Source: a virus
Lineage: Duplodnaviria > Caudoviricetes
Virus record (IMG/VR): IMGVR_UViG_3300032893_000040
Location: 1,637-65,636 of that record
Reading direction: 5' to 3' (one strand)
Length of the DNA: 64,000 nt
In this document: positions 1-64,000 of the stretch, in pieces
How the letters are laid out: every line of letters starts with the position of its first letter
How positions within the stretch are numbered: the stretch's first letter is position 1
Made by a program: the position numbers and the translations under genes
Notes under the pieces: model-generated
Database searches by the model: none
The model's input: only the letters and a program-made list of their open reading frames with translations
Told to the model about the DNA's origin: nothing

Positions 1-343
1 CTCTTCGATTCGCTTTTGGTTGAGCGGGATGGTGCCCATTTCGACTTTTTCATCGTTTACCGTGAATTTAAGCGATTTACCTGCCACGCGTTCTACGGAG
101 AACTTCACACCGTCTTTTGAACCGTGAACTATCACGAGAGCAGGGTGCTTGGACCCGCGACGCGTCACCGTCTTTTCCTCACGGGCAGTCACCCCGGTGA
201 TTCCCCACAGCAGGGCCTCGTAGATGGAACTCTTCCCGGCCCGGTTCTTCCCGATGACAGGCGTGAGTCCCGTCTTTGAATCTGAGGACGAGCTGATGGT
301 ACTGCATGAAGCTTTCGGCTACGATTCCCTCAATATGTATCAC
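1..343 (-). CDS. SbcC/Rad50(gp46)-like ATPase, 5' part only, with an apparent +1 frameshift at 269-271
   Basis: GTG start at 343 with a GGAGG RBS reads MIHIEGIVAESFMQYHQLVLRFKD. The Walker A segment GLTPVIGKNRAGKSSIYEALLWGITG lies in the next frame and stays open to the window edge. Downstream of an SbcD-like gene. Confidence 0.8.
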
Positions 344-474
344 CGGAGCCCTCCGTAAAAATTATCATCGTCTCCCTCATCTTCGAAGCCGCCGATAAAC
401 GCAAGGAACGCGATCACAGCCACCGCGATCAGAGCTATTCCGGTAGCTATCCCTATCGCAAGCCATGGATTCAT
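340..474 (-). CDS. small single-TM protein (44 aa)
   Basis: MNPWLAIGIATGIALIAVAVIAFLAFIGG plus acidic tail; ATGA and GTGA overlaps with both neighbours. Confidence 0.65.
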   Translation of the reverse strand: MNPWLAIGIATGIALIAVAVIAFLAFIGGFEDEGDDDNFYGGLR

Positions 475-1442
475 TTGTCCTCCAGGAATTTTATGCCTAC
501 ATCCACCATCTTTTTGATATCCTTATCCTTGATACCCTCCCGCCGTGCGTACTCCTCCAGAAGCTCACGATCGGTTGCCGCCTTTATCTTGCGGCCTTCC
601 TTCAGCTTCGGCTTAACGACTACCCGAACATTAGACCCCACAGATTCATCGGGCGGAGCATCGGTGACGAGACGATAAAAATTCCCATCATTCGATATCT
701 GAGACGGATCGTCCACGGTTATGAATTCTGGGTGTTCGATTCTGTAGGTAGCAGGAAGGCCTGCTCCTGTGTCAATGAGCACGCGGTGATGCTTCTTATC
801 GCCGAAGTTCATCGGATAGGGGGCACCCACGATGTAGATGTTCTTACCGATGACCTGGGGTTCATGTATGTGGCCGCAGTACACGCGCTTGAAGTTCTTG
901 AGGAGCTTCGGGTCCACTCCCTTGAGAATCGGGCGGTTGTAGGACGCACCGAAGACTGATTGGTGCATATAGAGCACGAAGTCTTTTGCCTTACTCGGAG
1001 CGACGTGCGTCTCGAATCCTTCCTTGCAGAACGGAATGAATACCTCCATCTCACCGCTCTTGGACGGGCAGAGGGTGGGTTCAGTGATGACGGTCGTTAT
1101 CCCGGCCACACCCTGAAGCATGTAGGCCGTGTTGAAGACCTCCCCCTCCATGGTGATGTCGTGGTTCCCGGTGAGGATGATGATTTCCTTGAGGCTGGAC
1201 CGGGACGCGGCTCGTTCGATCGCCTCCTTGCACAAATTGAACGCTTCCGGTTCCACCTGCCCACGCTTGTGGAACACGTCCCCGAGGTGGATTATGCGAT
1301 CACAACTTTCCCGAGCCCCGATTTCAAGTGCCTTCCCGAACGCCCGAATTTGAAGTAGTAATCGAGAATTGACCACCTTCTCGTAGTTGGCAAAGTCCTC
1401 GTGATTCCCGAAATGGGTGTCGGAGATGATCAGTGTCTTCAT
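471..1442 (-). CDS. SbcD/Mre11(gp47)-like metallophosphoesterase nuclease
   Basis: Motifs SDTHFG, LGDVFH, GNHD, MHQ, GHIH, GAP; start moved to MKTLIISD. Confidence 0.9.
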   Translation of the reverse strand: MKTLIISDTHFGNHEDFANYEKVVNSRLLLQIRAFGKALEIGARESCDRIIHLGDVFHKRGQVEPEAFNLCKEAIERAASRSSLKEIIILTGNHDITMEGEVFNTAYMLQGVAGITTVITEPTLCPSKSGEMEVFIPFCKEGFETHVAPSKAKDFVLYMHQSVFGASYNRPILKGVDPKLLKNFKRVYCGHIHEPQVIGKNIYIVGAPYPMNFGDKKHHRVLIDTGAGLPATYRIEHPEFITVDDPSQISNDGNFYRLVTDAPPDESVGSNVRVVVKPKLKEGRKIKAATDRELLEEYARREGIKDKDIKKMVDVGIKFLEDK

Positions 1443-1545
1443 TGTGCCCTCAGAAAGTATGCGGCGAGGCCGATCAGAAGCACGGCGTACCAGAAGAGCG
1501 GATTGCACGCGGCGAACTTGACGTGCCAGCGCAGGTCGTTGAGTG

Positions 1546-2376
1546 TCATTTCTTTATCCTTTCATACCACATACGTTGTGCGAGCTTCAACTTCCTCACA
1601 TCCACCTTCGACTCGTCTATTCCTGCCAGCTTCCAATGCTTCTTCTCCACCTTCGGATGACACATGAAGAACTCCGGGTTGAGTATCCCGTTCTTTACAA
1701 ATAGAATCATACGCGGAATGTCGTCTCGGAGACGTAACCTGTCGAACGCATGGAACGAAGCATGGATGTCTGCATTTTCATCCTCTGGGACTTCTTCCAC
1801 AAGAAACTGTCGAACGAAAGTGTTATAACGGTCCACCGCTTTTGACTTATTGGCAAGGACGTTCGGTGGGGGATACGGAGCGTGAAAAATCTTTGAACAC
1901 CATCCGGCTGGCATTGCGAAGAAACAGGAAAGAACGTATGCATGTATGTCAAGATTGAATTCCTCACAAAATAGAGCGATCTTCTCGAAGCTCGAACGGC
2001 TGTTGAGGAATGAATAGGCCAGTTCCTTGGGGCTGGATAGACGCTCGTTGACATACTTGACGTAAATTGCACGGACCATCTCGGCACGCGCACTCGCGCT
2101 GGATGGCGCACCCACCACCATATACTTACTTGGTAGCTGTGCGCCATCCGGTCCATATTGTGCTTCAATCTTAACATAGCCCTTCTCCACAAGGTCCACG
2201 ATTTGCGCTCTCGCGCTTGCCTGGGAAAGCCCCGTTTCCTCTGCTATCTGCTTCAATGAAAGCTGTATCCATTTTCCACCGCCTCTGATACGAATGAGAT
2301 CATAACAGTCCATGCGCGGCATCCTCCCATAGGAGAAACGCCGGGACCCCAAACTCGCTTTCACGGCGTGAGCCAT
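1546..2376 (-). CDS. HTH DNA-binding protein (replication-initiator-like N-terminus)
   Basis: LSLKQIAEETGLSQASARAQIVDLVEKGYV winged-HTH pattern; start uncertain. Confidence 0.6.
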   Translation of the reverse strand: MAHAVKASLGSRRFSYGRMPRMDCYDLIRIRGGGKWIQLSLKQIAEETGLSQASARAQIVDLVEKGYVKIEAQYGPDGAQLPSKYMVVGAPSSASARAEMVRAIYVKYVNERLSSPKELAYSFLNSRSSFEKIALFCEEFNLDIHAYVLSCFFAMPAGWCSKIFHAPYPPPNVLANKSKAVDRYNTFVRQFLVEEVPEDENADIHASFHAFDRLRLRDDIPRMILFVKNGILNPEFFMCHPKVEKKHWKLAGIDESKVDVRKLKLAQRMWYERIKK

Positions 2377-2400
2377 TCCAGGTACACGTCAAGGGATACC

Positions 2401-2430
2401 TGAAAGCGAATCAAGGGTCCGTACGTTTTT
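2401..2430 (+). promoter_or_regulatory. bipartite motif TGAAAGCGAAT-N8-CGTACGTTTTT, copy 1 (candidate phage-sigma promoter)
   Basis: 22 conserved bases with identical spacing to 5051-5080; intergenic, upstream of the polymerase operon. Confidence 0.6.
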
Positions 2431-2633
2431 CCAGTGGGGGACGGCGGTCATGGCACCGATAACGGGCGAGGTGTTGTATGATGGTGCTACGAACGAAGCA
2501 CATGCCGACAGGCTTCAGGGACCATTCCTTGCCGACCTGCCTCCTCCGCTATAAAAGACACGCGCACACGCGTACGAACTCTACGGACGATGGGAGTTGG
2601 TAGATGACAGCTAGCAGTCATAAGGGAGTCCCT

Positions 2634-2834
2634 ATGGAAGAGAAAAACAAGTTTTTCTCTTCTGGTGGCCAAGAGCAGGCCACCCCTTTGATTGCTTGCC
2701 AGAAATGCCAGCACTTCCGCGCTCACCACACCCATTTCACTGAAGGGATTTGCTTCCGGACGGGCAGGTACGTGTGGACTACCTGCCTCCCCAGCCCGGA
2801 TTGGTGCCCACTCAAGTTTACAGGAGACCATTAA
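2634..2834 (+). CDS. small Cys-rich protein
   Basis: CQKCQH...C...C...PDWCPL; TAATG coupling to the polymerase. Confidence 0.6.
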   Translation: MEEKNKFFSSGGQEQATPLIACQKCQHFRAHHTHFTEGICFRTGRYVWTTCLPSPDWCPLKFTGDH

Positions 2835-5053
2835 TGCCACACAAGTTCACCAAGCGTCGTGAGGTGCTCGTCCCGGAGACGACCTTCAACGACAAGCTGA
2901 AGGAGATATTCAATGCGTGCGGTCTATGGATACTTGAATGCCAGTTGCCTATTAACGGCGGCCACGGAAGGGGTATTACGGTATGCCTCTTCGACGAGAT
3001 GGAACTCAACGCCGCAGGGAAGAAGGGACACAAAGGGTGGGTTGGCAAGAGCTTTGAAAGTGATGGGATACGCTACGTTGTATTCCCTAACGTTAACGGC
3101 GGGATTTCTGATGTTGGCGGCTTTGAGCGTGCCATTGGTGTTCTTAACTCTGTGGAAACGCCAAAGGGATCCATCCGCATCATCACCACCCCGAAAGAAC
3201 TCGCGGAAGCAATAGAATATCTCAGGACACTGGCGTACGTCGTGTGCGACTTCGAGACAACCACGCTCGACCCCTATCTCCCAGGGGCACGGGTACTCAC
3301 GCTGGCCGCTGGTAACAGGGACCGCGTGTACGTGATGCCGATGTCGCACAAGGACAGCCCATGGCGCGGGAACGTGACTGCCCAACGTGACTTCATCCGC
3401 GCCGTGTATTTTTCCAGACACATGGTGGCCCACAATGCCAAGTTCGAACTCCGGTGGTTCCTGGCCCTCGGGCAGAGTCTGCGCTACATAGACTTCGACC
3501 CGATGGTCGTGCACCACCTTCTGGACGAGAATTCGGCGCATGATCTTGAAACGCTTGCCGCCCAATACACGAATTTCGCCGGATACTCCCATGAGTTTTC
3601 CTCTTCCCTTACTGATAAGCATAATTACGAGTCTGCTCCTTTCGATCTGCTTTGTCGCTACAACGGTATGGATGTGCTGGTTACTGATTACGTTACCGTT
3701 GCGCTTCGTAACGAGCTTGAAAGGGCAGAGAACGACAAAATCCGGCAGTGTTGGCAGGACATCAATCAACCTCTCATCAGTCTCCTTGCAGAAATGGAAC
3801 ACGCGGGTTTTGTACTCGACGAAGACAAGCTCGTGGAACTCACCGCGTGGTACGAAGGCAGGCAGGCATACTACGAAGGGGAGGTCAAGAAATACCGGCA
3901 ACTCCAACAGTTCTTCCGCGATCGACCGAACTTCAATTTTGGAAGCACTGTCCAGTTACAGTCCCTCCTTTATGGGGAGCTGGGCTTTAAGCAGATGAGG
4001 GGCCACATGACGGAGCCATCCACCAAGTTCCCGAAGGGCCAGCCCTCCACCAACAAGGAAGCCATCAAGGCGATGAAGGCGACCGGGAAGCACATTCCCG
4101 TGCTGGATGGACTCGCCATGCGTACCAAATGCAACTCGATGCTCAAGGCGTTCCTATACGTCTTCCAGGGTAAGCTGGATAATTCGACGGACGGGAAGCT
4201 TCACACCAACTTCAACCAGCACATAGTGGAAACCTTCCGGCTCTCGTCGTCCGGTCCGAACATGATGAATCTCCCACGGTCGGAGGACCTCGCCAATCTC
4301 GGGCTGGAATTTCCCAAGCGCGTGTTCGTCTCCCGGTTCGACGGCGGGGAACTCGTTCAGGCGGACCTTTCCCAGATCGAACTCCGGGTGGCCGGGATGT
4401 ATTCCAAGGACCCCGTGTTCGTCAACGCGTTCGCAGAGGGGCGCGATCTCCACGGGGAGATGGCCGAATTCGTGTACGGCAAGGGCTACACGAAGGAACA
4501 ACGCTACAAGGCGAAGCGCACCAATTTCTCCGCCGTCTTCGACATCGGTGCGGCGGCACTCGCCCCCCAGATCGAAGCCACGGTGGACGAGGCCCAGGAA
4601 CTGATCGACTCCTTCAAGGAACTCCACCACGTGCTGTTCGAATGGTTCAATGAACTTTGGGCACAGGCGCAGTTTGATGGTTACGTAGAGAACTTCCTCG
4701 GCCGTCGCCGCCACATCCGTATGGAACTTTCACGGGCCTTCAAACAGCATGAGATTGATGCGGTCCGCCGCTCCACCTGGAACTTTCCAATTCAGTCCTC
4801 TGCCGCCGATATCATGCTGACCGGGATGCTGGCTCTCCGCGAGGCCATGCGTAAGCACCAGATGAAGAGCGTGATTCTGGGGATGGTCCATGATTCAATC
4901 ATCGTGGACGCTTACCCCGGCGAATCGGAACGCATGATGTCCGGCATCAAGTCCATCTTTGAGAACCTGCCGTATGATTGGCTCACCATACCCGTTCGCA
5001 TTGATGTTGCGCATGGTCCTAACCTTCATGAGCTTGAGGAATGGAACCCGTGA
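2834..5053 (+). CDS. polA: family A DNA polymerase with 3'-5' exonuclease (candidate Z-adapted polymerase)
   Basis: ExoI CDFETT, ExoII HNAKFE, ExoIII YNGMD; RLSSSGPN; motif A ADLSQIELRV, motif B KRTNFSAVF, NFPIQS, motif C VHDS; start at MPHKF with GGAG RBS. Confidence 0.95.
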   Translation: MPHKFTKRREVLVPETTFNDKLKEIFNACGLWILECQLPINGGHGRGITVCLFDEMELNAAGKKGHKGWVGKSFESDGIRYVVFPNVNGGISDVGGFERAIGVLNSVETPKGSIRIITTPKELAEAIEYLRTLAYVVCDFETTTLDPYLPGARVLTLAAGNRDRVYVMPMSHKDSPWRGNVTAQRDFIRAVYFSRHMVAHNAKFELRWFLALGQSLRYIDFDPMVVHHLLDENSAHDLETLAAQYTNFAGYSHEFSSSLTDKHNYESAPFDLLCRYNGMDVLVTDYVTVALRNELERAENDKIRQCWQDINQPLISLLAEMEHAGFVLDEDKLVELTAWYEGRQAYYEGEVKKYRQLQQFFRDRPNFNFGSTVQLQSLLYGELGFKQMRGHMTEPSTKFPKGQPSTNKEAIKAMKATGKHIPVLDGLAMRTKCNSMLKAFLYVFQGKLDNSTDGKLHTNFNQHIVETFRLSSSGPNMMNLPRSEDLANLGLEFPKRVFVSRFDGGELVQADLSQIELRVAGMYSKDPVFVNAFAEGRDLHGEMAEFVYGKGYTKEQRYKAKRTNFSAVFDIGAAALAPQIEATVDEAQELIDSFKELHHVLFEWFNELWAQAQFDGYVENFLGRRRHIRMELSRAFKQHEIDAVRRSTWNFPIQSSAADIMLTGMLALREAMRKHQMKSVILGMVHDSIIVDAYPGESERMMSGIKSIFENLPYDWLTIPVRIDVAHGPNLHELEEWNP

Positions 5054-5080
5054 AAGCGAATTTGGGTCGCGTACGTTTTT
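5051..5080 (+). promoter_or_regulatory. bipartite motif TGAAAGCGAAT-N8-CGTACGTTTTT, copy 2
   Basis: Matches 2401-2430; sits just before the AGGAGG RBS of 5097. Confidence 0.6.
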
Positions 5081-5096
5081 TCTATAGGAGGATACG

Positions 5097-5414
5097 ATGA
5101 CAGAAGAACCACAGAAAGCGCAGGACCCACGGCCACAGTTTGGCCAGGTAGCCCATCTCAAGTGCAACCTTTGCGGGGAGCGGTCCACCGCTCTGGACCC
5201 GCTACAGGCCAACGCATGGATTAAAGCCCACCTCGAAGCCATGCACCCCGGCAAGGCGGCGGAACTTGCGGCCATCGACCGCAAGGTAGGCCAGCTCAAC
5301 GCGTCCCGCGACCGCCTCATTCAGAAATTCAGCCAGAAACTGAACAGCCTTTTCACATCCGAGATGGGGCGGATTGTTACACCTCCCCCATCACACATAA
5401 TCAAACCTTCATAA
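5097..5414 (+). CDS. hypothetical protein with C2H2-like Zn site
   Basis: CNLC...HLEAMH; strong RBS. Confidence 0.7.
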   Translation: MTEEPQKAQDPRPQFGQVAHLKCNLCGERSTALDPLQANAWIKAHLEAMHPGKAAELAAIDRKVGQLNASRDRLIQKFSQKLNSLFTSEMGRIVTPPPSHIIKPS

Positions 5415-5436
5415 ACCATTCAAGGAGGACCGTCCG

Positions 5437-5733
5437 ATGGCGAAAGACACAGCCAAAAAGACAGTCGAGAAGCCTGCCAAGAAAGCCCCGGCCATTGCCC
5501 CCGAGGTGATCACGGCACTCAAGGCGGAACTGCGCGAGAAGCTGAACGCGCTGGAACCCGCCGCGCTGGACCGCGTTGCGAAAGCCTTCAACGTGGACAT
5601 CCGGAAGTACGCGAAGCTGACTCCGGCCCTCAAGAAGATGAGCACGGTCAATGCGTGCCTCGGGAGTGCGGCGCGTGGCGTGCGCGAAGATGGTATGTCA
5701 AAGACGGCCGTGTTCGCACTGGTGAAGGGTTAG
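5437..5733 (+). CDS. hypothetical basic protein
   Basis: AAGGAGG RBS; Lys/Ala-rich. Confidence 0.7.
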   Translation: MAKDTAKKTVEKPAKKAPAIAPEVITALKAELREKLNALEPAALDRVAKAFNVDIRKYAKLTPALKKMSTVNACLGSAARGVREDGMSKTAVFALVKG

Positions 5734-5743
5734 GCGAGACGCC

Positions 5744-6238
5744 ATGCCTAACAGGAATAATGAGCGCGGCAAGACCGCAGAGCGTCGAATCGCCAAGACT
5801 CTGACGCGCATTATAGGCTGGAACTTTGCAAGGACCCCCGGTTCAGGGTCGGGACACCTGTGGAAGTTCTTCCAGGGAGAGCGCGTGAGAGGCGATATCG
5901 TCTGCGTGACCAAGGATGTGAATTTTCCTTTCATGATCGAATCGAAAAAGTCCAAGGATTTCCAGTGGGATTTGTTGCTGACGGGCCATCCCCCGGCTGA
6001 CTTCGACAAGTGGTGGGAGAAAGCCAAGAAGGACGCGTCAGCGGACGGGAAGTTTGCCGCGCTTGTTATTTCTCGCAATCAGGGTCCGATGGTGACGGTG
6101 GTGAGCGGTGCCGCATGGATGGCTTTCGGTATGAGTACGGCGTACACAGCCGTAAGATTGATGTACCGGAACAAGATTTTGATTCTCTGTACGCTCGAAG
6201 ATTTCGCCGAAGCATTCAAAACCAGGAGGAACAAATGA
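5744..6238 (+). CDS. Holliday junction resolvase-like PD-(D/E)xK nuclease
   Basis: GKTAERRIAK, RTPGSG, GDI, IESKK motifs. Confidence 0.8.
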   Translation: MPNRNNERGKTAERRIAKTLTRIIGWNFARTPGSGSGHLWKFFQGERVRGDIVCVTKDVNFPFMIESKKSKDFQWDLLLTGHPPADFDKWWEKAKKDASADGKFAALVISRNQGPMVTVVSGAAWMAFGMSTAYTAVRLMYRNKILILCTLEDFAEAFKTRRNK

Positions 6239-6687
6239 AGCTCATACTCACCAGCATCAGCCAGAAGGACCTCGAGTCCATCAACATCGAACTCAAGGAC
6301 AAGAAGATTTCGTTCGACCCCAGGAAGCACCTGCAGTTCAACGCGGATTTCGGTCAGTGTAACGAATTTTTGGCTGAGCACGCCACGCTGATCGCCCTCG
6401 CCAAGACCGCTGAAGCGGATGTGCGGCTCGCGGAAGCGGAACTTGCCGGAGTGAAGGCCAGGGTGGATGGCAATGTGCGGTCCGGGTGGGATGCGGACCG
6501 GGACGGCAAGATGACAGAGGCGGGGGTGGCCGGACGGGTTAGGACCGACAAGAACGTGATGATTGCGGAGTCCCATGCACAGGATTCACAGACGGGGGCG
6601 GCCATACTCTCGGGCCTCCTCGCCGCATCGAGTGTAAAGTACGCTCAGGTTGTAGCGTACCTCTACACATCAACCAAACAACCATAA
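6235..6687 (+). CDS. UvsY-like recombination mediator (tentative)
   Basis: Helical protein with KMTEAGV..RVRTD; directly upstream of SSB; AGGAGG RBS and ATGA overlap. Confidence 0.5.
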   Translation: MKLILTSISQKDLESINIELKDKKISFDPRKHLQFNADFGQCNEFLAEHATLIALAKTAEADVRLAEAELAGVKARVDGNVRSGWDADRDGKMTEAGVAGRVRTDKNVMIAESHAQDSQTGAAILSGLLAASSVKYAQVVAYLYTSTKQP

Positions 6688-6711
6688 CAACACCAATAAG
6701 GAGATACGCGT

Positions 6712-7584
6712 ATGCCGAAGGCACCAGGCCTCGATATGGCCCGCTTGATAGCGGGTTACAATGAGGCAAAAGCCAAACAGGCAACGGCGGCTGGATTCAT
6801 CCGGCTTCAGGACGGTGAGAACAGGCTTCGTCTCACCACGTTCACGAATGGGGAAACCGGGAAGGGGGAATTGTACGTTCAGTACACCTCCCATTTTCTG
6901 GTGGACACGTCCGTTGCCTGCCTCAAGATGTTCGGGGAGCCGAATTGCCCCGTCTGCGACTACATCGCAGAGCTGAAGAAGCGTGATCTGAGTGCCGTCG
7001 CCAAAAAGATGGCACCCAAACAGCGGTTCTATTTCAACGTCCTCGTCAAGGGCGAGATGAAAGTCCTTGAAGTCGGGCGGCAGATATGGGACCAGATCAT
7101 GGCTTTCTTCGCTGACCCGGAGTACGGCAACATCGCCGACACCGAGTCCGGGTGCGACATCAAGATCACGCGGTCCGGTTCGGGCCTGACCACCGAATAC
7201 TCGGTGCTCTGTGCCCGGAACGCGTCCAAAGTGGTCCTCCCCGAGGAGCCGAAGGACCTCAACAAGCTCGTGGTGCGTCTCTCGCCCGAGGCCATGGAAG
7301 AGGTGCTCTACTCCAAGTACGAACGGCTGGATGATGCGGTTCCGTTCTCGGTCAATGACGCGGAAGAGGCGCACGCGAGGGGTGCTTCCGCCGCTCATGC
7401 ATCCGACGCATCAGAAGGGGACGATTTCGCCCCTCCCCCGGCGCAGACCGGACCCCAGCCCGAGAAGAAGCCGATGACCAAGGCGGAGCAGGCAAGCTGG
7501 GCGGATGACACGTTCGGCAAGGGCAAGAAGCCGACACCTGCCAAACCCGCCAAGCCGACACCCGCGAAGCCGGGAAAGCGGTAA
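6712..7584 (+). CDS. gp32-like single-stranded DNA-binding protein
   Basis: LQDGENRLRL; Zn ligands H..C..CPVC; GCDIKITRSGSGLTTEY; acidic/Pro/Lys tail. Confidence 0.8.
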   Translation: MPKAPGLDMARLIAGYNEAKAKQATAAGFIRLQDGENRLRLTTFTNGETGKGELYVQYTSHFLVDTSVACLKMFGEPNCPVCDYIAELKKRDLSAVAKKMAPKQRFYFNVLVKGEMKVLEVGRQIWDQIMAFFADPEYGNIADTESGCDIKITRSGSGLTTEYSVLCARNASKVVLPEEPKDLNKLVVRLSPEAMEEVLYSKYERLDDAVPFSVNDAEEAHARGASAAHASDASEGDDFAPPPAQTGPQPEKKPMTKAEQASWADDTFGKGKKPTPAKPAKPTPAKPGKR

Positions 7585-7592
7585 GCGACAAC

Positions 7593-7653
7593 GGTTGGTT
7601 CCCCCGCACATGAGCGGAGGTTTCAGGCTCGATGCCTGACGGGGGGCAATCCA
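7593..7653 (+). other. structured intergenic RNA element resembling an acceptor stem plus T-arm
   Basis: TCCCCCG/CGGGGGG 7-bp stem stacked on TCAGG-CTCGATG-CCTGA; no D or anticodon arm. Confidence 0.4.
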
Positions 7654-7671
7654 CAATCACAGGAGGAAGGT

Positions 7672-7875
7672 ATGGAACACTACACATTTCGAGCGAGTCT
7701 CCGGTTGTCCCGGAACTACAACTCGATCGAGGTCTCCGCGGAGTATGGTCGGGACCTGAAGCCGAAGGAGACTACGGAGCGGATGATCGAAGACGTAACG
7801 AAGACCGTGTGGGAGAAGCTGGAACGCGAGGCCGCACGCGCTGATGAAGTCCTCAATTCCACCAAGAAAGGATGA
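7672..7875 (+). CDS. hypothetical protein
   Basis: AGGAGG RBS; ATGA overlap with purZ. Confidence 0.75.
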   Translation: MEHYTFRASLRLSRNYNSIEVSAEYGRDLKPKETTERMIEDVTKTVWEKLEREAARADEVLNSTKKG

Positions 7876-9008
7876 CCATGCAACCAGGCAAGATCAATAT
7901 GGTGATGGGCGGTCAGTGGGGGAGCGAAGCCAAGGGAAAGCTTGCCGGATATCTCGCCCTCCGGAAGAGTCCTTACGCGTCCGTCTGCAACTTCTTGACC
8001 AACGCCGGCCACTGGTTCAGGTCGAAATCGATGGGTGACTTCCTCGTTCAACAGCTTCCGATGGCGGCGGTCAATCCGCACGTGAAGCTCTTGATTTCGG
8101 CTGGGTCCGGCATCACGATCAAGACCCTGGAGAAGGAGATCGAACAGTTCGAGTCGAGAGGCATCCGCATTACCAATCGGCTCACGATCGACCCGCACGC
8201 ATTCATTATCGAGGAGAAGCACAAGCAGGAGGAAGCGGGGGGCGGACTCGGGCGAATCTCCAGCACGCTCAAGGGATGCGGGGCGGCACTCGCGGCCAAG
8301 GTGGCACGCAAGGAGGATGTCGTCTTGGTGAAAGACGTTCCCGCCATGCACAGGTACGGGACCGTTGCGCGAGTTGCCCCCCTGCTTCACGGCTGGCTCT
8401 CTCTCGGATACACCATCATGGGGGAGCTGGCTCAGGGGTTCGACCTGTCGCTCAATCACGGGCATCTGTACCCGCACGTCACCTCCCGTGACATCACGCC
8501 GTCCTCCTTCCTGGCGGACATCGGAGTACCCCCCCGGTACGCAGGGACCGTGTACGCGGCTCTCCGGACGTTCCCGATTCGCGTGGGACACGTGTACGAC
8601 GACAAGGGCAACATCGTGGGTCACTCCGGCCCCCATTACAGCGATCAGACTGAACTCACATGGGACGAGCTTTCCGCTGAGAACGGGCGGCACATACTCG
8701 AGCACACGACTGTGACCGGAAAGGTGCGGCGCGTGTTTTCGTTCTCGATGCTTCAACTCATGAAGTTCAGTGAGTACTGTTCCCCGAACGTGATCTGTCT
8801 GCAGTTCTGCAACTATTTCCGGAACGTGTATCCGGGCATCGGGTACGCGGACCTCATGAAAACGGAGTGCGGCACGCTCATTCGCAACATCGAACGCGCC
8901 ACGAAAATTCCAGTGCTATATCTCGGGACCGGGGCCGACGATCTTGAGATGATCGATCTCACGTCGCAGGAACATCTCGACGCGGCGGCGGCAAGGAGTG
9001 TTGACTGA
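7872..9008 (+). CDS. purZ: PurZ-family N6-succino-2-amino-dAMP synthetase (2-aminoadenine pathway)
   Basis: Adenylosuccinate synthetase fold with GGQWGSEAKG (Ser where PurA has the catalytic Asp), NAGH, STLKGCG, AQGFDL, YPHVTS, RTFPIRV, TTVTGKVRRV, QFCNY. Confidence 0.88.
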   Translation: MTMQPGKINMVMGGQWGSEAKGKLAGYLALRKSPYASVCNFLTNAGHWFRSKSMGDFLVQQLPMAAVNPHVKLLISAGSGITIKTLEKEIEQFESRGIRITNRLTIDPHAFIIEEKHKQEEAGGGLGRISSTLKGCGAALAAKVARKEDVVLVKDVPAMHRYGTVARVAPLLHGWLSLGYTIMGELAQGFDLSLNHGHLYPHVTSRDITPSSFLADIGVPPRYAGTVYAALRTFPIRVGHVYDDKGNIVGHSGPHYSDQTELTWDELSAENGRHILEHTTVTGKVRRVFSFSMLQLMKFSEYCSPNVICLQFCNYFRNVYPGIGYADLMKTECGTLIRNIERATKIPVLYLGTGADDLEMIDLTSQEHLDAAAARSVD

Positions 9009-9505
9009 TGGAAAGACCGAAACGAATCTTCTGGATGTTGGGTGAGCAACAGGCCGGGAAGTCCATGCTCACCCACGTGCTCCGATCTTACGGGGCATCC
9101 GTCCTCCAGATAGGGGAGGAGCTTCGTAAGACCATCACCCCGCGTGAGTTTGCTGAGATGAGCAACCCGTACGGCCCGGAGGAGGTCGAGAAGCGTGTGC
9201 AGGATATGATCTACACCGCCGTGCGGACCTTCGACCGGGACCCCCGGAGCACCGTGCTTGTCATAGATTCAGCTCCCCGGAACCGTGGACAGGCCCTCCT
9301 CATGCGGGACGTACAGGACATCAGCACGGTACTGTTCCTGTCGGAGAACTTCGAGGTCCGCAAGAATCGTGCCCGTCAGAGATACGGCAACGATCTCACG
9401 CTCTTCGAGAAAAGGGAGGCCTTCGAGAGGGCGTGGCTCGCGGAGTTCCTTCAGACCTGCATCGAAATGAACCTTGACTACATCGAGCTGAAAGGACAGG
9501 CATAA
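9008..9505 (+). CDS. adenylate-kinase-like (d)NMP kinase
   Basis: P-loop GEQQAGKS; IGEELR; LVIDSAPRNRGQA resembles the AK motif DGxPRxxxQ; TGATG coupling to purZ. Confidence 0.75.
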   Translation: MERPKRIFWMLGEQQAGKSMLTHVLRSYGASVLQIGEELRKTITPREFAEMSNPYGPEEVEKRVQDMIYTAVRTFDRDPRSTVLVIDSAPRNRGQALLMRDVQDISTVLFLSENFEVRKNRARQRYGNDLTLFEKREAFERAWLAEFLQTCIEMNLDYIELKGQA

Positions 9506-9606
9506 TGGCCACACGTAACGGTGATGAGGCCCAGACTACCGTCATGATTGTAATTCTTGTAATAGCTGGTATTCTGCTCATAGCACTCCATCCATGGGTG
9601 AATTAA
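9505..9606 (+). CDS. small single-TM protein (33 aa)
   Basis: VMIVILVIAGILLIAL; TAATG coupling on both sides. Confidence 0.55.
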   Translation: MATRNGDEAQTTVMIVILVIAGILLIALHPWVN

Positions 9607-10061
9607 TGGACGAGACCGAATTTCTGGTTTACATCGCCGACACGCGTGCTGGGATGCAGTTCAAAGCTCAGAAGGACGGAGACTGTGGATATGACCTCGA
9701 AGTCTGGTTTCCAAATGGGCAGACTGAGATTACTCTGCTCCCGTGGTCGTTCGTGGACCTGCCGACAGGTCTGTGCGTTAAGGTGGGCGATAACGCGTGG
9801 GGTATGGTCCGCCCAAGAAGCTCTACATTATTTAAACGTAGACTTCTCGTGGGTGAGGGCACAATTGATTCTGGGTATACGGGGCCTCTTTACGTCACGG
9901 TATACAACCCCACCCCGTACGCGGCGGTGATTAAGAACGGCGACCGTCTCGGCCAACTCATTCCTGTCCCCAAATTTAAGACTGTGAAGGTGACCTATGT
10001 CAGTGAAATGCCCAATACTGCGCGTGGGACCAGCGGATTCGGCTCAACCGGAGGGATTTAA
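9606..10061 (+). CDS. dut: trimeric dUTPase-family nucleotidohydrolase
   Basis: All five motifs: CGYDL, PRSS, GTIDSGYTG, GDRLGQL, RGTSGFGSTG. Confidence 0.9.
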   Translation: MDETEFLVYIADTRAGMQFKAQKDGDCGYDLEVWFPNGQTEITLLPWSFVDLPTGLCVKVGDNAWGMVRPRSSTLFKRRLLVGEGTIDSGYTGPLYVTVYNPTPYAAVIKNGDRLGQLIPVPKFKTVKVTYVSEMPNTARGTSGFGSTGGI

Positions 10062-10554
10062 TAATACAACTACCACCTGGAAAGGGAAGCGAAATTTCGG
10101 CAAGACAGTGTGCGTGGACTTCGACGGGGTGATCGCCGGGATGCAGAAGGGATGGCGCGGTCCTGATAGTTTCGGGCCAATCATACCGGGGGCGTGCTTA
10201 TCATTACAACGGCTTGCTGGCGATGGGTGGTACATCATTATTTTCACTACCAGACTTGTCACCCGTCAGTTGGTCGAATGGCTCAAAGGTAATTGCGTCC
10301 CATTTAATGATATCAACGGTCGGTGCTTCGTCGAGAAGGGCGTACTCTATGTGCGTCTCCAGCGTTACAATCGGTCCACCGTTGATTATCGCCCCGCCCG
10401 TCCCCGGTGGTACTGGAGACACAACCCGGAATGGGCCAGTATCAAGCCGATCGCGTCCGTCTATCTGGACGACCATGGTTGGCCCATCAAGGGTGACTTC
10501 ACGCCGAACGTGTGGAATGCGGTAGTAAGGGACCTGATAGATGGAAATTACTGA
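9997..10554 (+). CDS. HAD-superfamily phosphatase/nucleotidase
   Basis: CVDFDGVI, IFTTR, KP, YLDD; start codon uncertain. Confidence 0.8.
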   Translation: MSVKCPILRVGPADSAQPEGFNNTTTTWKGKRNFGKTVCVDFDGVIAGMQKGWRGPDSFGPIIPGACLSLQRLAGDGWYIIIFTTRLVTRQLVEWLKGNCVPFNDINGRCFVEKGVLYVRLQRYNRSTVDYRPARPRWYWRHNPEWASIKPIASVYLDDHGWPIKGDFTPNVWNAVVRDLIDGNY

Positions 10555-11860
10555 ACTTACGCTGGGGATACCTGACGACTTCCAGCGTACACTTATTGCA
10601 CTCATGTGTGCGGACCCGGATTGGTTGGAGGTGAACCGCCCGTTCGTTAAGGCGGAATTCTTCGACCGGATGGAGCACAGAGCCGTGGTGGGGTGCATAC
10701 TCGAGTTCTTCGATAAGCACGGGACTCCACCCACCTTTGACGTGCTGGATGACGTGATAAGGGAGAGGCTCCCCAATCCGGACCTCCTCGGCGCGTCTCT
10801 CCGGGAGATTTCCTGCGTGCAGGACATTGAAATCACTCTTTCCAAGGTGCGTCATGCCACAGATAAGCTACAAGTCTTCGCTGAAACTCAACATCTCCGT
10901 GAATGCATCAGAGCCGGAGCAATTGCCATCGACGGAGGAGATATTGCATCTGCTCGCCGTGCACTGGCTTCAGCCGAAGACGTTGCGCGGATCAACCACT
11001 CTGCGGTTCTCTCGATATTCGATGAAACTGGGATGGACGAGAGGTCCGATAAGGAGTCAGAAGTCGAGACGATGGACAAGATACCCACTCTTCATCGGGG
11101 TCTTGATAAAAAGCTTCGCGGAGGTTTTGCTCGTAAGGAGCTTCACATTCTTATGGCACCTCCTTATCGTGGCAAGTCGGCTGGCCTGGTTGATCTGGGG
11201 GGGAACGCGCTCTTTTGTGGGGCCAAGGTTCTCCACGTTACTTGTGAAATGTCGGCTAAGAAAACCGCCAGCCGATACGACCTCAAAATCTCCGGCATGA
11301 CGCGTGATGAGATAGAGGCTAACCCGACCGAGTTCAAAGCCCGGATGCTCCATTTCCAGAGCACCTTCAAGGGAAATCTGAAGGTCATCGAGTTCCCCTC
11401 CCGGTCGGCGACGGTGGCCGATATCGAAGCCCAGATGAAGTTCCTGCTCCGTAGGCAGAATTTTTGGCCCGACGTGCTCGTGGTGGACTATCTGGACGAA
11501 CTCAAGCGTCCGAACCGCGATAACGAGGCTTACGCACTCGGGCAAGTAACCTCCGAACTCCGTGCCCTCAACCAGAAGAGCAACACGGTCGGCCTGTCCG
11601 CTACCCAGACCACGAGACAGGGGTTCTCCAAGCAACGCCTCGACATGGACGACATCGGCGACTCCTGGGAAAAGGTGAAGATCGCCGACAGTCTCATAGG
11701 GATGTGTCAAACCAAGGATGAGGAAGATGACAACACCATGCGCCTGTACATGCTCAAGAACAGGGACAACCAGCGGAATTCATCCCCGGTCTTGATGCGG
11801 ACCATATTTGAACGGATGACGTTCAAGGACATCACATTCGAGGAAGGGGCGGCAAAATGA
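10541..11860 (+). CDS. DnaB-like (SF4) replicative helicase
   Basis: APPYRGKS, TCEMS, VVDYLD, SATQ, KNRD. Confidence 0.92.
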   Translation: MEITELTLGIPDDFQRTLIALMCADPDWLEVNRPFVKAEFFDRMEHRAVVGCILEFFDKHGTPPTFDVLDDVIRERLPNPDLLGASLREISCVQDIEITLSKVRHATDKLQVFAETQHLRECIRAGAIAIDGGDIASARRALASAEDVARINHSAVLSIFDETGMDERSDKESEVETMDKIPTLHRGLDKKLRGGFARKELHILMAPPYRGKSAGLVDLGGNALFCGAKVLHVTCEMSAKKTASRYDLKISGMTRDEIEANPTEFKARMLHFQSTFKGNLKVIEFPSRSATVADIEAQMKFLLRRQNFWPDVLVVDYLDELKRPNRDNEAYALGQVTSELRALNQKSNTVGLSATQTTRQGFSKQRLDMDDIGDSWEKVKIADSLIGMCQTKDEEDDNTMRLYMLKNRDNQRNSSPVLMRTIFERMTFKDITFEEGAAK

Positions 11861-13191
11861 GACTGATACCAGCAGGACCGATACTTTCGGTAACGGGGCA
11901 GGATTATCAATCCATCTCGCTCGCATGGACCGACATCTCTCAACCAGGGATCCCGGTGATAGGTTACCAGATTTATCGCGGTCTAGGCTCGAGCCCGTCG
12001 TCGTTCAGCCTGATCGCTACCGTGGGGAGACAACTCACTTATGTAGATCAGGGCCTTTCCCCATCAACCACTTACAGCTATTACGTAGTCGGGATTTACC
12101 AGCCGGGACTTCTCACGTCCCCATCCAACATCGTCACAGACACCACGGCGGCGGCTATTCCTTGGCTTTACGCGCTCCGGTCCGGGGCGATGGACATTTA
12201 CAACGTGGCTGATCCAGCACACATGTCGCTCAATAACAGCGACACAGCATATTCCCAGGGAAGTACAGCCAACCAGCAACTTGCCGATTCGGATTACCTG
12301 TATCTGGCAAACGACGGGAAGGTCGGCATCTATAGGTGGTCGGCCAATCCAACGGCACCCACCAATCCGTTTCTGTATAGCCATGCGAGCCAGATAATAG
12401 TGAGGCGCGGCCTCACCAACTACAACAATCTCATGCTGTTGTGGGTTGGGTCTCCATTTGCTGACATCGGCATCTATACCTACAACATCTCGAATCCGGC
12501 GAGTCCAACACAGCTTTATCATTCAACCGGGGACAGTGAGCTTGCGGCCGGACAGAAAGGCCCCGGTCATTCGGCATTCGCTTTTGACCCTGTTGGTGGG
12601 AAGCTCTGGTTCTGTACGGCGTGGACCGGATATAAGTACGAGATTTCGTATTTCCCCATAGCCTCTGACGGGACCATCGGGGCAATGAACACCATGTACC
12701 AGACCATCTGGGGCGGATCGAACGAAGCTTCGATGGCGTTCATCTACAACGGTAGGTTCTGGTACAACCAGAACCAGACATGGCTCAAGTCGTATTACAT
12801 GAACGGCGGCGGTGAAGCCATGACTCCGTGGACTTGGCCCGGAGCCGCGGGTGATTTCCATTATCAACCTCCGAGAATCGTTGGGGGGCACTATGCAATA
12901 TTTGGTGCTGATGGGGCCAACGCCGCTCACGGTGCGCTTATTGTGGTCGATCTCAACACAATGACGGTGGTTGCCAACATCGGAACCCTGAATACGCAGT
13001 GCACGTCGTTCACGATAGCGGGTCCTTACCTGTTTTACGTGACAGGGACCACCCTCTATGCGTACAACATCTCAAATCCGACCTCACCTTCACTGGTGAG
13101 TAGCCTCGGCAGTCTACCGGCCTCTGCCATCGGCTTGACAGGGTACGCGTCCACAGGCTGGGATGGGAATAACGGACTCTGCACGTCATGA
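11857..13191 (+). CDS. fibronectin-III plus beta-propeller (LVIVD-like) protein
   Basis: SISLAW..GYQIYR..TYVDQGLSPSTTYSYYV; three YN(V/I)(A/S)(D/N)P blade ends; LIVVDL. Confidence 0.7.
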   Translation: MRLIPAGPILSVTGQDYQSISLAWTDISQPGIPVIGYQIYRGLGSSPSSFSLIATVGRQLTYVDQGLSPSTTYSYYVVGIYQPGLLTSPSNIVTDTTAAAIPWLYALRSGAMDIYNVADPAHMSLNNSDTAYSQGSTANQQLADSDYLYLANDGKVGIYRWSANPTAPTNPFLYSHASQIIVRRGLTNYNNLMLLWVGSPFADIGIYTYNISNPASPTQLYHSTGDSELAAGQKGPGHSAFAFDPVGGKLWFCTAWTGYKYEISYFPIASDGTIGAMNTMYQTIWGGSNEASMAFIYNGRFWYNQNQTWLKSYYMNGGGEAMTPWTWPGAAGDFHYQPPRIVGGHYAIFGADGANAAHGALIVVDLNTMTVVANIGTLNTQCTSFTIAGPYLFYVTGTTLYAYNISNPTSPSLVSSLGSLPASAIGLTGYASTGWDGNNGLCTS

Positions 13192-14120
13192 TAAACGTCA
13201 ATCAAATCGCCGCCGTATTCGGAACGATCTGGGATTCACACGGTCCCGAGTACAAAGTCACGTGCCCCAAGTGTAGCACGAAGGCACTCTGGATTAACGT
13301 GAGGAAGCACGCTTATCACTGCTTCTCCTGCGGGGACGGGGGGGCACTCCAGCTTTTGGTTCCTGGATGGGCACCGAGTATCACGGCTCAATGGGTCGGG
13401 GCGAGTGAGAAGGAGACATTTGAAATTCCGGATGTCCTTCCACTTAGCTACATGAGGATAAGGTCTCGATGCGACTATCGGCCGGGGTGGGACTACATCG
13501 AGCATCGTGGAGTTCAGGCCGGGGCGGTGGAATGGGGTGTCGTGCCCGGAGATTCGGCTGTGTACTTCCCGATGAGGGAGCAGGGTAGAATAGTTTATTG
13601 GCAATCCCGGTCTCACTCCTGGGTGGAGAAGCGCAAAACCCAGAACCCGAAGGGTATTGCTAAAAGTGAAGTCGTGTATCGGATTGATGAATTGGGGGGC
13701 GGGGATGTTTTTCACGCGATCTGTATCATCGTGGAGGGAATCTTCGATGCGCTCCGGGTGGGCGGCGTGGCCACCCTCGGCAAGACCTGCAGTCCGGCAC
13801 AGGCTTATAAGATTCTGAACCGGAGGCCTTACGTAATCTTCGTGGTGTACGACGATGATGCGTATGAGGCTTCGAAGGTCACGGCGAAGATGTTCTCGGA
13901 GATGGACCGGAGCATACCTGCGATTCCTGTTTACATCACCGGGGGTGACCCTGCTGATCTCGGATGGGATTACGTGAGGTTGGCTATCAGAGCGGCCCTT
14001 TGGGGCCATGAATCAATTTGCTCACTATGCGGCGTAAGCGCGAAATCGATCGAGACACGGTTGCTGGAGATGTCCCCAAAGACTGCGCTATCATGCTCCC
14101 GGTTATCTCCACCGCGTTAG
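13188..14120 (+). CDS. DNA primase (Zn finger + TOPRIM)
   Basis: CPKC...HCFSC, IVEGIFDAL, YDDD, GDPAD. Confidence 0.9.
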   Translation: MINVNQIAAVFGTIWDSHGPEYKVTCPKCSTKALWINVRKHAYHCFSCGDGGALQLLVPGWAPSITAQWVGASEKETFEIPDVLPLSYMRIRSRCDYRPGWDYIEHRGVQAGAVEWGVVPGDSAVYFPMREQGRIVYWQSRSHSWVEKRKTQNPKGIAKSEVVYRIDELGGGDVFHAICIIVEGIFDALRVGGVATLGKTCSPAQAYKILNRRPYVIFVVYDDDAYEASKVTAKMFSEMDRSIPAIPVYITGGDPADLGWDYVRLAIRAALWGHESICSLCGVSAKSIETRLLEMSPKTALSCSRLSPPR

Positions 14121-14622
14121 CATGCCCCGCCGCTTGGGCACTCGTGCCCCGGAGTTTGGTATCGTAGAACACGCGTTCGGCACGGGTGACCAGCGGACGG
14201 GGGGGTGCGAGCAGGAGTTCCAGAACGCGCCTGTCGATGTCAAATTCCAGGGCCATGGAGATCATGTCGGCGTACTCCTTCAGCACGAGCACGTCGAACG
14301 GTGAAGGTTCCCGCGACTCGAGTATCTCCTCCCCCCACTCGTCCTTGAGACCGTCATCTTCAAGACCGAACGTGCGCGAATAGGCGCGGTAGAAGTCGCA
14401 GAGTAGGTTGTGTATCGAGGTACGAAACAGTGCGGTGAGTTCCGCATCCGGGATGCTGGTGCGCCGGAGTAGCTCAACCAGCTTGATGGCGCACTCCTGC
14501 CTGAGGTCCTCCGCGATGCGGTAACGGAAGCTGGAGGAGAACCGTGCGCACATGTGCTCGACGTACGGACCTACCTCCTGCCAGATACGATCAAACCGCT
14601 TATCAACGTGTTGGCTTCGCAT
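13987..14622 (-). CDS. phage sigma70-family (ECF-sized) sigma factor
   Basis: Region 2 AEDLRQE...IHNLLCDFYR; region 4 HTH MIAQSLGTSPATVSRSISRLR. Confidence 0.85.
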   Translation of the reverse strand: MRSQHVDKRFDRIWQEVGPYVEHMCARFSSSFRYRIAEDLRQECAIKLVELLRRTSIPDAELTALFRTSIHNLLCDFYRAYSRTFGLEDDGLKDEWGEEILESREPSPFDVLVLKEYADMISMALEFDIDRRVLELLLAPPRPLVTRAERVFYDTKLRGTSAQAAGHANAVEITGSMIAQSLGTSPATVSRSISRLRRIVSKLIHGPKGPL

Positions 14623-14788
14623 CTTCGAGGACCAGGGCTATCATTTTCTCCCAGATTTTCAGGTCCTCGTGCTGGGACACGTTGGGGACGGCGACCTTCA
14701 CGTTGACGATCGACCACTTTCGCCTACCCCGCTTGGGTCCGGCATCCACCTTGGCCGGGAGTCCCATGAATTTAGTGTACGTTGCCAT
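14603..14788 (-). CDS. hypothetical protein
   Basis: AGGAG RBS; operon continuity. Confidence 0.55.
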   Translation of the reverse strand: MATYTKFMGLPAKVDAGPKRGRRKWSIVNVKVAVPNVSQHEDLKIWEKMIALVLEDAKPTR

Positions 14789-15065
14789 CTTTCTTCTCCT
14801 TCCGAAAAGCAGAGGGATAATACCCGCCGAATCCGTTGCCACCTTTCCGCATCACGAGTTCGTGATTGCGCCTGAGCCGGGACTTTGCTTCAAGTTCCGG
14901 GTATCCCAGAAGCTCGTTCGTCTTTCTGATCGAGTGCAGGGGGTGCCCACATTGACTGCAGTAGAGCGAATTGCTCCTGTATCTCCACACGTCCCCGCAG
15001 TGTGTGCACATCTTTTTGATGTACACGGGGGAAAGCCGTGGCACCGTGTTCTTTCTGTGACCCAT
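14772..15065 (-). CDS. Zn-ribbon protein
   Basis: CTHC...CSQC. Confidence 0.65.
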   Translation of the reverse strand: MGHRKNTVPRLSPVYIKKMCTHCGDVWRYRSNSLYCSQCGHPLHSIRKTNELLGYPELEAKSRLRRNHELVMRKGGNGFGGYYPSAFRKEKKDGNVH

Positions 15066-15287
15066 TCACACCCCCGGCAGTTGCTTCACGCGGACGACCT
15101 TCAGGCACGCGGCTCGGAGACCGTCGCGGATGGTTGCTTCAAGATCGGCCTTCATCATGCTCGTGTCCGCTTCCACCGTCACCGAGAAGGTTGCTCGGAC
15201 CGTCCTCTCCCTTTTTGCCTGGTCCTCGTAGAACTTTGTTCTTTCCGGTGAATTCAGATCGGGTGCTTCCTGCTGGTCCGACATCAT
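15066..15287 (-). CDS. hypothetical protein
   Basis: GGAGG RBS; ATGA overlap. Confidence 0.65.
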   Translation of the reverse strand: MMSDQQEAPDLNSPERTKFYEDQAKRERTVRATFSVTVEADTSMMKADLEATIRDGLRAACLKVVRVKQLPGV

Positions 15288-15706
15288 TCCTCCAATTCTG
15301 GTTTGAAAAATTGTTTGATGAGTGCCTTTGCACTCTTGTCTTTGGTGAGTTCGGTGATTGCATCAAAATCGTCTTTACGGTACGCGTCCGCGAATTTTTG
15401 AAGCACGGCGCGGTCATCCTCGGGGAGATCGAGGAGCACGTTTACGTCCACCTGATAGAACTTGGCTAGCCCCTGCATGTAGCTCGACGGCTTGACCGAC
15501 ATTTCCTGCAGTCCGAGTTCGAACCGTGCCGCATGGTCCGGGCACATGGGTTCATGGAAGATGCAGTCGAATTTCTTCATTACTACCACCTCGGTGGCCT
15601 CGGCCATGCACCCCGGTCGGGTACAGGTCGGGTACTTGGAGATGCCGAAGTAGTTCTCCGTAAGCTGGTACGGACGCTTCTCGAGCACTTCGATCATTCG
15701 TTTCAT
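15284..15706 (-). CDS. hypothetical Zn-binding protein
   Basis: CTRPGC...CPDH; start moved to MKRMIEV (GAGG RBS). Confidence 0.65.
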   Translation of the reverse strand: MKRMIEVLEKRPYQLTENYFGISKYPTCTRPGCMAEATEVVVMKKFDCIFHEPMCPDHAARFELGLQEMSVKPSSYMQGLAKFYQVDVNVLLDLPEDDRAVLQKFADAYRKDDFDAITELTKDKSAKALIKQFFKPELEE

Positions 15707-15723
15707 CTTGTTCCTCGATATAG

Positions 15724-15758
15724 AGGGGTGGCTGGGCAAGTCGCACCCAGCCACCCTT
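15724..15758 (-). terminator. GC-rich hairpin after the 15763 gene
   Basis: GGGTGGCTGGG/CCCAGCCACCC 11-bp stem; weak U-tract. Confidence 0.5.
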
Positions 15759-15762
15759 CCGG

Positions 15763-16251
15763 TTAGCTGATCAGGTCCGCGACCCTCGCGGCCTTGCCCT
15801 TCTTCCCGGCACCAGCCGGAGGGGGTGCGAAGTCGTCCGTTGCCTCACCTGCCGCTTTCGCCGTGTCGGGTGCGGGTGTGGCCTTCACGGGTTTCTCCGT
15901 CTTCGGGGCCTTCACAGCCTTCCCCTTGGCCGGGGGAGCGTCCTTCTTCCCCTTGAGCGCGGCCAGCTTCTCCTTGCTCTTGGCCTTCTTGCAGTCGTGG
16001 CACGCCTTGACCTGGAACACGTCGGACGTGAACACGCGATCGGTGTGGCCGCAGTCCAGCTTCATCTCGACCGAGTACTTGTTGTGGTCGGAGTCGAACT
16101 GCATGGACCCCTTCGTGATCTTCTTGTCCGGGTATTTCGCCCGGAGTGCGGCTTCCCGCGATTCGAGAGTCTTTTCGGGTTTCGTCGCCTTTGCTTTGGC
16201 CTCGGCGACCTCTTCCTTGGTAGGAAGAACAGGCCGTTCGCGCTTTGTCAC
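15763..16251 (-). CDS. early Zn-finger protein with Lys/Ala/Pro tail, paralog of 21042-21455
   Basis: LRAKYP..GS..NK..KLDCGHT..TSDVFQVKACHDC; GTG start with AGGAGG. Confidence 0.8.
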   Translation of the reverse strand: MTKRERPVLPTKEEVAEAKAKATKPEKTLESREAALRAKYPDKKITKGSMQFDSDHNKYSVEMKLDCGHTDRVFTSDVFQVKACHDCKKAKSKEKLAALKGKKDAPPAKGKAVKAPKTEKPVKATPAPDTAKAAGEATDDFAPPPAGAGKKGKAARVADLIS

Positions 16252-16280
16252 TGGTACCTCCTGTTGGGTTGTGTGGTTGT

Positions 16281-16466
16281 TTAGTTGATGTAACATAAAG
16301 CGATGTGCATCTTGCGTCCGATCTTGACCGCGTACACCACCATCACCTTGCTCGGTTCACTGAGAATAATGATGGTGTCATTGACGAGTTCATACACGAA
16401 CCCTTTGATCACCTCCTTGTCTTCCTCTATTTCCGAACCTTCAAGGTCCAGACAAACTATAGTCAC
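16281..16466 (-). CDS. hypothetical early protein
   Basis: 4-nt overlap within a coupled gene chain. Confidence 0.55.
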   Translation of the reverse strand: MTIVCLDLEGSEIEEDKEVIKGFVYELVNDTIIILSEPSKVMVVYAVKIGRKMHIALCYIN

Positions 16467-16738
16467 CTTCGCCTCGCGATTGCCGCTCGAATGGTCCCAG
16501 CGGTGAAGCCCATCTGTTTCATGGTGTCGGTGATCTCGTCATTGAGAGACTGGATGGCGAGATTCCGGGACACCTGACTCCGGGAAGAATAACTCCGGAC
16601 TGTGGTATCGATCTTGCACTCCACTCCACGAAATCCGAAGACGAGAGTGTACCAGACACCTGTGATGGGTGGGGTAGCACTCCAATCTGGGTCCGTGTGT
16701 TCATTGAGCTGAATGACCTTGAGCGTCGTCCTCTTCAT
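16463..16738 (-). CDS. hypothetical early protein
   Basis: AAGGAG RBS; ATGA overlap. Confidence 0.6.
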   Translation of the reverse strand: MKRTTLKVIQLNEHTDPDWSATPPITGVWYTLVFGFRGVECKIDTTVRSYSSRSQVSRNLAIQSLNDEITDTMKQMGFTAGTIRAAIARRR

Positions 16739-17076
16739 AGGGTCTCCTTGGTGACGAGCTTCTCAGGCCAGTATCCGTACCACCCTCTGTCTCCTCCTGC
16801 AAGCTGGACTCCAAAGTGACAGCCAGACGGAGAAAGTCGCTCCATCGCACTCCAGAGGTCTTCGTGAAACCACCAGAACATCTGATCGGTCTTCCAGAGA
16901 ACGTCATCCGGTGGAAGCCCAAGGAAATGGCCGTCCTGAACGAATTCGGACGGGCACGATTTGAGAAGCTCCCCGCACAGCGTCGGGTTCTCTTCATCGA
17001 TGAGACGCATGAACTTCGGGACGATCTCCTCTATTCTCTCGGAATACTGGCAGATTCTTTGGCCCTGATAAGTCAT
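16735..17076 (-). CDS. hypothetical early protein
   Basis: AGGAGG RBS; SPSGCHFG...YGYW C-terminus. Confidence 0.7.
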   Translation of the reverse strand: MTYQGQRICQYSERIEEIVPKFMRLIDEENPTLCGELLKSCPSEFVQDGHFLGLPPDDVLWKTDQMFWWFHEDLWSAMERLSPSGCHFGVQLAGGDRGWYGYWPEKLVTKETL

Positions 17077-17348
17077 CTTTTCCTCCTTCCTCCGTGAAAG
17101 TAGGGCACCGGAGCAACGACGTGCTTCGGATTCGCCATACGGAAACCGGACGTGTGGCGTTTGGCCCTCGTGATTCTCGCTTTGCGGGAACGTTGCCTCG
17201 CGGCGGACTGTTCTGCCTTCTCACGCGTCACGCGGTCGGCAACGACCTCCTTCATGTCCACCGTGAATTTCTCGAATGTTCCCGCAACGGGATGAACAGG
17301 TCTTTGAATGGCGTTGAGTATCGCCTTTATGGGATTTCCCTTCCTCAC
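17073..17348 (-). CDS. hypothetical basic early protein
   Basis: GGAGGT RBS; GTGA overlap. Confidence 0.6.
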   Translation of the reverse strand: MRKGNPIKAILNAIQRPVHPVAGTFEKFTVDMKEVVADRVTREKAEQSAARQRSRKARITRAKRHTSGFRMANPKHVVAPVPYFHGGRRKR

Positions 17349-17644
17349 ATCACCTCCAGTGGATGTATTGGTATGTGAACTGAGTTGATCTTCCGGAACG
17401 TAACGGTGGTCCGCTGGGTCGAACCATAGTCCGCGGGTTTCTCAAACACCCAGCCGATGGTGGCTTCCTCACCGTTGCAGTCTTCCGTCACCCGTCCCAC
17501 GAACCTCTCGGGCGGGTAGTCGTGCTTCACGTCAGCGAGGGCGTTCTTGAGGCTCGAATACCTTCGGGTCTCCGTGTGGGGGTCGTGCCATTTCTCCTGG
17601 CCCTTCTCCCGGTACTGGACCTCAATCAGCACTTCGTAAGCCAT
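17345..17644 (-). CDS. hypothetical early protein
   Basis: Start moved to MAYEVL; TIGWVFEK. Confidence 0.6.
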   Translation of the reverse strand: MAYEVLIEVQYREKGQEKWHDPHTETRRYSSLKNALADVKHDYPPERFVGRVTEDCNGEEATIGWVFEKPADYGSTQRTTVTFRKINSVHIPIHPLEVM

Positions 17645-17897
17645 CGGCTTTCCTCCTCTTTTGCATTTCGGCAACCATCTCTTCTGCTTCGTGACTCCTT
17701 CGATCGAGAATGGCTTCCCATTCCTTCTGAAGCTGATCGAGGACAAACTGGCGGCTCCCCCGGATGTTCAGCACCTCCTTGGCTAGCGCGTATGCGCTCC
17801 GTCCGCGAGTCTTCAGTCCCTTCATCTCCAGCGCGAGTCTGTGCTTGAGCTGAAGGATGAGCATGTCGCGGCGGTTTGGGTTATCGATGGCGATCAA
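17622..17897 (-). CDS. hypothetical early protein
   Basis: AGGAG RBS 8 nt before TTG; LALEMKGLKTRGRSAY. Confidence 0.55.
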   Translation of the reverse strand: MIAIDNPNRRDMLILQLKHRLALEMKGLKTRGRSAYALAKEVLNIRGSRQFVLDQLQKEWEAILDRRSHEAEEMVAEMQKRRKADGLRSAD

Positions 17898-17901
17898 ATC
17901 A

Positions 17902-18126
17902 TCAGCTCCTATAGAATTTGCCCGTCCTTTCTATGGTGCCTGTCGTTACCGTGACGTGCACCTCGGCTTCGATCATGAAATCTTTGTCGCATCCCCCGGT
18001 TTCGTTGTCGCAGGAGACGATGCTCTTGTGGAAGAGCGGATATCCGGGCGCATCTTTGTTATCGGTGAGCCGGAGTTCGTTGACGTGCCCACAGTAGGGA
18101 CACACCACTTTGACACTTCTGGTCAT
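17902..18126 (-). CDS. small Zn-ribbon protein
   Basis: CPYC...CDNETGGC; TAATG coupling. Confidence 0.65.
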   Translation of the reverse strand: MTRSVKVVCPYCGHVNELRLTDNKDAPGYPLFHKSIVSCDNETGGCDKDFMIEAEVHVTVTTGTIERTGKFYRS

Positions 18127-18359
18127 TACTGCCTCCCGTATCTTGTGGTCGAGCGATCGAGGTCCGCACCTGTCCAGTGCGGGTTGACTATCCTGTGCAT
18201 TCGGTTGAAGACTGCGGTGGTGATGAGGGTCTTCTCATCAGCGTGGGTGTACTGAGCGACGAATTTCCGGTCGGCGGAGTTCAGGCCGTACGGCTGGACT
18301 GCCAGTAGCTTGGCCTTCTCGACGTTCTCAAGAAAGATGCGCATTCGCTGTTCGGTCAT
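18126..18359 (-). CDS. hypothetical early protein
   Basis: GGAGG RBS directly after a promoter module. Confidence 0.65.
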   Translation of the reverse strand: MTEQRMRIFLENVEKAKLLAVQPYGLNSADRKFVAQYTHADEKTLITTAVFNRMHRIVNPHWTGADLDRSTTRYGRQ

Positions 18360-18388
18360 GATTCGCGTCCTCCCATACCGTTATAGCA

Positions 18389-18464
18389 ACAAATCGCGTG
18401 CCAATGCGGCGATGGCCCCGTCCGCACCGGGAAGGGCCATCGCGCTTGGCTTGGGTGTTTAGTC
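18389..18464 (-). promoter_or_regulatory. sigma54-type early promoter module, copy 3 (shortened)
   Basis: Minus strand GACTAAACACC...CGGACGG-N14-TGGCACG-CGAT-TTGT. Confidence 0.6.
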
Positions 18465-18473
18465 CGCAGTACA

Positions 18474-18761
18474 TCATTGTTTACTCCGTGCTACAGCCAC
18501 CTGACGATTCACTTTCTTGTAAGCTTCCTTCCACCCCGCGAACTCCCCCTCCTCGAATGCCTCAAATAAGCTGTTGGAATTCCATCTGCCCTCGATATGG
18601 TAGGTCGGATGGCCCTCGAACTGCCGGGAATTCTCAGATATCTCGTGACAAGCACCAAGGAACTTGTCCTCATCGGCGAGTTCCGCTTCGGTGAAATCGC
18701 CGAGGTCTCCTATCTGGAGACCTTCCTCATATCCGAGTTTATACGCTTCGCGCTTATTCAT
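18474..18761 (-). CDS. hypothetical acidic early protein
   Basis: GGAGG RBS; ATGA overlap. Confidence 0.65.
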   Translation of the reverse strand: MNKREAYKLGYEEGLQIGDLGDFTEAELADEDKFLGACHEISENSRQFEGHPTYHIEGRWNSNSLFEAFEEGEFAGWKEAYKKVNRQVAVARSKQ

Positions 18762-19120
18762 GTTTTGGATTTCCTCCCGTCTACGTGTGCCTTCTCCTTG
18801 TGTAGCTTGACCGTTATCCTGACGTAGTGAAACATGTTGTCCGGGTCAGTTTTTATCGTGTGACCGTGGACATCGAGCACAGTAACGTTCCCAAGGTCAC
18901 GCATGACTTGTGTCACGGTCCGAACCACGTTGATTAGGAGCGGCTCAATCTTCACGTCTTCCTCGAAGATGAGCGTAGCCTGCCACCCCTTGTTCTCGAC
19001 GAAGACGTTCGTCACCTTGAGGTCGGTGGCTTTGCGAAGGCGGACGGCAAGCTCGTTCGTCACGCGTTGCGTCTTCGGGGTCTTCGAGCGTGGGTGGTTG
19101 ATGCGAATGTCCGGTCTCAC
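18758..19120 (-). CDS. hypothetical early protein
   Basis: GGAGG RBS; TAGTG coupling. Confidence 0.65.
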   Translation of the reverse strand: MRPDIRINHPRSKTPKTQRVTNELAVRLRKATDLKVTNVFVENKGWQATLIFEEDVKIEPLLINVVRTVTQVMRDLGNVTVLDVHGHTIKTDPDNMFHYVRITVKLHKEKAHVDGRKSKT

Positions 19121-19227
19121 TAATCCCTCCCGATGTTTATGAAGCGGTGAAGCCCGTAGGCGAGTGCTCCAAGTAGGAACAGCCCCACCCCGAGCAAGAT
19201 GACGAGTGCAAAGAAGAGTTCACTCAT
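19120..19227 (-). CDS. small single-TM protein (35 aa)
   Basis: MSELFFALVILLGVGLFLLGALAYGL; fills the gap between neighbours. Confidence 0.55.
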   Translation of the reverse strand: MSELFFALVILLGVGLFLLGALAYGLHRFINIGRD

Positions 19228-19525
19228 AGTGCGGCCTCCTCTGCTCCCCAACGAATGTCGCTCCGATAGGCAAGCCACCGTAGTAGGCGACGTCCGGGCG
19301 TTTGGTTACTACTGCATGGTAAGTTGTGTTCCGGTAGTGCGTTCGGTGGTTCTTGTGCTGGGCAAGCGGTTCGACCTGCCGCATCCAGCGGCGTGCTTTG
19401 CGTGCCTTGCGGAATCTACGGGCGTAGAGCGGGTAGAAGGCATCGAACCACCATCCGCCTTCCTCGGGTCCGCCGTACTCGCGGACGTGCTCGAAGATGA
19501 TCGCATTCCATTTCGGCTTTGGCAT
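19220..19525 (-). CDS. hypothetical early protein
   Basis: REYGGPEEGGWW and RPHYE motifs; start moved to MPKPKW. Confidence 0.65.
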   Translation of the reverse strand: MPKPKWNAIIFEHVREYGGPEEGGWWFDAFYPLYARRFRKARKARRWMRQVEPLAQHKNHRTHYRNTTYHAVVTKRPDVAYYGGLPIGATFVGEQRRPHYE

Positions 19526-19529
19526 CGTA

Positions 19530-20276
19530 TCACCCTTCGATTTGTTTGGCACCACCACCGATTGCTCCACCAAGCGGGATGTTCGACCCCGCCCGATGCC
19601 CTGCTTGACGGCCGAGATAATTCCCGGCACTGTGGTTCACTTTCGCCATCCGGATTCCGCGTCTTTCCTTCCATTCCTGCAGAGCGAAATCCTTGACCCG
19701 GATGAGAGCGGTCCCGGTGTTGCTTGATGCCTCAACGTTGCGCTTGCGTTGGATTGCGAGGTCCGCGCATCGAGAGCAGATAGCGGCGGCAAAGGCCAGT
19801 CCATGCCCCGCTTTGAATTTCATGGTAAGGGAGGGAGTCCACGTGCGAGGGTAATCAGACAATTCGTTCTCGTCCTTGGCTTCCTGCAGGTCGGCCTCGA
19901 CGATGCTGAACCACGAGCGGTACAAGTGTTCGAAGAGCATCTTCATCGGTTCGATGTCGGACTTGTGGCCGACGAAGGTGAAGCGCGTTCCCCAGAGGCC
20001 TTTATTGACCAGTACCGTGCCATCGAACAGAATCGCGCACCCGTGCCCGAGGCTCATTATCCAGTTGAGCTTCATCTTCTGGTCGGGCACGGTGTAAAGC
20101 TCTTCCACGATGGGGTCGTTTTTGGTTTCCTTGAGGAGGACTTCAGCCTCCTCAATCTGGTACTTCTCCATCAGTTCAGATGCCCGTTGAGCGGCGAGTT
20201 TGGCCTCGTGCTCGTTGGGCGACGTGGCGAGTGCCAAGAGCTTCTTAATCTTGGCGAGAGTCTCTTCGCGTGTCAT
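19530..20276 (-). CDS. DUF2786-domain protein
   Basis: KIKKLLALATSPNEHEAKLAAQRASELMEKY N-terminus. Confidence 0.8.
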   Translation of the reverse strand: MTREETLAKIKKLLALATSPNEHEAKLAAQRASELMEKYQIEEAEVLLKETKNDPIVEELYTVPDQKMKLNWIMSLGHGCAILFDGTVLVNKGLWGTRFTFVGHKSDIEPMKMLFEHLYRSWFSIVEADLQEAKDENELSDYPRTWTPSLTMKFKAGHGLAFAAAICSRCADLAIQRKRNVEASSNTGTALIRVKDFALQEWKERRGIRMAKVNHSAGNYLGRQAGHRAGSNIPLGGAIGGGAKQIEG

Positions 20277-20473
20277 CGTCCGGTCCTCACTTCCTCGATC
20301 CCCCTGCGGACCGCCGCGATGGAATCAACCTCCTTGATTGCAGCTTCCAGGCCTTCAATGACTCCTGTCTGCAGCACCAAGGCGTGAATTGTTTCAGCGT
20401 TCCTGCGTGTGCGCTTGTATCCGTCGAGCAATTCCTCGAGCCTGCGCTTGATGACGACCTCGATGGGGTCCAT
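20273..20473 (-). CDS. hypothetical early protein
   Basis: Start moved to MDPIEV with AGGAGG RBS. Confidence 0.65.
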   Translation of the reverse strand: MDPIEVVIKRRLEELLDGYKRTRRNAETIHALVLQTGVIEGLEAAIKEVDSIAAVRRGIEEVRTGR

Positions 20474-20528
20474 CGTTCCTCCTGTTTTGGTTTGTGGTCG
20501 GGCGTTCGCCCGGATACTCCGGAATGCC

Positions 20529-20624
20529 GCAAACAGCGTGCCAACGACAATTTGCCCGTCCGTTCCGGGGAGGGCACTTCTGATTGCCTTAAGTGTCCAC
20601 TCCCCGGAACATCGGTGTTTAGTC
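20529..20624 (-). promoter_or_regulatory. sigma54-type early promoter module, copy 2
   Basis: Minus strand ends TGGCACG-CTGT-TTGC, an exact -24/-12 consensus; upstream blocks shared with copy 1. Confidence 0.72.
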
Positions 20625-20630
20625 GGTAGG

Positions 20631-20873
20631 TCACCCAACGTCAAACAGCTCCTCGATGGGTTCGTCTTCGCTTCCCTGGTACTCGCAGAAGCCCGATACG
20701 AACTGAAGCGGTTCGTTCTCGATGATAGCCAAGGCCAAACCAAGTACGTTGTCGATTGCCGTTTGCCTTGCTTCGTCGGGCAGGTCGTGGTTCTTGAGGG
20801 TTGCGAGGTCTTCCTCGCTTATCTCCACCTCGATTGAGCGTTCGAGGTTCTGGGTGTACAGGACTTTAGGCAT
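20631..20873 (-). CDS. hypothetical acidic early protein
   Basis: Start moved to MPKVLY with AGGAGG RBS. Confidence 0.65.
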   Translation of the reverse strand: MPKVLYTQNLERSIEVEISEEDLATLKNHDLPDEARQTAIDNVLGLALAIIENEPLQFVSGFCEYQGSEDEPIEELFDVG

Positions 20874-20983
20874 TTGGTCCTCCTGTTTGTTTGGTTTGTG
20901 TCGATGACGAGTGCCGTTTGGTTTTGACGGCCTCCGGTCGGCCCAGGAGAGTGTGGCTTGGGCCAAGCGCAGTCCGTCCGTGC

Positions 20984-21023
20984 AAACACAAAGGTGCCCT
21001 CTCCCCCCGAAGGGAGAGAGGGC
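20984..21023 (-). terminator. intrinsic terminator after the first early gene
   Basis: GCCCTCTCTCCC-TTCG-GGGGGAGAGGGC (cUUCGg loop) followed by ACCTTTGTGTTT. Confidence 0.7.
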
Positions 21024-21041
21024 GGACTTCAGCCCTCTGCG

Positions 21042-21455
21042 TCAGGCCGCTGTGGCTGAAGCTTGCTTCGCCTGCTCGCGTGCCGCTTTCCGGGCGGCGG
21101 CCTTCTCGTGCCGCTTCGCCTTCCGCCGCTCGCGTGCGGCTTCCTTCGCGCACGACTCGCACGCTTTCACCTGAAAGAGGTCGGACGTGGCAAGCCGGAC
21201 CGTGTGTCCGCACTCCAGCTTGCGCTCGACCGTCTGCTTGTTCGCGTGCGTGCCCTCCGTCTCCCACCGAAGCGAACCGGGCACGACACCGGGGTACTTC
21301 GTCCTCAGGTCTCCCTCCGTCAGCCGCTTGGACTTCGGTGGTTTGGGGTCCGGCGTGGGTGCTGGTGTCGCGGTGGCTTGCGTCTGTTCGGTCTCGACTG
21401 CTTGCGCTGGGGTGGCGTGCGTGGTCGGCTCGGGCTTTCCGTTCTTGCGGCTCAC
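21042..21455 (-). CDS. first early gene: Zn-finger protein, paralog of 15763-16251
   Basis: LRTKYP..GS..NK..KLECGHT..TSDLFQVKACESC; GTG start with AGGAGG. Confidence 0.8.
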   Translation of the reverse strand: MSRKNGKPEPTTHATPAQAVETEQTQATATPAPTPDPKPPKSKRLTEGDLRTKYPGVVPGSLRWETEGTHANKQTVERKLECGHTVRLATSDLFQVKACESCAKEAARERRKAKRHEKAAARKAAREQAKQASATAA

Positions 21456-21518
21456 TGTGTCCTCCTGTCGTCTGGTCTCGGGCTCCGGCGTGTCCGGCGC
21501 GCCCGTGCCCTTTCTGCC

Positions 21519-21615
21519 ACAAACGACGTGCCAGAGTCCGGGTGGTCCGTCCGCGCAGAAGAGGGCACAAAGGAGAGGCTCAAGTGTCTGGTCCTTAGGA
21601 CACTGGTGTTCACTC
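21519..21615 (-). promoter_or_regulatory. sigma54-type early promoter module, copy 1
   Basis: Minus strand GAGTGAACACC-N16-GACACTT-N13-GTGCCCTC-N7-CGGACGG-N13-TGGCACG-TCGT-TTGT. Confidence 0.68.
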
Positions 21616-21921
21616 CGCGCTACAGAGTTCGTCAGACCCGCGAGGGACGCGGGTCTCCGCGCTGTGGCAAGTGTCCAGCGGAGAGGACGGTCGAGGTGGC
21701 GTGCGCGGCTGTCAAGGTGGCAGGCCACCCCCCTCCCTCCGGGTGGGCTTGGGTGCTTGGGGGGGACTTGCGCGGTCGGTCCGGGCTGTGTTTTTTGTGC
21801 GTGTGCGCGACGACCGTCCGTCCGGCGGGACGGGAGACAGAGGGCAAGCAGACAGCAACCAAGGAGCAAGCAGTGCGGGACACGGGGCAAACGGCAGAGG
21901 GCAAGGAAGCAAGCAGGAGAG

Positions 21922-21998
21922 AGCTGTCAGCCAGTCAGCTTACCCTTGACAGCTTGTCAGCAGTCAAGCTGTCAGCTTTGACCTGTCAGCTTGACAGC
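21922..21998. repeat. cluster of GTCAGC / TTGACAGC direct and inverted repeats
   Basis: GTCAGC at 21926, 21934, 21956, 21971, 21985; TTGACAGC at 21946, 21991. Confidence 0.8.
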
Positions 21999-22243
21999 AA
22001 GAGGCAAGAGGCCAACAGCAAGCAGACAGCGGCCAAAGGCGAACCCAACAAGGCCAGCCGGAGGACCCAGACCCCACCCCCCGTTGCCCCCGCAAAGGAC
22101 CCGAGAGGACCCAAGGGAGTAGCAACAGTTCTTTCTCTGACCCTGCTTCCTAGCCGCCAGTTTTCTTGCCCCAATATTTCATTTTCTAATCTCTTTTGCT
22201 CTGGAGGACCCAGCTTGACCTTGACTGCTCTAAGGACTGCATA

Positions 22244-22969
22244 ATGTCAGTCTCCGGGAAGAAATCCTCGAAGCCGAAGCCCAACTGGGACGCTCTGCCC
22301 CCTGAACTCAGGGACGAGGCGGCTAACGCCGCCGAGCGTCAGGAGTCCCTCCCTCCGGCCGAGGACCCGATCGACTACCACCGGGACGTAACCCAGCTCA
22401 TCAATCGTCTTGAGGCCAACCGTGGTAAGTCAATCCAGCTTGAGAACCTCGCCTACAGCCCGAACCCGGTTTCCGATTCTCCCCTCCTGGACCAAAACAT
22501 CGCCCCTGAGAGGCTTACGTATCTTGCTTTCGTCGAGAAACTTGCTCGTGCTGGCCTCACGGTTGAACAGGTCTCTGACGTGCTTGGAGTACCGGTCAAG
22601 CGATTCTCAGCTCAGCTCAAGCGAGATCGCGTTCTTGGAGCCATGTTCAACCGTGGCAAGGCCGAGGCTGACCGTCTCGTGGCTGAAAGCCTGTTCCGAC
22701 GCGCTCTAGGATTCAGCTACGACGAAATCACCATCGAGTCCTCGGTGGACGGGGAAGGCGCGGTGACCGCCAAGGAGAAGCGGACCCGCAAGTTCATCCC
22801 GCCCGACGTGCAGGCCCAGATGGCGTGGCTCACCAACCGGGACGGCCAGAACTGGAAATCCACCGTCAATATCAAGGACAGCGACACCAAGAAAATCATC
22901 GTCGTCCGTGAACTGCAGGGCCTGGGCGATGACGAGCTTGAGAAGCTGGCCAAGGAGAGCGCGAATTGA
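22244..22969 (+). CDS. terS: terminase small subunit
   Basis: HTH GLTVEQVSDVLGV; VAESLFRRALG; PPDVQAQMAWLTNR; start moved to MSVSGK. Confidence 0.8.
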   Translation: MSVSGKKSSKPKPNWDALPPELRDEAANAAERQESLPPAEDPIDYHRDVTQLINRLEANRGKSIQLENLAYSPNPVSDSPLLDQNIAPERLTYLAFVEKLARAGLTVEQVSDVLGVPVKRFSAQLKRDRVLGAMFNRGKAEADRLVAESLFRRALGFSYDEITIESSVDGEGAVTAKEKRTRKFIPPDVQAQMAWLTNRDGQNWKSTVNIKDSDTKKIIVVRELQGLGDDELEKLAKESAN

Positions 22970-23184
22970 TACCCGGAATCCCTCCCCCGAACGCCAGTGC
23001 CAAATGTCCGGAGTGTGAGCACGAGTTTTATTTCTACTCCACCAAGGACGTGGACTTCTGGCCCGTCTGCCGCAAGTGCGGGGCCAAGTTTCACGTGAAG
23101 ACCAAGCAGGGAACATCGAGCGTAGCCGAACAGCGTGAAGATGTGGAGAGATGGAAGTCAGAACTGAACATACGGGAGAATTGA
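22966..23184 (+). CDS. small Zn-ribbon protein
   Basis: CPEC...CRKC. Confidence 0.6.
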   Translation: MIPGIPPPNASAKCPECEHEFYFYSTKDVDFWPVCRKCGAKFHVKTKQGTSSVAEQREDVERWKSELNIREN

Positions 23185-24863
23185 AGCGGCTGATGCGGTC
23201 CCGCTCCCCCAAGGCGAAAGCCGTGATCGGGGAGCTTGCGCGGCGCGAGATCGAACGCCGCAGGGCCGAGAATCCGCTCAAGTATTTTGTCCCCAACGGC
23301 TGGTCCGAGAAGTTCATCCACGCCGTGGGGCACAAGCTTGAGAAATGGATATTCATCCTTCCCGCCGCCAACTCCATTACGAAATCGGCTTCCACCATCA
23401 ACATCCTCGGGAACCTCATCTGGGGTCCGCAGAACCTCAGGTGGTACAACGGGCCGCGCTTCGAGCTTCCCTGGACCTCCCCCAAGAAATTCTGGTACAT
23501 CTCCCGCCGTGCCACCCTCGAGGAGTTCATTTGCGGCTCCGACAGCACGACCGAGAACGAGATATCCAAGTGGTTCCCACAGGGACGTTACACCTTCAGC
23601 AAGTCGGGGCGCGAGTTCAATTCAAGATTCATTTCGGACACCGGATGGGTAGGCTCGTTCAAGACCTACGACCAGGAAACCAACCAGTTCGAGTCCGACA
23701 AGATCGGTGTCGCGGTCTTTGACGAGCCACCCCCGGAAGCCGTTTACAACGCGGTCCTCGCCCGAATGACCGTGGGAAGCCCGATCGTCATCATGCCGAT
23801 GACCCCCTTGACCTATTCGGCGTGGATTAAGGACCGTCTCATCGACGGCGCGGGGCCGAACTCGCCCGTTGAGGTCTTCTACGGCGACATCGAGGAGAAT
23901 TGTCAGGAGCACGGGGTCCGGGGCAGGCTCTCCCACAAGCGTATTGAGGAACTGATCGCTCAGTATGACGAGGATGAACGCGAGGCCCGAGCACACGGGC
24001 TGTTCGCCCACCTCTCCGGCCTCGTATACAAGTCCATACATCCGGAGGTGAACCGCCACCAGATTCCGGCCAGGGAGTTCAACCAGACCATCTCCGCCAC
24101 CGAGTTTGCGGACGGGAAGACCAACTACAAAATCTTCTGCGTCTGCGATCCCCATGACTCGAAGCCCCCCATCATCGGGTGGTTCGCCGTCGATCGCTGG
24201 GGGACCATCTGGGCCGTCGATGAGTTCCCCAGCGAACGCCACAACACCGAGTTCAAGCCTTTCTACGACTATAAACCCGGACAGTGGAGACTCACCATTG
24301 AGCAGACGTGCGAATGGATTAAGAAAATCGAGGAACGGAACGGGTGGAACGGAAAGCTCATCACCCGCGTCATGGACCCCAATTTTGGTCGGAAGCCTGA
24401 GCAAACTGTGGGTCGCACTATTGCCCAGCATTACCGTGATTGTGGTTCGAAACTCAAGTATCCCCTCCATTTTACGACGGACGTGCTCGACGACATCGAC
24501 ACGGGACATCAAGTCGTCCGTGAATTTCTCGCTATCAATCCAGACAACCAGACCAGACTGAAGATCGGGCACTTCTGCTCAAACATCTGGTTCTCGATGA
24601 CGCACTACATGCGGAAAGTGCAGTCCGCATCCTCACTCGAAGCGAACGGTCCCACCGAACTCGTGCAGGTCAAGTTCAAGGACGGTGCAGACCTCGTGCG
24701 CTACATGTCGGTGTACTTCCGCAAGCCCGGAAAGCCGAGACCCGAGGAGAAGGAGATCAGGACTCTGGATGACATGGTAGAGCGTCAGTTGGAACGCAAC
24801 AGGAAGCGTGCGGCGGCAATGGCAAGGCCGAGACCCCAATATGAGGATTCGTCCTACATATGA
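23151..24863 (+). CDS. terL: terminase large subunit
   Basis: AANSITKS (Walker A variant), VFDEPP, MTPL, EREARAHG, nuclease CDPH and KDGADLVRY. Confidence 0.88.
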   Translation: MEVRTEHTGELKRLMRSRSPKAKAVIGELARREIERRRAENPLKYFVPNGWSEKFIHAVGHKLEKWIFILPAANSITKSASTINILGNLIWGPQNLRWYNGPRFELPWTSPKKFWYISRRATLEEFICGSDSTTENEISKWFPQGRYTFSKSGREFNSRFISDTGWVGSFKTYDQETNQFESDKIGVAVFDEPPPEAVYNAVLARMTVGSPIVIMPMTPLTYSAWIKDRLIDGAGPNSPVEVFYGDIEENCQEHGVRGRLSHKRIEELIAQYDEDEREARAHGLFAHLSGLVYKSIHPEVNRHQIPAREFNQTISATEFADGKTNYKIFCVCDPHDSKPPIIGWFAVDRWGTIWAVDEFPSERHNTEFKPFYDYKPGQWRLTIEQTCEWIKKIEERNGWNGKLITRVMDPNFGRKPEQTVGRTIAQHYRDCGSKLKYPLHFTTDVLDDIDTGHQVVREFLAINPDNQTRLKIGHFCSNIWFSMTHYMRKVQSASSLEANGPTELVQVKFKDGADLVRYMSVYFRKPGKPRPEEKEIRTLDDMVERQLERNRKRAAAMARPRPQYEDSSYI

Positions 24864-27160
24864 AACCAGTCCGTGACATAGTAAGACAGGTTCGGGACAC
24901 GATCACCCAGACCACGCGCAACATGACGGCGTGGTACGACTCCAACTTCTACGGCGGGAAGGGAGAGATTCCCGGCGACTCGAAGGCGGAAGAAGGGGAC
25001 GTGCTCAATTTCGTCATCGCGCTCTGGAGAGAGTCCGAGGAGTGGAAGAAGAAGTCCTTCGGCGGAAGGATGAGCTACTGGAACCCGTACGAGTGGTTCA
25101 AGTTCGCCCGTCGCCTTGAGGAAGGGATGCATTGGGACGTGTGGGGGCGCAGGAATCAGGGCGAGAACGACAAGTGGAAGCAGGAACTCCGTGACCCGGA
25201 GATCGAAGATCAGGTCCGCCTCAAGAAGGCTCACCTCACGTCGAACTGGCATGACATCGACGTGATGCCCAACATCCGGGGCATGCAGGACATTCTTGAC
25301 CAGGAACGCCAGCGGACCAAGTGGGGCGAGCGAATCATCGCGTTCGTTCACCGCGGACTCACCGAGGGGATGGCAGTGTTCCACAGCGTCCTCGACAGAA
25401 CGCGCTACGTGGACGGGGTGGCGAGCGAGATACTGCTTGACAACGAATCGCTCTTCCCAACGCCCTTCTCCATGAGCAAGGAGAAGCTCGACGGATGCTG
25501 GTACCTCGCGATATCGACCTTCGTCCCGGAACAGCAGATTTTTGAGATGTACCCCAAGCTCCGCAAGCAGGAGGACAAAATCCGGTTCGAGTCCATGTCG
25601 GAGGACATTGCGCACTTCTCCCGGCTCTCGCTCGATCTCGAGTATACGGCCATCAAGGCGTTCACCCACACCCGGATGACACCGATGATCACGGTGTACC
25701 TCGATGACCCCGCGATCGAGCGTCCGGCAGTGGACCAGGAAGAGATCGCCCTCGAGCACCAGGCGATAGCGGAAGGTGCTCCGGTGGAAGCCCACAAGGA
25801 CAACAACCACAAGGCGCACGTCGAGGCTCACCTCGGCTTCATCAATTCGCTCGCGCAGGAAATAGAGGGCGCACAGAACGTGCAGGCTCAGGGTCCAATG
25901 CAGATGCCGGACGGGAGTCAGGGGCCGAACCTTCCCAACACCGGGCAGGGAGACGTACAGCGTATGATAGCCATGGCCGAACTTATGGTCTATCATGTGC
26001 AGGAACACGCCAAGATGATTCAGTCCGATCGGGCACGCGGAATCTCACCCGCCGAGAATCCGAAGTATCCGGCCGGCCGTAAGATCGTTGTGGCCGGAGG
26101 AATAGTGCTCGAGGATGAACCCGTGCGCGACGTGGAAGACTGGCGCGATCTCATCCACATCTGGTACTACGAGAAGCTCCCTTACTCCTTCTGGGGGCGC
26201 GGGGTTCCGGAGGTCCTCTACTACACGAACAAGGGCCTCGACACGATGCTTTCCCGTGATGCCGACATGGCGATCTCATCCGGGATGCAGAAGGCCTATT
26301 TCAACGAGGAGGACAAGGAGAACATCGACGAAGCGGCGTTCGACAACGACCCGCTCAAGCCGATCTTCGTCAAGCAGGCCCCGACCTTCCGTGGCGGTCA
26401 GGTGCCCCCCACCAACATGAGCATCTACAACCATCTCAAGGCCAGCGCGGCCAAGCAACTCGGGGTGAACGAAACTTCCTTCGGACAGTCGCCGGGGGCC
26501 AACACGTCCGCCGAGATGGTCAAGACCCTCCAGGCACAGAATCAGGTCATTCTCACCGGGGAACCCAACCAGCGGCTCTCGGACACCCTTGAGGGGGTGG
26601 TCAAGACCCGCATCCGCATGTGGAAGGAATACTACAAAGAACCGCGCACGTACTTCTTCCAGGGGGTGCCCAAGGCGATCAACGTCTCCAAGCTCGTTTC
26701 CGAATTCCAGATCAAGGATGAGCAGGGCAAGGTGCAGTCCAAGCCCGTCCCCGAGTTTCTGGTGACGGTCCGGCCGAACTCCAACTTCCCGCAGAGGTTC
26801 GAGTACAAGCTTCAGTTCCTCATGCAACTGGCCCGTACCCCCTCGCCGGACGGCCAGCCCTACGTGCCGCGTGAGGCGGTCCTCGACGTGCTCTCGGAGT
26901 TCGACCCGAGGCTCGGCCGCGAAGGCGAGTACTACAAGATGTCGGAAGCCCTCATGCTGGGCCTTCAGAAGATGGCTGACATGCAGAAGGCGCAGGCGGC
27001 GGACCTCAAAACCAAGCGGACCCTCATGGGCGCGGTCCGCAAGCGCGGCATCAAGGAACTCATGGGCGAGGGCGTGACCCAAAGCCAGCCTACGGGCGGG
27101 GCGGAGCCTGCCGCACCCCAGCTTGACCAAAATCCACATATCGATTCATCGCACACATAA
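24860..27160 (+). CDS. portal protein
   Basis: 766 aa directly after TerL; SFWGRGVPE, LGVNETSFG; Gln/Pro-rich tail typical of P22-like portals. Confidence 0.82.
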   Translation: MKPVRDIVRQVRDTITQTTRNMTAWYDSNFYGGKGEIPGDSKAEEGDVLNFVIALWRESEEWKKKSFGGRMSYWNPYEWFKFARRLEEGMHWDVWGRRNQGENDKWKQELRDPEIEDQVRLKKAHLTSNWHDIDVMPNIRGMQDILDQERQRTKWGERIIAFVHRGLTEGMAVFHSVLDRTRYVDGVASEILLDNESLFPTPFSMSKEKLDGCWYLAISTFVPEQQIFEMYPKLRKQEDKIRFESMSEDIAHFSRLSLDLEYTAIKAFTHTRMTPMITVYLDDPAIERPAVDQEEIALEHQAIAEGAPVEAHKDNNHKAHVEAHLGFINSLAQEIEGAQNVQAQGPMQMPDGSQGPNLPNTGQGDVQRMIAMAELMVYHVQEHAKMIQSDRARGISPAENPKYPAGRKIVVAGGIVLEDEPVRDVEDWRDLIHIWYYEKLPYSFWGRGVPEVLYYTNKGLDTMLSRDADMAISSGMQKAYFNEEDKENIDEAAFDNDPLKPIFVKQAPTFRGGQVPPTNMSIYNHLKASAAKQLGVNETSFGQSPGANTSAEMVKTLQAQNQVILTGEPNQRLSDTLEGVVKTRIRMWKEYYKEPRTYFFQGVPKAINVSKLVSEFQIKDEQGKVQSKPVPEFLVTVRPNSNFPQRFEYKLQFLMQLARTPSPDGQPYVPREAVLDVLSEFDPRLGREGEYYKMSEALMLGLQKMADMQKAQAADLKTKRTLMGAVRKRGIKELMGEGVTQSQPTGGAEPAAPQLDQNPHIDSSHT

Positions 27161-27175
27161 AAAAGAGGTAATCGC

Positions 27176-27553
27176 ATGGCAGACGAGCAGGAAGAGACAG
27201 GGGCAGTGATCGATACCCCGGCTGACCTCGCACCGGAAGTGACCCAAGCTCCCCCTCCGGAACCCCCGGCCGAACCGCCTCCTCCGGAACCCACGGTTGA
27301 GGAGAAGCTGACGCGCCTCACCAAGGCGGAGCTGGTTTCCAGGGTGATCGAGCTGACCGGCAAGATTCCCGGACCGGACAAGCTGGTGGTGAATCGCTTT
27401 CCGTTCTACAAGCTCCTTCAGGCGATGGTCCAGAATCAGCTCGGACAGAGCCACATGGGGCACGCGGCGATCGCCAAGTTCCGGGACATCATGGGTTATG
27501 GTTCCTTCGCCGAGGCCCAGGCCGAGTGGGACAAGATTCGTCCCCTTCTCTGA
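27176..27553 (+). CDS. hypothetical protein
   Basis: GAGGT RBS; Pro/Glu-rich N-terminus. Confidence 0.7.
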   Translation: MADEQEETGAVIDTPADLAPEVTQAPPPEPPAEPPPPEPTVEEKLTRLTKAELVSRVIELTGKIPGPDKLVVNRFPFYKLLQAMVQNQLGQSHMGHAAIAKFRDIMGYGSFAEAQAEWDKIRPLL

Positions 27554-27563
27554 GAGGTGACCG

Positions 27564-27920
27564 ATGAAAATCAGGATGAAAAGCTTCGGGCACAAGGTCG
27601 GTCCCTACAAGGTGCCCGAAATCCAGAAGGGCGGCGACAAGGTGAGTTATCCGACCCTGCACCTCTCGAGTCGCCATGCCGGGGACCTTTCCCACCATCA
27701 GCGGGGGGACAGTGTAGTGCTGATGTTCAAGGGCAAGGTGGCCGGGACCCGAGACGTGGACACCGAATACGAGTCCGGGCAGGAGGTGACGTTTCACCTT
27801 ACCCACGGCCACATCCAGACCGAGCGCGAGATGAAAAAGACTCCGACTCCGCGCTCGACACATGATGCGGCGGTTCAGGCAATCCGGGCCATCCATGCAT
27901 CGAAAGGCAAGGAAGCATGA
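27564..27920 (+). CDS. hypothetical protein
   Basis: GAGGTG RBS. Confidence 0.65.
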   Translation: MKIRMKSFGHKVGPYKVPEIQKGGDKVSYPTLHLSSRHAGDLSHHQRGDSVVLMFKGKVAGTRDVDTEYESGQEVTFHLTHGHIQTEREMKKTPTPRSTHDAAVQAIRAIHASKGKEA

Positions 27921-28228
27921 CACACGCTGACGTGGTAAAACACGGAGAGGGGAAGGACTTTTCCAAAGTGACGATGATCGAGTACATTCGTGCGGCCCAT
28001 GAGAAGGACCCGAACTCGATTTTCCGGTTCGACTTCGTGAATCATGACAGTCTCCTTGCCAAGGTGGCCCAGGTCGGGGCCGACTGGCTCGAACTCCATC
28101 CCCACAAGCGCAACCTGCTCAAGTACAATGTGGCCCACATCCTCTCCTTCCAGGATGTGACCGGCGACAAGAGCTACGAGTGGAAGGACTGGACTGCGGG
28201 GCGCAAGGAAGAAATCAAACAGACCTGA
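27917..28228 (+). CDS. hypothetical protein
   Basis: ATGA overlap. Confidence 0.65.
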   Translation: MTHADVVKHGEGKDFSKVTMIEYIRAAHEKDPNSIFRFDFVNHDSLLAKVAQVGADWLELHPHKRNLLKYNVAHILSFQDVTGDKSYEWKDWTAGRKEEIKQT

Positions 28229-28239
28229 TGGAGGGCAAG

Positions 28240-28398
28240 ATGCCAAAAGCCGTGCACGATGCGCTGGCCAAGGTGGCCGCCAAGTACATGAAGAAGGGCA
28301 AGCTCAAGAGGAAGAAGGGCGAGTCCGCGAAACGGGCCAAGGACCGATTCATCTACGGTACCATGGCCAACATGAGGAAACGGGGCGAGATCGAGTAA
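28240..28398 (+). CDS. small very basic protein
   Basis: MPKAVHDAL..AKDRFIYGTM; GGAGG RBS. Confidence 0.65.
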   Translation: MPKAVHDALAKVAAKYMKKGKLKRKKGESAKRAKDRFIYGTMANMRKRGEIE

Positions 28399-28817
28399 TG
28401 GAAATCCACATCAAGAAAAACAGGACGGTGCGGGTGGACCCCAAGCACCCGCAGACTCACCCCGGATACCGGGACGCGCTCCGGGTAGGGAAGGAAAATC
28501 TCTCCCGGATGACTTTCGAGAATGAGGCGGCGAAACGGGATTACATGAAGCGTGTCGCCGCTAACCCGAATAACGTTCCCGGAATACCGGATTTCTACCC
28601 ACCGCTCAAGATTCCGCCGATGGCGGTTCCTGTGGGCGAGACCATTCCGGAGGACGTGCGGACCCGGATGAACATCACTTCCGCGCTCTACGTGGACGGA
28701 GAGATGTACTGTGAGGTCTGTTCTTCGGTTACCACCCACGCGTTCAGTCCGAACCAGACTTTTTGCAAAAAGTGCGGCACATCAAAACCATACAGGAGGA
28801 GGGCATTAGCATCATGA
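28398..28817 (+). CDS. Zn-ribbon protein
   Basis: CEVC...CKKC; TAATG coupling. Confidence 0.65.
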   Translation: MEIHIKKNRTVRVDPKHPQTHPGYRDALRVGKENLSRMTFENEAAKRDYMKRVAANPNNVPGIPDFYPPLKIPPMAVPVGETIPEDVRTRMNITSALYVDGEMYCEVCSSVTTHAFSPNQTFCKKCGTSKPYRRRALAS

Positions 28818-29086
28818 ATTTCATTATCTGTCACGGATACGCCCACAGGTACAACACTGCGGGTGTGATGGAATCGGCCAAGGTCGTCATATTCGACGGC
28901 TCGATCGCATTCCAGGAAGAGTTCATGCAGAGGACACCGGAAAGCATGGACCTCACCGGAGGGGACTACTCCGAGATCGAGGCCACGATTTCCCGGTTCT
29001 CTTTCATCTTTCAGGACGGACAGCGGCGTACCCCGGTGCAGGACAAGAAGTACGCCCAACCCAAAAACGAAGTTGTAACAAGGTAG
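28814..29086 (+). CDS. hypothetical protein
   Basis: ATGA overlap; upstream AGGAGG. Confidence 0.55.
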   Translation: MNFIICHGYAHRYNTAGVMESAKVVIFDGSIAFQEEFMQRTPESMDLTGGDYSEIEATISRFSFIFQDGQRRTPVQDKKYAQPKNEVVTR

Positions 29087-29140
29087 CGCGTACTAACGCC
29101 TGCCATATTCATTCATCAAAAAAGAAAGGAGCGCATACTA

Positions 29141-30196
29141 ATGCCTCCTGAGAGACTTCCAAACATTGACCCCGCAACGGGGCAGGTTGTTGCAGATGCC
29201 GCTGGCGATGCCAACGCAGGCGGTGCGGGTGCACCAGCATCCGACGATTCCGGGGGGACACCCCAGAATGAAAATGGCGGAGCAGGAGCAGGGAACGATG
29301 GAAGTACGGGCGATGGCGGGGCCGCAGGCGGTGAAGGCGGCGGGACCGAGGTCGTGGACTTCAGCGTTGATGCGATCATCAAAACCAAGGACGGGTTCGT
29401 GTGGAAGGTTGACCCCGACGATCCCAAGTCCATGGTGTACAAGGGAAGGACGCTTCAGGAACTCTTCCAGAACGCGGCAAAGGGCATCAAGGAAAAGGAC
29501 ACGTACATCTCCGAGCTGAAGGCCGCGAGGCCCAAGCTGACGGACAGGGTTACGCGTCTGCCGCAGGAGGACGAAGAGGCGGTCGAATTCCCTCAGTTCG
29601 GTCAGGTGCTCGTTGCGGAAGCCCAGAAGTTCGGCATCCAGGATGTTGCAATGCTTGGATGGGGTGATGCCGAGTGGGACAAGTACGCGGAGGAGCACGG
29701 CGACCGTGCGGCGAGAAGGCTGGAAGATCGAGTCAATCAGGTCAAGGCATCGGCCAAAGGTACGTACGACAGGGAGAACGCGATCGCGCTCAACAACTAC
29801 GGACTCCGAGAGGAAACGTCCGTGGTTCAGGACCTGCTCGATGCAGCCGGGATTGCGGCTGATGACCCTGCATTTGACTACGACGCGATTCTCCGGAAGG
29901 TGTTCGGTGACAAGTCGAACACGCTTCCCAACGGGGTGCTCAAGAACGGGCGAATCGTCGCTGAAGCGGCCAAGGTGATCAATACCCTGGCCGTCAAGAG
30001 GGCGAAGGAGTCCGGGAAGGTGCAGACCGAGGAAGAGATCGCCGCCGAGCGCGAGAACAAGAACGCACGACTCAGAAACCGCGGAGTTCCTGCTGGAGGT
30101 CCGGGCGGCAAACGGGCCGATCAGCACCAGCAGAAGCCCGCGAAGTCCATGGCCGAGGCCCTTGCCAGGGCCAAGGCGCAATTTCTCAAGCCATAA
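29141..30196 (+). CDS. capsid scaffolding protein
   Basis: Acidic Gly-rich disordered N-terminus, helical body, SMAEALARAKAQF end; immediately before the capsid gene. Confidence 0.72.
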   Translation: MPPERLPNIDPATGQVVADAAGDANAGGAGAPASDDSGGTPQNENGGAGAGNDGSTGDGGAAGGEGGGTEVVDFSVDAIIKTKDGFVWKVDPDDPKSMVYKGRTLQELFQNAAKGIKEKDTYISELKAARPKLTDRVTRLPQEDEEAVEFPQFGQVLVAEAQKFGIQDVAMLGWGDAEWDKYAEEHGDRAARRLEDRVNQVKASAKGTYDRENAIALNNYGLREETSVVQDLLDAAGIAADDPAFDYDAILRKVFGDKSNTLPNGVLKNGRIVAEAAKVINTLAVKRAKESGKVQTEEEIAAERENKNARLRNRGVPAGGPGGKRADQHQQKPAKSMAEALARAKAQFLKP

Positions 30197-30215
30197 TCAA
30201 CGACGGAGGTAGGAA

Positions 30216-31217
30216 ATGCCAGGTTCAGGTGGTCTCGACACCACATTTCTCAACAACGTCACACGAGCGCACTTCATTCCGACGCTCCAGAACATTCTCT
30301 ACAACCAGAGCCCGCTCTTCAACAGGCTCTTCGTTGCTGGGCGCGTTCAGACGTTCGTTGGGACGGCCCTTCAGTGGGACGTGGTGATCAAGAAACATGC
30401 GGCGGTGGGCCGCTTCACGGGTTACGACGTGTTCGCCAACCAGCCGATCAACCCCACGGTTCAGGCACAGCTCCCGGAAGGCGCGTATTACGCCGCGCTT
30501 GCGATCTCCGGAACAGAGAAGCGCAAGAACCAGGGTTCGATGGAGAAGCTCCTCGACGCTCTGAAGGTCCAGAACGACAACGCCGTGAGCACGCTGAAGG
30601 ACGTGATGTACACCGACGCGTACTCGGACGGTTCGCTCGTTGGGGGCAAGCAGGGTCTGGTCGGCCTCAAGAACGCGGTGGACGACGGCGTAGTGAGCGG
30701 CATTGCCACATACGCCAACATCGACCGCACGGTTGCGGCCAATGCCTCGTGGAAGGCGAACGTGGACGGCGGTGCTCATCCGGCCGCCAACCTCAAGGAC
30801 CCGACGACGGCGGACTATCTGCCCTCGCTCATGCGCACGGGCTACACGAACTCCACGCATGAGCACGGTCCGGACATCATCTTCACGACGAAGACGATCT
30901 ACAACATCTACCAGGACATTGCGGGAATCACGAACCTCCGCTTTGACCAGGAAGTTGCGGACCTCGGCTTCGGTGGGGTGAAGTTCCAGAACGTCACGAT
31001 GGCGTTCGACGACTTCTGCACGGACAAGTACCTCTACGAGCTGAACCTCAGGGACTGGGACGTGTGGGTGTTCTCGGGTGCCAACTTCGACATGCCGGAG
31101 GAAGGGTGGATGCGTCCGCCGAATCAGGACGCGTACATCACCCAGATCATCTGGCAGGGGCAGATGCGGCTCAACAGCCCGTGGCATCAGCAGAAATTCA
31201 CGCAGATCGGGACCTAA
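30216..31217 (+). CDS. major capsid protein
   Basis: 333 aa, strong codon bias; YANIDR...W, PDIIFTT, LGFGGVKF pattern; follows scaffold. Confidence 0.88.
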   Translation: MPGSGGLDTTFLNNVTRAHFIPTLQNILYNQSPLFNRLFVAGRVQTFVGTALQWDVVIKKHAAVGRFTGYDVFANQPINPTVQAQLPEGAYYAALAISGTEKRKNQGSMEKLLDALKVQNDNAVSTLKDVMYTDAYSDGSLVGGKQGLVGLKNAVDDGVVSGIATYANIDRTVAANASWKANVDGGAHPAANLKDPTTADYLPSLMRTGYTNSTHEHGPDIIFTTKTIYNIYQDIAGITNLRFDQEVADLGFGGVKFQNVTMAFDDFCTDKYLYELNLRDWDVWVFSGANFDMPEEGWMRPPNQDAYITQIIWQGQMRLNSPWHQQKFTQIGT

Positions 31218-31274
31218 AGTCCCGAAGATCGGCTGTACGTAATTAACATGTATCACTGACAAGGAGCTACATCT

Positions 31275-31757
31275 GTGGCCGACGCAATCATCCAGAACTA
31301 CGTAGGGCCAGGGGCACCGGAAGTCATCTACGAAGGCTACGATGTTTACATCAAGGTCTTCAATGAGACGGGTGCCGCACTGACGGAGGGCCAGGTCGTC
31401 AAGGTGAGTCCCGCGAGTTCAACCTCCGGGCAATACCCTTCGGCGGTCCAGCCGACAACGAACGCCGCCGTGATTCACATCATCGGCGTGGTCAACAACG
31501 GCAAGCTGGGGGTCTCCAGCATCGCCAACCTCACCTGGGGATTCGTGCAGATTCAGGGGTACTGCCCGAAGATCGCCACGGCGGGTGCGGTGACGACGGT
31601 GGACCACCAGCTTATCACGACAAACGCATCCTACAACGCGACTTCTTCAGGTGCGACGACCGAAACGACCGCTTCATTCGCTTCGGCCAAGAGCACGGTC
31701 GGCGGTGCAGGGTTCGTCTCCGGGTGGCTCACCGGACGTTTGATCGCGATGACGTAA
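31275..31757 (+). CDS. capsid decoration/cement protein
   Basis: NETGAALTEGQVV..IIGVV..GFVQIQG beta-rich pattern after the capsid gene. Confidence 0.7.
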   Translation: MADAIIQNYVGPGAPEVIYEGYDVYIKVFNETGAALTEGQVVKVSPASSTSGQYPSAVQPTTNAAVIHIIGVVNNGKLGVSSIANLTWGFVQIQGYCPKIATAGAVTTVDHQLITTNASYNATSSGATTETTASFASAKSTVGGAGFVSGWLTGRLIAMT

Positions 31758-31766
31758 GCAGGAGGC

Positions 31767-31861
31767 AAGGGTGCCCCGAGGGACGTAGGGAGCCTAGTGG
31801 GTGGGTTCCCCGCCTCACCTCCTGTGGGCGGCGTGGACGTACCCGAGGGGCACCTTTTATT
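31767..31861 (+). other. three-way-junction RNA structure followed by a U-tract
   Basis: Outer GGTGCCCC/GGGGCACC, then ACGT/ACGT, two inner hairpins, then TTTTATT. Confidence 0.5.
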
Positions 31862-31883
31862 CATCAAACCAAAAGAGGAAAAC

Positions 31884-32315
31884 GTGAAATACATCAAGAA
31901 GTGGGCTTCGATGCTCACCGTCGCGATTCTCGTCGTCACACTCTGCGTGCTCGTCACCCAGCAGTATGACATCCAGATCGCGAAGTCCCAGGCCCTGCCG
32001 TTCTTCTGGACGCTCAAAATCTCGACCAAGATCGTCGGCACGTCCAACTGGCGAGGCCAGCATTCCTTTGCGTGGCGCGGTGCCCCGACTCAGGCACTCT
32101 ACGACACCGTGTACGTGAAGGGGACGCTTCCCACCGACTACGTATTCGTTCAGCGAACCCGGTCCCGGAGCACCCCTGCCGTGTTCACCGAGGTGAACCA
32201 GCTCAAGGGTTACACTACTGGGATTTACGGAATTGCCTCGACCGATACAATTTATGTGTCGAGGCAGGACACGCTGGTTGCGGATTCGCTTTACAATTAC
32301 ATGGTCATCAGATAA
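31884..32315 (+). CDS. protein with N-terminal signal/TM segment
   Basis: MKYIKKWASMLTVAILVVTLCVLVT; GTG start with GAGG RBS. Confidence 0.65.
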   Translation: MKYIKKWASMLTVAILVVTLCVLVTQQYDIQIAKSQALPFFWTLKISTKIVGTSNWRGQHSFAWRGAPTQALYDTVYVKGTLPTDYVFVQRTRSRSTPAVFTEVNQLKGYTTGIYGIASTDTIYVSRQDTLVADSLYNYMVIR

Positions 32316-32330
32316 CAAGGGAGAGCAACC

Positions 32331-32729
32331 ATGAAACGCACGTCTCTGTTGGTTGCTCTCCTGTTTATCCTTTCCGCTGGGGCGAGCGCACAGTGGAACA
32401 CGATATACACGGAGAACAGCCAGAACAGGTACAAGCACTACTCGGCGGCGACTGCGGCCAACGGGGATACCGTGGTCAATCTGGTGGCCGCTCAGAGGTC
32501 GGATACGGCCGCTCATCCCTTCCTCGTTGGCATTGTGATGAACGCGATGGTCAACAGCGCGTCGTACACGGTTCTTGACGGGGGCACCACCGTCGCGGCC
32601 GCTACCTTCCCGTCAACCGCACTTACGTATCCGGTGTACATTCCTTACAACGTCAAGCTACAAACGTCGTTGGTGTTGAAGATTGTCGGTGCCAACGACG
32701 TAACGCTCATTTACAGACTATGGCGTTAA
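32331..32729 (+). CDS. Sec signal-peptide protein, beta-rich
   Basis: MKRTSLLVALLFILSAGASA|QW. Confidence 0.7.
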   Translation: MKRTSLLVALLFILSAGASAQWNTIYTENSQNRYKHYSAATAANGDTVVNLVAAQRSDTAAHPFLVGIVMNAMVNSASYTVLDGGTTVAAATFPSTALTYPVYIPYNVKLQTSLVLKIVGANDVTLIYRLWR

Positions 32730-32742
32730 CTGGAGGAGTGAT

Positions 32743-33882
32743 ATGCCGGACCTTTTTGGAAAGGTCGCGTATTCAGACCTGATCGACGACATCCGGGGCG
32801 CGTCTCCCAATGAAGCCGACATAGCGGGCTGGGACGACCACCGCCTGAAGATGTTCATCCTTCAGGCCCAGGAACGAATCTGTCAGATGGCCAAAGTGGA
32901 GGACCAGTGGGTTCTCTACCTCAAAACGGGTTTCTCGCAGTTCAACTACACCGAGAACCCGTACATCACTGGCGCGTCTGCGGCTTCGCCCATCGTAATG
33001 CAGACCGTCTCTCCCCACAATCTCAATCAAGGGGACACCATCCGTCAGATGCGGGTGGCCGGGGTTCCCGGAGCGAACGGGCAGTTCCAGGTCTATCAAG
33101 TCATTTCCCCGACCTCGTACTCGATCTACAATTACGAGGTGATCACCGGGGCGACCAACGCTTCCCCTATCGTCATCAACGATACCGCTCACCCGTTTAA
33201 CACGGGCGACACGGTTACGATTGCCGGGGTTCTCGGTAATCTGGCGGCGAATGGGACGTGGGTTATAACGGTCGTTGATCAGGACCATTACTCACTCAAC
33301 GGTTCGACCGGGAACGGCACCTATACGGGCGGCGGAAGCGCGACACGCATTACGAACGGAACTGGCACCACCTACGTTGGGCCGAGCGGTCAGTATTACC
33401 GCTTCAACGAGATTCCGGACATGTTCCGGGATTTCAAGGTGGGAAGGATGCTCGTCAACAACTTCCTGCAGGAGTTCCGGTACGTGGACCCCGCCAATTT
33501 GGTCGATCTCCAGGTCCGGGACAACATATTCCTCCTCGGGCAAGCGGCAACCTACATTTATCCGGTTCGGGGCATGACCACCAACCGGGACACCCACAGG
33601 CAGTTCGTGGTTTACCCGGTCCCGGTTGTTGATATCTATCTTACCGGATACGGCACCATCCACATCAACGCCCGGACCTACGCCAACGACAATCTCGGGG
33701 CCAGTATCCACCTCTCGGCCAAGTGGCATGAGGCGATCAAGAAGTTCGTCGAGTACCGTGTTGAGGACAAGCTGGGTCACAAGAAGGATGCGCAGGTGAG
33801 GTACAAGGAATTCCTGATTGAGGCAGACATCGAACGCAAGAATCGTCAGATTCACCCACAGATGAGGATAACGTACGAATGA
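32743..33882 (+). CDS. head-tail adaptor-like protein with two inserted beta repeats
   Basis: Helical N/C termini (AQERIC, WHEAIKKFVEYR); ITGA..ASPIV..H..GD..GV.G..ANG twice. Confidence 0.62.
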   Translation: MPDLFGKVAYSDLIDDIRGASPNEADIAGWDDHRLKMFILQAQERICQMAKVEDQWVLYLKTGFSQFNYTENPYITGASAASPIVMQTVSPHNLNQGDTIRQMRVAGVPGANGQFQVYQVISPTSYSIYNYEVITGATNASPIVINDTAHPFNTGDTVTIAGVLGNLAANGTWVITVVDQDHYSLNGSTGNGTYTGGGSATRITNGTGTTYVGPSGQYYRFNEIPDMFRDFKVGRMLVNNFLQEFRYVDPANLVDLQVRDNIFLLGQAATYIYPVRGMTTNRDTHRQFVVYPVPVVDIYLTGYGTIHINARTYANDNLGASIHLSAKWHEAIKKFVEYRVEDKLGHKKDAQVRYKEFLIEADIERKNRQIHPQMRITYE

Positions 33883-34517
33883 GCACAGTCCAGGCACAGA
33901 TGGGGAGGCTCGCCCAGCGGATTGACCCCGTTACCCCTGCTGGAGTGTCCATCACTGCGGCCAACGTTGGGACCGTGGATGGGAGATTCAACCGGAATCG
34001 CCTTCTCGACATCTACAACGAAGCGAGAATGGCGTTGGCTAATGTCATTCAGCAGAAGCTCGACCCCGTATACCGGCGTGAGGCCGTGGCCAACAACGTG
34101 CTCACGGCGACCCTGACGTTTGCTTCCGGGGTAGCGAACAAGCCAGCCGGGTACGTGAGCACGTTCCTGTTGAAATCGAACGCGGGTCAGATAATTACGG
34201 TACTGCCCGTGGCCCTCGAGTATGCGACCAAATCGAGAGACGGAGTTAACAATCCGCTCGTCTACGAGAAATCAATCACGTTGGCCTCGGTCAATGGAAA
34301 TCTGTACGTTCCGGACGCGAACAACTACGTGCTCGAGTATTTCGGAGTGTCGTATTTCGCCCTCTCGGACGTGACGGGCGGCGTGACCCTGGAAACCTTC
34401 AACCAGATATGGGAGCCGACGATTCTCGAGCTTGCCCAGGCTATCGCCCTTGAGCAGGGCATAGTCAACGTCATGGCACTTGCCGATTCCTTGATCGGCG
34501 GAGGGAAACAACAGTAA
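33879..34517 (+). CDS. adaptor / tail tubular protein A-like
   Basis: LLDIYNEAR..KPAGY..ILELA pattern; position. Confidence 0.55.
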   Translation: MSTVQAQMGRLAQRIDPVTPAGVSITAANVGTVDGRFNRNRLLDIYNEARMALANVIQQKLDPVYRREAVANNVLTATLTFASGVANKPAGYVSTFLLKSNAGQIITVLPVALEYATKSRDGVNNPLVYEKSITLASVNGNLYVPDANNYVLEYFGVSYFALSDVTGGVTLETFNQIWEPTILELAQAIALEQGIVNVMALADSLIGGGKQQ

Positions 34518-35434
34518 TGGGACTTTCCAAGCAGTGGACCGCGATTCAGGCCTACACTCACGCGGCCAGCATCTTCGGCGACATGGATCCCGTGGCCTAC
34601 GCCCAGAGATTCGAAATTCTGAACCTCGCGCAGTTCTCGGTGTTGGCCAATTTCTACGGCCTCATGTCCGCGGCCTACATGACCCCGGTGACGTTCAGCG
34701 TAGACCAGACCTGTGCGGCGGCTACGGCCGGGAACGCCGGATTCACCGCCGCAACGCAACTGCTCACGGCGACCAGCATTACGTTTGCTTCGACCGACGC
34801 GGGGAAGACGGTCATAATGCGTAAGGGGACGAACGGATGGGTGGGATTCGTCCTTGCGGTGACCGGGGTGAACACGGCGGTGCTTTACGGTCCCCAGCTT
34901 CCGACCACGGATCAAGCGGCTCTGGACGAGTTCATCATGCTCAATACCGCCATAACGTCAAGCGTGATCGACATCTCGACCCTGCCCATCATGAGGGCGG
35001 GTGGGCCGCAGATCAAATGGGAACTGGAGAGTTCCGCTACTCAATTCCTCGACGTGGTGTCTGCCGAGAAGTTCCGCACGTTCCGGCCCTCGGACCCCGG
35101 TAATGCTAACCGGATAGTGTGGTACGTTTCCGGGAACTACATGTACCTCAAGTGGGGAACGGGCCTAGGTACCACGGCCGGGACTCTGACTCTCAGGTAT
35201 CCGAGGGTTCCGATCGCGATGGCGGCGGACGGAGATTCGCCTGACATCCCGGACGGTGCACCGATACAGCTTTTCCTCACTCTCATCAAGAGGACGCTCG
35301 ACAATCGGTTCATCAAGTCCAAGGCCAACTACACCGCCGAGATAACGGAGGGGGTGGAGACGACCATGCGAGCGTTCGGCATGGTGGCCAAGGAAGAGGA
35401 AATCGAGAATAAGGTCAAGACGCTGGCGGCATGA
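34517..35434 (+). CDS. adaptor-like virion protein
   Basis: LTLRYPRVP..DSPDIPD pattern; position. Confidence 0.55.
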   Translation: MGLSKQWTAIQAYTHAASIFGDMDPVAYAQRFEILNLAQFSVLANFYGLMSAAYMTPVTFSVDQTCAAATAGNAGFTAATQLLTATSITFASTDAGKTVIMRKGTNGWVGFVLAVTGVNTAVLYGPQLPTTDQAALDEFIMLNTAITSSVIDISTLPIMRAGGPQIKWELESSATQFLDVVSAEKFRTFRPSDPGNANRIVWYVSGNYMYLKWGTGLGTTAGTLTLRYPRVPIAMAADGDSPDIPDGAPIQLFLTLIKRTLDNRFIKSKANYTAEITEGVETTMRAFGMVAKEEEIENKVKTLAA

Positions 35435-38040
35435 GCACTCCCAAAGGGTTCATATCGAAGGCACTGGACGGGGTAATCAAGTTCTTTACGAACTATTCCC
35501 CGGAAGAGGTATCGTCGAATTACGCCCTCGACATGAGAGGTCTCCGCCTCAATTCGGGCGGCTATCTCCTCCAGCGGGACTACGGTACCCAGCAGTTGTA
35601 CTCCGGGCAGACTCCGCCGCTACCCAACGGTGTGACCTCGATGTACATCTACGACGGCTGGGTGATGTATGACTCGTTCACGGGCCTGGATTACGACATC
35701 GTAGCGTGCATCTGCACCACGAGGGCCGGAGGTGGAACACGCCTCAAGTTTTTCGTGTACGATGGCACGTGGACTGAGCTGACTCGAGTGATCAATGCGA
35801 CAATCAACGGGACTCCCGGTACCCTTACCAAGACGGTGAACATCTCGGCTCCGACAGAAAACGGAGCGTCGATCACCCCAGGAGTTAACGAGTTCCAAGA
35901 CTTTTTTGTGGTAAATACGTCGGTGCTCAATCCGACCAAACGCTCGGCCATAATCGTCAGTGCCAACACGTCCTCGTCAATCACCAATCTGGACAGTTAC
36001 CTGGGTTCAGACGGGCTGATATGGACGAACGGGGACAACCTTATAATCCTTCAGTCCAACGGCTTGTCGGACGCGGCCTATGATGACACGATAGGTTCAA
36101 ATGGTACGCCGCAAATCCGGGTTATAACACAGGAGGACCAGCGGAAGTTCACGGCGTATCTGGGCAGGACCACGACCACCCCGCTCACGCGCCAGCTTCC
36201 GATAAGGTTCATGAAGCGTACTGACCAGCGCAAGTATTTCTGGACAGGCAGTGCGGCCAATCTTCGGAACCTCAATGTAGGGGGTGTCAAGAACTGGTGT
36301 TCGGAGGTGGGGGGCGGACTCACTCCCCTCGGGGCAACCTTCGGGTCCCCGATAGGCGTAATCCAGCCTTCGTCCGGCCACCAGACCACGAGTTCTCAGT
36401 ACCCGATCGACACATGGCTCCAGATCGAGTTTGATGCCGTGGCCGGGGCCACCCCGAACGCAGGGTACAATCCGTATTGCTTCTTTGCGATAACCTGCGT
36501 TTATGCCTCGGCGACAGGTGTGGGGTACCAAGAGTCTGACCCTGTGATACTGGCTTACTGCGGCACGTCGAACGTGACCGCGCTCGGCATCTCGCTCCAA
36601 TTTGACATTAATTTCGCCCGGATGCCGAAGGACCTGATAGCCTTCAATATCTACGACTTCAGGACCAGCCTGGGGAATACGATTATCCAGGCCATCTATG
36701 ACAGGCTTAATACTGTCGCATGGTCAGACTTCATCTTGGTTGAGACCATACCAGTACAGGGGTCTTACTCCTCACTAGTCACGTGGTCGGGCACCGCTCC
36801 CGGAGATGTGAACGGTCTTACCATACATGGGGCGGTTTCATGGTCAACGGATGTGGCGAGGACCGGAACCATAAGCCTTTCATCGGCCCTCAACCACAAT
36901 CCGTCGATGACGCGAGCACTCATCAAGCCGAGGTTCATATCACGCGGCGGGAGGGACAAGGGCCAGCTTGTCGCGGCGGATTCGGACGACCGGACATTGT
37001 GGCTGACCTCGTTCGACGGTTACCAGACGCATGAGGACGACAATTTTGTTTCCACTACGCCGGACCTCACCAATTTCAACACCCGGATAACCCTCAACGG
37101 GCAGGGTGAACTTCAGGGACTTTCCTCGCACGAAAGTCAGGTGCTGGCGTTCAAGTGGTCGGAGATTGAGGTCATTGACCTGATAGCGGGGTCCCAGGAC
37201 CTCTACCAAATCGACTTCGCGGCCAAGCGTTCCATCATCAAGACCGATTGGGGCACGCTGTGGGCAGGGAATCGCGGAATCTACATGATGCGGTACGGCG
37301 GCGGTAACGAGATTCTCCCGATAAACAAGGACTGGCAGAATCTCTATGACGGCACCATGCAGAACTCGGCCGGGACGGGACCGATAATTACGGCGGCGGC
37401 ACGCAAGGCGATCATCGCGGGGTGGGACCCGACTTACGAGGAGGCCCTCTTCCAGGTTCAGGCCTCTTTCGATGGTTCGACCACCGAATATATGGTCTAC
37501 CGTTATAATCCGGGCAGGAACGCATGGAGCGTCCGCAAGTTTCAACTGCTGGCCGGGGGAGGGTCCCAGACACCGATTGCGTATTTCGCCAAGTACTCCA
37601 ACGGAACGATCGTCATCGGCGCACAGAACAACTTGCTCACCTATCCGGTGCGTACTACTTACCTGGACGAACTCACGTCCGGTGGAACTGGCGGACAGGG
37701 CTTCGATACGTGGGTCATAGTGAACGTTGGCGAGATTTACGAGCTTCTCAAGACGAATGTGCTCTACTCGTATCTTCTTGACTTCCTCGGGTCCTCGATC
37801 TCGGGAACGGGTACGATACAGGTGGACCTCTACGCCAATTACGAGACCACGCCGTACGACACGCAGACGTTCCCCATTGACCAGCTTCCGCTTATGCGGC
37901 TTACGGTCCCGAGAGGGGCATTCGATTCGATACGGGTCAAGGTTTCAATTCCGTCCGGGCAGGTGTCGGACATCAAGAATTTTAACGTGGACACGTTCGC
38001 ATTTAACTTCATCAAGTATCCAAGGATAGGTAACAACTAA
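35431..38040 (+). CDS. tail nozzle / stabilization (tubular protein B-like) protein
   Basis: 869 aa beta-rich; propeller-like C-terminal half; precedes the ejection proteins. Confidence 0.62.
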   Translation: MSTPKGFISKALDGVIKFFTNYSPEEVSSNYALDMRGLRLNSGGYLLQRDYGTQQLYSGQTPPLPNGVTSMYIYDGWVMYDSFTGLDYDIVACICTTRAGGGTRLKFFVYDGTWTELTRVINATINGTPGTLTKTVNISAPTENGASITPGVNEFQDFFVVNTSVLNPTKRSAIIVSANTSSSITNLDSYLGSDGLIWTNGDNLIILQSNGLSDAAYDDTIGSNGTPQIRVITQEDQRKFTAYLGRTTTTPLTRQLPIRFMKRTDQRKYFWTGSAANLRNLNVGGVKNWCSEVGGGLTPLGATFGSPIGVIQPSSGHQTTSSQYPIDTWLQIEFDAVAGATPNAGYNPYCFFAITCVYASATGVGYQESDPVILAYCGTSNVTALGISLQFDINFARMPKDLIAFNIYDFRTSLGNTIIQAIYDRLNTVAWSDFILVETIPVQGSYSSLVTWSGTAPGDVNGLTIHGAVSWSTDVARTGTISLSSALNHNPSMTRALIKPRFISRGGRDKGQLVAADSDDRTLWLTSFDGYQTHEDDNFVSTTPDLTNFNTRITLNGQGELQGLSSHESQVLAFKWSEIEVIDLIAGSQDLYQIDFAAKRSIIKTDWGTLWAGNRGIYMMRYGGGNEILPINKDWQNLYDGTMQNSAGTGPIITAAARKAIIAGWDPTYEEALFQVQASFDGSTTEYMVYRYNPGRNAWSVRKFQLLAGGGSQTPIAYFAKYSNGTIVIGAQNNLLTYPVRTTYLDELTSGGTGGQGFDTWVIVNVGEIYELLKTNVLYSYLLDFLGSSISGTGTIQVDLYANYETTPYDTQTFPIDQLPLMRLTVPRGAFDSIRVKVSIPSGQVSDIKNFNVDTFAFNFIKYPRIGNN

Positions 38041-38052
38041 GAGAGGTTCAAG

Positions 38053-38907
38053 ATGGCCGCAGATACGGGTGGCACTCTTTCGGCAATGGCTTCAGATGCG
38101 GCTTCCGGTTTCTCGATCGGGGGTCCGACAGGCGCGGGGGTGGGTGCTCTCTTTGGCCTTCTGTCCGGCCTGGCTTCGGAATCGAGTCCCGAGTACAGGG
38201 TGCTGGAACAGCGTAAGCAGCTTCTCCGTCAGCTTATTGCGGCCCGTCGTGCTGAAGCCATAGCCGAGGGGTCGAAGATAATCGCTCAGCAGACTCAGGG
38301 GGCGGTTCAGGCGGCGGAAACCGGGGCGGCGAGGCGTGCCGCATCGAGGGGTATTCAGGACACGTCCGGTTACATTCAGCCAGCCGGACAGAATGCGCTC
38401 TCTCAGGGCTCGACCGCGATGGAGAGGTTCATCACCAACACCAACGCGCAGTACGATCAGGCGGAGATGAATCTCGAGTCCGAGTCACTCAAGTTCCCCA
38501 CGCCGGAACCTCTTTCCAACGTGGTTGCCAAGATCGGGCAGTCGGCTACAGGCTTCATCCAGGACATCCGAAAACAAAAGTTGATCGACGAATATAACGC
38601 CAACCAGCCGGGAGGTTCCAACTACCTTGCGAATCCGGGCGCACCTTCGGTGGACGCGCAGGGGAACCCGACGTATTACCCCGGAAACACATCACAGGCC
38701 GACATCACACAGCCCGGAGCAGTCAATGCGATGCCCTTCGCCGACAATATTGTTGCGGCAAGGCGTTCGGCGGTCAATTCGTTCAAGGATGGGGTGGGTC
38801 CCGGAATAGCGGTTCCGGGGTTCAATGACAAGCAGGTGGATGCGGCAACGCGTGAACTCCTGAACGCGCACAGGCGCATGTACATGGGCCTCGGAGGGCA
38901 GTATTAA
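38053..38907 (+). CDS. DNA ejection/pilot-like internal virion protein
   Basis: GPTGAGVGALFGLLSG hydrophobic N-terminus; Ala/Gln helices. Confidence 0.6.
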   Translation: MAADTGGTLSAMASDAASGFSIGGPTGAGVGALFGLLSGLASESSPEYRVLEQRKQLLRQLIAARRAEAIAEGSKIIAQQTQGAVQAAETGAARRAASRGIQDTSGYIQPAGQNALSQGSTAMERFITNTNAQYDQAEMNLESESLKFPTPEPLSNVVAKIGQSATGFIQDIRKQKLIDEYNANQPGGSNYLANPGAPSVDAQGNPTYYPGNTSQADITQPGAVNAMPFADNIVAARRSAVNSFKDGVGPGIAVPGFNDKQVDAATRELLNAHRRMYMGLGGQY

Positions 38908-40286
38908 TGCCTACACCTTCATTTGCGGAAATGGATTCGACCTCCTCCGATTTGATGCAGAACATAATCGGAGACGTTTCCAAGAGGTACACTGATAATA
39001 TGGCGTTGGAAAGTCAGCTCAAGCAAGACCAGGCTGACAAGGTGTATTCCCAGCGTATACTCGATTCTTACATCGCGAACCATAATCCCAGGAAAGTGGA
39101 ACGCGTTCATCCGGTGACCGGGGAAAAGGAAATCATCGAGAAATATCCCACCATCGATGAGACCTTCCGACTGGCCACCCAGGCGAGGGCCGCTCTAGCA
39201 CAGAGCGGGGGCCGTCATTCGGCTTACGCGGCCGATCAGATCGGCAAGGACCTCGATGCGAGACTCCGATACCAGCAGAGGTCCCCCAAGGCGGACGAGC
39301 TTCAGTCCTACATCGACCAGTACGGGCCGGAAATGGGTCTCCAGATGTTTAACAAGGCTCAGGTCCAGCGTCGTGTGGCCCCGGTCGAGGCCCGGAGTGC
39401 TGGCGAGCAGAAGCTCGAAGAGACCAAGCAGAAAGGACGTGAAGAATTGGCCGGAATCAATTTCGGGTACCGGCTGAAGTTAGAATCCGTCAAGGCGGAG
39501 AAGGCATTCTCCCCGGTCGAACTCGACAACGGCAATCTCGGCGTGACATGGCACAACCCCATCACTCATCAAGCCGGGGTGTATGATACCGGGGTGAAGG
39601 GTACCAAGCTCGAAGGCAAAAATACCGGAAAGGGTGGGAAGGTAACCACCAACGAATGGTTCAAGGTGTGGCAACCCGTCATGGATGCGGAACTTCGGGC
39701 GGTCTCGATGATGCATTCGGAGCAGGAAGCCAATGCCGGGAAGGCGAGAGGCCCGAACGACACGAATCTGCTTTTCAACCACATGGGGATGACGCTTTCG
39801 GCCCAGAAGGGAACCCGAATCACGTACGCCGAGATTGACAACGCCATCAAGGCGAGGTCCTTCCCGGAAGATATAATGGAACTCTGGGATAAGGTGTCCA
39901 CGGGCGGGTTCCTCTCCCCAGCCCAGCGCAGGTATTTCGTTGAACTTGCAATGAGACGGCGCATGGATTTCGTTACGGCGGCACGTAGGGCCGCCACCGC
40001 CATCAAGATGGACCCGACCACGGAACCCAAGTTCAACCCGGAACTTCCACCCGTCGAAGGTCAGGTATCGAGGGCGACCGGGGGCGCGACAGATGCAAAC
40101 GCCGGACAGGGCGGAGCGGCGAGCGGCCAGGGGGAAGCCGGAACCGCTCCGTCCTTCCAGCTTCAGGGCGAGAAGGGATCCTATAATTGGGACGCGGAGG
40201 ATTCGGAATACTTCAAGAGTCAGAACGGGCACTACCCGACACAGCAGGAAGCTGAAGCGGAAGCCAAAGCAGGCGGACACATCTAA
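38907..40286 (+). CDS. internal virion (ejection) protein
   Basis: Helical, charged; TAATG coupling in the ejection block. Confidence 0.55.
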   Translation: MPTPSFAEMDSTSSDLMQNIIGDVSKRYTDNMALESQLKQDQADKVYSQRILDSYIANHNPRKVERVHPVTGEKEIIEKYPTIDETFRLATQARAALAQSGGRHSAYAADQIGKDLDARLRYQQRSPKADELQSYIDQYGPEMGLQMFNKAQVQRRVAPVEARSAGEQKLEETKQKGREELAGINFGYRLKLESVKAEKAFSPVELDNGNLGVTWHNPITHQAGVYDTGVKGTKLEGKNTGKGGKVTTNEWFKVWQPVMDAELRAVSMMHSEQEANAGKARGPNDTNLLFNHMGMTLSAQKGTRITYAEIDNAIKARSFPEDIMELWDKVSTGGFLSPAQRRYFVELAMRRRMDFVTAARRAATAIKMDPTTEPKFNPELPPVEGQVSRATGGATDANAGQGGAASGQGEAGTAPSFQLQGEKGSYNWDAEDSEYFKSQNGHYPTQQEAEAEAKAGGHI

Positions 40287-42439
40287 TGGGCGACTACGCA
40301 AAGTCGAAACAGCAGGCTCAGCCCCCTCTTCCGGACGACAAGTCGGTTACGGCCGACGCAGGGGGCGATACCGATGTTAAGATGAGCACGAAGTTCATGA
40401 CCAAGATCGGTTCCCCGGAACAGGTGCGGCGCATGCTCCTTCAAAAGTATGGACCGCGCAACGTCTGGGGTACGGCATCGGGCCGTTGGTTCGTCCGGAG
40501 CACCGATTCGAGGGGCAACTTCACGCCGTGGACCGAGGCATCCGCATCCGATTTCTCGGTACCGGGCATACTGGCCGGAGCTTTGCCCACCGCTGGCGGC
40601 GCACTTGGCGGGGCACTTGCCGCTCCTGCGGCGGCGGCTACCGGGAACCCCATGATCGAATCCGCGGGGGTGGGCCTCGGCACGGCGGCGGGTGAGGAAC
40701 TCAATCGAGGCATTTCAGAAGTCTTTATGGGGCCGCGTGGCGAGTCCGCGCTCGAGCATGCAGGGTCAACTGCAATGGCCGGGGCGGCGGGGTTTGCAGG
40801 GGCCGAGATTCCCCGTGCGGCCAAGGGCATCTTCCAGGCAAGTGCGGAAGCGTTTGAAAATTCGAAGCTCGGACGTGGAATGTTCGCCCATTTCGCCGGG
40901 GATGTCGATCAACCGCTCATCGATGCCGCCGCCGACATGGGCATCCGGCTTACCCCCGGTGAGTCCTCCAAGAGTCCTCAGCTCAAGCAGATGATGCAGT
41001 TCCTGAGGAACGCGATCGGATCCTCTTCAGAATTTGCAAAGTTTGAAGGGCCGAGGTACGAACTCTTTACCAAGTACGTCAACGACTATCTGGATTCGAT
41101 CGGGAAGTCCACCCAGAGATTCAAGAATCTGGGCGAAGCCTTCATGAATGCGGTGGAAGGTCTGAGGCGCGACCGTCTCGGGACCACCGACTTCACCACC
41201 GGACTCAAGGTTTCCGGCGTGGCGGACCAGCTCTTTTCGGACGCGTACGGTATCGCAACCAAGGCGTTCCCTGCCCGAGCAATCGGTAACACGGGCGTGG
41301 CGGAAGCGTTGGTTGATATGAAGGACGTGAAGGATACTGCGGTCGAACTGGCCGAGAACCTGTCCGGGATGAACGTCGCCGCGCCCAAGCTCTTCAAGCT
41401 GGCGCGGACCACCGAGGATACGATCGGGATGTCCGAGTTCTCCGATCTTCGTTCGGACCTCATGCAACTGGCGAAGTCCAAGCAGATCATAGGCACGCGA
41501 GCGAACAGGCTTGCTACCATGATGGTAGGCAAGATGGACCAGACGCTCAAGGCCCAGGCGCAGAGATACGGGGTGGCCGACACGTTCCTTCCTGCCCTTG
41601 AGAAGGCGAGGAACTATTACGAGAAGGCGGCCAAGCTCTTCAATGAGGGTATCATAGCTCAGGTGGCCCAGAAGTCGCCGACCGAGGTGGCGAAAACAAT
41701 TGTGACGATGAACAAGGCCGAGGACGTAAGGACGGTCAAGAACATCCTCATGCGGAAGAACCCTCAGCTCTGGAACAACGTCCAAGCATCAACCATCGAT
41801 TGGGCGATGCGGTTCAAGCCGGGAGTCTATTCCCGCGCCGAGGTGACCAAGACTCCGATGGTGCAATCCAACAGGCTCCGGGCGTGGTGGACCAACATTC
41901 TCCCGGAGGTGAAGCAGTCGCTCTTCACGGCCGAGCAACGTCGCGCCATCGACAAGATCGCGCTTGTCGGTTCCGAAATTCCCATCGGGAACCTCCCGCA
42001 GGGGTGGGCGGGGAGGACGATCGCCATGAGCAAGGGTGCGGCCATCGCTACGGGGTCGATCGAAGCGGGTCTCGCCGGACTTGGGTTCGGGGCCGGGATG
42101 CTTACCGGGCACGGGGCGGTGGTGTCCGGCATGATCGGCCTTGGAACGCTCTGGATGCTTCCCAAGACGGTAGCCAAGATGGCACTTTCTGCGGAGGGAC
42201 GGGCACTCATGGGCGAGGGACTACAACTTTCCTCATCCAAGCTGGTTACGCGTCCGGCCGTGATGGCCAAGTACATGACCAGACTCACGACCTACATGCT
42301 TTCTCACCCCGAGTACACCGCGGACATGAAGGAAGCCCAGAAGCGCATCCGGGCCGGGATGATGCTTTCAGCTAACGGCCTCAAGACCGACGAGGAAAAC
42401 GTTAACGCGTTCCTGGAGAAGAATCCGAACTTCAAGTGA
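40286..42439 (+). CDS. internal virion (DNA transfer) protein
   Basis: Gly/Ala hydrophobic segments; GIRLTPGE. Confidence 0.6.
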   Translation: MGDYAKSKQQAQPPLPDDKSVTADAGGDTDVKMSTKFMTKIGSPEQVRRMLLQKYGPRNVWGTASGRWFVRSTDSRGNFTPWTEASASDFSVPGILAGALPTAGGALGGALAAPAAAATGNPMIESAGVGLGTAAGEELNRGISEVFMGPRGESALEHAGSTAMAGAAGFAGAEIPRAAKGIFQASAEAFENSKLGRGMFAHFAGDVDQPLIDAAADMGIRLTPGESSKSPQLKQMMQFLRNAIGSSSEFAKFEGPRYELFTKYVNDYLDSIGKSTQRFKNLGEAFMNAVEGLRRDRLGTTDFTTGLKVSGVADQLFSDAYGIATKAFPARAIGNTGVAEALVDMKDVKDTAVELAENLSGMNVAAPKLFKLARTTEDTIGMSEFSDLRSDLMQLAKSKQIIGTRANRLATMMVGKMDQTLKAQAQRYGVADTFLPALEKARNYYEKAAKLFNEGIIAQVAQKSPTEVAKTIVTMNKAEDVRTVKNILMRKNPQLWNNVQASTIDWAMRFKPGVYSRAEVTKTPMVQSNRLRAWWTNILPEVKQSLFTAEQRRAIDKIALVGSEIPIGNLPQGWAGRTIAMSKGAAIATGSIEAGLAGLGFGAGMLTGHGAVVSGMIGLGTLWMLPKTVAKMALSAEGRALMGEGLQLSSSKLVTRPAVMAKYMTRLTTYMLSHPEYTADMKEAQKRIRAGMMLSANGLKTDEENVNAFLEKNPNFK

Positions 42440-43260
42440 TGGGACAGTACGCTCAAATACAACAGCAGAAGGCCATCGGACAGCTCGATTTGAAGGGGCT
42501 AGCTCCGGCTGATGCTCTGAGTGTGTACAATCCGGCGAAGGTCCAGCTTGACCAGAAGAAGGAAGACAAGCCGGAATTCATCCGCGTGAAGGACCAGCGT
42601 CCCGAAGCCGGGAAAATCCACAACTTCAGTGGTTACTACCATGCAGAGATACTCAAGCGAATCGCATACGCGGCCCTTGAGTCCGGTGTCCCGCCTGAGA
42701 CTGCACTTGCAGTTGCTATTAATGAGAGTGCGGAGACGATTTCTGCGAGGAGCGTTAATCAGGGGAAGAAGCTGAAGGCTTATTTTCAGGACATGCTCGC
42801 GGACGACGGTTTGCACATGAATGCCTTCATGATGAGGCCCACCACGGCCTACGGGACGGATACCGGGAAGGCGTTCGTGAAGAAGGATGAACAGCTTCGC
42901 AAGGTGGCTTCGGATTCGGAAGAGGCGCAGGCCGCGTTCCTGAAGCATAGTACCGAGGGATTCCGGGAACTTCAGCGGAGGGCACCGTACGAGTTCATCA
43001 AGCACGGTTACAAGGTGTATCCCAACAATGAGGAACTCGCCCTCCAGCATTACAACGGCATGGGCACCATCGAGGAGAGTTCCTATCCCCAGGAACGGAA
43101 GATGTTGGGCATCAAGGGGAAGGTGAAGGGGTCCGAAGTACCGCTCTACGGCAAGCGGGTGATATCCATCCGGGAGAACATAGTCAAGAAGAATCCGACC
43201 CTGATGAAACTGATCGACGAAGCCAAGAATGAGGCCGAAGGTGCCGGACGAGAACGGTAA
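42436..43260 (+). CDS. lytic-transglycosylase/lysozyme-fold virion protein
   Basis: GVPPETALAVAINES (catalytic ES) and ALQHYNG. Confidence 0.6.
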   Translation: MMGQYAQIQQQKAIGQLDLKGLAPADALSVYNPAKVQLDQKKEDKPEFIRVKDQRPEAGKIHNFSGYYHAEILKRIAYAALESGVPPETALAVAINESAETISARSVNQGKKLKAYFQDMLADDGLHMNAFMMRPTTAYGTDTGKAFVKKDEQLRKVASDSEEAQAAFLKHSTEGFRELQRRAPYEFIKHGYKVYPNNEELALQHYNGMGTIEESSYPQERKMLGIKGKVKGSEVPLYGKRVISIRENIVKKNPTLMKLIDEAKNEAEGAGRER

Positions 43261-46200
43261 CCCGACATTTTTCGATAAGCTGGAACAGTCGCTTTACAAC
43301 CCGTACACGTCCCTGGCCAAGCGGTTACTGCCCAAGGACCTCCATGATTCGTATCTCGGGGCGGCGGTGTTTGGTATCACCGGGGCACTGGACCTTCCTT
43401 CCGAAGCGGTGCTCGGCGGAATAAGGTCCGGCGTGACGGCTGGCAAGCAGGCCCTCGAGTCCGCGAAACAGGGAGACGTGATGACGGGCACGCTTCAGGG
43501 CCTCAACGCAGTCTCCTCCCCGGTGGTGGGAGCCATGGCGGGGACTGCGGGTCTGCCTATCGTTGCGGCATCCAAGGTTGCTGAGAAGATTCCGGGTGTG
43601 GCTCCAGTGGCCCAGGCGGTCATGTCTCCCTCCGCCGCTTACCTGAAATCCAAGCAGGAGCAGGGCCTCGAAGTCACCCCGGCCGACCGTGCCGCTGGAC
43701 AACTTGCGGACCTCGCATGGAACGCCGTCATGTTCCGCAAGATGGGGCAAATAACCGAAGGGATGAAGGCGCATTCAATCCAGACACCTGACGGTCCGCG
43801 AGTGGTGGCAATCCCGGAACTCTACCAGGAACAGAATCCTCTTGACCGCAGGATGTCCAAGGAAGCCGAGGACTCACACGTCGCCAAGAATTATAAGGAG
43901 TTCGACCCGGACCTCACCCGGAACATCAAAGCGGTGGCCTTCAAGGTGGGCGACCGGATAATTCCCGGTGAGCCGAAGGACGTGCACGCGCTTCTGTACG
44001 ACCGCCTTCCCCAGGAAGACAGGGACGCGATTCAGTATCAGTACGCGAAGGTCGGGGAAGCCAATTCGGCGGGGTTCGTCACGCAGGACGGACGGTTCTT
44101 CACCAAGTACCAGCTCCTTACGATGCAGAAGGAGCTTGCGGCACGCGAGGAGGCCCTGCCCAAGTTTGCGTCCAGTGACCATGTATTCGATTATTCGAAG
44201 GAAATGACCTTCGACAAGTACGTGGACATAACCCGGAGGCTCCGCAATAACGAAGAGCTGATGCAGAGGAAGCTCTCCGAGACGAAGGACCCGAAGGAAC
44301 GGCAGAACATCATGCGCACTTACGGTTATGTGATTCAGCTCGACCGTGAGGCGATGAGCTTCTACAACCAGCGGCACTCGCTCCGGAACATGGGCTACAC
44401 TCCCGAGGAACTCAATTTCGATTCCGGAATCGCGTTTGACCGTTTCTACAAGGAGCGTGCCCACATCCGGTCCAAGGTATCAGACCAGATCAAGACCGCC
44501 ATGCCGAACCTCAAGCCGGAGCAGGTGGATTCGTACATGTTCATGAATGACGAATTCGCCCATCACTGGTCGAAATGGACCGGAAGGCCGGCCGTTGAGT
44601 GGTATCTCAACCGCTTCGGTGAGGGCGGCGGATTCAGGGCAGGTGAGTCCGCGGGAGGCCTCAAACAGGGCGCGAATGCCCCAACTTTCTATTCCGGTCT
44701 TCAGCGTTCCATCGAGGAGAAGATGCCCGAGCGTGCGGGACCTCTCCAGGTGCGGAACATCGCTTATCAGTACGCCAAGAAAGATGAAATCAAGTGGACG
44801 GGGCTTGATGAGTTCCTGGATTCCAAGAAAGGCCAGCCCGTTACCAAGCAGGAGGTACTCGATCATCTCAGGAACAACGCAGTCCAGGTCCATGAGGTGA
44901 TGAAAGGGACCGATTCCAAGAAGGTTGGGTATGATCCTACCCAAGACGATTGGAACGGCATGGACGAGGATTGGTATGGGAGCGGCGATTTTCCCGACAT
45001 CAAACTTGGAACTGGTGACTATCGAGCAGTTGATGCTGAGGGTAACAACTTCGTATATATCTATCAGCGTAATGACGGTAAATGGGTGTTTCAACACCCC
45101 AATGATGCAAAAGATGTGTTCAATACCAGGGAGGAAGTAGATCGTTTTGCCAATAGCGTATTCAATCGTGAGGAAGGTTTCGCTCAGTACCAGGATTATT
45201 CCGTTCCTGGTGGTAAGAATTACCGGGAACTCCTGCTGACGCTCCCGGAGAAGGGTGCCATCAATACCAAAGAGAACTTTGCTAAGGCGATGCGAGGTGA
45301 AGACCCCACAGAACAGGATTACCAGTCTCCTCATTGGCAGGAGCCTAATGTCATCGCCCACGTCCGTATGCAGGACTTTACCGATGCGCAGGGTAAGCGT
45401 GTCCTGTTCCTTGAGGAACTCCAATCCGATTGGCACCAACAGGGGCGTAAGGAAGGTTATCGAACACTGGAAAAGGACAGAATAGGGAAACTTCCGGTAG
45501 GGTGGGTGGTTAAACCTGAACCTACCAGTATTGCTGGTAGTAGGTGGCAATTATTTAATGAGACAGGTGAGAAAGTAGACGATTTCCCGGTGTTTAACCA
45601 CCCAGACAATTTGGAGGGTGCTACAAAGGAAGCAATAGCTCGTATTAACATGTTTAATGAGTCAGGGCCACCTCAAGGTCCTTTCTCCAAGTCCTGGCAT
45701 GAGATGGCCCTCCGCCGTATGCTTCGTTATGCCGCCGAGAACGGCTATGATAAGGTGGCTTGGACCCCCGGCGCGTGGCAGGATGCTCGTTGGGAAGGTG
45801 CCGACGCGGAAGAAGGGATGAAGGGCTTCTATGACAAGATGGTTCCGGACTATCTCAACAAGTACGGGAAGAAATGGGGCGCGAAAGTCGGCGAGACGGT
45901 ACTCAAGACCGGAACGAATCTGCCACAGAAACGGGATTGGAAAAGAGAGGGTAGTGATAAACTGACCGGATACTCGATTCAGGTTGATGAAAATAACTAC
46001 GCTCACGGCTACAAAACTAAAGAAGCGGCTCGTACCGTCCCTTCTATTGACGTTACCCCGGCGATGAAGAAATCGGTGATGGAGGAGGGCCAGCCGCTCT
46101 TCCAGAGTTCTTCTTCAAGGGCCAATGAGTACTTGAAGCGTGTGACAGAGAATGCCCGTAGGGCCATAAAAGTAGGCAACGAGGTAGTAATTGCCCAGCC

Positions 46201-46963
46201 CGGAATGAAAACCCATTCCGACATCGTAGAAAGCCACCCCACTGCCAGGAAACTGGCTTCAGAGAGCATGGCTAAATTTCAGGAGATACTTGGCAGGCAA
46301 GAGACTGAAGTTAGCGATGCCAGTTTAAAGGAACTTAAGGAGTACAGGGAAAAACACAAAAATGACATCGTTGAGGGGTATGTCCGACCCGATGGTTCAT
46401 TCGTCTCCAAAGAGGACATCGAGCAGACGTACCGTGATCTGAGTGGTAAGGAGGGTTTTCGGCTTTACCAGAAACGAAGCGGCATGTCACCTGAAGAATT
46501 CGATCGGCTCATGGGTGGTGAGGCCAAGGGTTCCGTTCATTTCAAGGACCAGAAGGCCATCATTACGGCATTCTCCAAGGCCGATTTCTCGACGCTCGTT
46601 CATGAGACCGCTCACGTGTACCGCCGCGACCTCCCTCCGGAACTCCTTGCCGAGGCGGAAAAGTACGTCGGTGTGAAGGACGGCAAATGGGAGGTCGAGC
46701 ATGAAGAGAAGTTTGCGCGGTCCTTTGAGAAATACCTGAGGGACGGTCAGGCACCGACTCCCCTCCTCAAGCAGGTGTTTGAGGACTTCAAGAAGTGGCT
46801 CATGGACATCTACGTTCACGTCTCCGGTTCCGCGCTAGACGTGGACGTGCACCCCAACATCAAGAAGGTTTTTGACCAGATGCTCGGCGGTCCGGAGACG
46901 GTCCCGGTGCAGAAGACTCGAGTCATTCCAAGATCAACAGGAACCTATGGAAGACCTCAGTAA
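43229..46963 (+). CDS. large polyvalent protein with C-terminal zincin-like (MPTase) domain
   Basis: FYSGLQRSI, YRELLL, HVR, LEELQSDWHQ; STLVHETAH...EEKFARSFEKYL. Confidence 0.75.
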   Translation: MRPKVPDENGNPTFFDKLEQSLYNPYTSLAKRLLPKDLHDSYLGAAVFGITGALDLPSEAVLGGIRSGVTAGKQALESAKQGDVMTGTLQGLNAVSSPVVGAMAGTAGLPIVAASKVAEKIPGVAPVAQAVMSPSAAYLKSKQEQGLEVTPADRAAGQLADLAWNAVMFRKMGQITEGMKAHSIQTPDGPRVVAIPELYQEQNPLDRRMSKEAEDSHVAKNYKEFDPDLTRNIKAVAFKVGDRIIPGEPKDVHALLYDRLPQEDRDAIQYQYAKVGEANSAGFVTQDGRFFTKYQLLTMQKELAAREEALPKFASSDHVFDYSKEMTFDKYVDITRRLRNNEELMQRKLSETKDPKERQNIMRTYGYVIQLDREAMSFYNQRHSLRNMGYTPEELNFDSGIAFDRFYKERAHIRSKVSDQIKTAMPNLKPEQVDSYMFMNDEFAHHWSKWTGRPAVEWYLNRFGEGGGFRAGESAGGLKQGANAPTFYSGLQRSIEEKMPERAGPLQVRNIAYQYAKKDEIKWTGLDEFLDSKKGQPVTKQEVLDHLRNNAVQVHEVMKGTDSKKVGYDPTQDDWNGMDEDWYGSGDFPDIKLGTGDYRAVDAEGNNFVYIYQRNDGKWVFQHPNDAKDVFNTREEVDRFANSVFNREEGFAQYQDYSVPGGKNYRELLLTLPEKGAINTKENFAKAMRGEDPTEQDYQSPHWQEPNVIAHVRMQDFTDAQGKRVLFLEELQSDWHQQGRKEGYRTLEKDRIGKLPVGWVVKPEPTSIAGSRWQLFNETGEKVDDFPVFNHPDNLEGATKEAIARINMFNESGPPQGPFSKSWHEMALRRMLRYAAENGYDKVAWTPGAWQDARWEGADAEEGMKGFYDKMVPDYLNKYGKKWGAKVGETVLKTGTNLPQKRDWKREGSDKLTGYSIQVDENNYAHGYKTKEAARTVPSIDVTPAMKKSVMEEGQPLFQSSSSRANEYLKRVTENARRAIKVGNEVVIAQPGMKTHSDIVESHPTARKLASESMAKFQEILGRQETEVSDASLKELKEYREKHKNDIVEGYVRPDGSFVSKEDIEQTYRDLSGKEGFRLYQKRSGMSPEEFDRLMGGEAKGSVHFKDQKAIITAFSKADFSTLVHETAHVYRRDLPPELLAEAEKYVGVKDGKWEVEHEEKFARSFEKYLRDGQAPTPLLKQVFEDFKKWLMDIYVHVSGSALDVDVHPNIKKVFDQMLGGPETVPVQKTRVIPRSTGTYGRPQ

Positions 46964-48200
46964 CAAGACAGCGCTCTTTGTCGATCACGGTCTCTTCACG
47001 TTCATCGCGGAGAAGCTGGCTCCGAGTTTCGGCAAGATGTATTACTACTCGGAGTGGAAAAACGCGTTTCCCAAGTTCTCTATGGCTTCCCCCGGTGACG
47101 GCGTTCCGGGCCTGATACGGGTACACGACATCTGGCCGCTTGCAAACAAGGTTGACATTGTCATCTTCCCGGACATCTATAACGGGGAACTTCAGCTTCA
47201 GCTCCGGTCGATGGGAAAGGTGGTGTGGGGCGGCGGGACGACTGACGTGCTCGAGCACAATAGGGAACTCTTCCGCAATCTCCAGGTGGAACTTGGCATG
47301 GCGGTCCCGGAAACCGCGATCATAGTGGGGATGACCGCGCTCCGGGATTATCTCATTGAGAACGCTCCGAAGCACGTCAAGATTTGCACGTACCGGGGCG
47401 ACATGGAGTCTTTCAAGCACGATTCCTACGATGTGACGGAATGCTATTTGGACGATCTCGAAGCGCGGCTCGGTGCCCAGAAGGAGTCAGTCACTTTCAT
47501 TGCCGAGGACCCCGTAGGGGAGATCGAGATCGGCTTCGACGGGTGGTGCATCGACGGCAAGTTCCCGGAAATTTGCGGTTACGGCTACGAGGTGAAGGAT
47601 TGTGGTTACGTTGGAAAGATAGTACCTTACTCGACGTTGCCAGTGGCGTTGAGCAAGGTGAATGGGAGTCTCGGTCCCGAACTCGGACGCCGAGGCATGC
47701 GCGGGTTTTTCTCTACGGAAGTTCGGGTGGGCGCTGACCGAGTTCCGTACCTCCTTGACCCATGCATGAGGGCGGGCAGTCCCCCGTCCGAGGTTATGAT
47801 TGAATCGTACGACAACCTTGCGGAGATCATCTGGGAAGGGGCGCACGGCAATCTGGTCACTCCCAGGCCGACAGGAAAGTACACCGCGATCGCGATGATG
47901 GAGTCCAAATGGGCGGATACGCACTGGATGAGCCTCATGATTCCGGAAGAGGTGGCTCCGTGGGTGAAGCTCAAGTGTAAGGCGGTGAAGGACGGGCGTA
48001 CCTATTTCGTACCGCAGTACGGGGAGCTTTGGACCATTGGCGGGGTGGTTGCCGTGGCTGACACGATGAACGCGGCCATCTCGCTGGTTAAGGACCGTGC
48101 GGAGCAGATCAAGGCGTACGATCTCCGCATCCGGACGGACAATTTCAGTCAGGCGGAGGAGGAGGTGAAGGAGGGCAGGAAATACGGAGTCAATTTCTAA
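46947..48200 (+). CDS. PurD-like ATP-grasp ligase
   Basis: LEHNR, GMAVP, HVK, EIGFDG, GFFSTEVR, LDPCMRAGSP; start moved to MEDLSNK. Confidence 0.72.
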   Translation: MEDLSNKTALFVDHGLFTFIAEKLAPSFGKMYYYSEWKNAFPKFSMASPGDGVPGLIRVHDIWPLANKVDIVIFPDIYNGELQLQLRSMGKVVWGGGTTDVLEHNRELFRNLQVELGMAVPETAIIVGMTALRDYLIENAPKHVKICTYRGDMESFKHDSYDVTECYLDDLEARLGAQKESVTFIAEDPVGEIEIGFDGWCIDGKFPEICGYGYEVKDCGYVGKIVPYSTLPVALSKVNGSLGPELGRRGMRGFFSTEVRVGADRVPYLLDPCMRAGSPPSEVMIESYDNLAEIIWEGAHGNLVTPRPTGKYTAIAMMESKWADTHWMSLMIPEEVAPWVKLKCKAVKDGRTYFVPQYGELWTIGGVVAVADTMNAAISLVKDRAEQIKAYDLRIRTDNFSQAEEEVKEGRKYGVNF

Positions 48201-48212
48201 CAGGAGGATACC

Positions 48213-48602
48213 ATGCTCAATATCAATATCAAGACCATTCCGCACGCCCAGCACCGCTACCCAACGGTGGGGGATTACTTCGACAAGAACGGGAAGCATG
48301 AAGTCCGTGTTTCCAAGATGTCGGATTGGAGGTACGAGTTTCTCGTCGCTCTGCACGAGCTTGTCGAGTCCCACCTTTGTAAGCACCGGGGCATCGCGGA
48401 GCAGTCCATTACCGACTTCGACGTGTGGTTCGAGAAGGCGCGTGAGATGGGAATGATCTTCGATGACGACGAGCCGGGGTGCCACCCCTCGGCTCCGTAC
48501 ATGAAGGAGCACATGTTTGCGATGATGGTGGAGCGGCAGATGGCCAGGGAACTCGGGGTGGATTGGGACAAATACGCGGAGGAAATTGAAAAACTGCCAT
48601 GA
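48213..48602 (+). CDS. small zincin-like (HExxE) protein
   Basis: RYPTVGDY, ALHELVE, EPG..P.APY..EH. Confidence 0.62.
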   Translation: MLNINIKTIPHAQHRYPTVGDYFDKNGKHEVRVSKMSDWRYEFLVALHELVESHLCKHRGIAEQSITDFDVWFEKAREMGMIFDDDEPGCHPSAPYMKEHMFAMMVERQMARELGVDWDKYAEEIEKLP

Positions 48603-48796
48603 CACGTGAAGTGCTGAAAACCCGATTCAACCAGACAAGTACGGTCCAGCTTTCCAAGGGAGTCTGGGCACTCATTCTCAGGCACAAATGGCATGCGGTC
48701 GTCATTCTCGTGTTTGAGATTAAGATTCACGCTCTGGCTCTCCATCACATGAACGAGCTTAAGAGTTTGTGGGATATCCTCAAAACATTCTGGTGA
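48599..48796 (+). CDS. hypothetical protein
   Basis: ATGA overlap. Confidence 0.45.
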   Translation: MTREVLKTRFNQTSTVQLSKGVWALILRHKWHAVVILVFEIKIHALALHHMNELKSLWDILKTFW

Positions 48797-48799
48797 GAT

Positions 48800-49012
48800 A
48801 TGGCTTACGTTCCTAAATCCACGTTCTCCGAAAGAGATACTCCGGAAAGCAGGTCCAGGAAGGAGAACAGGGAGTTCCAGCGGATAGCGAGGTCCAAGCA
48901 AAAGACACAGCTTGCCGCTTCCGTCACTGTGTCCGGATTTGCGTCTTCGTCAGGCAGTACACCAGCTACGGTGAATGACGATGAACTGACTCTCATCTTT
49001 ATGGGTCTATGA
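48800..49012 (+). CDS. hypothetical protein
   Basis: Operon continuity. Confidence 0.55.
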   Translation: MAYVPKSTFSERDTPESRSRKENREFQRIARSKQKTQLAASVTVSGFASSSGSTPATVNDDELTLIFMGL

Positions 49013-49323
49013 GCATACAGGCTAAATCACTTGCAGATGGTCAGCTCCCTTCGTCAAAGGGAACGCTCTATACGTGCGGCACGACTTCTGCCTTCATTCG
49101 CGTAATCAGGACCACGAGCACGATCGATAGTCAAACCGTGGTGATTTACGTGAAGAGGAACGGGAGCGTCTCCAGAGCACTCGGTCAGGCATTTCTCAAT
49201 ACCGCGGAAACCGAGGAATGGCTTGATAACGCACTTGAGTTGTCGAACGGGGACGTGATCGAGGGGTATGCTACAAATGCGGCGGCGGTAGATTACACCA
49301 TTACAGGTGCCGAGCAGACATGA
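49009..49323 (+). CDS. small tail-associated beta protein
   Basis: TLYT..LSNGDVIEG..VDYTITGAE; coupled to the fibre gene. Confidence 0.6.
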   Translation: MSIQAKSLADGQLPSSKGTLYTCGTTSAFIRVIRTTSTIDSQTVVIYVKRNGSVSRALGQAFLNTAETEEWLDNALELSNGDVIEGYATNAAAVDYTITGAEQT

Positions 49324-52193
49324 AAAAGATTGATGCACAGGGCCGCATAGTCCTTTCAGGTGGTAACAGCGGTTACTCCGGCTATTCGGGATACTCAGGG
49401 TATTCGGGGCTGAGTACGTCCGGCTATTCCGGATTCTCCGGCGTGAGCGGATTTAGCGGTCCGGGGGGAGGGAACAGCGGTTACTCGGGGTACAGTGGTA
49501 TCTCAGGCTACAGCGGGTATTCATCGACCGTGGCTGGGACTTCTGGATACAGTGGCTATTCGGGCTACTCAGGTGCCGGGACATCGGGCTACAGCGGTTA
49601 TTCGGGATTTTCCGGGAAATCGGGTTATAGCGGCTACTCCGGGTACTCGGGACCGTCCGGCTATTCAGGTTACTCGGGTTACAGTGGTCCTTCCGGGTAT
49701 TCGGGTTACAGCGGACAGAGTGGCTATTCGGGGTACAGCGGTGTCGGCACGTCCGGATACAGTGGCTACTCCGGTGCAGGGGTATCCGGTTACAGCGGGT
49801 ACTCTGGTTACAGTTCCACGTCAGGTTACAGCGGGTACTCGGGTCCGGTAGGTACGTCCGGATTTTCCGGGTACTCCGGCCCAGGCGGAGGTCAGAGCGG
49901 GTACTCGGGTTACTCAGGCTATAGCGGACCGAGCGGCTATTCAGGCTACAGTGGGCCGTCAGGTTACAGCGGGTACAGTGGCCTGAGTGGGTATTCCGGT
50001 TACAGCGGCGTAGGAACCTCCGGCTACTCAGGATACAGTGGTCCGGCCGGGGGCGGCGGTACCTCAGGATACAGTGGTTATTCCGGCTACAGCGGGATTT
50101 CCGGCTACTCGGGGTATTCAGGTTACAGTGGCACGGGAACGTCCGGGTACTCCGGCTACAGTGGAGCAGGAGTAAGTGGTTACAGTGGGTATTCCGGACC
50201 TTCCGGTTACTCGGGTTATAGCGGCGTGTCAGGCTACTCGGGTTATAGCGGCGCGGGGACCTCCGGGTACTCGGGCTACAGTGGGGCCGGAACCTCGGGC
50301 TATTCAGGTTACAGCGGAGCCGGGACGAGCGGCTATTCCGGATACAGCGGTGTAACAGGCGGAGCAGGTACAAGTGGCTACTCCGGATACAGCGGTGCCG
50401 GGACTTCAGGATACTCAGGGTACAGTGGTGCGGGAGTGAGTGGTTACTCCGGCTATTCGGGTTACAGTTCAACTTCCGGTTACTCGGGCTACTCAGGAAT
50501 AAGCGGCTTTTCGGGGACAAACCCCGGAGCTTCCGGCTACTCCGGGTATTCGGGATTTTCGGGGTATTCAGGACTCAGTGGTACGGGTACCGTTACTTTC
50601 TGGATAAGTGCCGATAGTTCCGACATAGCAACGTATTACAATCTATACCCGTACCCGTCTCTCAGCGGGGAATCGCATTTCGGTCAGTCGATCACGGGTG
50701 CGGCGGCTGATACGCTGTTGTCAAGTTCGTTTGCCACGCAATCTCAGTGGCCGAACACACCCGCTATCCCAGCAGGGACGTGGCGGTTCTACGCATGGCT
50801 TTACCTTACCGCACACGGCGGGAACGGTTCGGATTACGTGTACTTCAAGATCAAGAAGCGGACGACCGGAGGCTCCGAGACGGTCCTCTTCACGACGGGG
50901 TACACACCCGCTCTTACCAACACGATCACGATGTATGAGGTGGACTCGTCGCAGAACGCCTTCCAGCTTAACGCGACAGACAGGCTCGTGTTCGAGGCGT
51001 GGATTCACACGACGAACACATCCGGTACTGACACGATCGCAATGGAGAATGGGTGGAATGGTACAACAGCATACACCTACATCAACACTCCAATCGCGAC
51101 GGGCGGAGGTGTCTCAGGCTACAGCGGGTACTCTGGTTTCAGCGGTGCGGCAGGGGGTGCAGGGACATCCGGTTACAGTGGGTATTCAGGAGCAAATCCC
51201 GGCGCAAGTGGCTACAGTGGATACTCAGGTTACAGTGGGTCCGCTGGTGGAGCGGGAACTTCCGGCTACTCAGGGTACTCCGGTTATAGCGGGCCTTCGG
51301 GGTATTCAGGGTATAGCGGATTCAGTGGTCCTGCAGGTGGTGCAGGGACAAGTGGTTACTCCGGGTACTCAGGAGCAGGTACATCCGGTTACTCAGGTTA
51401 CAGTGGCTACTCAGGTCCGGCAGGAGGAACGGGAACATCTGGATACAGTGGCTATTCAGGAGCGAATCCCGGAGCGAGCGGGTACAGCGGGTTCTCCGGC
51501 GTAAGCGGCTACTCAGGGTACAGCGGTGCTGGCACCTCCGGCTATTCAGGGTACAGCGGCCTTGGAACGCAGTACCCCTGGAAGGGGAACTATAACGCTG
51601 GCACGGCGTACAGCGTCAACGACTGCGTTGACTACAACGGCGCAGGGTACGTTTGCATCCAGGCAGGAACAGGGCAGACACCTGACAGCAGCCCAACATA
51701 CTGGAACCTCCTTACAGCCTCCGGCTACAGCGGGTACTCAGGAAAATCGGGATACAGTGGCTATTCCGGGACGAGCGGCTACTCAGGCTACAGTGGCATC
51801 TCCGGGTACAGCGGCTACTCGGGCCGTAGCGGCTACAGTGGGTACTCAGGACGGAGTGGGTACTCCGGGTTCTCAGGAGCTTCCGACATTCGGCTCAAGA
51901 AGGACATAAGGCCGTACCGGGAAGGCATGAACCTGATTGAGCAGATCAACCCGATCTGGTACAGGTGGAACGGCCTGTGGATTTACTCCGCCGATGACCG
52001 CGACTACGTTTCGGTGATAGCGCAGGAGATAGAGGCGATCGCTCCGTACGCGATTGACAAGGTGAAGGGAAAGCTATACCCCGAAGGAGAAGAGACGGAC
52101 ATCCTCATCTTCGACGTGAAGCCTCTGGTGTTTATGCTCGTCAACGCTGTCAAAGAACTCAATGCACGTGTGAAAAAGCTCGAAGGTAAGTAG
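49320..52193 (+). CDS. tail fibre with (Ser-Gly-Tyr)n repeats, CBM-like module and C-terminal intramolecular chaperone (peptidase S74)
   Basis: About 110 SGY triplets by manual count; WKGNYNAGTAYSVNDCV..YW; SDIRLKKDI..IAQE..LVNAVKEL. Confidence 0.85.
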   Translation: MKKIDAQGRIVLSGGNSGYSGYSGYSGYSGLSTSGYSGFSGVSGFSGPGGGNSGYSGYSGISGYSGYSSTVAGTSGYSGYSGYSGAGTSGYSGYSGFSGKSGYSGYSGYSGPSGYSGYSGYSGPSGYSGYSGQSGYSGYSGVGTSGYSGYSGAGVSGYSGYSGYSSTSGYSGYSGPVGTSGFSGYSGPGGGQSGYSGYSGYSGPSGYSGYSGPSGYSGYSGLSGYSGYSGVGTSGYSGYSGPAGGGGTSGYSGYSGYSGISGYSGYSGYSGTGTSGYSGYSGAGVSGYSGYSGPSGYSGYSGVSGYSGYSGAGTSGYSGYSGAGTSGYSGYSGAGTSGYSGYSGVTGGAGTSGYSGYSGAGTSGYSGYSGAGVSGYSGYSGYSSTSGYSGYSGISGFSGTNPGASGYSGYSGFSGYSGLSGTGTVTFWISADSSDIATYYNLYPYPSLSGESHFGQSITGAAADTLLSSSFATQSQWPNTPAIPAGTWRFYAWLYLTAHGGNGSDYVYFKIKKRTTGGSETVLFTTGYTPALTNTITMYEVDSSQNAFQLNATDRLVFEAWIHTTNTSGTDTIAMENGWNGTTAYTYINTPIATGGGVSGYSGYSGFSGAAGGAGTSGYSGYSGANPGASGYSGYSGYSGSAGGAGTSGYSGYSGYSGPSGYSGYSGFSGPAGGAGTSGYSGYSGAGTSGYSGYSGYSGPAGGTGTSGYSGYSGANPGASGYSGFSGVSGYSGYSGAGTSGYSGYSGLGTQYPWKGNYNAGTAYSVNDCVDYNGAGYVCIQAGTGQTPDSSPTYWNLLTASGYSGYSGKSGYSGYSGTSGYSGYSGISGYSGYSGRSGYSGYSGRSGYSGFSGASDIRLKKDIRPYREGMNLIEQINPIWYRWNGLWIYSADDRDYVSVIAQEIEAIAPYAIDKVKGKLYPEGEETDILIFDVKPLVFMLVNAVKELNARVKKLEGK

Positions 52194-53416
52194 TGGCATC
52201 CGTAGCTACAGACAACTTTAACCGCGCCAATAGCACGGGACTTGGGGTGAACTGGACCGCCCCTAGCGGGAAAACGTCCTGCAATGTGTACAACAACATT
52301 GCTACCGGCCCGAGCGGTGCAGGGTACGACTACTACTCCGGCGTGAGCTTCGGAGCAGATCAGTATTGCCGTGGCAGAGTAGCACAGGCCCCAAATGCAG
52401 TAGGACGGTGGGTAAGGGTCGGTGTTCGCACAGGAGGAGCGAACGGCGCGGGGTACTGGCTCCAGGCCAACGATACGAACTGCACGCTTCTCTACACCGA
52501 CACGAGCGGTACCGATAACACGATTGAAAGCATTGCGGTCGGCTTCGGCACGTCCGATCTCGCTGAAATCCGGGCGATCGGGACAACGATCAGCGCGTAC
52601 AAGAACGGGAAGCAGATCGACAGCGGGCACACGGACAGCAACCTCTCGTCGGGAAGTCCGGGAATAGCGTGCTTCGACAACAACAGCCAGATCGACGATG
52701 TGATCATGGGGGACACCTCCCTCATCATGCTGGATGGGGTTGTCACCGTAACAAACGGAACAGGTGAGTCCTCCGGGACCTATACAAGTAGCGCACTTAC
52801 GATCGCGGCCAACAGTAACCGCCTTCTCATTGCGTGCTTCGCGATTACGGGTGGTTCGTCGGGACAGGATGCGGACACCGTTACATGGGACAGCGTTGCG
52901 CTGACGGAGTACATCAGCATCAACAATGCCACGCACCCGGCCCTAGCGTCTGTCTGGTATCTTAAGGCTCCCAATACCGGGAACAAGGTATTCAGCTTCC
53001 ATCTTTCGGGAAACTGCGCCTGCGAGGTCAACCTCATATCGCTGTTCAATGTCAACCAGACCACGCCCATCCGTGGCTCGCAGACAAGTACAGGAAGCAC
53101 GGCCACCCCGAACATGACCATTGCGAGCGCAGTTAATGACATCATCATCGACTGTGCATCGAGCTATTACTCCAGCCCACCGGACGTTGTGGCTGGTACA
53201 GACCAAGTGTTTCTTTCTTCCTACACCGACACCGGAGGGGCGGAGGATGATATTGTCGATAGCAGTATGACCCCCGGCTCTGCGTCTGAATCTATAAGCT
53301 GGACTCTCGGAGCCGGTGCTAGGAATTGGGCGTACGCGGCAATCTCTGTCGAACCATCGTTCACGAGTGCGAAGCCCACTGGCCCGTTCCCCACGTTCAG
53401 GCCGGACCTCTCATAA
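52193..53416 (+). CDS. two-domain beta-sandwich virion/tail protein
   Basis: DNFNRANS..LG.NW; SGSPGI; NRLLIA..VTW. Confidence 0.62.
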   Translation: MASVATDNFNRANSTGLGVNWTAPSGKTSCNVYNNIATGPSGAGYDYYSGVSFGADQYCRGRVAQAPNAVGRWVRVGVRTGGANGAGYWLQANDTNCTLLYTDTSGTDNTIESIAVGFGTSDLAEIRAIGTTISAYKNGKQIDSGHTDSNLSSGSPGIACFDNNSQIDDVIMGDTSLIMLDGVVTVTNGTGESSGTYTSSALTIAANSNRLLIACFAITGGSSGQDADTVTWDSVALTEYISINNATHPALASVWYLKAPNTGNKVFSFHLSGNCACEVNLISLFNVNQTTPIRGSQTSTGSTATPNMTIASAVNDIIIDCASSYYSSPPDVVAGTDQVFLSSYTDTGGAEDDIVDSSMTPGSASESISWTLGAGARNWAYAAISVEPSFTSAKPTGPFPTFRPDLS

Positions 53417-53436
53417 CAAACACAACAGGAGAAGTC

Positions 53437-53670
53437 ATGGTAGATATCAAAAGGTACAACAGGCTGAAAGATCAGGGCCTCGCAAAGGTCATTTCACAGG
53501 GTCCCGGCCTGTACAGCGTGCGGTTCTCCAGGTTCGATGTTGAGAACGGGCAGGAATTGGAACCGGAAATCCAGCCCCTCTCCATGGAAGAGCTTCTCAC
53601 GGTGAGGGCGACTCTGGAATCCCAGGTTCAGGCCATCAATGAGATCATCGCTCAGATGGTGACTGCATGA
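53437..53670 (+). CDS. hypothetical protein
   Basis: AGGAG RBS; coupled to the GT gene. Confidence 0.65.
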   Translation: MVDIKRYNRLKDQGLAKVISQGPGLYSVRFSRFDVENGQELEPEIQPLSMEELLTVRATLESQVQAINEIIAQMVTA

Positions 53671-56600
53671 TCTCCATCGTCATACCCACATATTCGAACG
53701 CGAAGGGCTTTCAATCTTGCGTTGAAAGCATCCTCGAGAATTCGACACTGGATGACTACGAGATTGTCGTAGTCGCCAATGGCGCACCACAGGAGACGCG
53801 GGAAACGATTTTCGCTCTCGAGCATCGGGCACGCGTACAGAGCAAGTGGTTCGATGAGCCGATCGGCATGACACGGGCAACGAACGAGGGCATCAAGCTT
53901 GCCAAGGGCGATTTCATTGTCGTCCTGAACGACGACACGGTAATTCTCGGCCCCGAGTGGCTCAAGCTTCTGCAGGAACCATTTGCGGATGCAACTGTCG
54001 GCGTGACGGGACCGCAGAAGGAACATGACCCGAACTCCAATCACGACTTCCTCATCTTCTTCTGTGTGATGATTCGGAGGGACGTGTTTGCCCGTATCGG
54101 GATTCTGGACGAGGTGTTCAACCCCGGCTTCGGAGAGGACACGGACTTCTGTATCCGGGCCGAGCGTGCCGGATTCAAGGTGGTGACGGTGCCCAGTGAG
54201 GAGGGGCATTTCCTTGCCGATCATCCGAACAGTTCTGATCTCCCCGAATGGAAGAAGCAGAAAATGTGGGTGGGGCAGTTCCCCATCTACCACGACGGGG
54301 AGCAGACCTTCAGCAAGCTTAAGGACACCGACTCCATCCTTGAACGGAACCGGAAGATTCTTCATGACCGCTACGCCTCACCATACAACATCGATTATGC
54401 CGTACGTATCGATGGCTGGATGGCGGAGGAGGAACTGCGTTGGCTTGCAAAGAAGGCCACGGAACACAAAACCGTGATTGAAGTTGGAAGTTGGCACGGC
54501 CGCAGTTCAAGGGCTATCGCCGACAACCTCCCGGCGAACGGCAAGCTCTACTGCGTGGACACTTGGGGAGGGTCCAGCGGGGAACCGGACGCGCACGGCT
54601 CAGCGAAGCAGAAGGAAGGCGATAATGCCTTCATCTACTTCAACAAGCACATGAGCGAGCACCTCCTCACCGGGAAGGTCCGGGCAATCCGCATGACGAG
54701 CACGAACGGGGCGGAACTTCTCAAGGACCTCGCCATACAGGCGGATATGATCTTCATCGATGCTGATCACAACTACGAAAACGTGAAGGCGGACATCGAG
54801 AGTTACCTTCCTCTTCTCGCCCCCGGTGGCCTCATCTGCGGACACGACTACAGCGAAGAACAACTTGTGTGGGTGGGCGTGAAGCAGGCGGTGAACGAAC
54901 GGTTCCCTAACGTCTCCCGCGCCCCGAAAACGTCGATCTGGTACGTGGACCCGAAGAAACTCGCTCCGGTGAGGAAACGCGAGGTATATGATTGTTTCGT
55001 GTTCTTCAACGAGCTGGACCTCCTGGAGATGCGCCTCACGGAGCTGGATGGGGTGGTTGACCATTTCGTGGTGGTCGAGGGAGTCAAAACCCATTCCAAC
55101 CAGCCGAAGCTGCTCTATTTCAAGGAGAACGCGGAACGGTTTGCCCGTTGGAAGGACCGAATCATTCACGTGGTGGTGGACGATTACCCGGAATTTACCA
55201 ACGCGTGGGACAACGAGCGCCACCAGCGCGATTCCATTTTGAAGGGTCTTGTTGGCTGTCAGGATGACGACATCATTATCATCTCTGACGTGGACGAGAT
55301 TCCGAGGGCGCACATGGTGGAGACCTACAATCCGAAAACTGGTATCGGATTCGTGGAACAGGACCTCTACTACTATTTTCTGGATTGTCAGTGCACCCAC
55401 AAATGGAACTGGCTCCGCATACTCCCGTGGAAGCTGATGAAGGGCATGACACCCTGTCAGGTCAGATACTTCCCGGCCACAGAAAACATAATCCCGAACG
55501 GGGGGTGGCACTTCTCCTTCATGGGCGGGGTGGACCGTATCATTGACAAGGTGAAGGCCTACGCCCACCAGGAGTACAATACCCCGGACTTCCTGGACCC
55601 GAAACGCCTCTTGGAGAAGGTGAGGGCTGGCGAGGACATCTTCGGCAGGGACGAGCATTATAAGATCGTCCCCGTGGATGACTCCTTTCCGGGCTACGTT
55701 CGGTCCCACAAGGCGGAACTCGCAGGGAAGGGATATATAGCCGGACTTACCAAGCGGACGGTGACCGCGGAGATTTCCACCAAGGACCGCTATTTCACGA
55801 CGCTCCCGATGGCGGTGATGTCGGTGGTAAACCAGACCCGGAAACCTGACAGGCTCGTTATCTTTGACGACGGCGAGCAGAAGGACCTCCGCGAGGTCTC
55901 CCCCTACAAGGCCCTTCTGCAAATGTGTCAGGATGCGGGAATCGCGTGGGAGGTTCAAGCCACCCCGCGCATGGGGCAGGTGGCCAACCACCAGCACATG
56001 CTCGACACCGCACAGACCGATTTCGTGTGGCGGCTTGATGATGACAACGTGGCGGAGCCTACCTGCCTCGCCAAGCTCCTCGAGTCCATGGAAGACCCGA
56101 AGGTGGGGGCGGTGGGCGGTCTGGTATTCCACCCAGGCGCAGTTCAGCCTCTTCCCAGATTCGTCACCGCGAAGATGGAGGACATCTTTACCGGACTGAA
56201 CATGCAGTGGTTCCAGTGGAACGGTGGGCCGCGTGAAGCGGAACATCTATACTCCACATTCCTCTACCGCGTGGAAGCCGGGAAGGCCGCAGGCGGGTAC
56301 CAGAAGAACCTTTCCCCGGTTGGGCATCGCGAGGAAACAATATTCACGCACTCCATCCAGAGGGCGGGGTACAAGCTACTGGTCAATCCCGGTGCCAAGA
56401 CATGGCATCTCAGGGAGTCCAGCGGAGGAATCCGCTCCTACAAGGAAGGTGGACATTGGGACCACGACGAACTCATCTTCCGTGAGAAGCTTTCCGAGTG
56501 GAGAATAGCGGTCCGCGCAAAGAAAGTTATCGTGCTGGATTGCGGCCTCGGTGACCACTGGGCCTTCAAATCGGTGTGGCCGGAGATCAAGGAAAGGTAT

Positions 56601-56786
56601 AAGGATGGGGATGTCATTCTGGCGGTGTGCTTCCCGGAACTGTTCCCCGGAGAGAATCTGATCTCGATCGCCGATGCGAAGCTCCTCCTGGGCGACAAGT
56701 TCGATCAGACCAACATCTACAAGTGGATGTGGGACAACGGGTGGAACAAATCGTTGCCAGAGGCATGGCGGGAGTTCCTCAAATGA
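53667..56786 (+). CDS. multidomain GT2 - SAM methyltransferase - GT17-like - GT2 - GT9-like N-domain enzyme
   Basis: SIVIPTY/LNDD/GEDTDF; EVGSWHGRS/FIDADH/GHDY; FFNELDLL/SDVDEIP/GWHFSF; STKDR/FDDG/LDDD; GLGDH. Confidence 0.88.
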   Translation: MISIVIPTYSNAKGFQSCVESILENSTLDDYEIVVVANGAPQETRETIFALEHRARVQSKWFDEPIGMTRATNEGIKLAKGDFIVVLNDDTVILGPEWLKLLQEPFADATVGVTGPQKEHDPNSNHDFLIFFCVMIRRDVFARIGILDEVFNPGFGEDTDFCIRAERAGFKVVTVPSEEGHFLADHPNSSDLPEWKKQKMWVGQFPIYHDGEQTFSKLKDTDSILERNRKILHDRYASPYNIDYAVRIDGWMAEEELRWLAKKATEHKTVIEVGSWHGRSSRAIADNLPANGKLYCVDTWGGSSGEPDAHGSAKQKEGDNAFIYFNKHMSEHLLTGKVRAIRMTSTNGAELLKDLAIQADMIFIDADHNYENVKADIESYLPLLAPGGLICGHDYSEEQLVWVGVKQAVNERFPNVSRAPKTSIWYVDPKKLAPVRKREVYDCFVFFNELDLLEMRLTELDGVVDHFVVVEGVKTHSNQPKLLYFKENAERFARWKDRIIHVVVDDYPEFTNAWDNERHQRDSILKGLVGCQDDDIIIISDVDEIPRAHMVETYNPKTGIGFVEQDLYYYFLDCQCTHKWNWLRILPWKLMKGMTPCQVRYFPATENIIPNGGWHFSFMGGVDRIIDKVKAYAHQEYNTPDFLDPKRLLEKVRAGEDIFGRDEHYKIVPVDDSFPGYVRSHKAELAGKGYIAGLTKRTVTAEISTKDRYFTTLPMAVMSVVNQTRKPDRLVIFDDGEQKDLREVSPYKALLQMCQDAGIAWEVQATPRMGQVANHQHMLDTAQTDFVWRLDDDNVAEPTCLAKLLESMEDPKVGAVGGLVFHPGAVQPLPRFVTAKMEDIFTGLNMQWFQWNGGPREAEHLYSTFLYRVEAGKAAGGYQKNLSPVGHREETIFTHSIQRAGYKLLVNPGAKTWHLRESSGGIRSYKEGGHWDHDELIFREKLSEWRIAVRAKKVIVLDCGLGDHWAFKSVWPEIKERYKDGDVILAVCFPELFPGENLISIADAKLLLGDKFDQTNIYKWMWDNGWNKSLPEAWREFLK

Positions 56787-57238
56787 TAGTACTCTCGCCC
56801 TATTCCAGACCGCTACGCAACGGTGAACCAAACCCGAAGGACTATCCGTTGTGGCATACTGTAGTCAAGCGTCTCGGCAAGGATGCGGTGTTGCAGATCG
56901 GGACCTCCGGAGAGAAGCCCATCGCCGGAGTTTCAGACTTCCGTGACAACCTGTCCATGATCGAAATAGAGGACCTCATACACCAGTGCGACACATGGAT
57001 GTCGGTTGACAATTTTCTTCCGCACATGGTTCACTGCCTGGGTCTCAAACCGGGAGTAGTGGTGTACGGAAAGTCGGACCCGAACATCTTCGGTTATCCG
57101 GAGAACCGAAATCTCCTCCGGAACAGGAGGTTCCTACGGAAACTACAATTCGACATCTGGGAAAGAGAGAAGCTGGAGCCACAGGTTTTCGTGACTCCGA
57201 CTACCGTAGTGCAGGCCGTGTTATCATTGGTAAAATAA
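56783..57238 (+). CDS. GT9 (heptosyltransferase-like) C-terminal domain
   Basis: NPKDYP.W, QIG, VDNFLPHM, GVVVYG.SDP..FGY; ATGA overlap. Confidence 0.7.
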   Translation: MIVLSPYSRPLRNGEPNPKDYPLWHTVVKRLGKDAVLQIGTSGEKPIAGVSDFRDNLSMIEIEDLIHQCDTWMSVDNFLPHMVHCLGLKPGVVVYGKSDPNIFGYPENRNLLRNRRFLRKLQFDIWEREKLEPQVFVTPTTVVQAVLSLVK

Positions 57239-57249
57239 GAGGGGTCAAG

Positions 57250-57630
57250 GTGACAGAACTAGTGAGAAAGACGGGCAGAGGTTTCGCTAAAACGGCAATC
57301 GTACTCGCAACAGCGTTTGGCGGAGGTCTGATAGGGGCCGTATTCAACCAGGGCATAGAACACCAGAAGGTAGCGGCTCTCGAACAGAAGGTGGCGGCTC
57401 AGGACGCTTTCGCCCAGGGGCTGGTCAGGGAAGATACCGGCATGAAGGAGCGGATTTCCGTTCTGGAAAACACCATCAAGTCCGTTGACACTCAGATGTC
57501 CACCATATCGTCCCAACACCAGGACATGATCGGCGATCTCGGAATCATCAAGGGAGAACTCCAGGTGTTACTCAGGTACGCCGGGGGGCAGAATACTGCC
57601 AAGTCAACTGCCAAACACAAAGGGGGGTAA
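57250..57630 (+). CDS. TM plus coiled-coil protein (lysis module)
   Basis: One hydrophobic segment followed by heptads. Confidence 0.6.
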   Translation: MTELVRKTGRGFAKTAIVLATAFGGGLIGAVFNQGIEHQKVAALEQKVAAQDAFAQGLVREDTGMKERISVLENTIKSVDTQMSTISSQHQDMIGDLGIIKGELQVLLRYAGGQNTAKSTAKHKGG

Positions 57631-57631
57631 C

Positions 57632-57910
57632 ATGAAGCACAATTTCGACATAACGCAGTTCGTGAAGGAGAGCAACGGGCAGTTCTCCGGAATGCGCCTT
57701 GCCGTACTCATCACGGTGGTCACGGCATGCAACATGGGAATCACCATCACAGCCGCCGTGGCTTCCGGTCTCACCAAGGACCCCGTTGCCGTGGGCACCG
57801 TTTGCGGCCTTATCACGACGATGATCACGGGTGCTCTCGGCATGAAGGCTATCCAGAAGGGAAAGGAAGATTCCACACCCCCGGAGGCCTCCGATGGGAA
57901 AAATAGCTGA
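57632..57910 (+). CDS. holin candidate (2 TM)
   Basis: FSGMRL, two TM segments, KAIQK. Confidence 0.6.
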   Translation: MKHNFDITQFVKESNGQFSGMRLAVLITVVTACNMGITITAAVASGLTKDPVAVGTVCGLITTMITGALGMKAIQKGKEDSTPPEASDGKNS

Positions 57911-58544
57911 TGTGTGGAACGGGGCCGCGTTCCTGATCAAGGCCGCGATAATCCTCGCGGTCCTTCTGGTCGCCCTCATCTTTCTGAACCGCCTGAAACC
58001 CGCACCGGACGAGTACAAAGTTCCGGAACCGGACGGGTACGAGGACTACCATGAGGCGACCCCCACCAAGCCGATTCCGGAGAGCAAAGTTCCGGCTTTG
58101 CCGAATACCAAACCTGGGCACGTACGCGGGAAGGTAACGGTCACCACCCGCGACACGGTACACACAGTTTCGGGCAAGGATACGGTGATTCAGCACACGG
58201 TGGACATCTTCATCCCCACCAATGATCAGCCACCGATAGTGGACGGCGGACCGGGGACGCATGTCGTCTATGCCGAGGTATCGGAACCGTGGTTTGTCAT
58301 ACGGCCCGGAATTTTCGTAGGCGGTACGGTGAACATGAAACTCGAACCGTCGCTTTACGGGGGCCTGCTCATCATACAGGGATGGAAGGTGGTCGATCTG
58401 GGGGTGGGCATCGATCGGAACGGACTCGGACCGATGGGCGGCTACGAGTTCTGGCGCGAATTCACCATCTTCGGGCAGTATAACGTCATTACGTTTACGC
58501 CCGACAAACAACAGGCTTCCATTGGCATCGCTTATAGGTTCTGA
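57894..58544 (+). CDS. membrane-anchored protein with C-terminal outer-membrane beta strands (spanin-like candidate)
   Basis: N-terminal TM, Pro/Thr linker, amphipathic strands ending IGIAYRF. Confidence 0.55.
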   Translation: MGKIADVWNGAAFLIKAAIILAVLLVALIFLNRLKPAPDEYKVPEPDGYEDYHEATPTKPIPESKVPALPNTKPGHVRGKVTVTTRDTVHTVSGKDTVIQHTVDIFIPTNDQPPIVDGGPGTHVVYAEVSEPWFVIRPGIFVGGTVNMKLEPSLYGGLLIIQGWKVVDLGVGIDRNGLGPMGGYEFWREFTIFGQYNVITFTPDKQQASIGIAYRF

Positions 58545-58777
58545 TGTCACCAAGTGCCCAGCTCCTGATGGACCTGCTGGACCGCTACCCGAAACTGGGA
58601 GTCGATGAAGCGGCTGATCTGTTGTGCTTGAGAAGTCAGAGGGCCAACGAGGTCCTTCGTGAGGTAAGAGACGAATTCAGAAGAAGGAGAGGCTTATGTT
58701 CGGACGACTCTATGTATGGAAGGCGAACCCAGGAGACGGACTCTTTGCCTGGCTCCAAAAATTCATCACCGGGGTAG
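58544..58777 (+). CDS. hypothetical protein
   Basis: TGATG coupling. Confidence 0.4.
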   Translation: MSPSAQLLMDLLDRYPKLGVDEAADLLCLRSQRANEVLREVRDEFRRRRGLCSDDSMYGRRTQETDSLPGSKNSSPG

Positions 58778-59238
58778 CATACAAACATACCTCCGGTGGA
58801 GTGGGTACCATCTATAACGACGGCAGGGAATGGCAGTTTGAAATGTTCCTCTGTGGAACAACGACACCGCTCGGAGCGACAACGCCCGATCTCTGCAGAC
58901 AGTGGAAGATTAATGCTCCGGACGCAATAGTTCGTGCGGCTTTCATCAACTGCGCGGTCCAGAATTCCGGCAAGGTGTACGGATTCCTGTCGCTACTCAA
59001 TTACATTCCGCGCCGCATCGTCGAACTCTTCGGATTCAACGGCAGGGGAGTCGCGTTCATTCACGTCGGAAACGTCTGCTCTTCCGCGTGGCTGGTTGAC
59101 TGCATTCAGGAACTGGCAGTAGCGATGCAGTGGGGTGATCTCTTCACGAAGACGCTCGAGTGGAACCGGAACGTGTTTCATTCGGGCGACATGGTGAACT
59201 TGCTACTCAGCTTCCCCAATTACTTTACGGAGGTCTAA
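58696..59238 (+). CDS. permuted papain-like (YiiX/NlpC-P60) enzyme
   Basis: His before Cys: YKHT..GKVYG..NVCSS; AAGGAG RBS. Confidence 0.6.
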   Translation: MFGRLYVWKANPGDGLFAWLQKFITGVAYKHTSGGVGTIYNDGREWQFEMFLCGTTTPLGATTPDLCRQWKINAPDAIVRAAFINCAVQNSGKVYGFLSLLNYIPRRIVELFGFNGRGVAFIHVGNVCSSAWLVDCIQELAVAMQWGDLFTKTLEWNRNVFHSGDMVNLLLSFPNYFTEV

Positions 59239-59678
59239 TGGAATTCGTGTGGGCGGTCGTTGCACTCGCCATCTACGCGCTGTTCGATTACTTCGGCTAT
59301 AACGCGGCCGAAGTTCACAATTCCGTGCCGGAGTACCGGAAGGTCCAGGTCGTGTTCGCGGCGGTCCTGATAGCCCTCCTCTGGACCTGGATGAACTACC
59401 AATCCGTGCTCATGGGCGTATTCATGTGGTGGACTTTCAGCGCGGACTTCATGTACTACCAATGGGCCAAGTGGATAAAGAAGTACCCGGACGAAATTCG
59501 CGGGTTTGAGAACGACGTGGAAGGGAACAAGGTCATATGGGCGTGGTGGACCCCGGTAGGACTGGCCATGGGGCGAGCCAAGAACAAGACGAAGCCCATC
59601 GACGGACTCATACTTACCGTCCAGATGCTCGTCGGCGTGATCTGCGCCATAATCTACCAAATCATAATCTACTGGTGA
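59238..59678 (+). CDS. multi-TM membrane protein
   Basis: 3-4 hydrophobic segments; WAWWTPVG; GGAGG RBS. Confidence 0.65.
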   Translation: MEFVWAVVALAIYALFDYFGYNAAEVHNSVPEYRKVQVVFAAVLIALLWTWMNYQSVLMGVFMWWTFSADFMYYQWAKWIKKYPDEIRGFENDVEGNKVIWAWWTPVGLAMGRAKNKTKPIDGLILTVQMLVGVICAIIYQIIIYW

Positions 59679-59683
59679 AACTG

Positions 59684-60175
59684 ATGGCCTTCGAGCAGGT
59701 GATAGGAAAAGTAATATTCAACGAGGTAGGTAATGATCCCAAGAACCCGGAAGGGTATGTCAACAACCCGAAGGACCCAGGCGGAGAGACCAAGTTTGGA
59801 ATCTCCAAGAAACGGTACCCCAATATCGATATCAAGTCCCTCACTCTGGATGGGGCGCGAGCGTTATATAAGCGGGATTATTTCGACGCAAACCATCTCG
59901 GTGATCTCAGTGACGTGGGACTACAATATTACGTCCTCGATATGGTAGTCAACATGGGGTCCGGTCCCAAGCTCTTCCAGAGGGCACTTTTCGTTCCGGA
60001 TGACGGCATCATAGGACCGCAAACGATCGCGGCGGCAAACGGCAGGGACGCGCACGCCCTCATTGACAAGCTCATCGAACTGCGCGTCAGGCAATACGTC
60101 CATGACGTGATCGTGAATCCAGATCAGGTGGTCTTTCTGGGTGGATGGGTTGGACGGGCGTTCATTCGTTTCTAA
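59684..60175 (+). CDS. endolysin, GH108 family
   Basis: EGYVNNPKDPGGETKFGISK, DMVVNMG, DGIIGPQT, FLGGW. Confidence 0.9.
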   Translation: MAFEQVIGKVIFNEVGNDPKNPEGYVNNPKDPGGETKFGISKKRYPNIDIKSLTLDGARALYKRDYFDANHLGDLSDVGLQYYVLDMVVNMGSGPKLFQRALFVPDDGIIGPQTIAAANGRDAHALIDKLIELRVRQYVHDVIVNPDQVVFLGGWVGRAFIRF

Positions 60176-60867
60176 CGAATTTGGATATCATCCACCCGAA
60201 AGGTATCAGGAGAACGGTTTGGGTTGGTCCAAGTAAGCGACCCTTGAGGCTTCCGATGATGAAGCCAGAATCGGACGGCATGGAGACAAGCAAACACAGC
60301 AAGATAAGGCTTATATAGGATAGCAAGCAGACTCCCGAATGGCGAGAAACAAAGAAGAACCAACGCCGTGTGAATGTTCCCAGCATGGAGGTTAACCTGC
60401 CAGAGCGGGAAGAGGAGGATGAAGAGGACACTGCCATATCTGAACTCCTTTGCCTTTTTGAAAATTCCGAGCATACACGCTACCATGAGCCAGTAATTGA
60501 TCTGGCACGCGCTGAATAGATCGAATAGCGTAAACGGCCACCACGTCCACCGCGTGAAGTCCTTGTAAACCCATCCGATTCCGAACAACTTTCCCCTCGG
60601 AATGATCTTGTCGAACCGGCCTAACGCGGCCCAATAGTAAACTGGAAAGTCGAATCCGTATCTCTCCTGGGCGAACACGGCGGGGACGTACCACAAGATT
60701 GCCAATATTAGAATTATTGCTACTCCCGTCCGGCTGGTCAGTTTTTCAAGGTCGTCTATCCGCAACCATGCCCACCAAAGAATGACGCAAGCCCATATCC
60801 AATAGTTGTCCAGGATAAAGGGCCACCACCATCCTTCCGCATGGCCAGTATTAATATTGAGATTCAC
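60172..60867 (-). CDS. GT87/DUF2029-like membrane glycosyltransferase (short)
   Basis: DFPVYYWAA, WVY..WWPF, GNI, LYKPY within multiple TMs. Confidence 0.55.
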   Translation of the reverse strand: MNLNINTGHAEGWWWPFILDNYWIWACVILWWAWLRIDDLEKLTSRTGVAIILILAILWYVPAVFAQERYGFDFPVYYWAALGRFDKIIPRGKLFGIGWVYKDFTRWTWWPFTLFDLFSACQINYWLMVACMLGIFKKAKEFRYGSVLFILLFPLWQVNLHAGNIHTALVLLCFSPFGSLLAILYKPYLAVFACLHAVRFWLHHRKPQGSLTWTNPNRSPDTFRVDDIQIR

Positions 60868-61094
60868 TTTTTCTCCTTGAGGGCACGGATGGCGGCGGCG
60901 ATTTGTTCGGTCAGGTCCATCACGTCATACTCATCGTTTGAGAATGTCTCAACTTCCTTCGCCGCCTCCTCCAGCGCCTCGTTCCTGGCGAGGGGGGACT
61001 TGGACGCGAGCAGCTTACTTGCCTTGATGCTGTCGTCCGCTGAAATGGCGCGGTGAGAAATCCATGCTTCGATGCTGTCGTATTCGCCTGTCAT
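60864..61094 (-). CDS. hypothetical protein
   Basis: ARNEALEEAAK...IAAAIRALK. Confidence 0.65.
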   Translation of the reverse strand: MTGEYDSIEAWISHRAISADDSIKASKLLASKSPLARNEALEEAAKEVETFSNDEYDVMDLTEQIAAAIRALKEKK

Positions 61095-61142
61095 TGTTCC
61101 TCCGGCTTCGGTTGGGGGGTGCCCATGGGTGGGGCTCCTGAT

Positions 61143-61382
61143 TTATGAAACAAGTTCACCGCGTCCACATACGAAGGCTCGACATTCCCTAACCAGCAAA
61201 GTGCTCTCCTCCAAGTCAAGCTGTTTTCCGTCGTGGCGCGAGCATAGAATCTCGTACTGCCAATGTCCAGAATCTACGTGGTTGCACTGAAATACGAGGT
61301 CTGGATATACTTGGGACAGATAGCCGAGAACTGCCTGTGCTGTCCCAACAGTTTTAGTGCACCCGAGTTTGTGGCGTATCAT
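61143..61382 (-). CDS. hypothetical protein
   Basis: ATGA overlap; AGGAGG upstream. Confidence 0.55.
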   Translation of the reverse strand: MIRHKLGCTKTVGTAQAVLGYLSQVYPDLVFQCNHVDSGHWQYEILCSRHDGKQLDLEESTLLVRECRAFVCGRGELVS

Positions 61383-61822
61383 TTCCCTTCCTCCTTTCGA
61401 TCACCAGAGGGGACATTTTCCGTCCCCGAATGAGACTGTTTGTCATGGCGGGAGAGGAACGAGTCCGTCGCTTCGACGATGTGCGTCAGCGCGTCTCCGA
61501 GTGCCCGTGGATTGTCGAGGCCATTCCAGTATTCGTTGACGTGCCGAATCAGGTCTATCGCCTCTCTCATCTCCTCGGCGTGGCGGGATTCAAGGGCGTG
61601 GAGACGGTCAACGAGAAACGCATTATCCCATCTTGCAACGTCCATCTCCTCGGCGTGCTTCGATTCGGCGGCGTCAGCACGGATGTATTCAACATCGGAA
61701 TCATTGACCCGCTCGTGGCACCATGTAACGTGACCGGTCTCAACCGGTATCGGGCCGCGGTCATCCTCGATTTGCAAGTATATTTTCTCCGGCATGTCCG
61801 GCTTCGGTTGGGGGGTGCTCAT
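61379..61822 (-). CDS. modular accessory protein (mosaic with 62040-62555)
   Basis: PEKIYLQ..VTWC..DVEYIRAD; shared blocks AAESKHAEEM, LESRHAEEMRE, QSHSGTENVPSGDRK. Confidence 0.75.
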   Translation of the reverse strand: MSTPQPKPDMPEKIYLQIEDDRGPIPVETGHVTWCHERVNDSDVEYIRADAAESKHAEEMDVARWDNAFLVDRLHALESRHAEEMREAIDLIRHVNEYWNGLDNPRALGDALTHIVEATDSFLSRHDKQSHSGTENVPSGDRKEEGK

Positions 61823-62397
61823 GGGTAGGGCTCCTGTGGATGAAATTGGATAATAATCTTGGGCGACTTAACCTCCAGACTACCGATGTGATTTCCGCAG
61901 AGATCGTATGCCGCCCCGCAGATTGGACAATGATACTCGCCAGTGAATCCATAGCAGTCTCTCCCACAACAATTCAGCCGTTCCACAATCTCAGTTCCTA
62001 CCCCGAAAAATTGGCGTGGATTGATGGGATAAACTATGCTCATGTCTTGTCCTTTCGATCACCAGAGGGGACATTTTCCGTCCCCGAATGAGACTGACGG
62101 GTAGCGAGAAAGGCGGCGACAAGTTCCTTTTTGCGTTGCGGCCCAAGCGTTATCTCACTTTCGCCGCCCGTCCAGTCATAGACAGCCATCACATAAGCCC
62201 ACGCAATGCCCTCTCTCATCTCCTCGGCGTGGCGGGATTCAAGGGAGGAGAGACGGGCAGTCAAGCGACGGATTTCACTTGCTTGCATCGCGAACGTCCA
62301 CTTTGCGCGCTCGGCGACAGACTCGACGCCCTCGTGGAGTATGGGATTCTCTGCCTCGACGCTCCGCATCTCCTCGGCGTGCTTCGATTCGGCGGCG
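61392..62397. repeat. three pairs of identical direct repeats (47, 36 and 31 bp)
   Basis: 61392-61438=62050-62096; 61561-61596=62210-62245; 61643-61673=62367-62397. Confidence 0.92.
61819..62043 (-). CDS. small Zn-binding protein
   Basis: CCG...CPICG; ATGA overlaps. Confidence 0.6.
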   Translation of the reverse strand: MSIVYPINPRQFFGVGTEIVERLNCCGRDCYGFTGEYHCPICGAAYDLCGNHIGSLEVKSPKIIIQFHPQEPYP

Positions 62398-62555
62398 GCC
62401 AGAGCGGTTTTGAGGCGTTCGTTCTCCGCTCGGAGTTTCACGATGTCGTCAGCGATGATGCTACGCGCCGCGATTTGGCCGTCTCGTTTCGACAAGTCTA
62501 CTATGCGCCCAATCTCAAGCGTTACCATGTGTTTATGAAGTTCGTTCTCGTTCAT
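62040..62555 (-). CDS. modular coiled-coil accessory protein (mosaic with 61379-61822)
   Basis: LRAENERLK; shared blocks; start moved to MNENEL. Confidence 0.72.
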   Translation of the reverse strand: MNENELHKHMVTLEIGRIVDLSKRDGQIAARSIIADDIVKLRAENERLKTALAAAESKHAEEMRSVEAENPILHEGVESVAERAKWTFAMQASEIRRLTARLSSLESRHAEEMREGIAWAYVMAVYDWTGGESEITLGPQRKKELVAAFLATRQSHSGTENVPSGDRKDKT

Positions 62556-62767
62556 TTTCCCCTCTTGTCTTTGTGGAGGCGGACGGAGGTGACGGTGACG
62601 GTGACCTGATGCGTGTGGTCGTCGCATCGCTTGGCCTCAAGAAGCGACTTCCCATAACCGAGGAAGCGCACCCACGGACCGCCGCACCATCGCAACACGT
62701 TCGGGCCGCCAGCATAGCCGATGTACTTCCTCACCCTCCCGGTAGCGGGTTTCGTGGAATGGGTCAT
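62552..62767 (-). CDS. hypothetical protein
   Basis: GGAGGT RBS; ATGA overlaps. Confidence 0.55.
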   Translation of the reverse strand: MTHSTKPATGRVRKYIGYAGGPNVLRWCGGPWVRFLGYGKSLLEAKRCDDHTHQVTVTVTSVRLHKDKRGK

Positions 62768-63009
62768 GAGACCTCCGGGTGATCGTGGTACTCATCGTCA
62801 ATCGTGGAGAATGAGCCCCAACCAATGGCCCACGTAAGCCCCTCCAACACCTGATAAAGCATTGGCGGCCCGGCGGGGTAGGGCGTACCTTCCCACAGCC
62901 ACATCTCCATTGCTTCATGGCCCTTCCGCCACTCAATCAGTTTGGCCGTCCAGTAAACCAGCCAGCCCGGAGAAAACTTGTATCCCAGCGGGTGCTTATG
63001 CAGTTTCAT
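62764..63009 (-). CDS. hypothetical protein
   Basis: AGGAGG RBS. Confidence 0.6.
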   Translation of the reverse strand: MKLHKHPLGYKFSPGWLVYWTAKLIEWRKGHEAMEMWLWEGTPYPAGPPMLYQVLEGLTWAIGWGSFSTIDDEYHDHPEVS

Positions 63010-63141
63010 TCTCTCCTCCTTTGACTAGAGTGACACGCTCGACTGAGTCCATTTTCCCCGCGAGGGGGACGGACTATCCCGCCTTCATTGTTTTAGCGAG
63101 TAACGTCAGAGAGTCCTCTTACGACCGTTCATTGACCCCCG

Positions 63142-63528
63142 CTACGGTTCCTCGCCCGTACCAAGAATTTCGAGGGCGGTTTTGCCGTAGGCGACCGTTT
63201 GTTCCATCACGCTTTTTGCGTTCTTTCTCGTGTTACAAGATTTGCACAAGAGCTGCCAGTTGGAGGGCGCGTTGAAATCCTGGCGGTTCGGGTTAATGTG
63301 ATCTCCCTCCAGTTCAGTCGGCGGGAAGTGGTCGCCGCATATAGCACACTTCCCGGCCTGCCTCACGTACAGTTTCTCCCTAAGTCGCGGGGAGATCCTC
63401 TTCCGCTTCTCCCTGCCGGGGTTCTCTAGCCGCTCTCGCATCAGGGTCTTCACGGCGCGGTCGAATTCGGAGGTGCCGTAGACTGACCGCATCTTCTTCA
63501 GGGCTTCGAGACAGGTGAGTTCTTCCAT
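63142..63528 (-). CDS. HNH endonuclease
   Basis: CAIC..DHINP..NWQLLCKSCN. Confidence 0.88.
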   Translation of the reverse strand: MEELTCLEALKKMRSVYGTSEFDRAVKTLMRERLENPGREKRKRISPRLREKLYVRQAGKCAICGDHFPPTELEGDHINPNRQDFNAPSNWQLLCKSCNTRKNAKSVMEQTVAYGKTALEILGTGEEP

Positions 63529-63941
63529 TACTTCACCGCCATCTTGGTTGTAAGGAGCGTGAGTGCGTCACCTACTTCTTTCGGCATCGTGACCACCTTG
63601 CCTTCTTTAGAGCAGTCTTTGTGCGGGCGGTGCCGCTCGCCGCAGATCGAGCAGTCGATCAAGGGCGCAGTAACAATCTCCCTCTTAACGGGTACAAACG
63701 AATTGATGTTACTGACGAACGCCGCGAGGGAGTGACGACAGTGTTCACCCCACCACTCGTTACGAAAGTAGACTCCGAGCCGTCTGCGAATTTCATCATT
63801 ACTGACAGCAGCAAGCTCTTTGGCGAATCTGAGGTCTTTCCCCGTGATGATGTACGTCTCGCCGACATAATGACTCTCCCAGGCTTGTTTGAAGACTAGT
63901 GCCTTTGCGTATGGCTCGTCTGACTTTAGAATTCTCGGCAT
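63528..63941 (-). CDS. hypothetical protein
   Basis: CSIC..H..C near the C-terminus; TAATG coupling. Confidence 0.65.
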   Translation of the reverse strand: MPRILKSDEPYAKALVFKQAWESHYVGETYIITGKDLRFAKELAAVSNDEIRRRLGVYFRNEWWGEHCRHSLAAFVSNINSFVPVKREIVTAPLIDCSICGERHRPHKDCSKEGKVVTMPKEVGDALTLLTTKMAVK

Positions 63942-63957
63942 CGGTTCCTATGGAGAC

Positions 63958-63986
63958 TTGACAAAACGATTGCTTTTCCGTATACT
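63958..63986 (+). promoter_or_regulatory. sigma70-type promoter pointing out of the window
   Basis: TTGACA-17 bp-TATACT. Confidence 0.7.
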
Positions 63987-64000
63987 CAAATAGGGTAATT

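Follow-up and report, generated by a model that had tools for sequence, protein, structure and literature searches.

A PurZ-linked gene cassette in an uncultured phage that probably follows a DutZ-type route to 2-aminoadenine DNA

How might a phage that encodes PurZ, and carries neither DatZ nor MazZ, replace the adenine of its DNA by 2-aminoadenine (Z)? Phages with Z-DNA attract study because they naturally expand the genetic alphabet, evade restriction and can supply enzymes for Z-DNA synthesis in cells. In the published scheme PurZ keeps company with DatZ and MazZ, PurZ0 with DutZ and DmtZ, and the phosphorylation of dZMP is left to the host. To my knowledge, neither a nucleotide kinase nor a small phosphatase has a described role in this pathway. 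[quoted passage not shown] In this article, I argue, with a probability of roughly 60%, that a cassette of an uncultured phage is the nucleotide-pool set of a virus most likely replacing adenine by 2-aminoadenine along the DutZ route and not by way of DatZ/MazZ. New are the pairing of a PurZ-side synthetase with a DutZ-like dUTPase-fold enzyme (Dut), the kinase adjacent to PurZ and a syntenic HAD phosphatase that does not co-occur with NDT.

The gene run and its surroundings

The sequence studied (the window) is a stretch of 64,000 bases, positions 1637-65636 of an uncultured-phage record of 65,636 bases, with 1,636 bases lying outside it. The original prediction described a tightly packed run of purZ, kinase, small ORF, dUTPase and HAD genes, and these ORFs, with their overlapping junctions, can be read directly from the sequence (Table 1).

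Table 1. Features of the cassette (positions 7872-10554) and of the neighboring replication genes, in window coordinates
Feature	Position	Strand	Details
PolA, family A DNA polymerase with exonuclease domain	2750-5053	+	
PDDEXK nuclease	5744-6238		
gp32-like SSB	6712-7584		
PurZ	7872-9008	+	378 aa
Adenylate-kinase-type NMP kinase	9008-9505	+	165 aa, short-LID
Small ORF	9505-9606	+	33 aa, single hydrophobic stretch, doubtful gene
Trimeric dUTPase (Dut)	9594-10061	+	155 aa, likely start 9606
HAD phosphatase, small	9997-10554	+	185 aa; called gene P0121 begins at GTG 10003
DnaB-like helicase	10541-11860	+	PF03796, 7.7e-13
Primase-like gene	13188-14120		

The run is translationally coupled and sits within the replication block, with overlaps of 4 nt between orf67 and PurZ, 1 nt between PurZ and the kinase, 1 nt between the kinase and the small ORF (TAATG), 13 nt between the small ORF and Dut (1 nt if Dut begins at its ATG), 65 nt between Dut and HAD (59 nt counted from the GTG start of P0121) and 14 nt between HAD and DnaB. 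PurZ, kinase, Dut and HAD follow one another in identical order in all three of the closest metagenome loci (L060, L061 and L062), so that the arrangement is not due to chance. The small transmembrane gene of the original prediction fares less well: the hydrophobic ORF does exist, but the corresponding gap in these three loci lacks a counterpart, so it may not be a real gene. Among further relatives, the PurZ P0002 is 77% identical and the kinase P0132 83% identical to the window proteins, and since both list 27,436 bases as their longest contig, they probably share it.

As to the neighbors, PolA is a candidate Z-incorporating polymerase, and in a FastTree analysis of 41 PolA sequences, all from PurZ loci, it forms a long branch within a group of 28 that is separate from the Wayne/Archimedes and phiVC8/DMU1 polymerases; unlike the DutZ/DmtZ actinophages, the window thus has a PolA in neither reference group. 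Among the structural genes, PHROGs gives names to nothing beyond a major head protein and some tail-fibre-like proteins.

A PurZ-side synthetase, a DutZ-like Dut and no canonical partners

The first gene encodes an adenylosuccinate synthetase homolog (PF00709, 2.9e-28, scoring 99.2 bits where the cut-off is 27) that also matches phrog_1211, '2-aminooxy adenylosuccinate synthetase', at 7.8e-58, and its closest solved relative is phiVC8 PurZ (6FM1, 3.1e-46), ahead of archaeal PurA 5K7X, S-2L PurZ 7ODX and PurZ0 7VF6. Its Ser18 (GQWGSEAKGK), invariant in 19/19 aligned PurZ relatives, occupies the position taken by Ser in phiVC8 PurZ and by the catalytic Asp in E. coli PurA. Asp13 is reported to be essential and 99% conserved in the PurA group, and to be replaced by Ser throughout the PurZ group, which numbers 147 phage sequences (NAR 2026, PMC12884076); the same substitution serves as the criterion for PurZ in the bioRxiv metaGPA preprint. 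The window protein lies in a PurZ/PurZ0 clade, set apart with support of 100/100 from the PurA of E. coli and from two viral PurA of the Asp type. Within this clade PurZ0 and L058 branch off first, and the window protein falls in a 97/90 clade with Bps140, phiVC8, S-2L and DMU1; a 98/98 clade is common to it and phiVC8 PurZ. An earlier quick tree had left its placement relative to PurZ0 ambiguous, and the present one puts it on the PurZ side.

Membership of the PurZ0 subgroup, whose actinophage enzymes use GTP, was considered and rejected, as the protein does not group with the PurZ0 of Archimedes, Wayne and Johann, nor does it keep the Asp of the TKLD motif. At that position of E. coli PurA it has Asn314 (LQFCNYF), as does phiVC8 (LNFCNYL); DMU1 also has Asn and S-2L has Gln, so that the residue is non-Asp in the window and in the Z-cluster phages alike, and Asp is kept in all four PurZ0 references and in the sisters L061 and L062. 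The TKLD Asp is presumably the guanine-reading residue of PurA, and because Asn replaces it the phosphate donor would probably be ATP; since L061 and L062 retain it, the donor is uncertain. The P-loop, GSEAKGK, is as in PurZ0 and differs from the GSTGKG of the Z-cluster.

The absence of datZ and mazZ, which had been claimed for the window, holds for the whole record. Six-frame family searches of its full length at E <= 1, in which the positive controls PF00709 and PF00692 were found, returned no HD-type dATPase (PF01966, PF12917, PF13023), no MazG-like or DUF550 protein (PF03819, PF04447, PF18909, PF08761), no dimeric dUTPase or DUF5664, no NDT/DmtZ (PF05014) and no PurB (PF00206); the whole-genome search for DatZ, MazZ and DUF550 that the original prediction had named in advance therefore came back empty. 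Searches with tblastn of the full record, using DatZ from three phages, MazZ, DUF5664-DUF550, Wayne gp50 and NDT, gave nothing below E = 0.03, with a best E of 0.21 for the three DatZ and no match for Archimedes NDT or the Wayne N-terminal domain. The suggestion that the missing genes could lie outside the window fails, because just 1.6 kb lies there and was searched as well, so the absence is not an edge effect; with neither an HD dATPase nor a MazG/DUF550 protein in the whole record, the phage does not belong to the canonical Z-cluster.

It might be argued that the record falls short of the full genome or is a chimera, and that a DatZ/MazZ pair sits on unassembled sequence, given that IMG/VR classes its ends as linear, that it has no terminal repeat and that the one repeat seen, of 118 bp at genome positions 1-118 and 64117-64234, is non-terminal. 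This is most improbable: CheckV completeness is 100, replication, head and tail genes are all there, the cassette with its Dut recurs in the three nearest relatives, and DatZ is missing from many Dut-bearing PurZ loci within flanks of up to 8 kb.

What remains is Dut, the only candidate dNTP pyrophosphatase in the genome. It matches PF00692 at 9e-19 and phrog_135 at 2.6e-30, and as a trimeric dUTPase-fold protein it has all five dUTPase motifs intact. Among the matches listed, a tree split with support of 96 separates 36 Duts, including that of the window, from 55 Duts of loci labeled non-PurZ on flanks of up to 10 kb, in a quick LG+G4 search of 145 columns that flagged long branches. Every member of the 36-Dut clade comes from a record with a Ser-type PurZ, and Wayne, Archimedes, Johann and Spocter are among them, so that the window Dut is monophyletic with the Duts of PurZ phages, again among the matches listed, in the sense of NAR 2026 Fig. 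6A. Similarly, when the best 16 hits of the Dut profile in viral_contigs are considered, PurZ lies in the flank in 11 cases and at another place on the contig in 2, compared with 0/64 of the remaining matches listed. The DutZ enzymes from Ghobes and from Wayne have hydrolytic activity towards dATP and dGTP, and that of Wayne still favours dUTP (PMC12884076), which is why clade membership is no proof of dATP/dGTP activity; motif II of the window Dut is PRSS, as in ordinary dUTPases, and the four actinophage DutZ have GRSS. [quoted passage not shown] The alternative enzyme set foreseen for this locus is thus real, with Dut in the PurZ-linked DutZ clade, but it has been known in principle since the publication of DutZ in 2026.

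A reader of a more skeptical disposition could see ordinary nucleotide salvage here, with a PurA-like enzyme boosting adenylate, a plain dUTPase and normal adenine in the DNA, and could point to the housekeeping superfamilies to which all the genes belong, to the canonical motifs retained by Dut, PRSS included, and to the absence of DatZ and MazZ. I regard this as very unlikely, considering that Ser substitutes the Asp called essential and 99% conserved in PurA (NAR 2026), that the protein is nested among PurZ at 100/100, apart from Asp-type PurA, and that the Dut clade, among the matches listed, is drawn solely from Ser-type PurZ records. With a PurZ-side synthetase next to a Dut of the DutZ clade, the published PurZ0-DutZ pairing is broken, and this genome, together with the loci collected around it, marks the pairing as an artefact of the cultured sample.

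The kinase and the phosphatase

The second gene was called adenylate-kinase-like, and profile, fold and Adk residues agree on this. No Pfam family, the ADK model included, attains its cut-off (AAA_17 comes in under it at 2.9e-5), but a profile of 14 relatives matches human UMP-CMP kinase 1TEV at 8.8e-10 and also AK1, and the AF2 model (pLDDT 93.3) finds AK1 1Z83 with Foldseek (8.6e-7, TMq 0.77) together with UMP-CMP kinases, so that, among solved structures, the family stands as near to UMP-CMP kinases as to adenylate kinases. With P-loop, NMP-site and LID arginines and an ADK fold, it is an NMP kinase: 11 PurZ-linked kinases all keep G7, G12, K13, R36, D84, Q92 and R119 of E. coli Adk, and nearly all keep R88. 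The fold, the P-loop and equivalents of R36, D84, R88, Q92 and R119 are common to it and to AK1 1Z83 and UMP-CMPK 1TEV, from which it differs in being viral and PurZ-linked and at ~17-20% identity. In Adk, Q92 recognises the 6-amino purine of the AMP substrate, and the profile alignment shows Asn at this position in UMP-CMP kinase.

Where this kinase occurs is perhaps more telling. Its HMM matches 71/131 PurZ loci, almost always at -3 to +15 nt from the PurZ stop, against 1/72 non-PurZ loci, the record of that one carrying PurZ elsewhere; after removal of redundancy it lies directly 3' of PurZ in 43/77 loci, and it is the commonest PurZ neighbor in uncultured phages. Nine distant matches checked against Pfam were all of small nucleotide-kinase families (several under cut-off), and no match was found in GenBank phages. 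Fusions are of three kinds, with the all-alpha NTP pyrophosphatase dUTPase_2 (L005, L009, P0144, P0147, P0153, P0191 and P0251), with PurZ itself (L052:5283-6767) and with an NDT-like domain (P0178). A role in the Z pathway is strengthened by this conserved gene order and by the fusions, and I would give even odds that the enzyme is a dZMP kinase, in which case it offers a ready part for Z-DNA engineering where host kinases handle dZMP poorly. A kinase that accepted dAMP would counteract the pathway.

The last gene was predicted to encode a HAD phosphatase, and so it does, with intact motifs and a HAD fold. No Pfam family matches the ORF, and phrog_1238 does so at 1.8e-10; its profile matches 2OBB (2.3e-7) and 1XPJ, and the AF2 model (pLDDT 78.6) has 2OBB as the top Foldseek match (9.8e-5, TMt 0.71), followed by 1XPJ, the T4 Pnkp phosphatase and GmhB, with AfhF also near. 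Motifs I-IV (DxD, T, K, DD) on a Rossmannoid fold place it in the superfamily, D39, D41, K148, D156 and D157 being invariant in 12 relatives and T82 nearly so. This core is common to BT_0820 (2OBB), the VC0232-like 1XPJ and the T4 Pnkp 3'-phosphatase; unlike them, the window's subgroup has an insert of ~45 residues, with many Arg, Tyr and Trp and modeled with low confidence, between motifs II and III. Of the nearest structures, 2OBB and 1XPJ are without known function, and T4 Pnkp, GmhB and AfhF have DNA 3' ends or sugar phosphates as substrates. Synteny of the gene extends to the three nearest relatives; it is present in 12/131 PurZ loci (about a tenth) against 1/72 others, that one record also having PurZ, and the 13 HAD loci and 7 NDT loci have none in common, on partial contigs and with a BLAST-level NDT search. 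Synteny, the missing DmtZ and pathway logic hint at a drain for dAMP, and it is a tentative suggestion that the enzyme acts on dAMP as a 5'-nucleotidase; if so, HAD phosphatases may offer another irreversible route of adenine removal.

Both enzymes could be read differently. Z-DNA would then be made with PurZ and the DutZ-like Dut, the kinase would be a broad dNMP kinase, of the type of the T4 gp1 and T5 enzymes, recycling dNMPs from host DNA breakdown and Dut action, and the HAD protein would be a Pnkp-like 3'- or sugar-phosphate phosphatase unrelated to adenine removal. UMP-CMP kinases are indeed among the best solved relatives, a general dNMP kinase would suit the gene order almost as well, and the HAD protein resembles T4 Pnkp phosphatase, GmhB and phage AfhF, has weak GenBank phage matches annotated as polynucleotide kinase and occurs in just 12/131 PurZ loci. 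I nevertheless consider this reading unlikely, since neither a PurZ-adjacent kinase in 43/77 loci against 1/72 non-PurZ loci nor fusions to PurZ, NDT-like and NTP-pyrophosphatase domains would be expected of general salvage, dAMP and dGMP would be re-phosphorylated and the Dut step undone, Gln never varies at the position of Adk Q92, and HAD is syntenic with Dut in 3/3 nearest relatives.

A proposed route and its known counterparts

Returning to the dedicated Z cassette, the following route, in which all substrates and the presence of Z in the DNA are inferred from sequence, would account for the genes present. The DutZ-like Dut would convert dGTP to dGMP, feeding PurZ, and dATP to dAMP, removing the competitor, while still clearing dUTP; PurZ would join dGMP and aspartate to dSMP. 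Because the phage is without PurB, host PurB would be needed for dZMP, a dependence in common with the Z-cluster phages and with the known Z pathway (bioRxiv metaGPA preprint). The phage kinase would take dZMP to dZDP, a step hitherto credited to host GMP kinase, and host NDK would yield dZTP. The HAD phosphatase would turn dAMP into deoxyadenosine and so block the rebuilding of dATP by host adenylate kinase, in which case DutZ and HAD would jointly do the work of DatZ, and HAD would fill the dAMP-disposal role that DmtZ has in PurZ0 phages.

A broader and rather doubtful generalization is that environmental Z-phages possess a common core of PurZ and a dedicated dZMP kinase, to which interchangeable modules are added, with dNTP cleavage by trimeric DutZ, all-alpha dUTPase_2 or DatZ/MazZ and irreversible dAMP disposal by NDT/DmtZ or HAD, and that they are in many cases more self-sufficient than the cultured phages. 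The present genome would then be the first complete one to combine a PurZ-side synthetase with DutZ, a phage-encoded dZMP kinase and a HAD protein as sink for dAMP, and would represent a third convergent way to exclude adenine.

Compared with known systems, the window agrees with phiVC8, S-2L and the Acinetobacter phages SH-Ab 15497 and DMU1 in the catalytic-site Ser of PurZ, and differs from the PurZ-DatZ-MazZ (or DUF5664-DUF550) cluster in having the kinase, Dut and HAD and no HD dATPase or MazG/DUF550 dGTPase. In other uncultured phages, including L004, L005, L009 and L014, a homologous kinase domain directly follows PurZ, with PolA upstream; in these an all-alpha dUTPase_2 of the MazG superfamily is fused to the kinase, whereas the window has a separate trimeric dUTPase, and I found no publication on such a fusion beside PurZ. 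As in the window, L009 and L014 also possess a related HAD. With the DutZ/DmtZ actinophages the window shares a PurZ-family synthetase and a trimeric dUTPase-fold enzyme of the PurZ-linked clade, without DatZ, MazZ or DUF550, encoded next to the DNA polymerase in the replication block. Unlike them, it has a PurZ-side synthetase (97/90) with Asn for Asp at the guanine-reading position, and a HAD phosphatase and an NMP kinase in a record without NDT/DmtZ or DUF5664; the words 'kinase', 'nucleotidase' and 'HAD' are absent from the text of PMC12884076. Its genome is also larger, at 65.6 kb compared with about 43-45 kb in those actinophages.

The cassette and its surroundings

The genes at window 7872-10554 most likely form a Z-genome cassette, and the predicted run of PurZ, nucleoside monophosphate kinase, dUTPase and HAD phosphatase was borne out by four solid plus-strand ORFs with family matches and by gene junctions that overlap by 1 to 65 nt throughout. 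PolA, a PDDEXK nuclease and a gp32-like SSB lie upstream, and a DnaB-like helicase and a primase-like protein downstream. The three closest metagenome loci (L060, L061 and L062) carry the four genes in identical order, the HAD gene of L061 being truncated at the contig end. Closer homologues of two of the proteins, the PurZ P0002 (77% identical) and the kinase P0132 (83% identical), probably sit on one contig, since the longest contig for each has 27,436 bases. The small transmembrane gene also proposed for the cassette fared less well: a 33-aa hydrophobic ORF is present, but it was rejected as a conserved member for want of a counterpart in these three loci, and it may be nothing.

Features of the phage genome, with the identity of the four cassette proteins to those of the three nearest loci
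Feature	Window positions	Strand	Length	Family match	Identity of L060/L061/L062 to window
PurZ	7872-9008	+	378 aa	PF00709 (2.9e-28); phrog_1211 '2-aminooxy adenylosuccinate synthetase' (7.8e-58)	53-56%
Kinase	9008-9505	+	165 aa	AAA_17 alone, under cut-off	41-55%
Small hydrophobic ORF	9505-9606		33 aa		
Dut	9594-10061	+	155 aa	PF00692 dUTPase (9e-19)	54-59%
HAD	9997-10554	+	185 aa	no Pfam family; phrog_1238 (1.8e-10)	45-51%
Fibronectin-type ORF	11857-13191	+	444 aa	weak N-terminal fibronectin type III	
Sigma-70-like ORF	13987-14622	-	211 aa	weak sigma-70 region 2 and HTH	
Late-region protein	53667-56786	+	1039 aa	GT2, Methyltransf_24, GT17 and a second GT2/GT21-like domain	
Exact direct repeat	62481-62598 (record 64117-64234); other copy at record 1-118, outside the window		118 bp		

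The fibronectin-type ORF stands between the helicase and primase genes and is coupled to both, an unusual site for such a protein, and the sigma-70-like ORF lies where the replication block gives way to leftward genes. The late-region glycosyltransferase/methyltransferase protein may alter either the host surface or the virion. The second repeat copy falls 1.4 kb short of the record end and, as assembled, is not a terminal repeat.

DatZ and MazZ are truly absent from the record, as the original prediction had it for the window, and its suggestion that the missing genes might lie outside failed: the window spans positions 1637-65636 of the 65,636-base record, which has a CheckV completeness of 100, and the remainder, at most 1.6 kb, was covered by every whole-record search. 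Searched in six frames at E <= 1, the entire record yielded both positive controls (PF00709 and PF00692) and gave zero matches to HD (PF01966), YfbR-like (PF12917), HD_3 (PF13023), MazG (PF03819), DUF550 (PF04447), DUF5664 (PF18909), dimeric dUTPase (PF08761), NDT (PF05014) and PurB-type lyase (PF00206) families. By tblastn of the record, the best E of a query set comprising the DatZ of phiVC8, S-2L and DMU1, S-2L MazZ, the DMU1 DUF5664-DUF550 protein, Wayne gp50 and the Archimedes NDT was 0.03.

The dUTPase-fold enzyme and its synthetase

The replacement of DatZ/MazZ by a dUTPase-fold enzyme, the central inference of the original prediction, is already published and therefore matches a known mechanism rather than a new one. 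Poubanne et al. (NAR 2026, PMC12884076) name such enzymes of Z phages DutZ, describe DmtZ as an NDT-family enzyme splitting dAMP, and report dutZ in 98 of 98 PurZ0 genomes among NCBI viruses, with DatZ and MazZ-2 or DUF550 as the usual partners in PurZ genomes. The metaGPA preprint (bioRxiv 10.1101/2025.10.22.683976) likewise suggests that the dUTPase of Wayne-like phages may stand in for DatZ/MazZ, and ascribes dZMP phosphorylation to host GMP kinase.

The window Dut agrees with that mechanism as a putative member of the DutZ clade, judged by its sequence. It retains all five trimeric-dUTPase motifs, and its profile found at least 80 loci in the viral contigs; of the best 16, 11 have PurZ within the available flank and two more (L126 and L134) have a Ser-type PurZ on another part of the contig, and none of the 64 others among the matches listed has it. 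A quick LG+G4 tree (91 rows, 145 columns, long branches flagged) separates 36 Duts, with support of 96, from 55 Duts of loci lacking PurZ among the matches listed; the 36, among them the window Dut and the Duts of Wayne, Archimedes, Johann and Spocter, derive without exception from records with a Ser-type PurZ, and the window Dut is therefore assigned to the DutZ clade. The four actinophage DutZ enzymes have GRSS where the window Dut has PRSS. On one viral contig (L043:6851-8562 and flank), PurZ and a PurZ-linked-clade Dut are accompanied by a DatZ homologue (34% to phiVC8 DatZ, 7e-19), so both systems of dATP removal can be present together.

In the synthetase, Ser18 occupies the site of the PurA catalytic Asp, and the nearest solved structure is phiVC8 PurZ (6FM1, 3.1e-46), as compared with 7.7e-30 for Archimedes PurZ0 (7VF6). 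A single-protein scan of the viral contigs gave no close relatives, and an alignment of relatives used as query recovered the loci. A quick 92-row LG+G4 tree, which was hard to root, with the MaF61 'PurA' and E. coli PurA on opposite sides, was ambiguous and had suggested that the window PurZ is close to PurZ0; this was overturned by a careful 43-row tree with E. coli PurA and two viral PurA of Asp type as its root, in which PurZ0 is the first branch and a 97/90 clade joins Bacillus phage vB_BpsS-140 to a 98/98 group holding the window clade (8 rows, 100/100) together with phiVC8, S-2L and DMU1. The Asp of the E. coli PurA TKLD motif, the guanine-reading residue, is Asn in the window PurZ and phiVC8 and Asp in PurZ0, and the GSEAKGK P-loop is the same in PurZ0 and the window. 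By residues and tree the window PurZ is thus a PurZ-side lineage of mixed character, accompanied by a Dut of DutZ type. This combination contradicts the published scheme, in which DutZ goes with PurZ0 and DatZ/MazZ with PurZ; what is new is its occurrence in one complete genome. Many further PurZ-side lineages among the gathered loci have Dut and lack DatZ. A PolA tree is uninformative on Z-specificity, because all 41 of its polymerases come from PurZ loci.

Within the same tight PurZ clade, the TKLD-Asp site varies: L061:1243-2370 and L062:1063-2154 have Asp there, and L060, P0002 and the window have Asn; the phosphate-donor switch may have been recent and repeated.

The PurZ-linked kinase

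A profile of 14 kinase sequences matched human UMP-CMP kinase (8.8e-10) and AK1, and the AF2 model (pLDDT 93.3) resembles AK1 (TMq 0.77) and UMP-CMP kinases. Residues G7, G12, K13, R36, D84, Q92 and R119 of E. coli Adk are invariant across 11 PurZ-linked kinases, which lack the long LID in the alignment to that enzyme. Overall, the kinase is a putative Z-pathway enzyme, most simply for dZMP; the invariant Gln at the Q92 position, which reads the 6-amino purine, would fit that role.

Its HMM matches 71 of 131 PurZ loci, the start nearly always lying -3 to +15 nt from the PurZ stop, versus 1 of 72 non-PurZ loci, that one record having PurZ elsewhere; the count is 43 of 77 once near-identical PurZ are collapsed and at least 1.5 kb downstream is required. 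Nine distant matches put to Pfam all fell in small nucleotide-kinase families, several under cut-off. None of eight cultured-phage loci examined has a PurZ-adjacent kinase (in vB_BpsS-140 an annotated adk lies ~9 kb downstream, just where the locus is cut off), and tblastn of 50,697 GenBank phage records gave no homologue of the window kinase at 1e-3. A library of 1.84 billion proteins gave 20 matches at <= 1e-30 and 330 at <= 1e-10, eukaryotic-style multi-AK proteins included. No gene neighbours PurZ more often in uncultured phages than this kinase, which is new in that capacity: the main-text literature searched held nothing relevant on a PurZ-linked phage kinase, and supplements, such as that of the metaGPA preprint with its 116 dZ-associated Pfam domains, might name kinase or HAD domains.

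In a neighbouring PurZ lineage the kinase is fused to an all-alpha dUTPase_2 domain of the MazG superfamily, directly after PurZ (L004:3271-4299, L005:8108-9250, L009:8391-9362 and L014:8011-9150; L005 scores 27.4 bits and L009 31.7 against a cut-off of 22.9), and the same fusion occurs in the proteins P0144, P0147, P0153, P0191 and P0251; it would offer a further way of cleaving dNTPs. A 494-aa protein (L052:5283-6767) has a P-loop kinase domain at its N terminus, fused to a PurZ-like synthetase of Ser type that retains the guanine-reading Asp, and the 479-aa P0178 is, by its domain matches, a kinase (17-140) fused to a DmtZ-type, NDT-like domain (Nuc_deoxyri_tr2, 335-411).

The HAD phosphatase

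The DutZ step leaves dAMP, a possible substrate for recycling by host adenylate kinase. DmtZ destroys this dAMP in PurZ0 phages; the window phage lacks DmtZ and has a phosphatase at that place. By this pathway logic HAD is a candidate replacement for DmtZ, a putative stand-in that is new. It occurs in 12 of 131 PurZ loci versus 1 of 72 others, that one record also having PurZ, and its DxD, T, K and DD motifs are conserved across 12 relatives. The 13 HAD loci and 7 NDT loci have none in common, a weak hint of mutual exclusion, as the loci are few, the contigs incomplete and the NDT search was made at BLAST level.

A DNA-end or sugar-phosphate phosphatase is a possible alternative: the AF2 model (pLDDT 78.6, an insert at ~120-150 being of low confidence) best matches 2OBB (TMt 0.71), then 1XPJ, the T4 Pnkp phosphatase, GmhB, HisB-N and a phage arabinose-bisphosphate phosphatase, and the profile matched 2OBB (2.3e-7) and 1XPJ as well. 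An ESM Atlas search with HAD yielded nothing beyond viral clusters without names and weak leads to the HAD family. The start of the window HAD is uncertain, its ORF overlapping the Dut 3' end, over motif V, by ~60 nt (window 9997-10061), as in L060:2965-3023 and L061:3414-3475. A Dut-HAD frameshift fusion, suggested by this overlap, was rejected, as L062 has a plain overlap of only 4 nt.

Follow-up and report, generated by a model that had tools for sequence, protein, structure and literature searches.

The phage described here is an uncultured wetland virus known from a 65.6-kb record that is rated complete, of which a stretch of 64,000 nucleotides (the window) was analysed. On the minus strand it carries a tightly packed block of small genes, which extends from 21455 down to 13987 and ends with a gene for a candidate ECF-like sigma factor, convergent with the primase gene of the replication block on the plus strand (Table 1). 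Most genes of the block have no Pfam or PHROG match, and as small ORFan genes they are presumably early. In the predicted fold of gene A, at the head of the block (mean pLDDT 75.7), the N-terminus is disordered, and a small Cys/His beta core is accompanied by a long basic helix. None of the at least 500 PDB matches to this fold reached E <= 0.001, and the IMG/VR search returned zero relatives of the protein. A paralog is encoded at 15763-16296 within the P3 unit. Among the genes of the P2 unit, 19530-20276 encodes a DUF2786/DUF7168 protein and 19120-19227 a 35-aa hydrophobic peptide. The P3 unit contains no further sigma-54 core, and no terminator is predicted between its genes. The phage sigma gene that the initial annotation had assumed is recovered at the end of the block as an ECF-like candidate, whose matches stay below the cut-offs: over its full length it scores 32 bits against TIGR02937 (E 8e-8; cut-off 42.9 bits), and against PF04542 it scores 22.5 bits (cut-off 24).

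The window contains three exact matches to TGGCACG-N4-TTG, each of them on the minus strand, compared with 0.14 expected, and not one of 100 dinucleotide shuffles of the window reached three. The T of the TGG is located at 21533, 20543 and 18403 (copies 1, 2 and 3, respectively), as had been noted before, and all three cores lie between genes, in three intergenic gaps of the small-gene block. They had also been described as standing shortly before genes with a ribosome-binding site; indeed, 63, 55 and 29 nt separate TTGY from the start codon (21455 GTG, 20473 ATG and 18359 ATG, respectively), with a GGAGG-type ribosome site preceding each start. Copy 2 agrees with all 11 specified bases of TGGCACG-N4-TTGC, and copies 1 and 3 carry TTGT at -12, such that the GG at -25/-24 is found in every core, GC at -13/-12 in one and GT in two, with exactly 10 bp between GG and G(C/T) in each. 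Allowing one mismatch adds a single site (9374, minus strand, within the plus-strand replication block), and with up to two mismatches the 23 matches in the window are at background level (18 expected). TGGCACG and TTTG are invariant among the three diverged copies, with a different triplet between them in each (TCG, CTG, CGA), which is the conservation pattern expected for a -24/-12 promoter.

Each core is the downstream end of a module of about 110 bp, which in all three copies comprises two 10-bp boxes, a TGT-N12-ACA dyad, the blocks GCCCT and CGGACGG, and the -24/-12 core. Box A (GAsTrAACAm) is positioned at -108 to -99 and box A' (GAsyrrACAC) at -86 to -77, at an offset of 22 bp; GCCCT follows at about -59, CGGACGG at -46 to -40 and TGGCACG at -26 to -20. 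The upstream boxes had been reported for copies 1 and 2, where they are real, and copy 3, which was thought to keep only part of them, retains the full layout, so that the boxes at -77 to -109 and the dyad are conserved in 3/3 copies. The layout is identical within +/-1 bp; the ACAC-to-CGGACGG gap is exactly 30 throughout, and the gap between CGGACGG and TGGCACG varies between 12 and 14. In the P3 module, box A overlaps the stop codon of the upstream gene. From -112 to -40, 37 of 73 ungapped columns are invariant among the three copies, compared with a mean of 4.8 (sd 2.2, maximum 21) in 20,000 random triples. Since the pairwise identity of the copies is just 62-68%, this conservation is blockwise. 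The three modules are paralogs, and they therefore represent one ancestral motif retained three times rather than three independent matches. Within the window, the double box and the pattern AACA-N4-TGT-N12-ACAC are confined to these three places.

Table 1. Features of the three promoter modules and of the minus-strand small-gene block (positions in the window).
Feature	Position	Strand	Remarks
Module P1	21519..21615	-	box A 21615-21606; box A' 21593-21584; GCCCT 21566-21562; CGGACGG 21553-21547
P1 core TGGCACGTCGTTTGT	21533-21519	-	predicted start site 21507
Gene A, 137 aa	21042..21455	-	sole gene of P1 unit; no family match
Intrinsic terminator-like hairpin	20996..21023	-	12 pairs, 9 G-C, T-rich tail; directly after gene A
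Gene B, 80 aa	20631..20873	-	between terminator and P2; without own sigma-54 core
Module P2	20529..20624	-	box A 20624-20615; box A' 20602-20593; GCCCT 20575-20571; CGGACGG 20562-20556
P2 core TGGCACGCTGTTTGC	20543-20529	-	full consensus; predicted start site 20517
P2 unit	18474..20473	-	six tightly packed genes: 20273-20473, 19530-20276, 19220-19525, 19120-19227, 18758-19120, 18474-18761
Module P3	18389..18486	-	box A 18486-18477; box A' 18464-18455; GCCCT 18437-18433; CGGACGG 18424-18418
P3 core TGGCACGCGATTTGT	18403-18389	-	predicted start site 18377
P3 unit	14603..18359	-	about 14 small back-to-back genes; first 18126-18359, last 14603-14788
ECF-like sigma factor candidate, 211 aa	13987..14622	-	last gene of block

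No DNA similarity to GenBank phages was found, and the terminase shares at most 34% identity with theirs; single-protein scans of viral and genome contigs returned no close relatives. Closer relatives are known as proteins only, among them P0002 (terminase, 77%) and P0122 (a gene A homolog, 64%), which one 20,226-bp contig appears to encode together; P0003 and P0123-P0125 are further such proteins. In IMG/VR, 57 loci encode a related terminase (at most 54% identity), of which four contain one isolated TGGCAC-N5-TTG match each; the readable DNA of the three closest loci (L006-L008) has none. These 57 loci and six bacterial contigs with a related terminase are distant, stem from mixed phyla and give no hint of the host. 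Three wetland DNA runs contain the stretch or part of it, but since their contigs are identical to the window save for one low-depth difference, they are uninformative on diversity; RNA sequencing runs containing this DNA were looked for, and none is listed. Searches with the box patterns or with the composite pattern of the module yielded four loci in viral contigs, seven in metagenome contigs, and 13 and six in genome contigs, all of them chance-like. Four of the seven metagenome matches belong to one soil locus, a plausible bacterial sigma-54 promoter that has no boxes. None of the 13 double-box matches in bacterial genome contigs adjoins a sigma-54 core; the genome-contig scans used exact patterns, which a diverged host site would escape.

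No sigma-70-like promoter was detected on the minus strand between 13500 and 23500, where the three matches, with 2.7 expected, are all on the plus strand, and just two sites genome-wide agree with 10 of 12 sigma-70 consensus positions, neither of them within the small-gene block. A promoter motif for the phage sigma factor was likewise not found, the other intergenic gaps sharing only ribosome sites. The claim that the phage has no GAFTGA protein is upheld, as the whole 65.6-kb record gives no PF00158 match for an AAA+ activator and its six reading frames contain no GAFTGA-like or ESELFG-like motif; nor is there a PF04552 match that would indicate a phage-encoded sigma-54. The endolysin combines GH108 with PG_binding_3, and together with the strong GGAGG ribosome sites it fits a Gram-negative host that uses Shine-Dalgarno sites; sigma-54 is common in the phyla of such hosts. 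In the Protein Atlas the endolysin falls into viral clusters only, which give no clue to the host. The phage furthermore has an O-like initiator, and iterons in the gene of this initiator were considered as relatives of the boxes, which none of them resembles. It also carries a PurZ-like gene; two proteins neighbouring PurZ, examined as DatZ/MazZ-like partners, had no PDB match. 

A sigma-54 promoter stays silent unless an activator driven by ATP opens it, and the enhancer sites that such activators bind usually lie roughly 80-150 bp upstream. The boxes, at -77 to -109, lie about where such sites are usual and can be regarded as putative binding sites. With a probability of roughly 0.65, we consider the three units to be enhancer-dependent promoters that are read by the sigma-54 RNA polymerase of the host, the boxes binding a putative activator. 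Sequence, spacing, orientation, intergenic position and the enhancer-like boxes in three units support the sigma-54-type reading proposed in the initial annotation, and among the observations that count against it are the T in place of the conserved C at -12 in two of the three cores, the lack of an enhancer-binding protein in the phage, the paralogy of the copies, the lack of the motif in the three closest loci with readable DNA and the chance-like outcome of the pattern scans. Since a sigma-54 core is combined with upstream boxes at a fixed position, the phage probably needs the host sigma-54 polymerase together with an activator protein to begin infection. Host E-sigma54 would bind the core as a closed complex, which a protein bound to the boxes would open by ATP hydrolysis after looping of the DNA. 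The simplest candidate for the opener is an AAA+ enhancer-binding protein of the host, and the boxes resemble the dyad usual for such proteins (TGT-N12-ACA). Another way to read the boxes is as a direct repeat of 22 bp, whereas enhancer sites usually take the form of a dyad. The GCCCT/CGGACGG stretch between -60 and -40 could be the site for a bending or helper protein. Together the three promoters would drive the block of small, presumably early, genes: P1 would give one small protein and then terminate, and P2 and P3 would feed a long operon ending in the phage sigma factor; the later genes would then fall to this factor.

The modules share with bacterial sigma-54 promoters of the pspA/PspF, glmY/GlrR and glnAp2/NtrC type the core TGGCACG-N4-TTG(C/T) in its exact spacing, as well as conserved upstream sites in the range -77 to -109 and a TGT-N12-ACA dyad. 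The region of the E. coli pspA promoter, which is the sigma-54 psp promoter, reads TGGCACG-CAAA-TTGT, in the same TTGT form as copies 1 and 3; the phage boxes are dissimilar to its upstream region. In contrast to the bacterial promoters, the phage modules occur in a lytic-type genome without an activator gene, reuse one module three times in 3.2 kb, and have the GC-rich GCCCT and CGGACGG blocks between boxes and core instead of an IHF-like site, none of which was found there with the IHF consensus quoted in PMC3045617. For GlrR, the published site consensus is TGTC-N10-GACA, with three sites more than 100 bp upstream of E. coli glmY (PMC3045617). This consensus is exact in copy 1 and differs at one and two of eight positions in copies 2 and 3, respectively. 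Membership in the GlrR/QseF regulon was rejected, since only one of three copies has an exact site and each module has a single dyad, centred near -88.

A phage precedent is the tailed Pseudomonas phage YuA, which has no RNA polymerase of its own and reportedly depends on host sigma-70 and sigma-54, with one sigma-54-like promoter whose start site has been mapped (PMC10914365). The surprise expressed in the initial annotation was thus somewhat overstated. In the GenBank record of YuA, three fragments that are active in a promoter trap are annotated '-24/-12 consensus'. These lie in structural, that is late, genes (scaffold, virion protein and tail), and the first 50 kb of YuA contain no match to TGGCA-N6-T[TC]GC and no annotated repeated enhancer module, whereas the cores of the present phage are near-perfect, head a small-gene block and share an upstream module of about 85 bp. 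Homology to YuA-type promoters was rejected, as the phage has no DNA similarity to GenBank phages and the YuA sites are late and without a close consensus match.

The phage encodes a sigma-like protein, and the C at -12 is missing in two of three cores, so that the modules might instead be promoters or operators for a different factor, for example the ECF-like sigma of the phage itself or a host factor of the sigma-70 family that acts with a cofactor from the phage; their likeness to sigma-54 promoters would then be coincidental. The nine conserved phage-specific promoters of YuA, described as thought to need phage factors, would provide a parallel (PMC10914365). However, the sigma gene is the last one in the operon whose transcription these promoters would initiate. 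The blocks of conservation misfit a -35/-10 layout, with a variable CGGACGG-to-TGGCACG gap and an absence of conservation 16-18 nt downstream of TGGCAC. A search for an ECF-type motif gave nothing consistent, an ECF-like GGAAC-N16-CGTT match occurring in copy 2 only. Furthermore, a match to 11 of 11 sigma-54 consensus positions, correctly spaced and retained while the copies diverged, would be an unlikely coincidence, and we regard this alternative as unlikely.

Alternatively, the promoters could be true sigma-54 promoters that are opened by a phage-supplied factor, virion-delivered or made very early and not of the AAA+ type, which binds the boxes. As far as searched, the boxes are specific to the phage, given that no bacterial double-box match adjoins a core and that the composite pattern has just the six chance-like matches in genome contigs. 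The block is also rich in proteins of unknown fold, among them gene A with its Cys/His core and long basic helix. However, the phage has neither a PF00158 domain nor a GAFTGA motif, a product of these same promoters cannot start them, and exact patterns would have missed a diverged site in the host. To our knowledge, no sigma-54 activator without an AAA+ ATPase has been described, and we consider such a factor quite improbable. The same low probability applies to the broader proposal that the whole early programme is placed on host sigma-54 via a private three-part enhancer read by a non-AAA+ activator that is delivered or encoded by the phage. As part of this proposal, the phage DNA may, given the PurZ-like gene, also carry 2-aminoadenine, which hampers the melting of promoters and would favour an opening driven by energy.

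That the modules are not promoters at all has very little probability; they would then represent binding arrays for replication or partition, with iteron-like repeats of 22 bp, or an element of structured RNA or DNA. In favour of this reading, most of what the double-box pattern retrieved from bacterial contigs was tandem repeats of 22 bp, which in the two cases examined lie within long ORFs like origin iterons, and the phage does encode an O-like initiator. Against it, each module has just two boxes, is joined at a fixed distance to a -24/-12 core and is directed towards a gene, boxes of this kind are absent from the O-like gene and its surroundings, and the modules have no Rfam family match (a tRNA search was also empty) and an unfavourable covariation term (+1.12) in their consensus RNA fold.

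Published knowledge of sigma-54 use in phages rests mainly on YuA. With a complete genome and three clean promoter-plus-enhancer units, the present phage offers clearly delimited fragments that suit transcription in vitro, reporter assays and pull-downs. If the reading with a non-AAA+ activator were true, this would be a hitherto undescribed way of opening a sigma-54 promoter. Under the preferred reading as host sigma-54 promoters, the gating of P1-P3 implies that the activity of a single host activator would determine the onset of infection. A lytic phage with all its first genes behind sigma-54 promoters would thus either let the start of infection hinge on a host signal or bring its own key.

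The motif TGGCACG-N4-TTG, which the initial annotation had placed at three minus-strand sites (P1, P2 and P3, or copies 1, 2 and 3), indeed occurs three times in the window and always on the minus strand, compared with 0.14 matches expected, and none of 100 shuffles gave three matches; looser matching of the core stays at background level (23 matches, 18 expected). The cores occupy the three intergenic gaps of the minus-strand block that are without a terminator, and lie 63, 55 and 29 nt (P1, P2 and P3) upstream of start codons that have GGAGG-type ribosome sites. Every core forms the downstream end of a module, and the layout of the module agrees among the three copies to within 1 bp. Of the 73 columns between -112 and -40, 37 are invariant, as against 4.8 expected for random triples, which confirms the upstream boxes proposed earlier; copy 3, said to keep two of them, does so, but retains the full architecture as well. 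Since pairwise identity is 62-68%, the conservation lies in blocks with free positions between them, and this pattern speaks for constraint and not for recent copying. Neither the double box nor AACA-N4-TGT-N12-ACAC was found in the window beyond the three modules.

Features of the window and of the putative promoter modules (negative values are positions relative to the predicted transcript start)
Feature	Position	Strand	Remarks
P1 core	21533	minus	
P2 core	20543	minus	
P3 core	18403	minus	
Box A	about -108		GAsTrAACAm
Box A'	about -86		GAsyrrACAC; always 22 bp after box A
GCCCT	about -59		
CGGACGG	about -46		30 bp after box A' in every copy
TGGCACG	-26		
C/A-rich leader D2	16247-16277, 20468-20498, 20869-20899	minus	
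Gene A	21042-21455	minus	
Gene A paralog	15763-16296	minus	
Record P0121	21042-21729	minus	
Replication block	~2750-14120	plus	family A polymerase, gp32-like, PurZ-like, dUTPase-like, DnaB-like helicase, primase-like zinc-ribbon protein
Small-gene block	21455 down to 13987	minus	~22 genes
Divergent gap			740 bp, non-coding, purine-rich; between small-gene block and structural genes
Structural and lysis block	~22200 to 60175	plus	
Second minus-strand block	spans record ends	minus	O-like initiator, SbcCD-like proteins, HNH nuclease
PurZ-like enzyme	7872-9008	plus	
Octamer cluster	21920-22000		
38-nt inverted repeat	2326-2438		
Glycosyltransferase fusion	53667-56786	plus	
Sigma-70 promoter	63958-63992	plus	

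The modules are probably (roughly 0.65) enhancer-dependent promoters for the host sigma-54 that head the early block, with a putative activator at the conserved boxes. TGGCACG and TTTG are invariant in all three cores and each copy has its own trinucleotide between them, which is the pattern predicted for a -24/-12 promoter. The core of copy 2 carries the whole sigma-54 consensus; copies 1 and 3 read TTGT, a form also present at pspA of E. coli, whose promoter region has TGGCACG-CAAA-TTGT. It is unlikely that a different sigma or cofactor acts here and that the sigma-54 likeness is coincidental. No sigma-70-like promoter was found on the minus strand of the small-gene block, and in the whole genome only two sites reach 10 or more of the 12 sigma-70 consensus positions: one lies within a structural gene, the other at the extreme right end. 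The latter, the only near-consensus sigma-70 promoter (TTGACA-17-TATACT, 11/12), points outward, and would read antisense into the left-end minus-strand genes if the genome were circular or permuted. The conserved blocks cannot be read as a -35/-10 pair: the spacing between CGGACGG and TGGCACG is not constant (12 to 14), and no conservation is seen 16-18 nt downstream of TGGCAC.

The upstream boxes occupy positions usual for enhancer sites and include a TGT-N12-ACA dyad, and on the bare sequence can be read equally well as a 22-bp direct repeat. It is distinctly improbable that the putative activator is supplied by the phage. No PF00158 activator domain and no sigma-54 DNA-binding domain was found in the phage, and the initial annotation, which saw no GAFTGA protein, is borne out, with no GAFTGA-like loop in any frame. 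The published GlrR site consensus, TGTC-N10-GACA (PMC3045617), is matched exactly by the dyad of copy 1 only (one of three copies). The initial annotation had proposed a search for the boxes in candidate host genomes. In bacterial genomes no counterpart was found: none of 13 double-box matches has a sigma-54 core within 110 nt, and several are 22-bp tandem repeats, inside long ORFs where examined. The composite module pattern gave six chance-like matches in bacterial genomes, and module patterns elsewhere gave four viral and seven metagenome matches, all unrelated. A non-promoter role of the modules is very improbable; no RNA family matches them, and the covariation term of their consensus RNA fold is unfavourable.

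Pseudomonas phage YuA is reported to depend on sigma-70 and sigma-54 and has one sigma-54-like promoter with a mapped start (PMC10914365). Its GenBank record lists three active '-24/-12' fragments, all within structural genes, and no close sigma-54 consensus match was found in its first 50 kb. The literature search found no description of phage early genes under sigma-54 promoters that have an enhancer module in common, and the present three-module set is unusually clean. The endolysin, with GH108 and PG_binding_3 domains, and the strong Shine-Dalgarno sites suggest that the host is Gram-negative and outside the Bacteroidota, which is compatible with sigma-54 and proves nothing. A related terminase occurs in 57 IMG/VR loci (identity at most 54%), of which four contain a single isolated motif match; the core motif was not found in the three closest, so that the element would be either young or host-specific.

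The P1 unit consists of gene A alone, with a strong hairpin terminator behind it. The confident structure model of its 137-aa product (mean pLDDT 75.7) combines a Cys/His core with a long basic helix, and no PDB structural match was found for it. The product is 43% identical over 92 residues (E 8e-21) to a paralog, and both have a conserved KL.CGHT.R..TSD.FQVKAC core and Lys/Ala-rich tails. Homologs number four in the protein collection and none in IMG/VR; one (64% identity) lies on a 20,226-bp contig, and the closest terminase relative (77% identity) on a contig likewise of 20,226 bp. The public record P0121 of this protein has 228 aa; its start was evidently called far upstream, so that the reading frame spans the entire P1 module. 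The more likely start is the GTG at 21455, which has a ribosome site. P2 heads six genes, one for a DUF2786/DUF7168 protein, and P3 about 15, the last encoding an ECF-like sigma candidate (TIGR02937, 32 bits over the full length, below cut-off). Almost all other products of the small-gene block gave no Pfam or PHROG match. The block fits an early host-takeover block, with a timing that we infer. Three of its genes (family D2) share a C/A-rich, ACCAAACAAACAGGAGG-like leader directly before the ribosome site, which may be a translation enhancer.

The virus record (65,636 bp, the window being bases 1637-65636) is rated 100% complete and has no end repeats; no DNA relatives were found among GenBank phages, whose terminases share at most 34% identity with its large terminase. 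The genome is laid out in five parts. Within the 740-bp gap, CTGTCAGC / TTGACAGC / TTGTCAGC octamers are densely clustered and make up a 34-nt inverted repeat, a possible operator array, origin or packaging site; the 38-nt inverted repeat, whose arms are 74% complementary and 37 nt apart, lies in a second divergent gap, which separates the O-like initiator gene from the polymerase block. At the end of the structural block lies a 1039-aa protein, unusual there, with two family 2 glycosyltransferase domains, a methyltransferase domain and a family 17 glycosyltransferase-like domain.

The top NCBIfam match of the PurZ-like enzyme is NF038379, 'succino-amino-deoxyadenylate synthase PurZ', at 228.8 bits (E 8e-68), which falls below the cut-off of 300 bits. 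Its best PDB matches are the short adenylosuccinate-synthetase-like chains 6fm1, 6fko and 6tnh (E 3e-46), and 7odx, named PurZ, is also among the best; no DatZ/MazZ-type PDB match was found for the two neighbouring proteins. The matches of the enzyme suggest that 2-aminoadenine may replace adenine in the phage DNA; this, if true, would also alter promoter melting.
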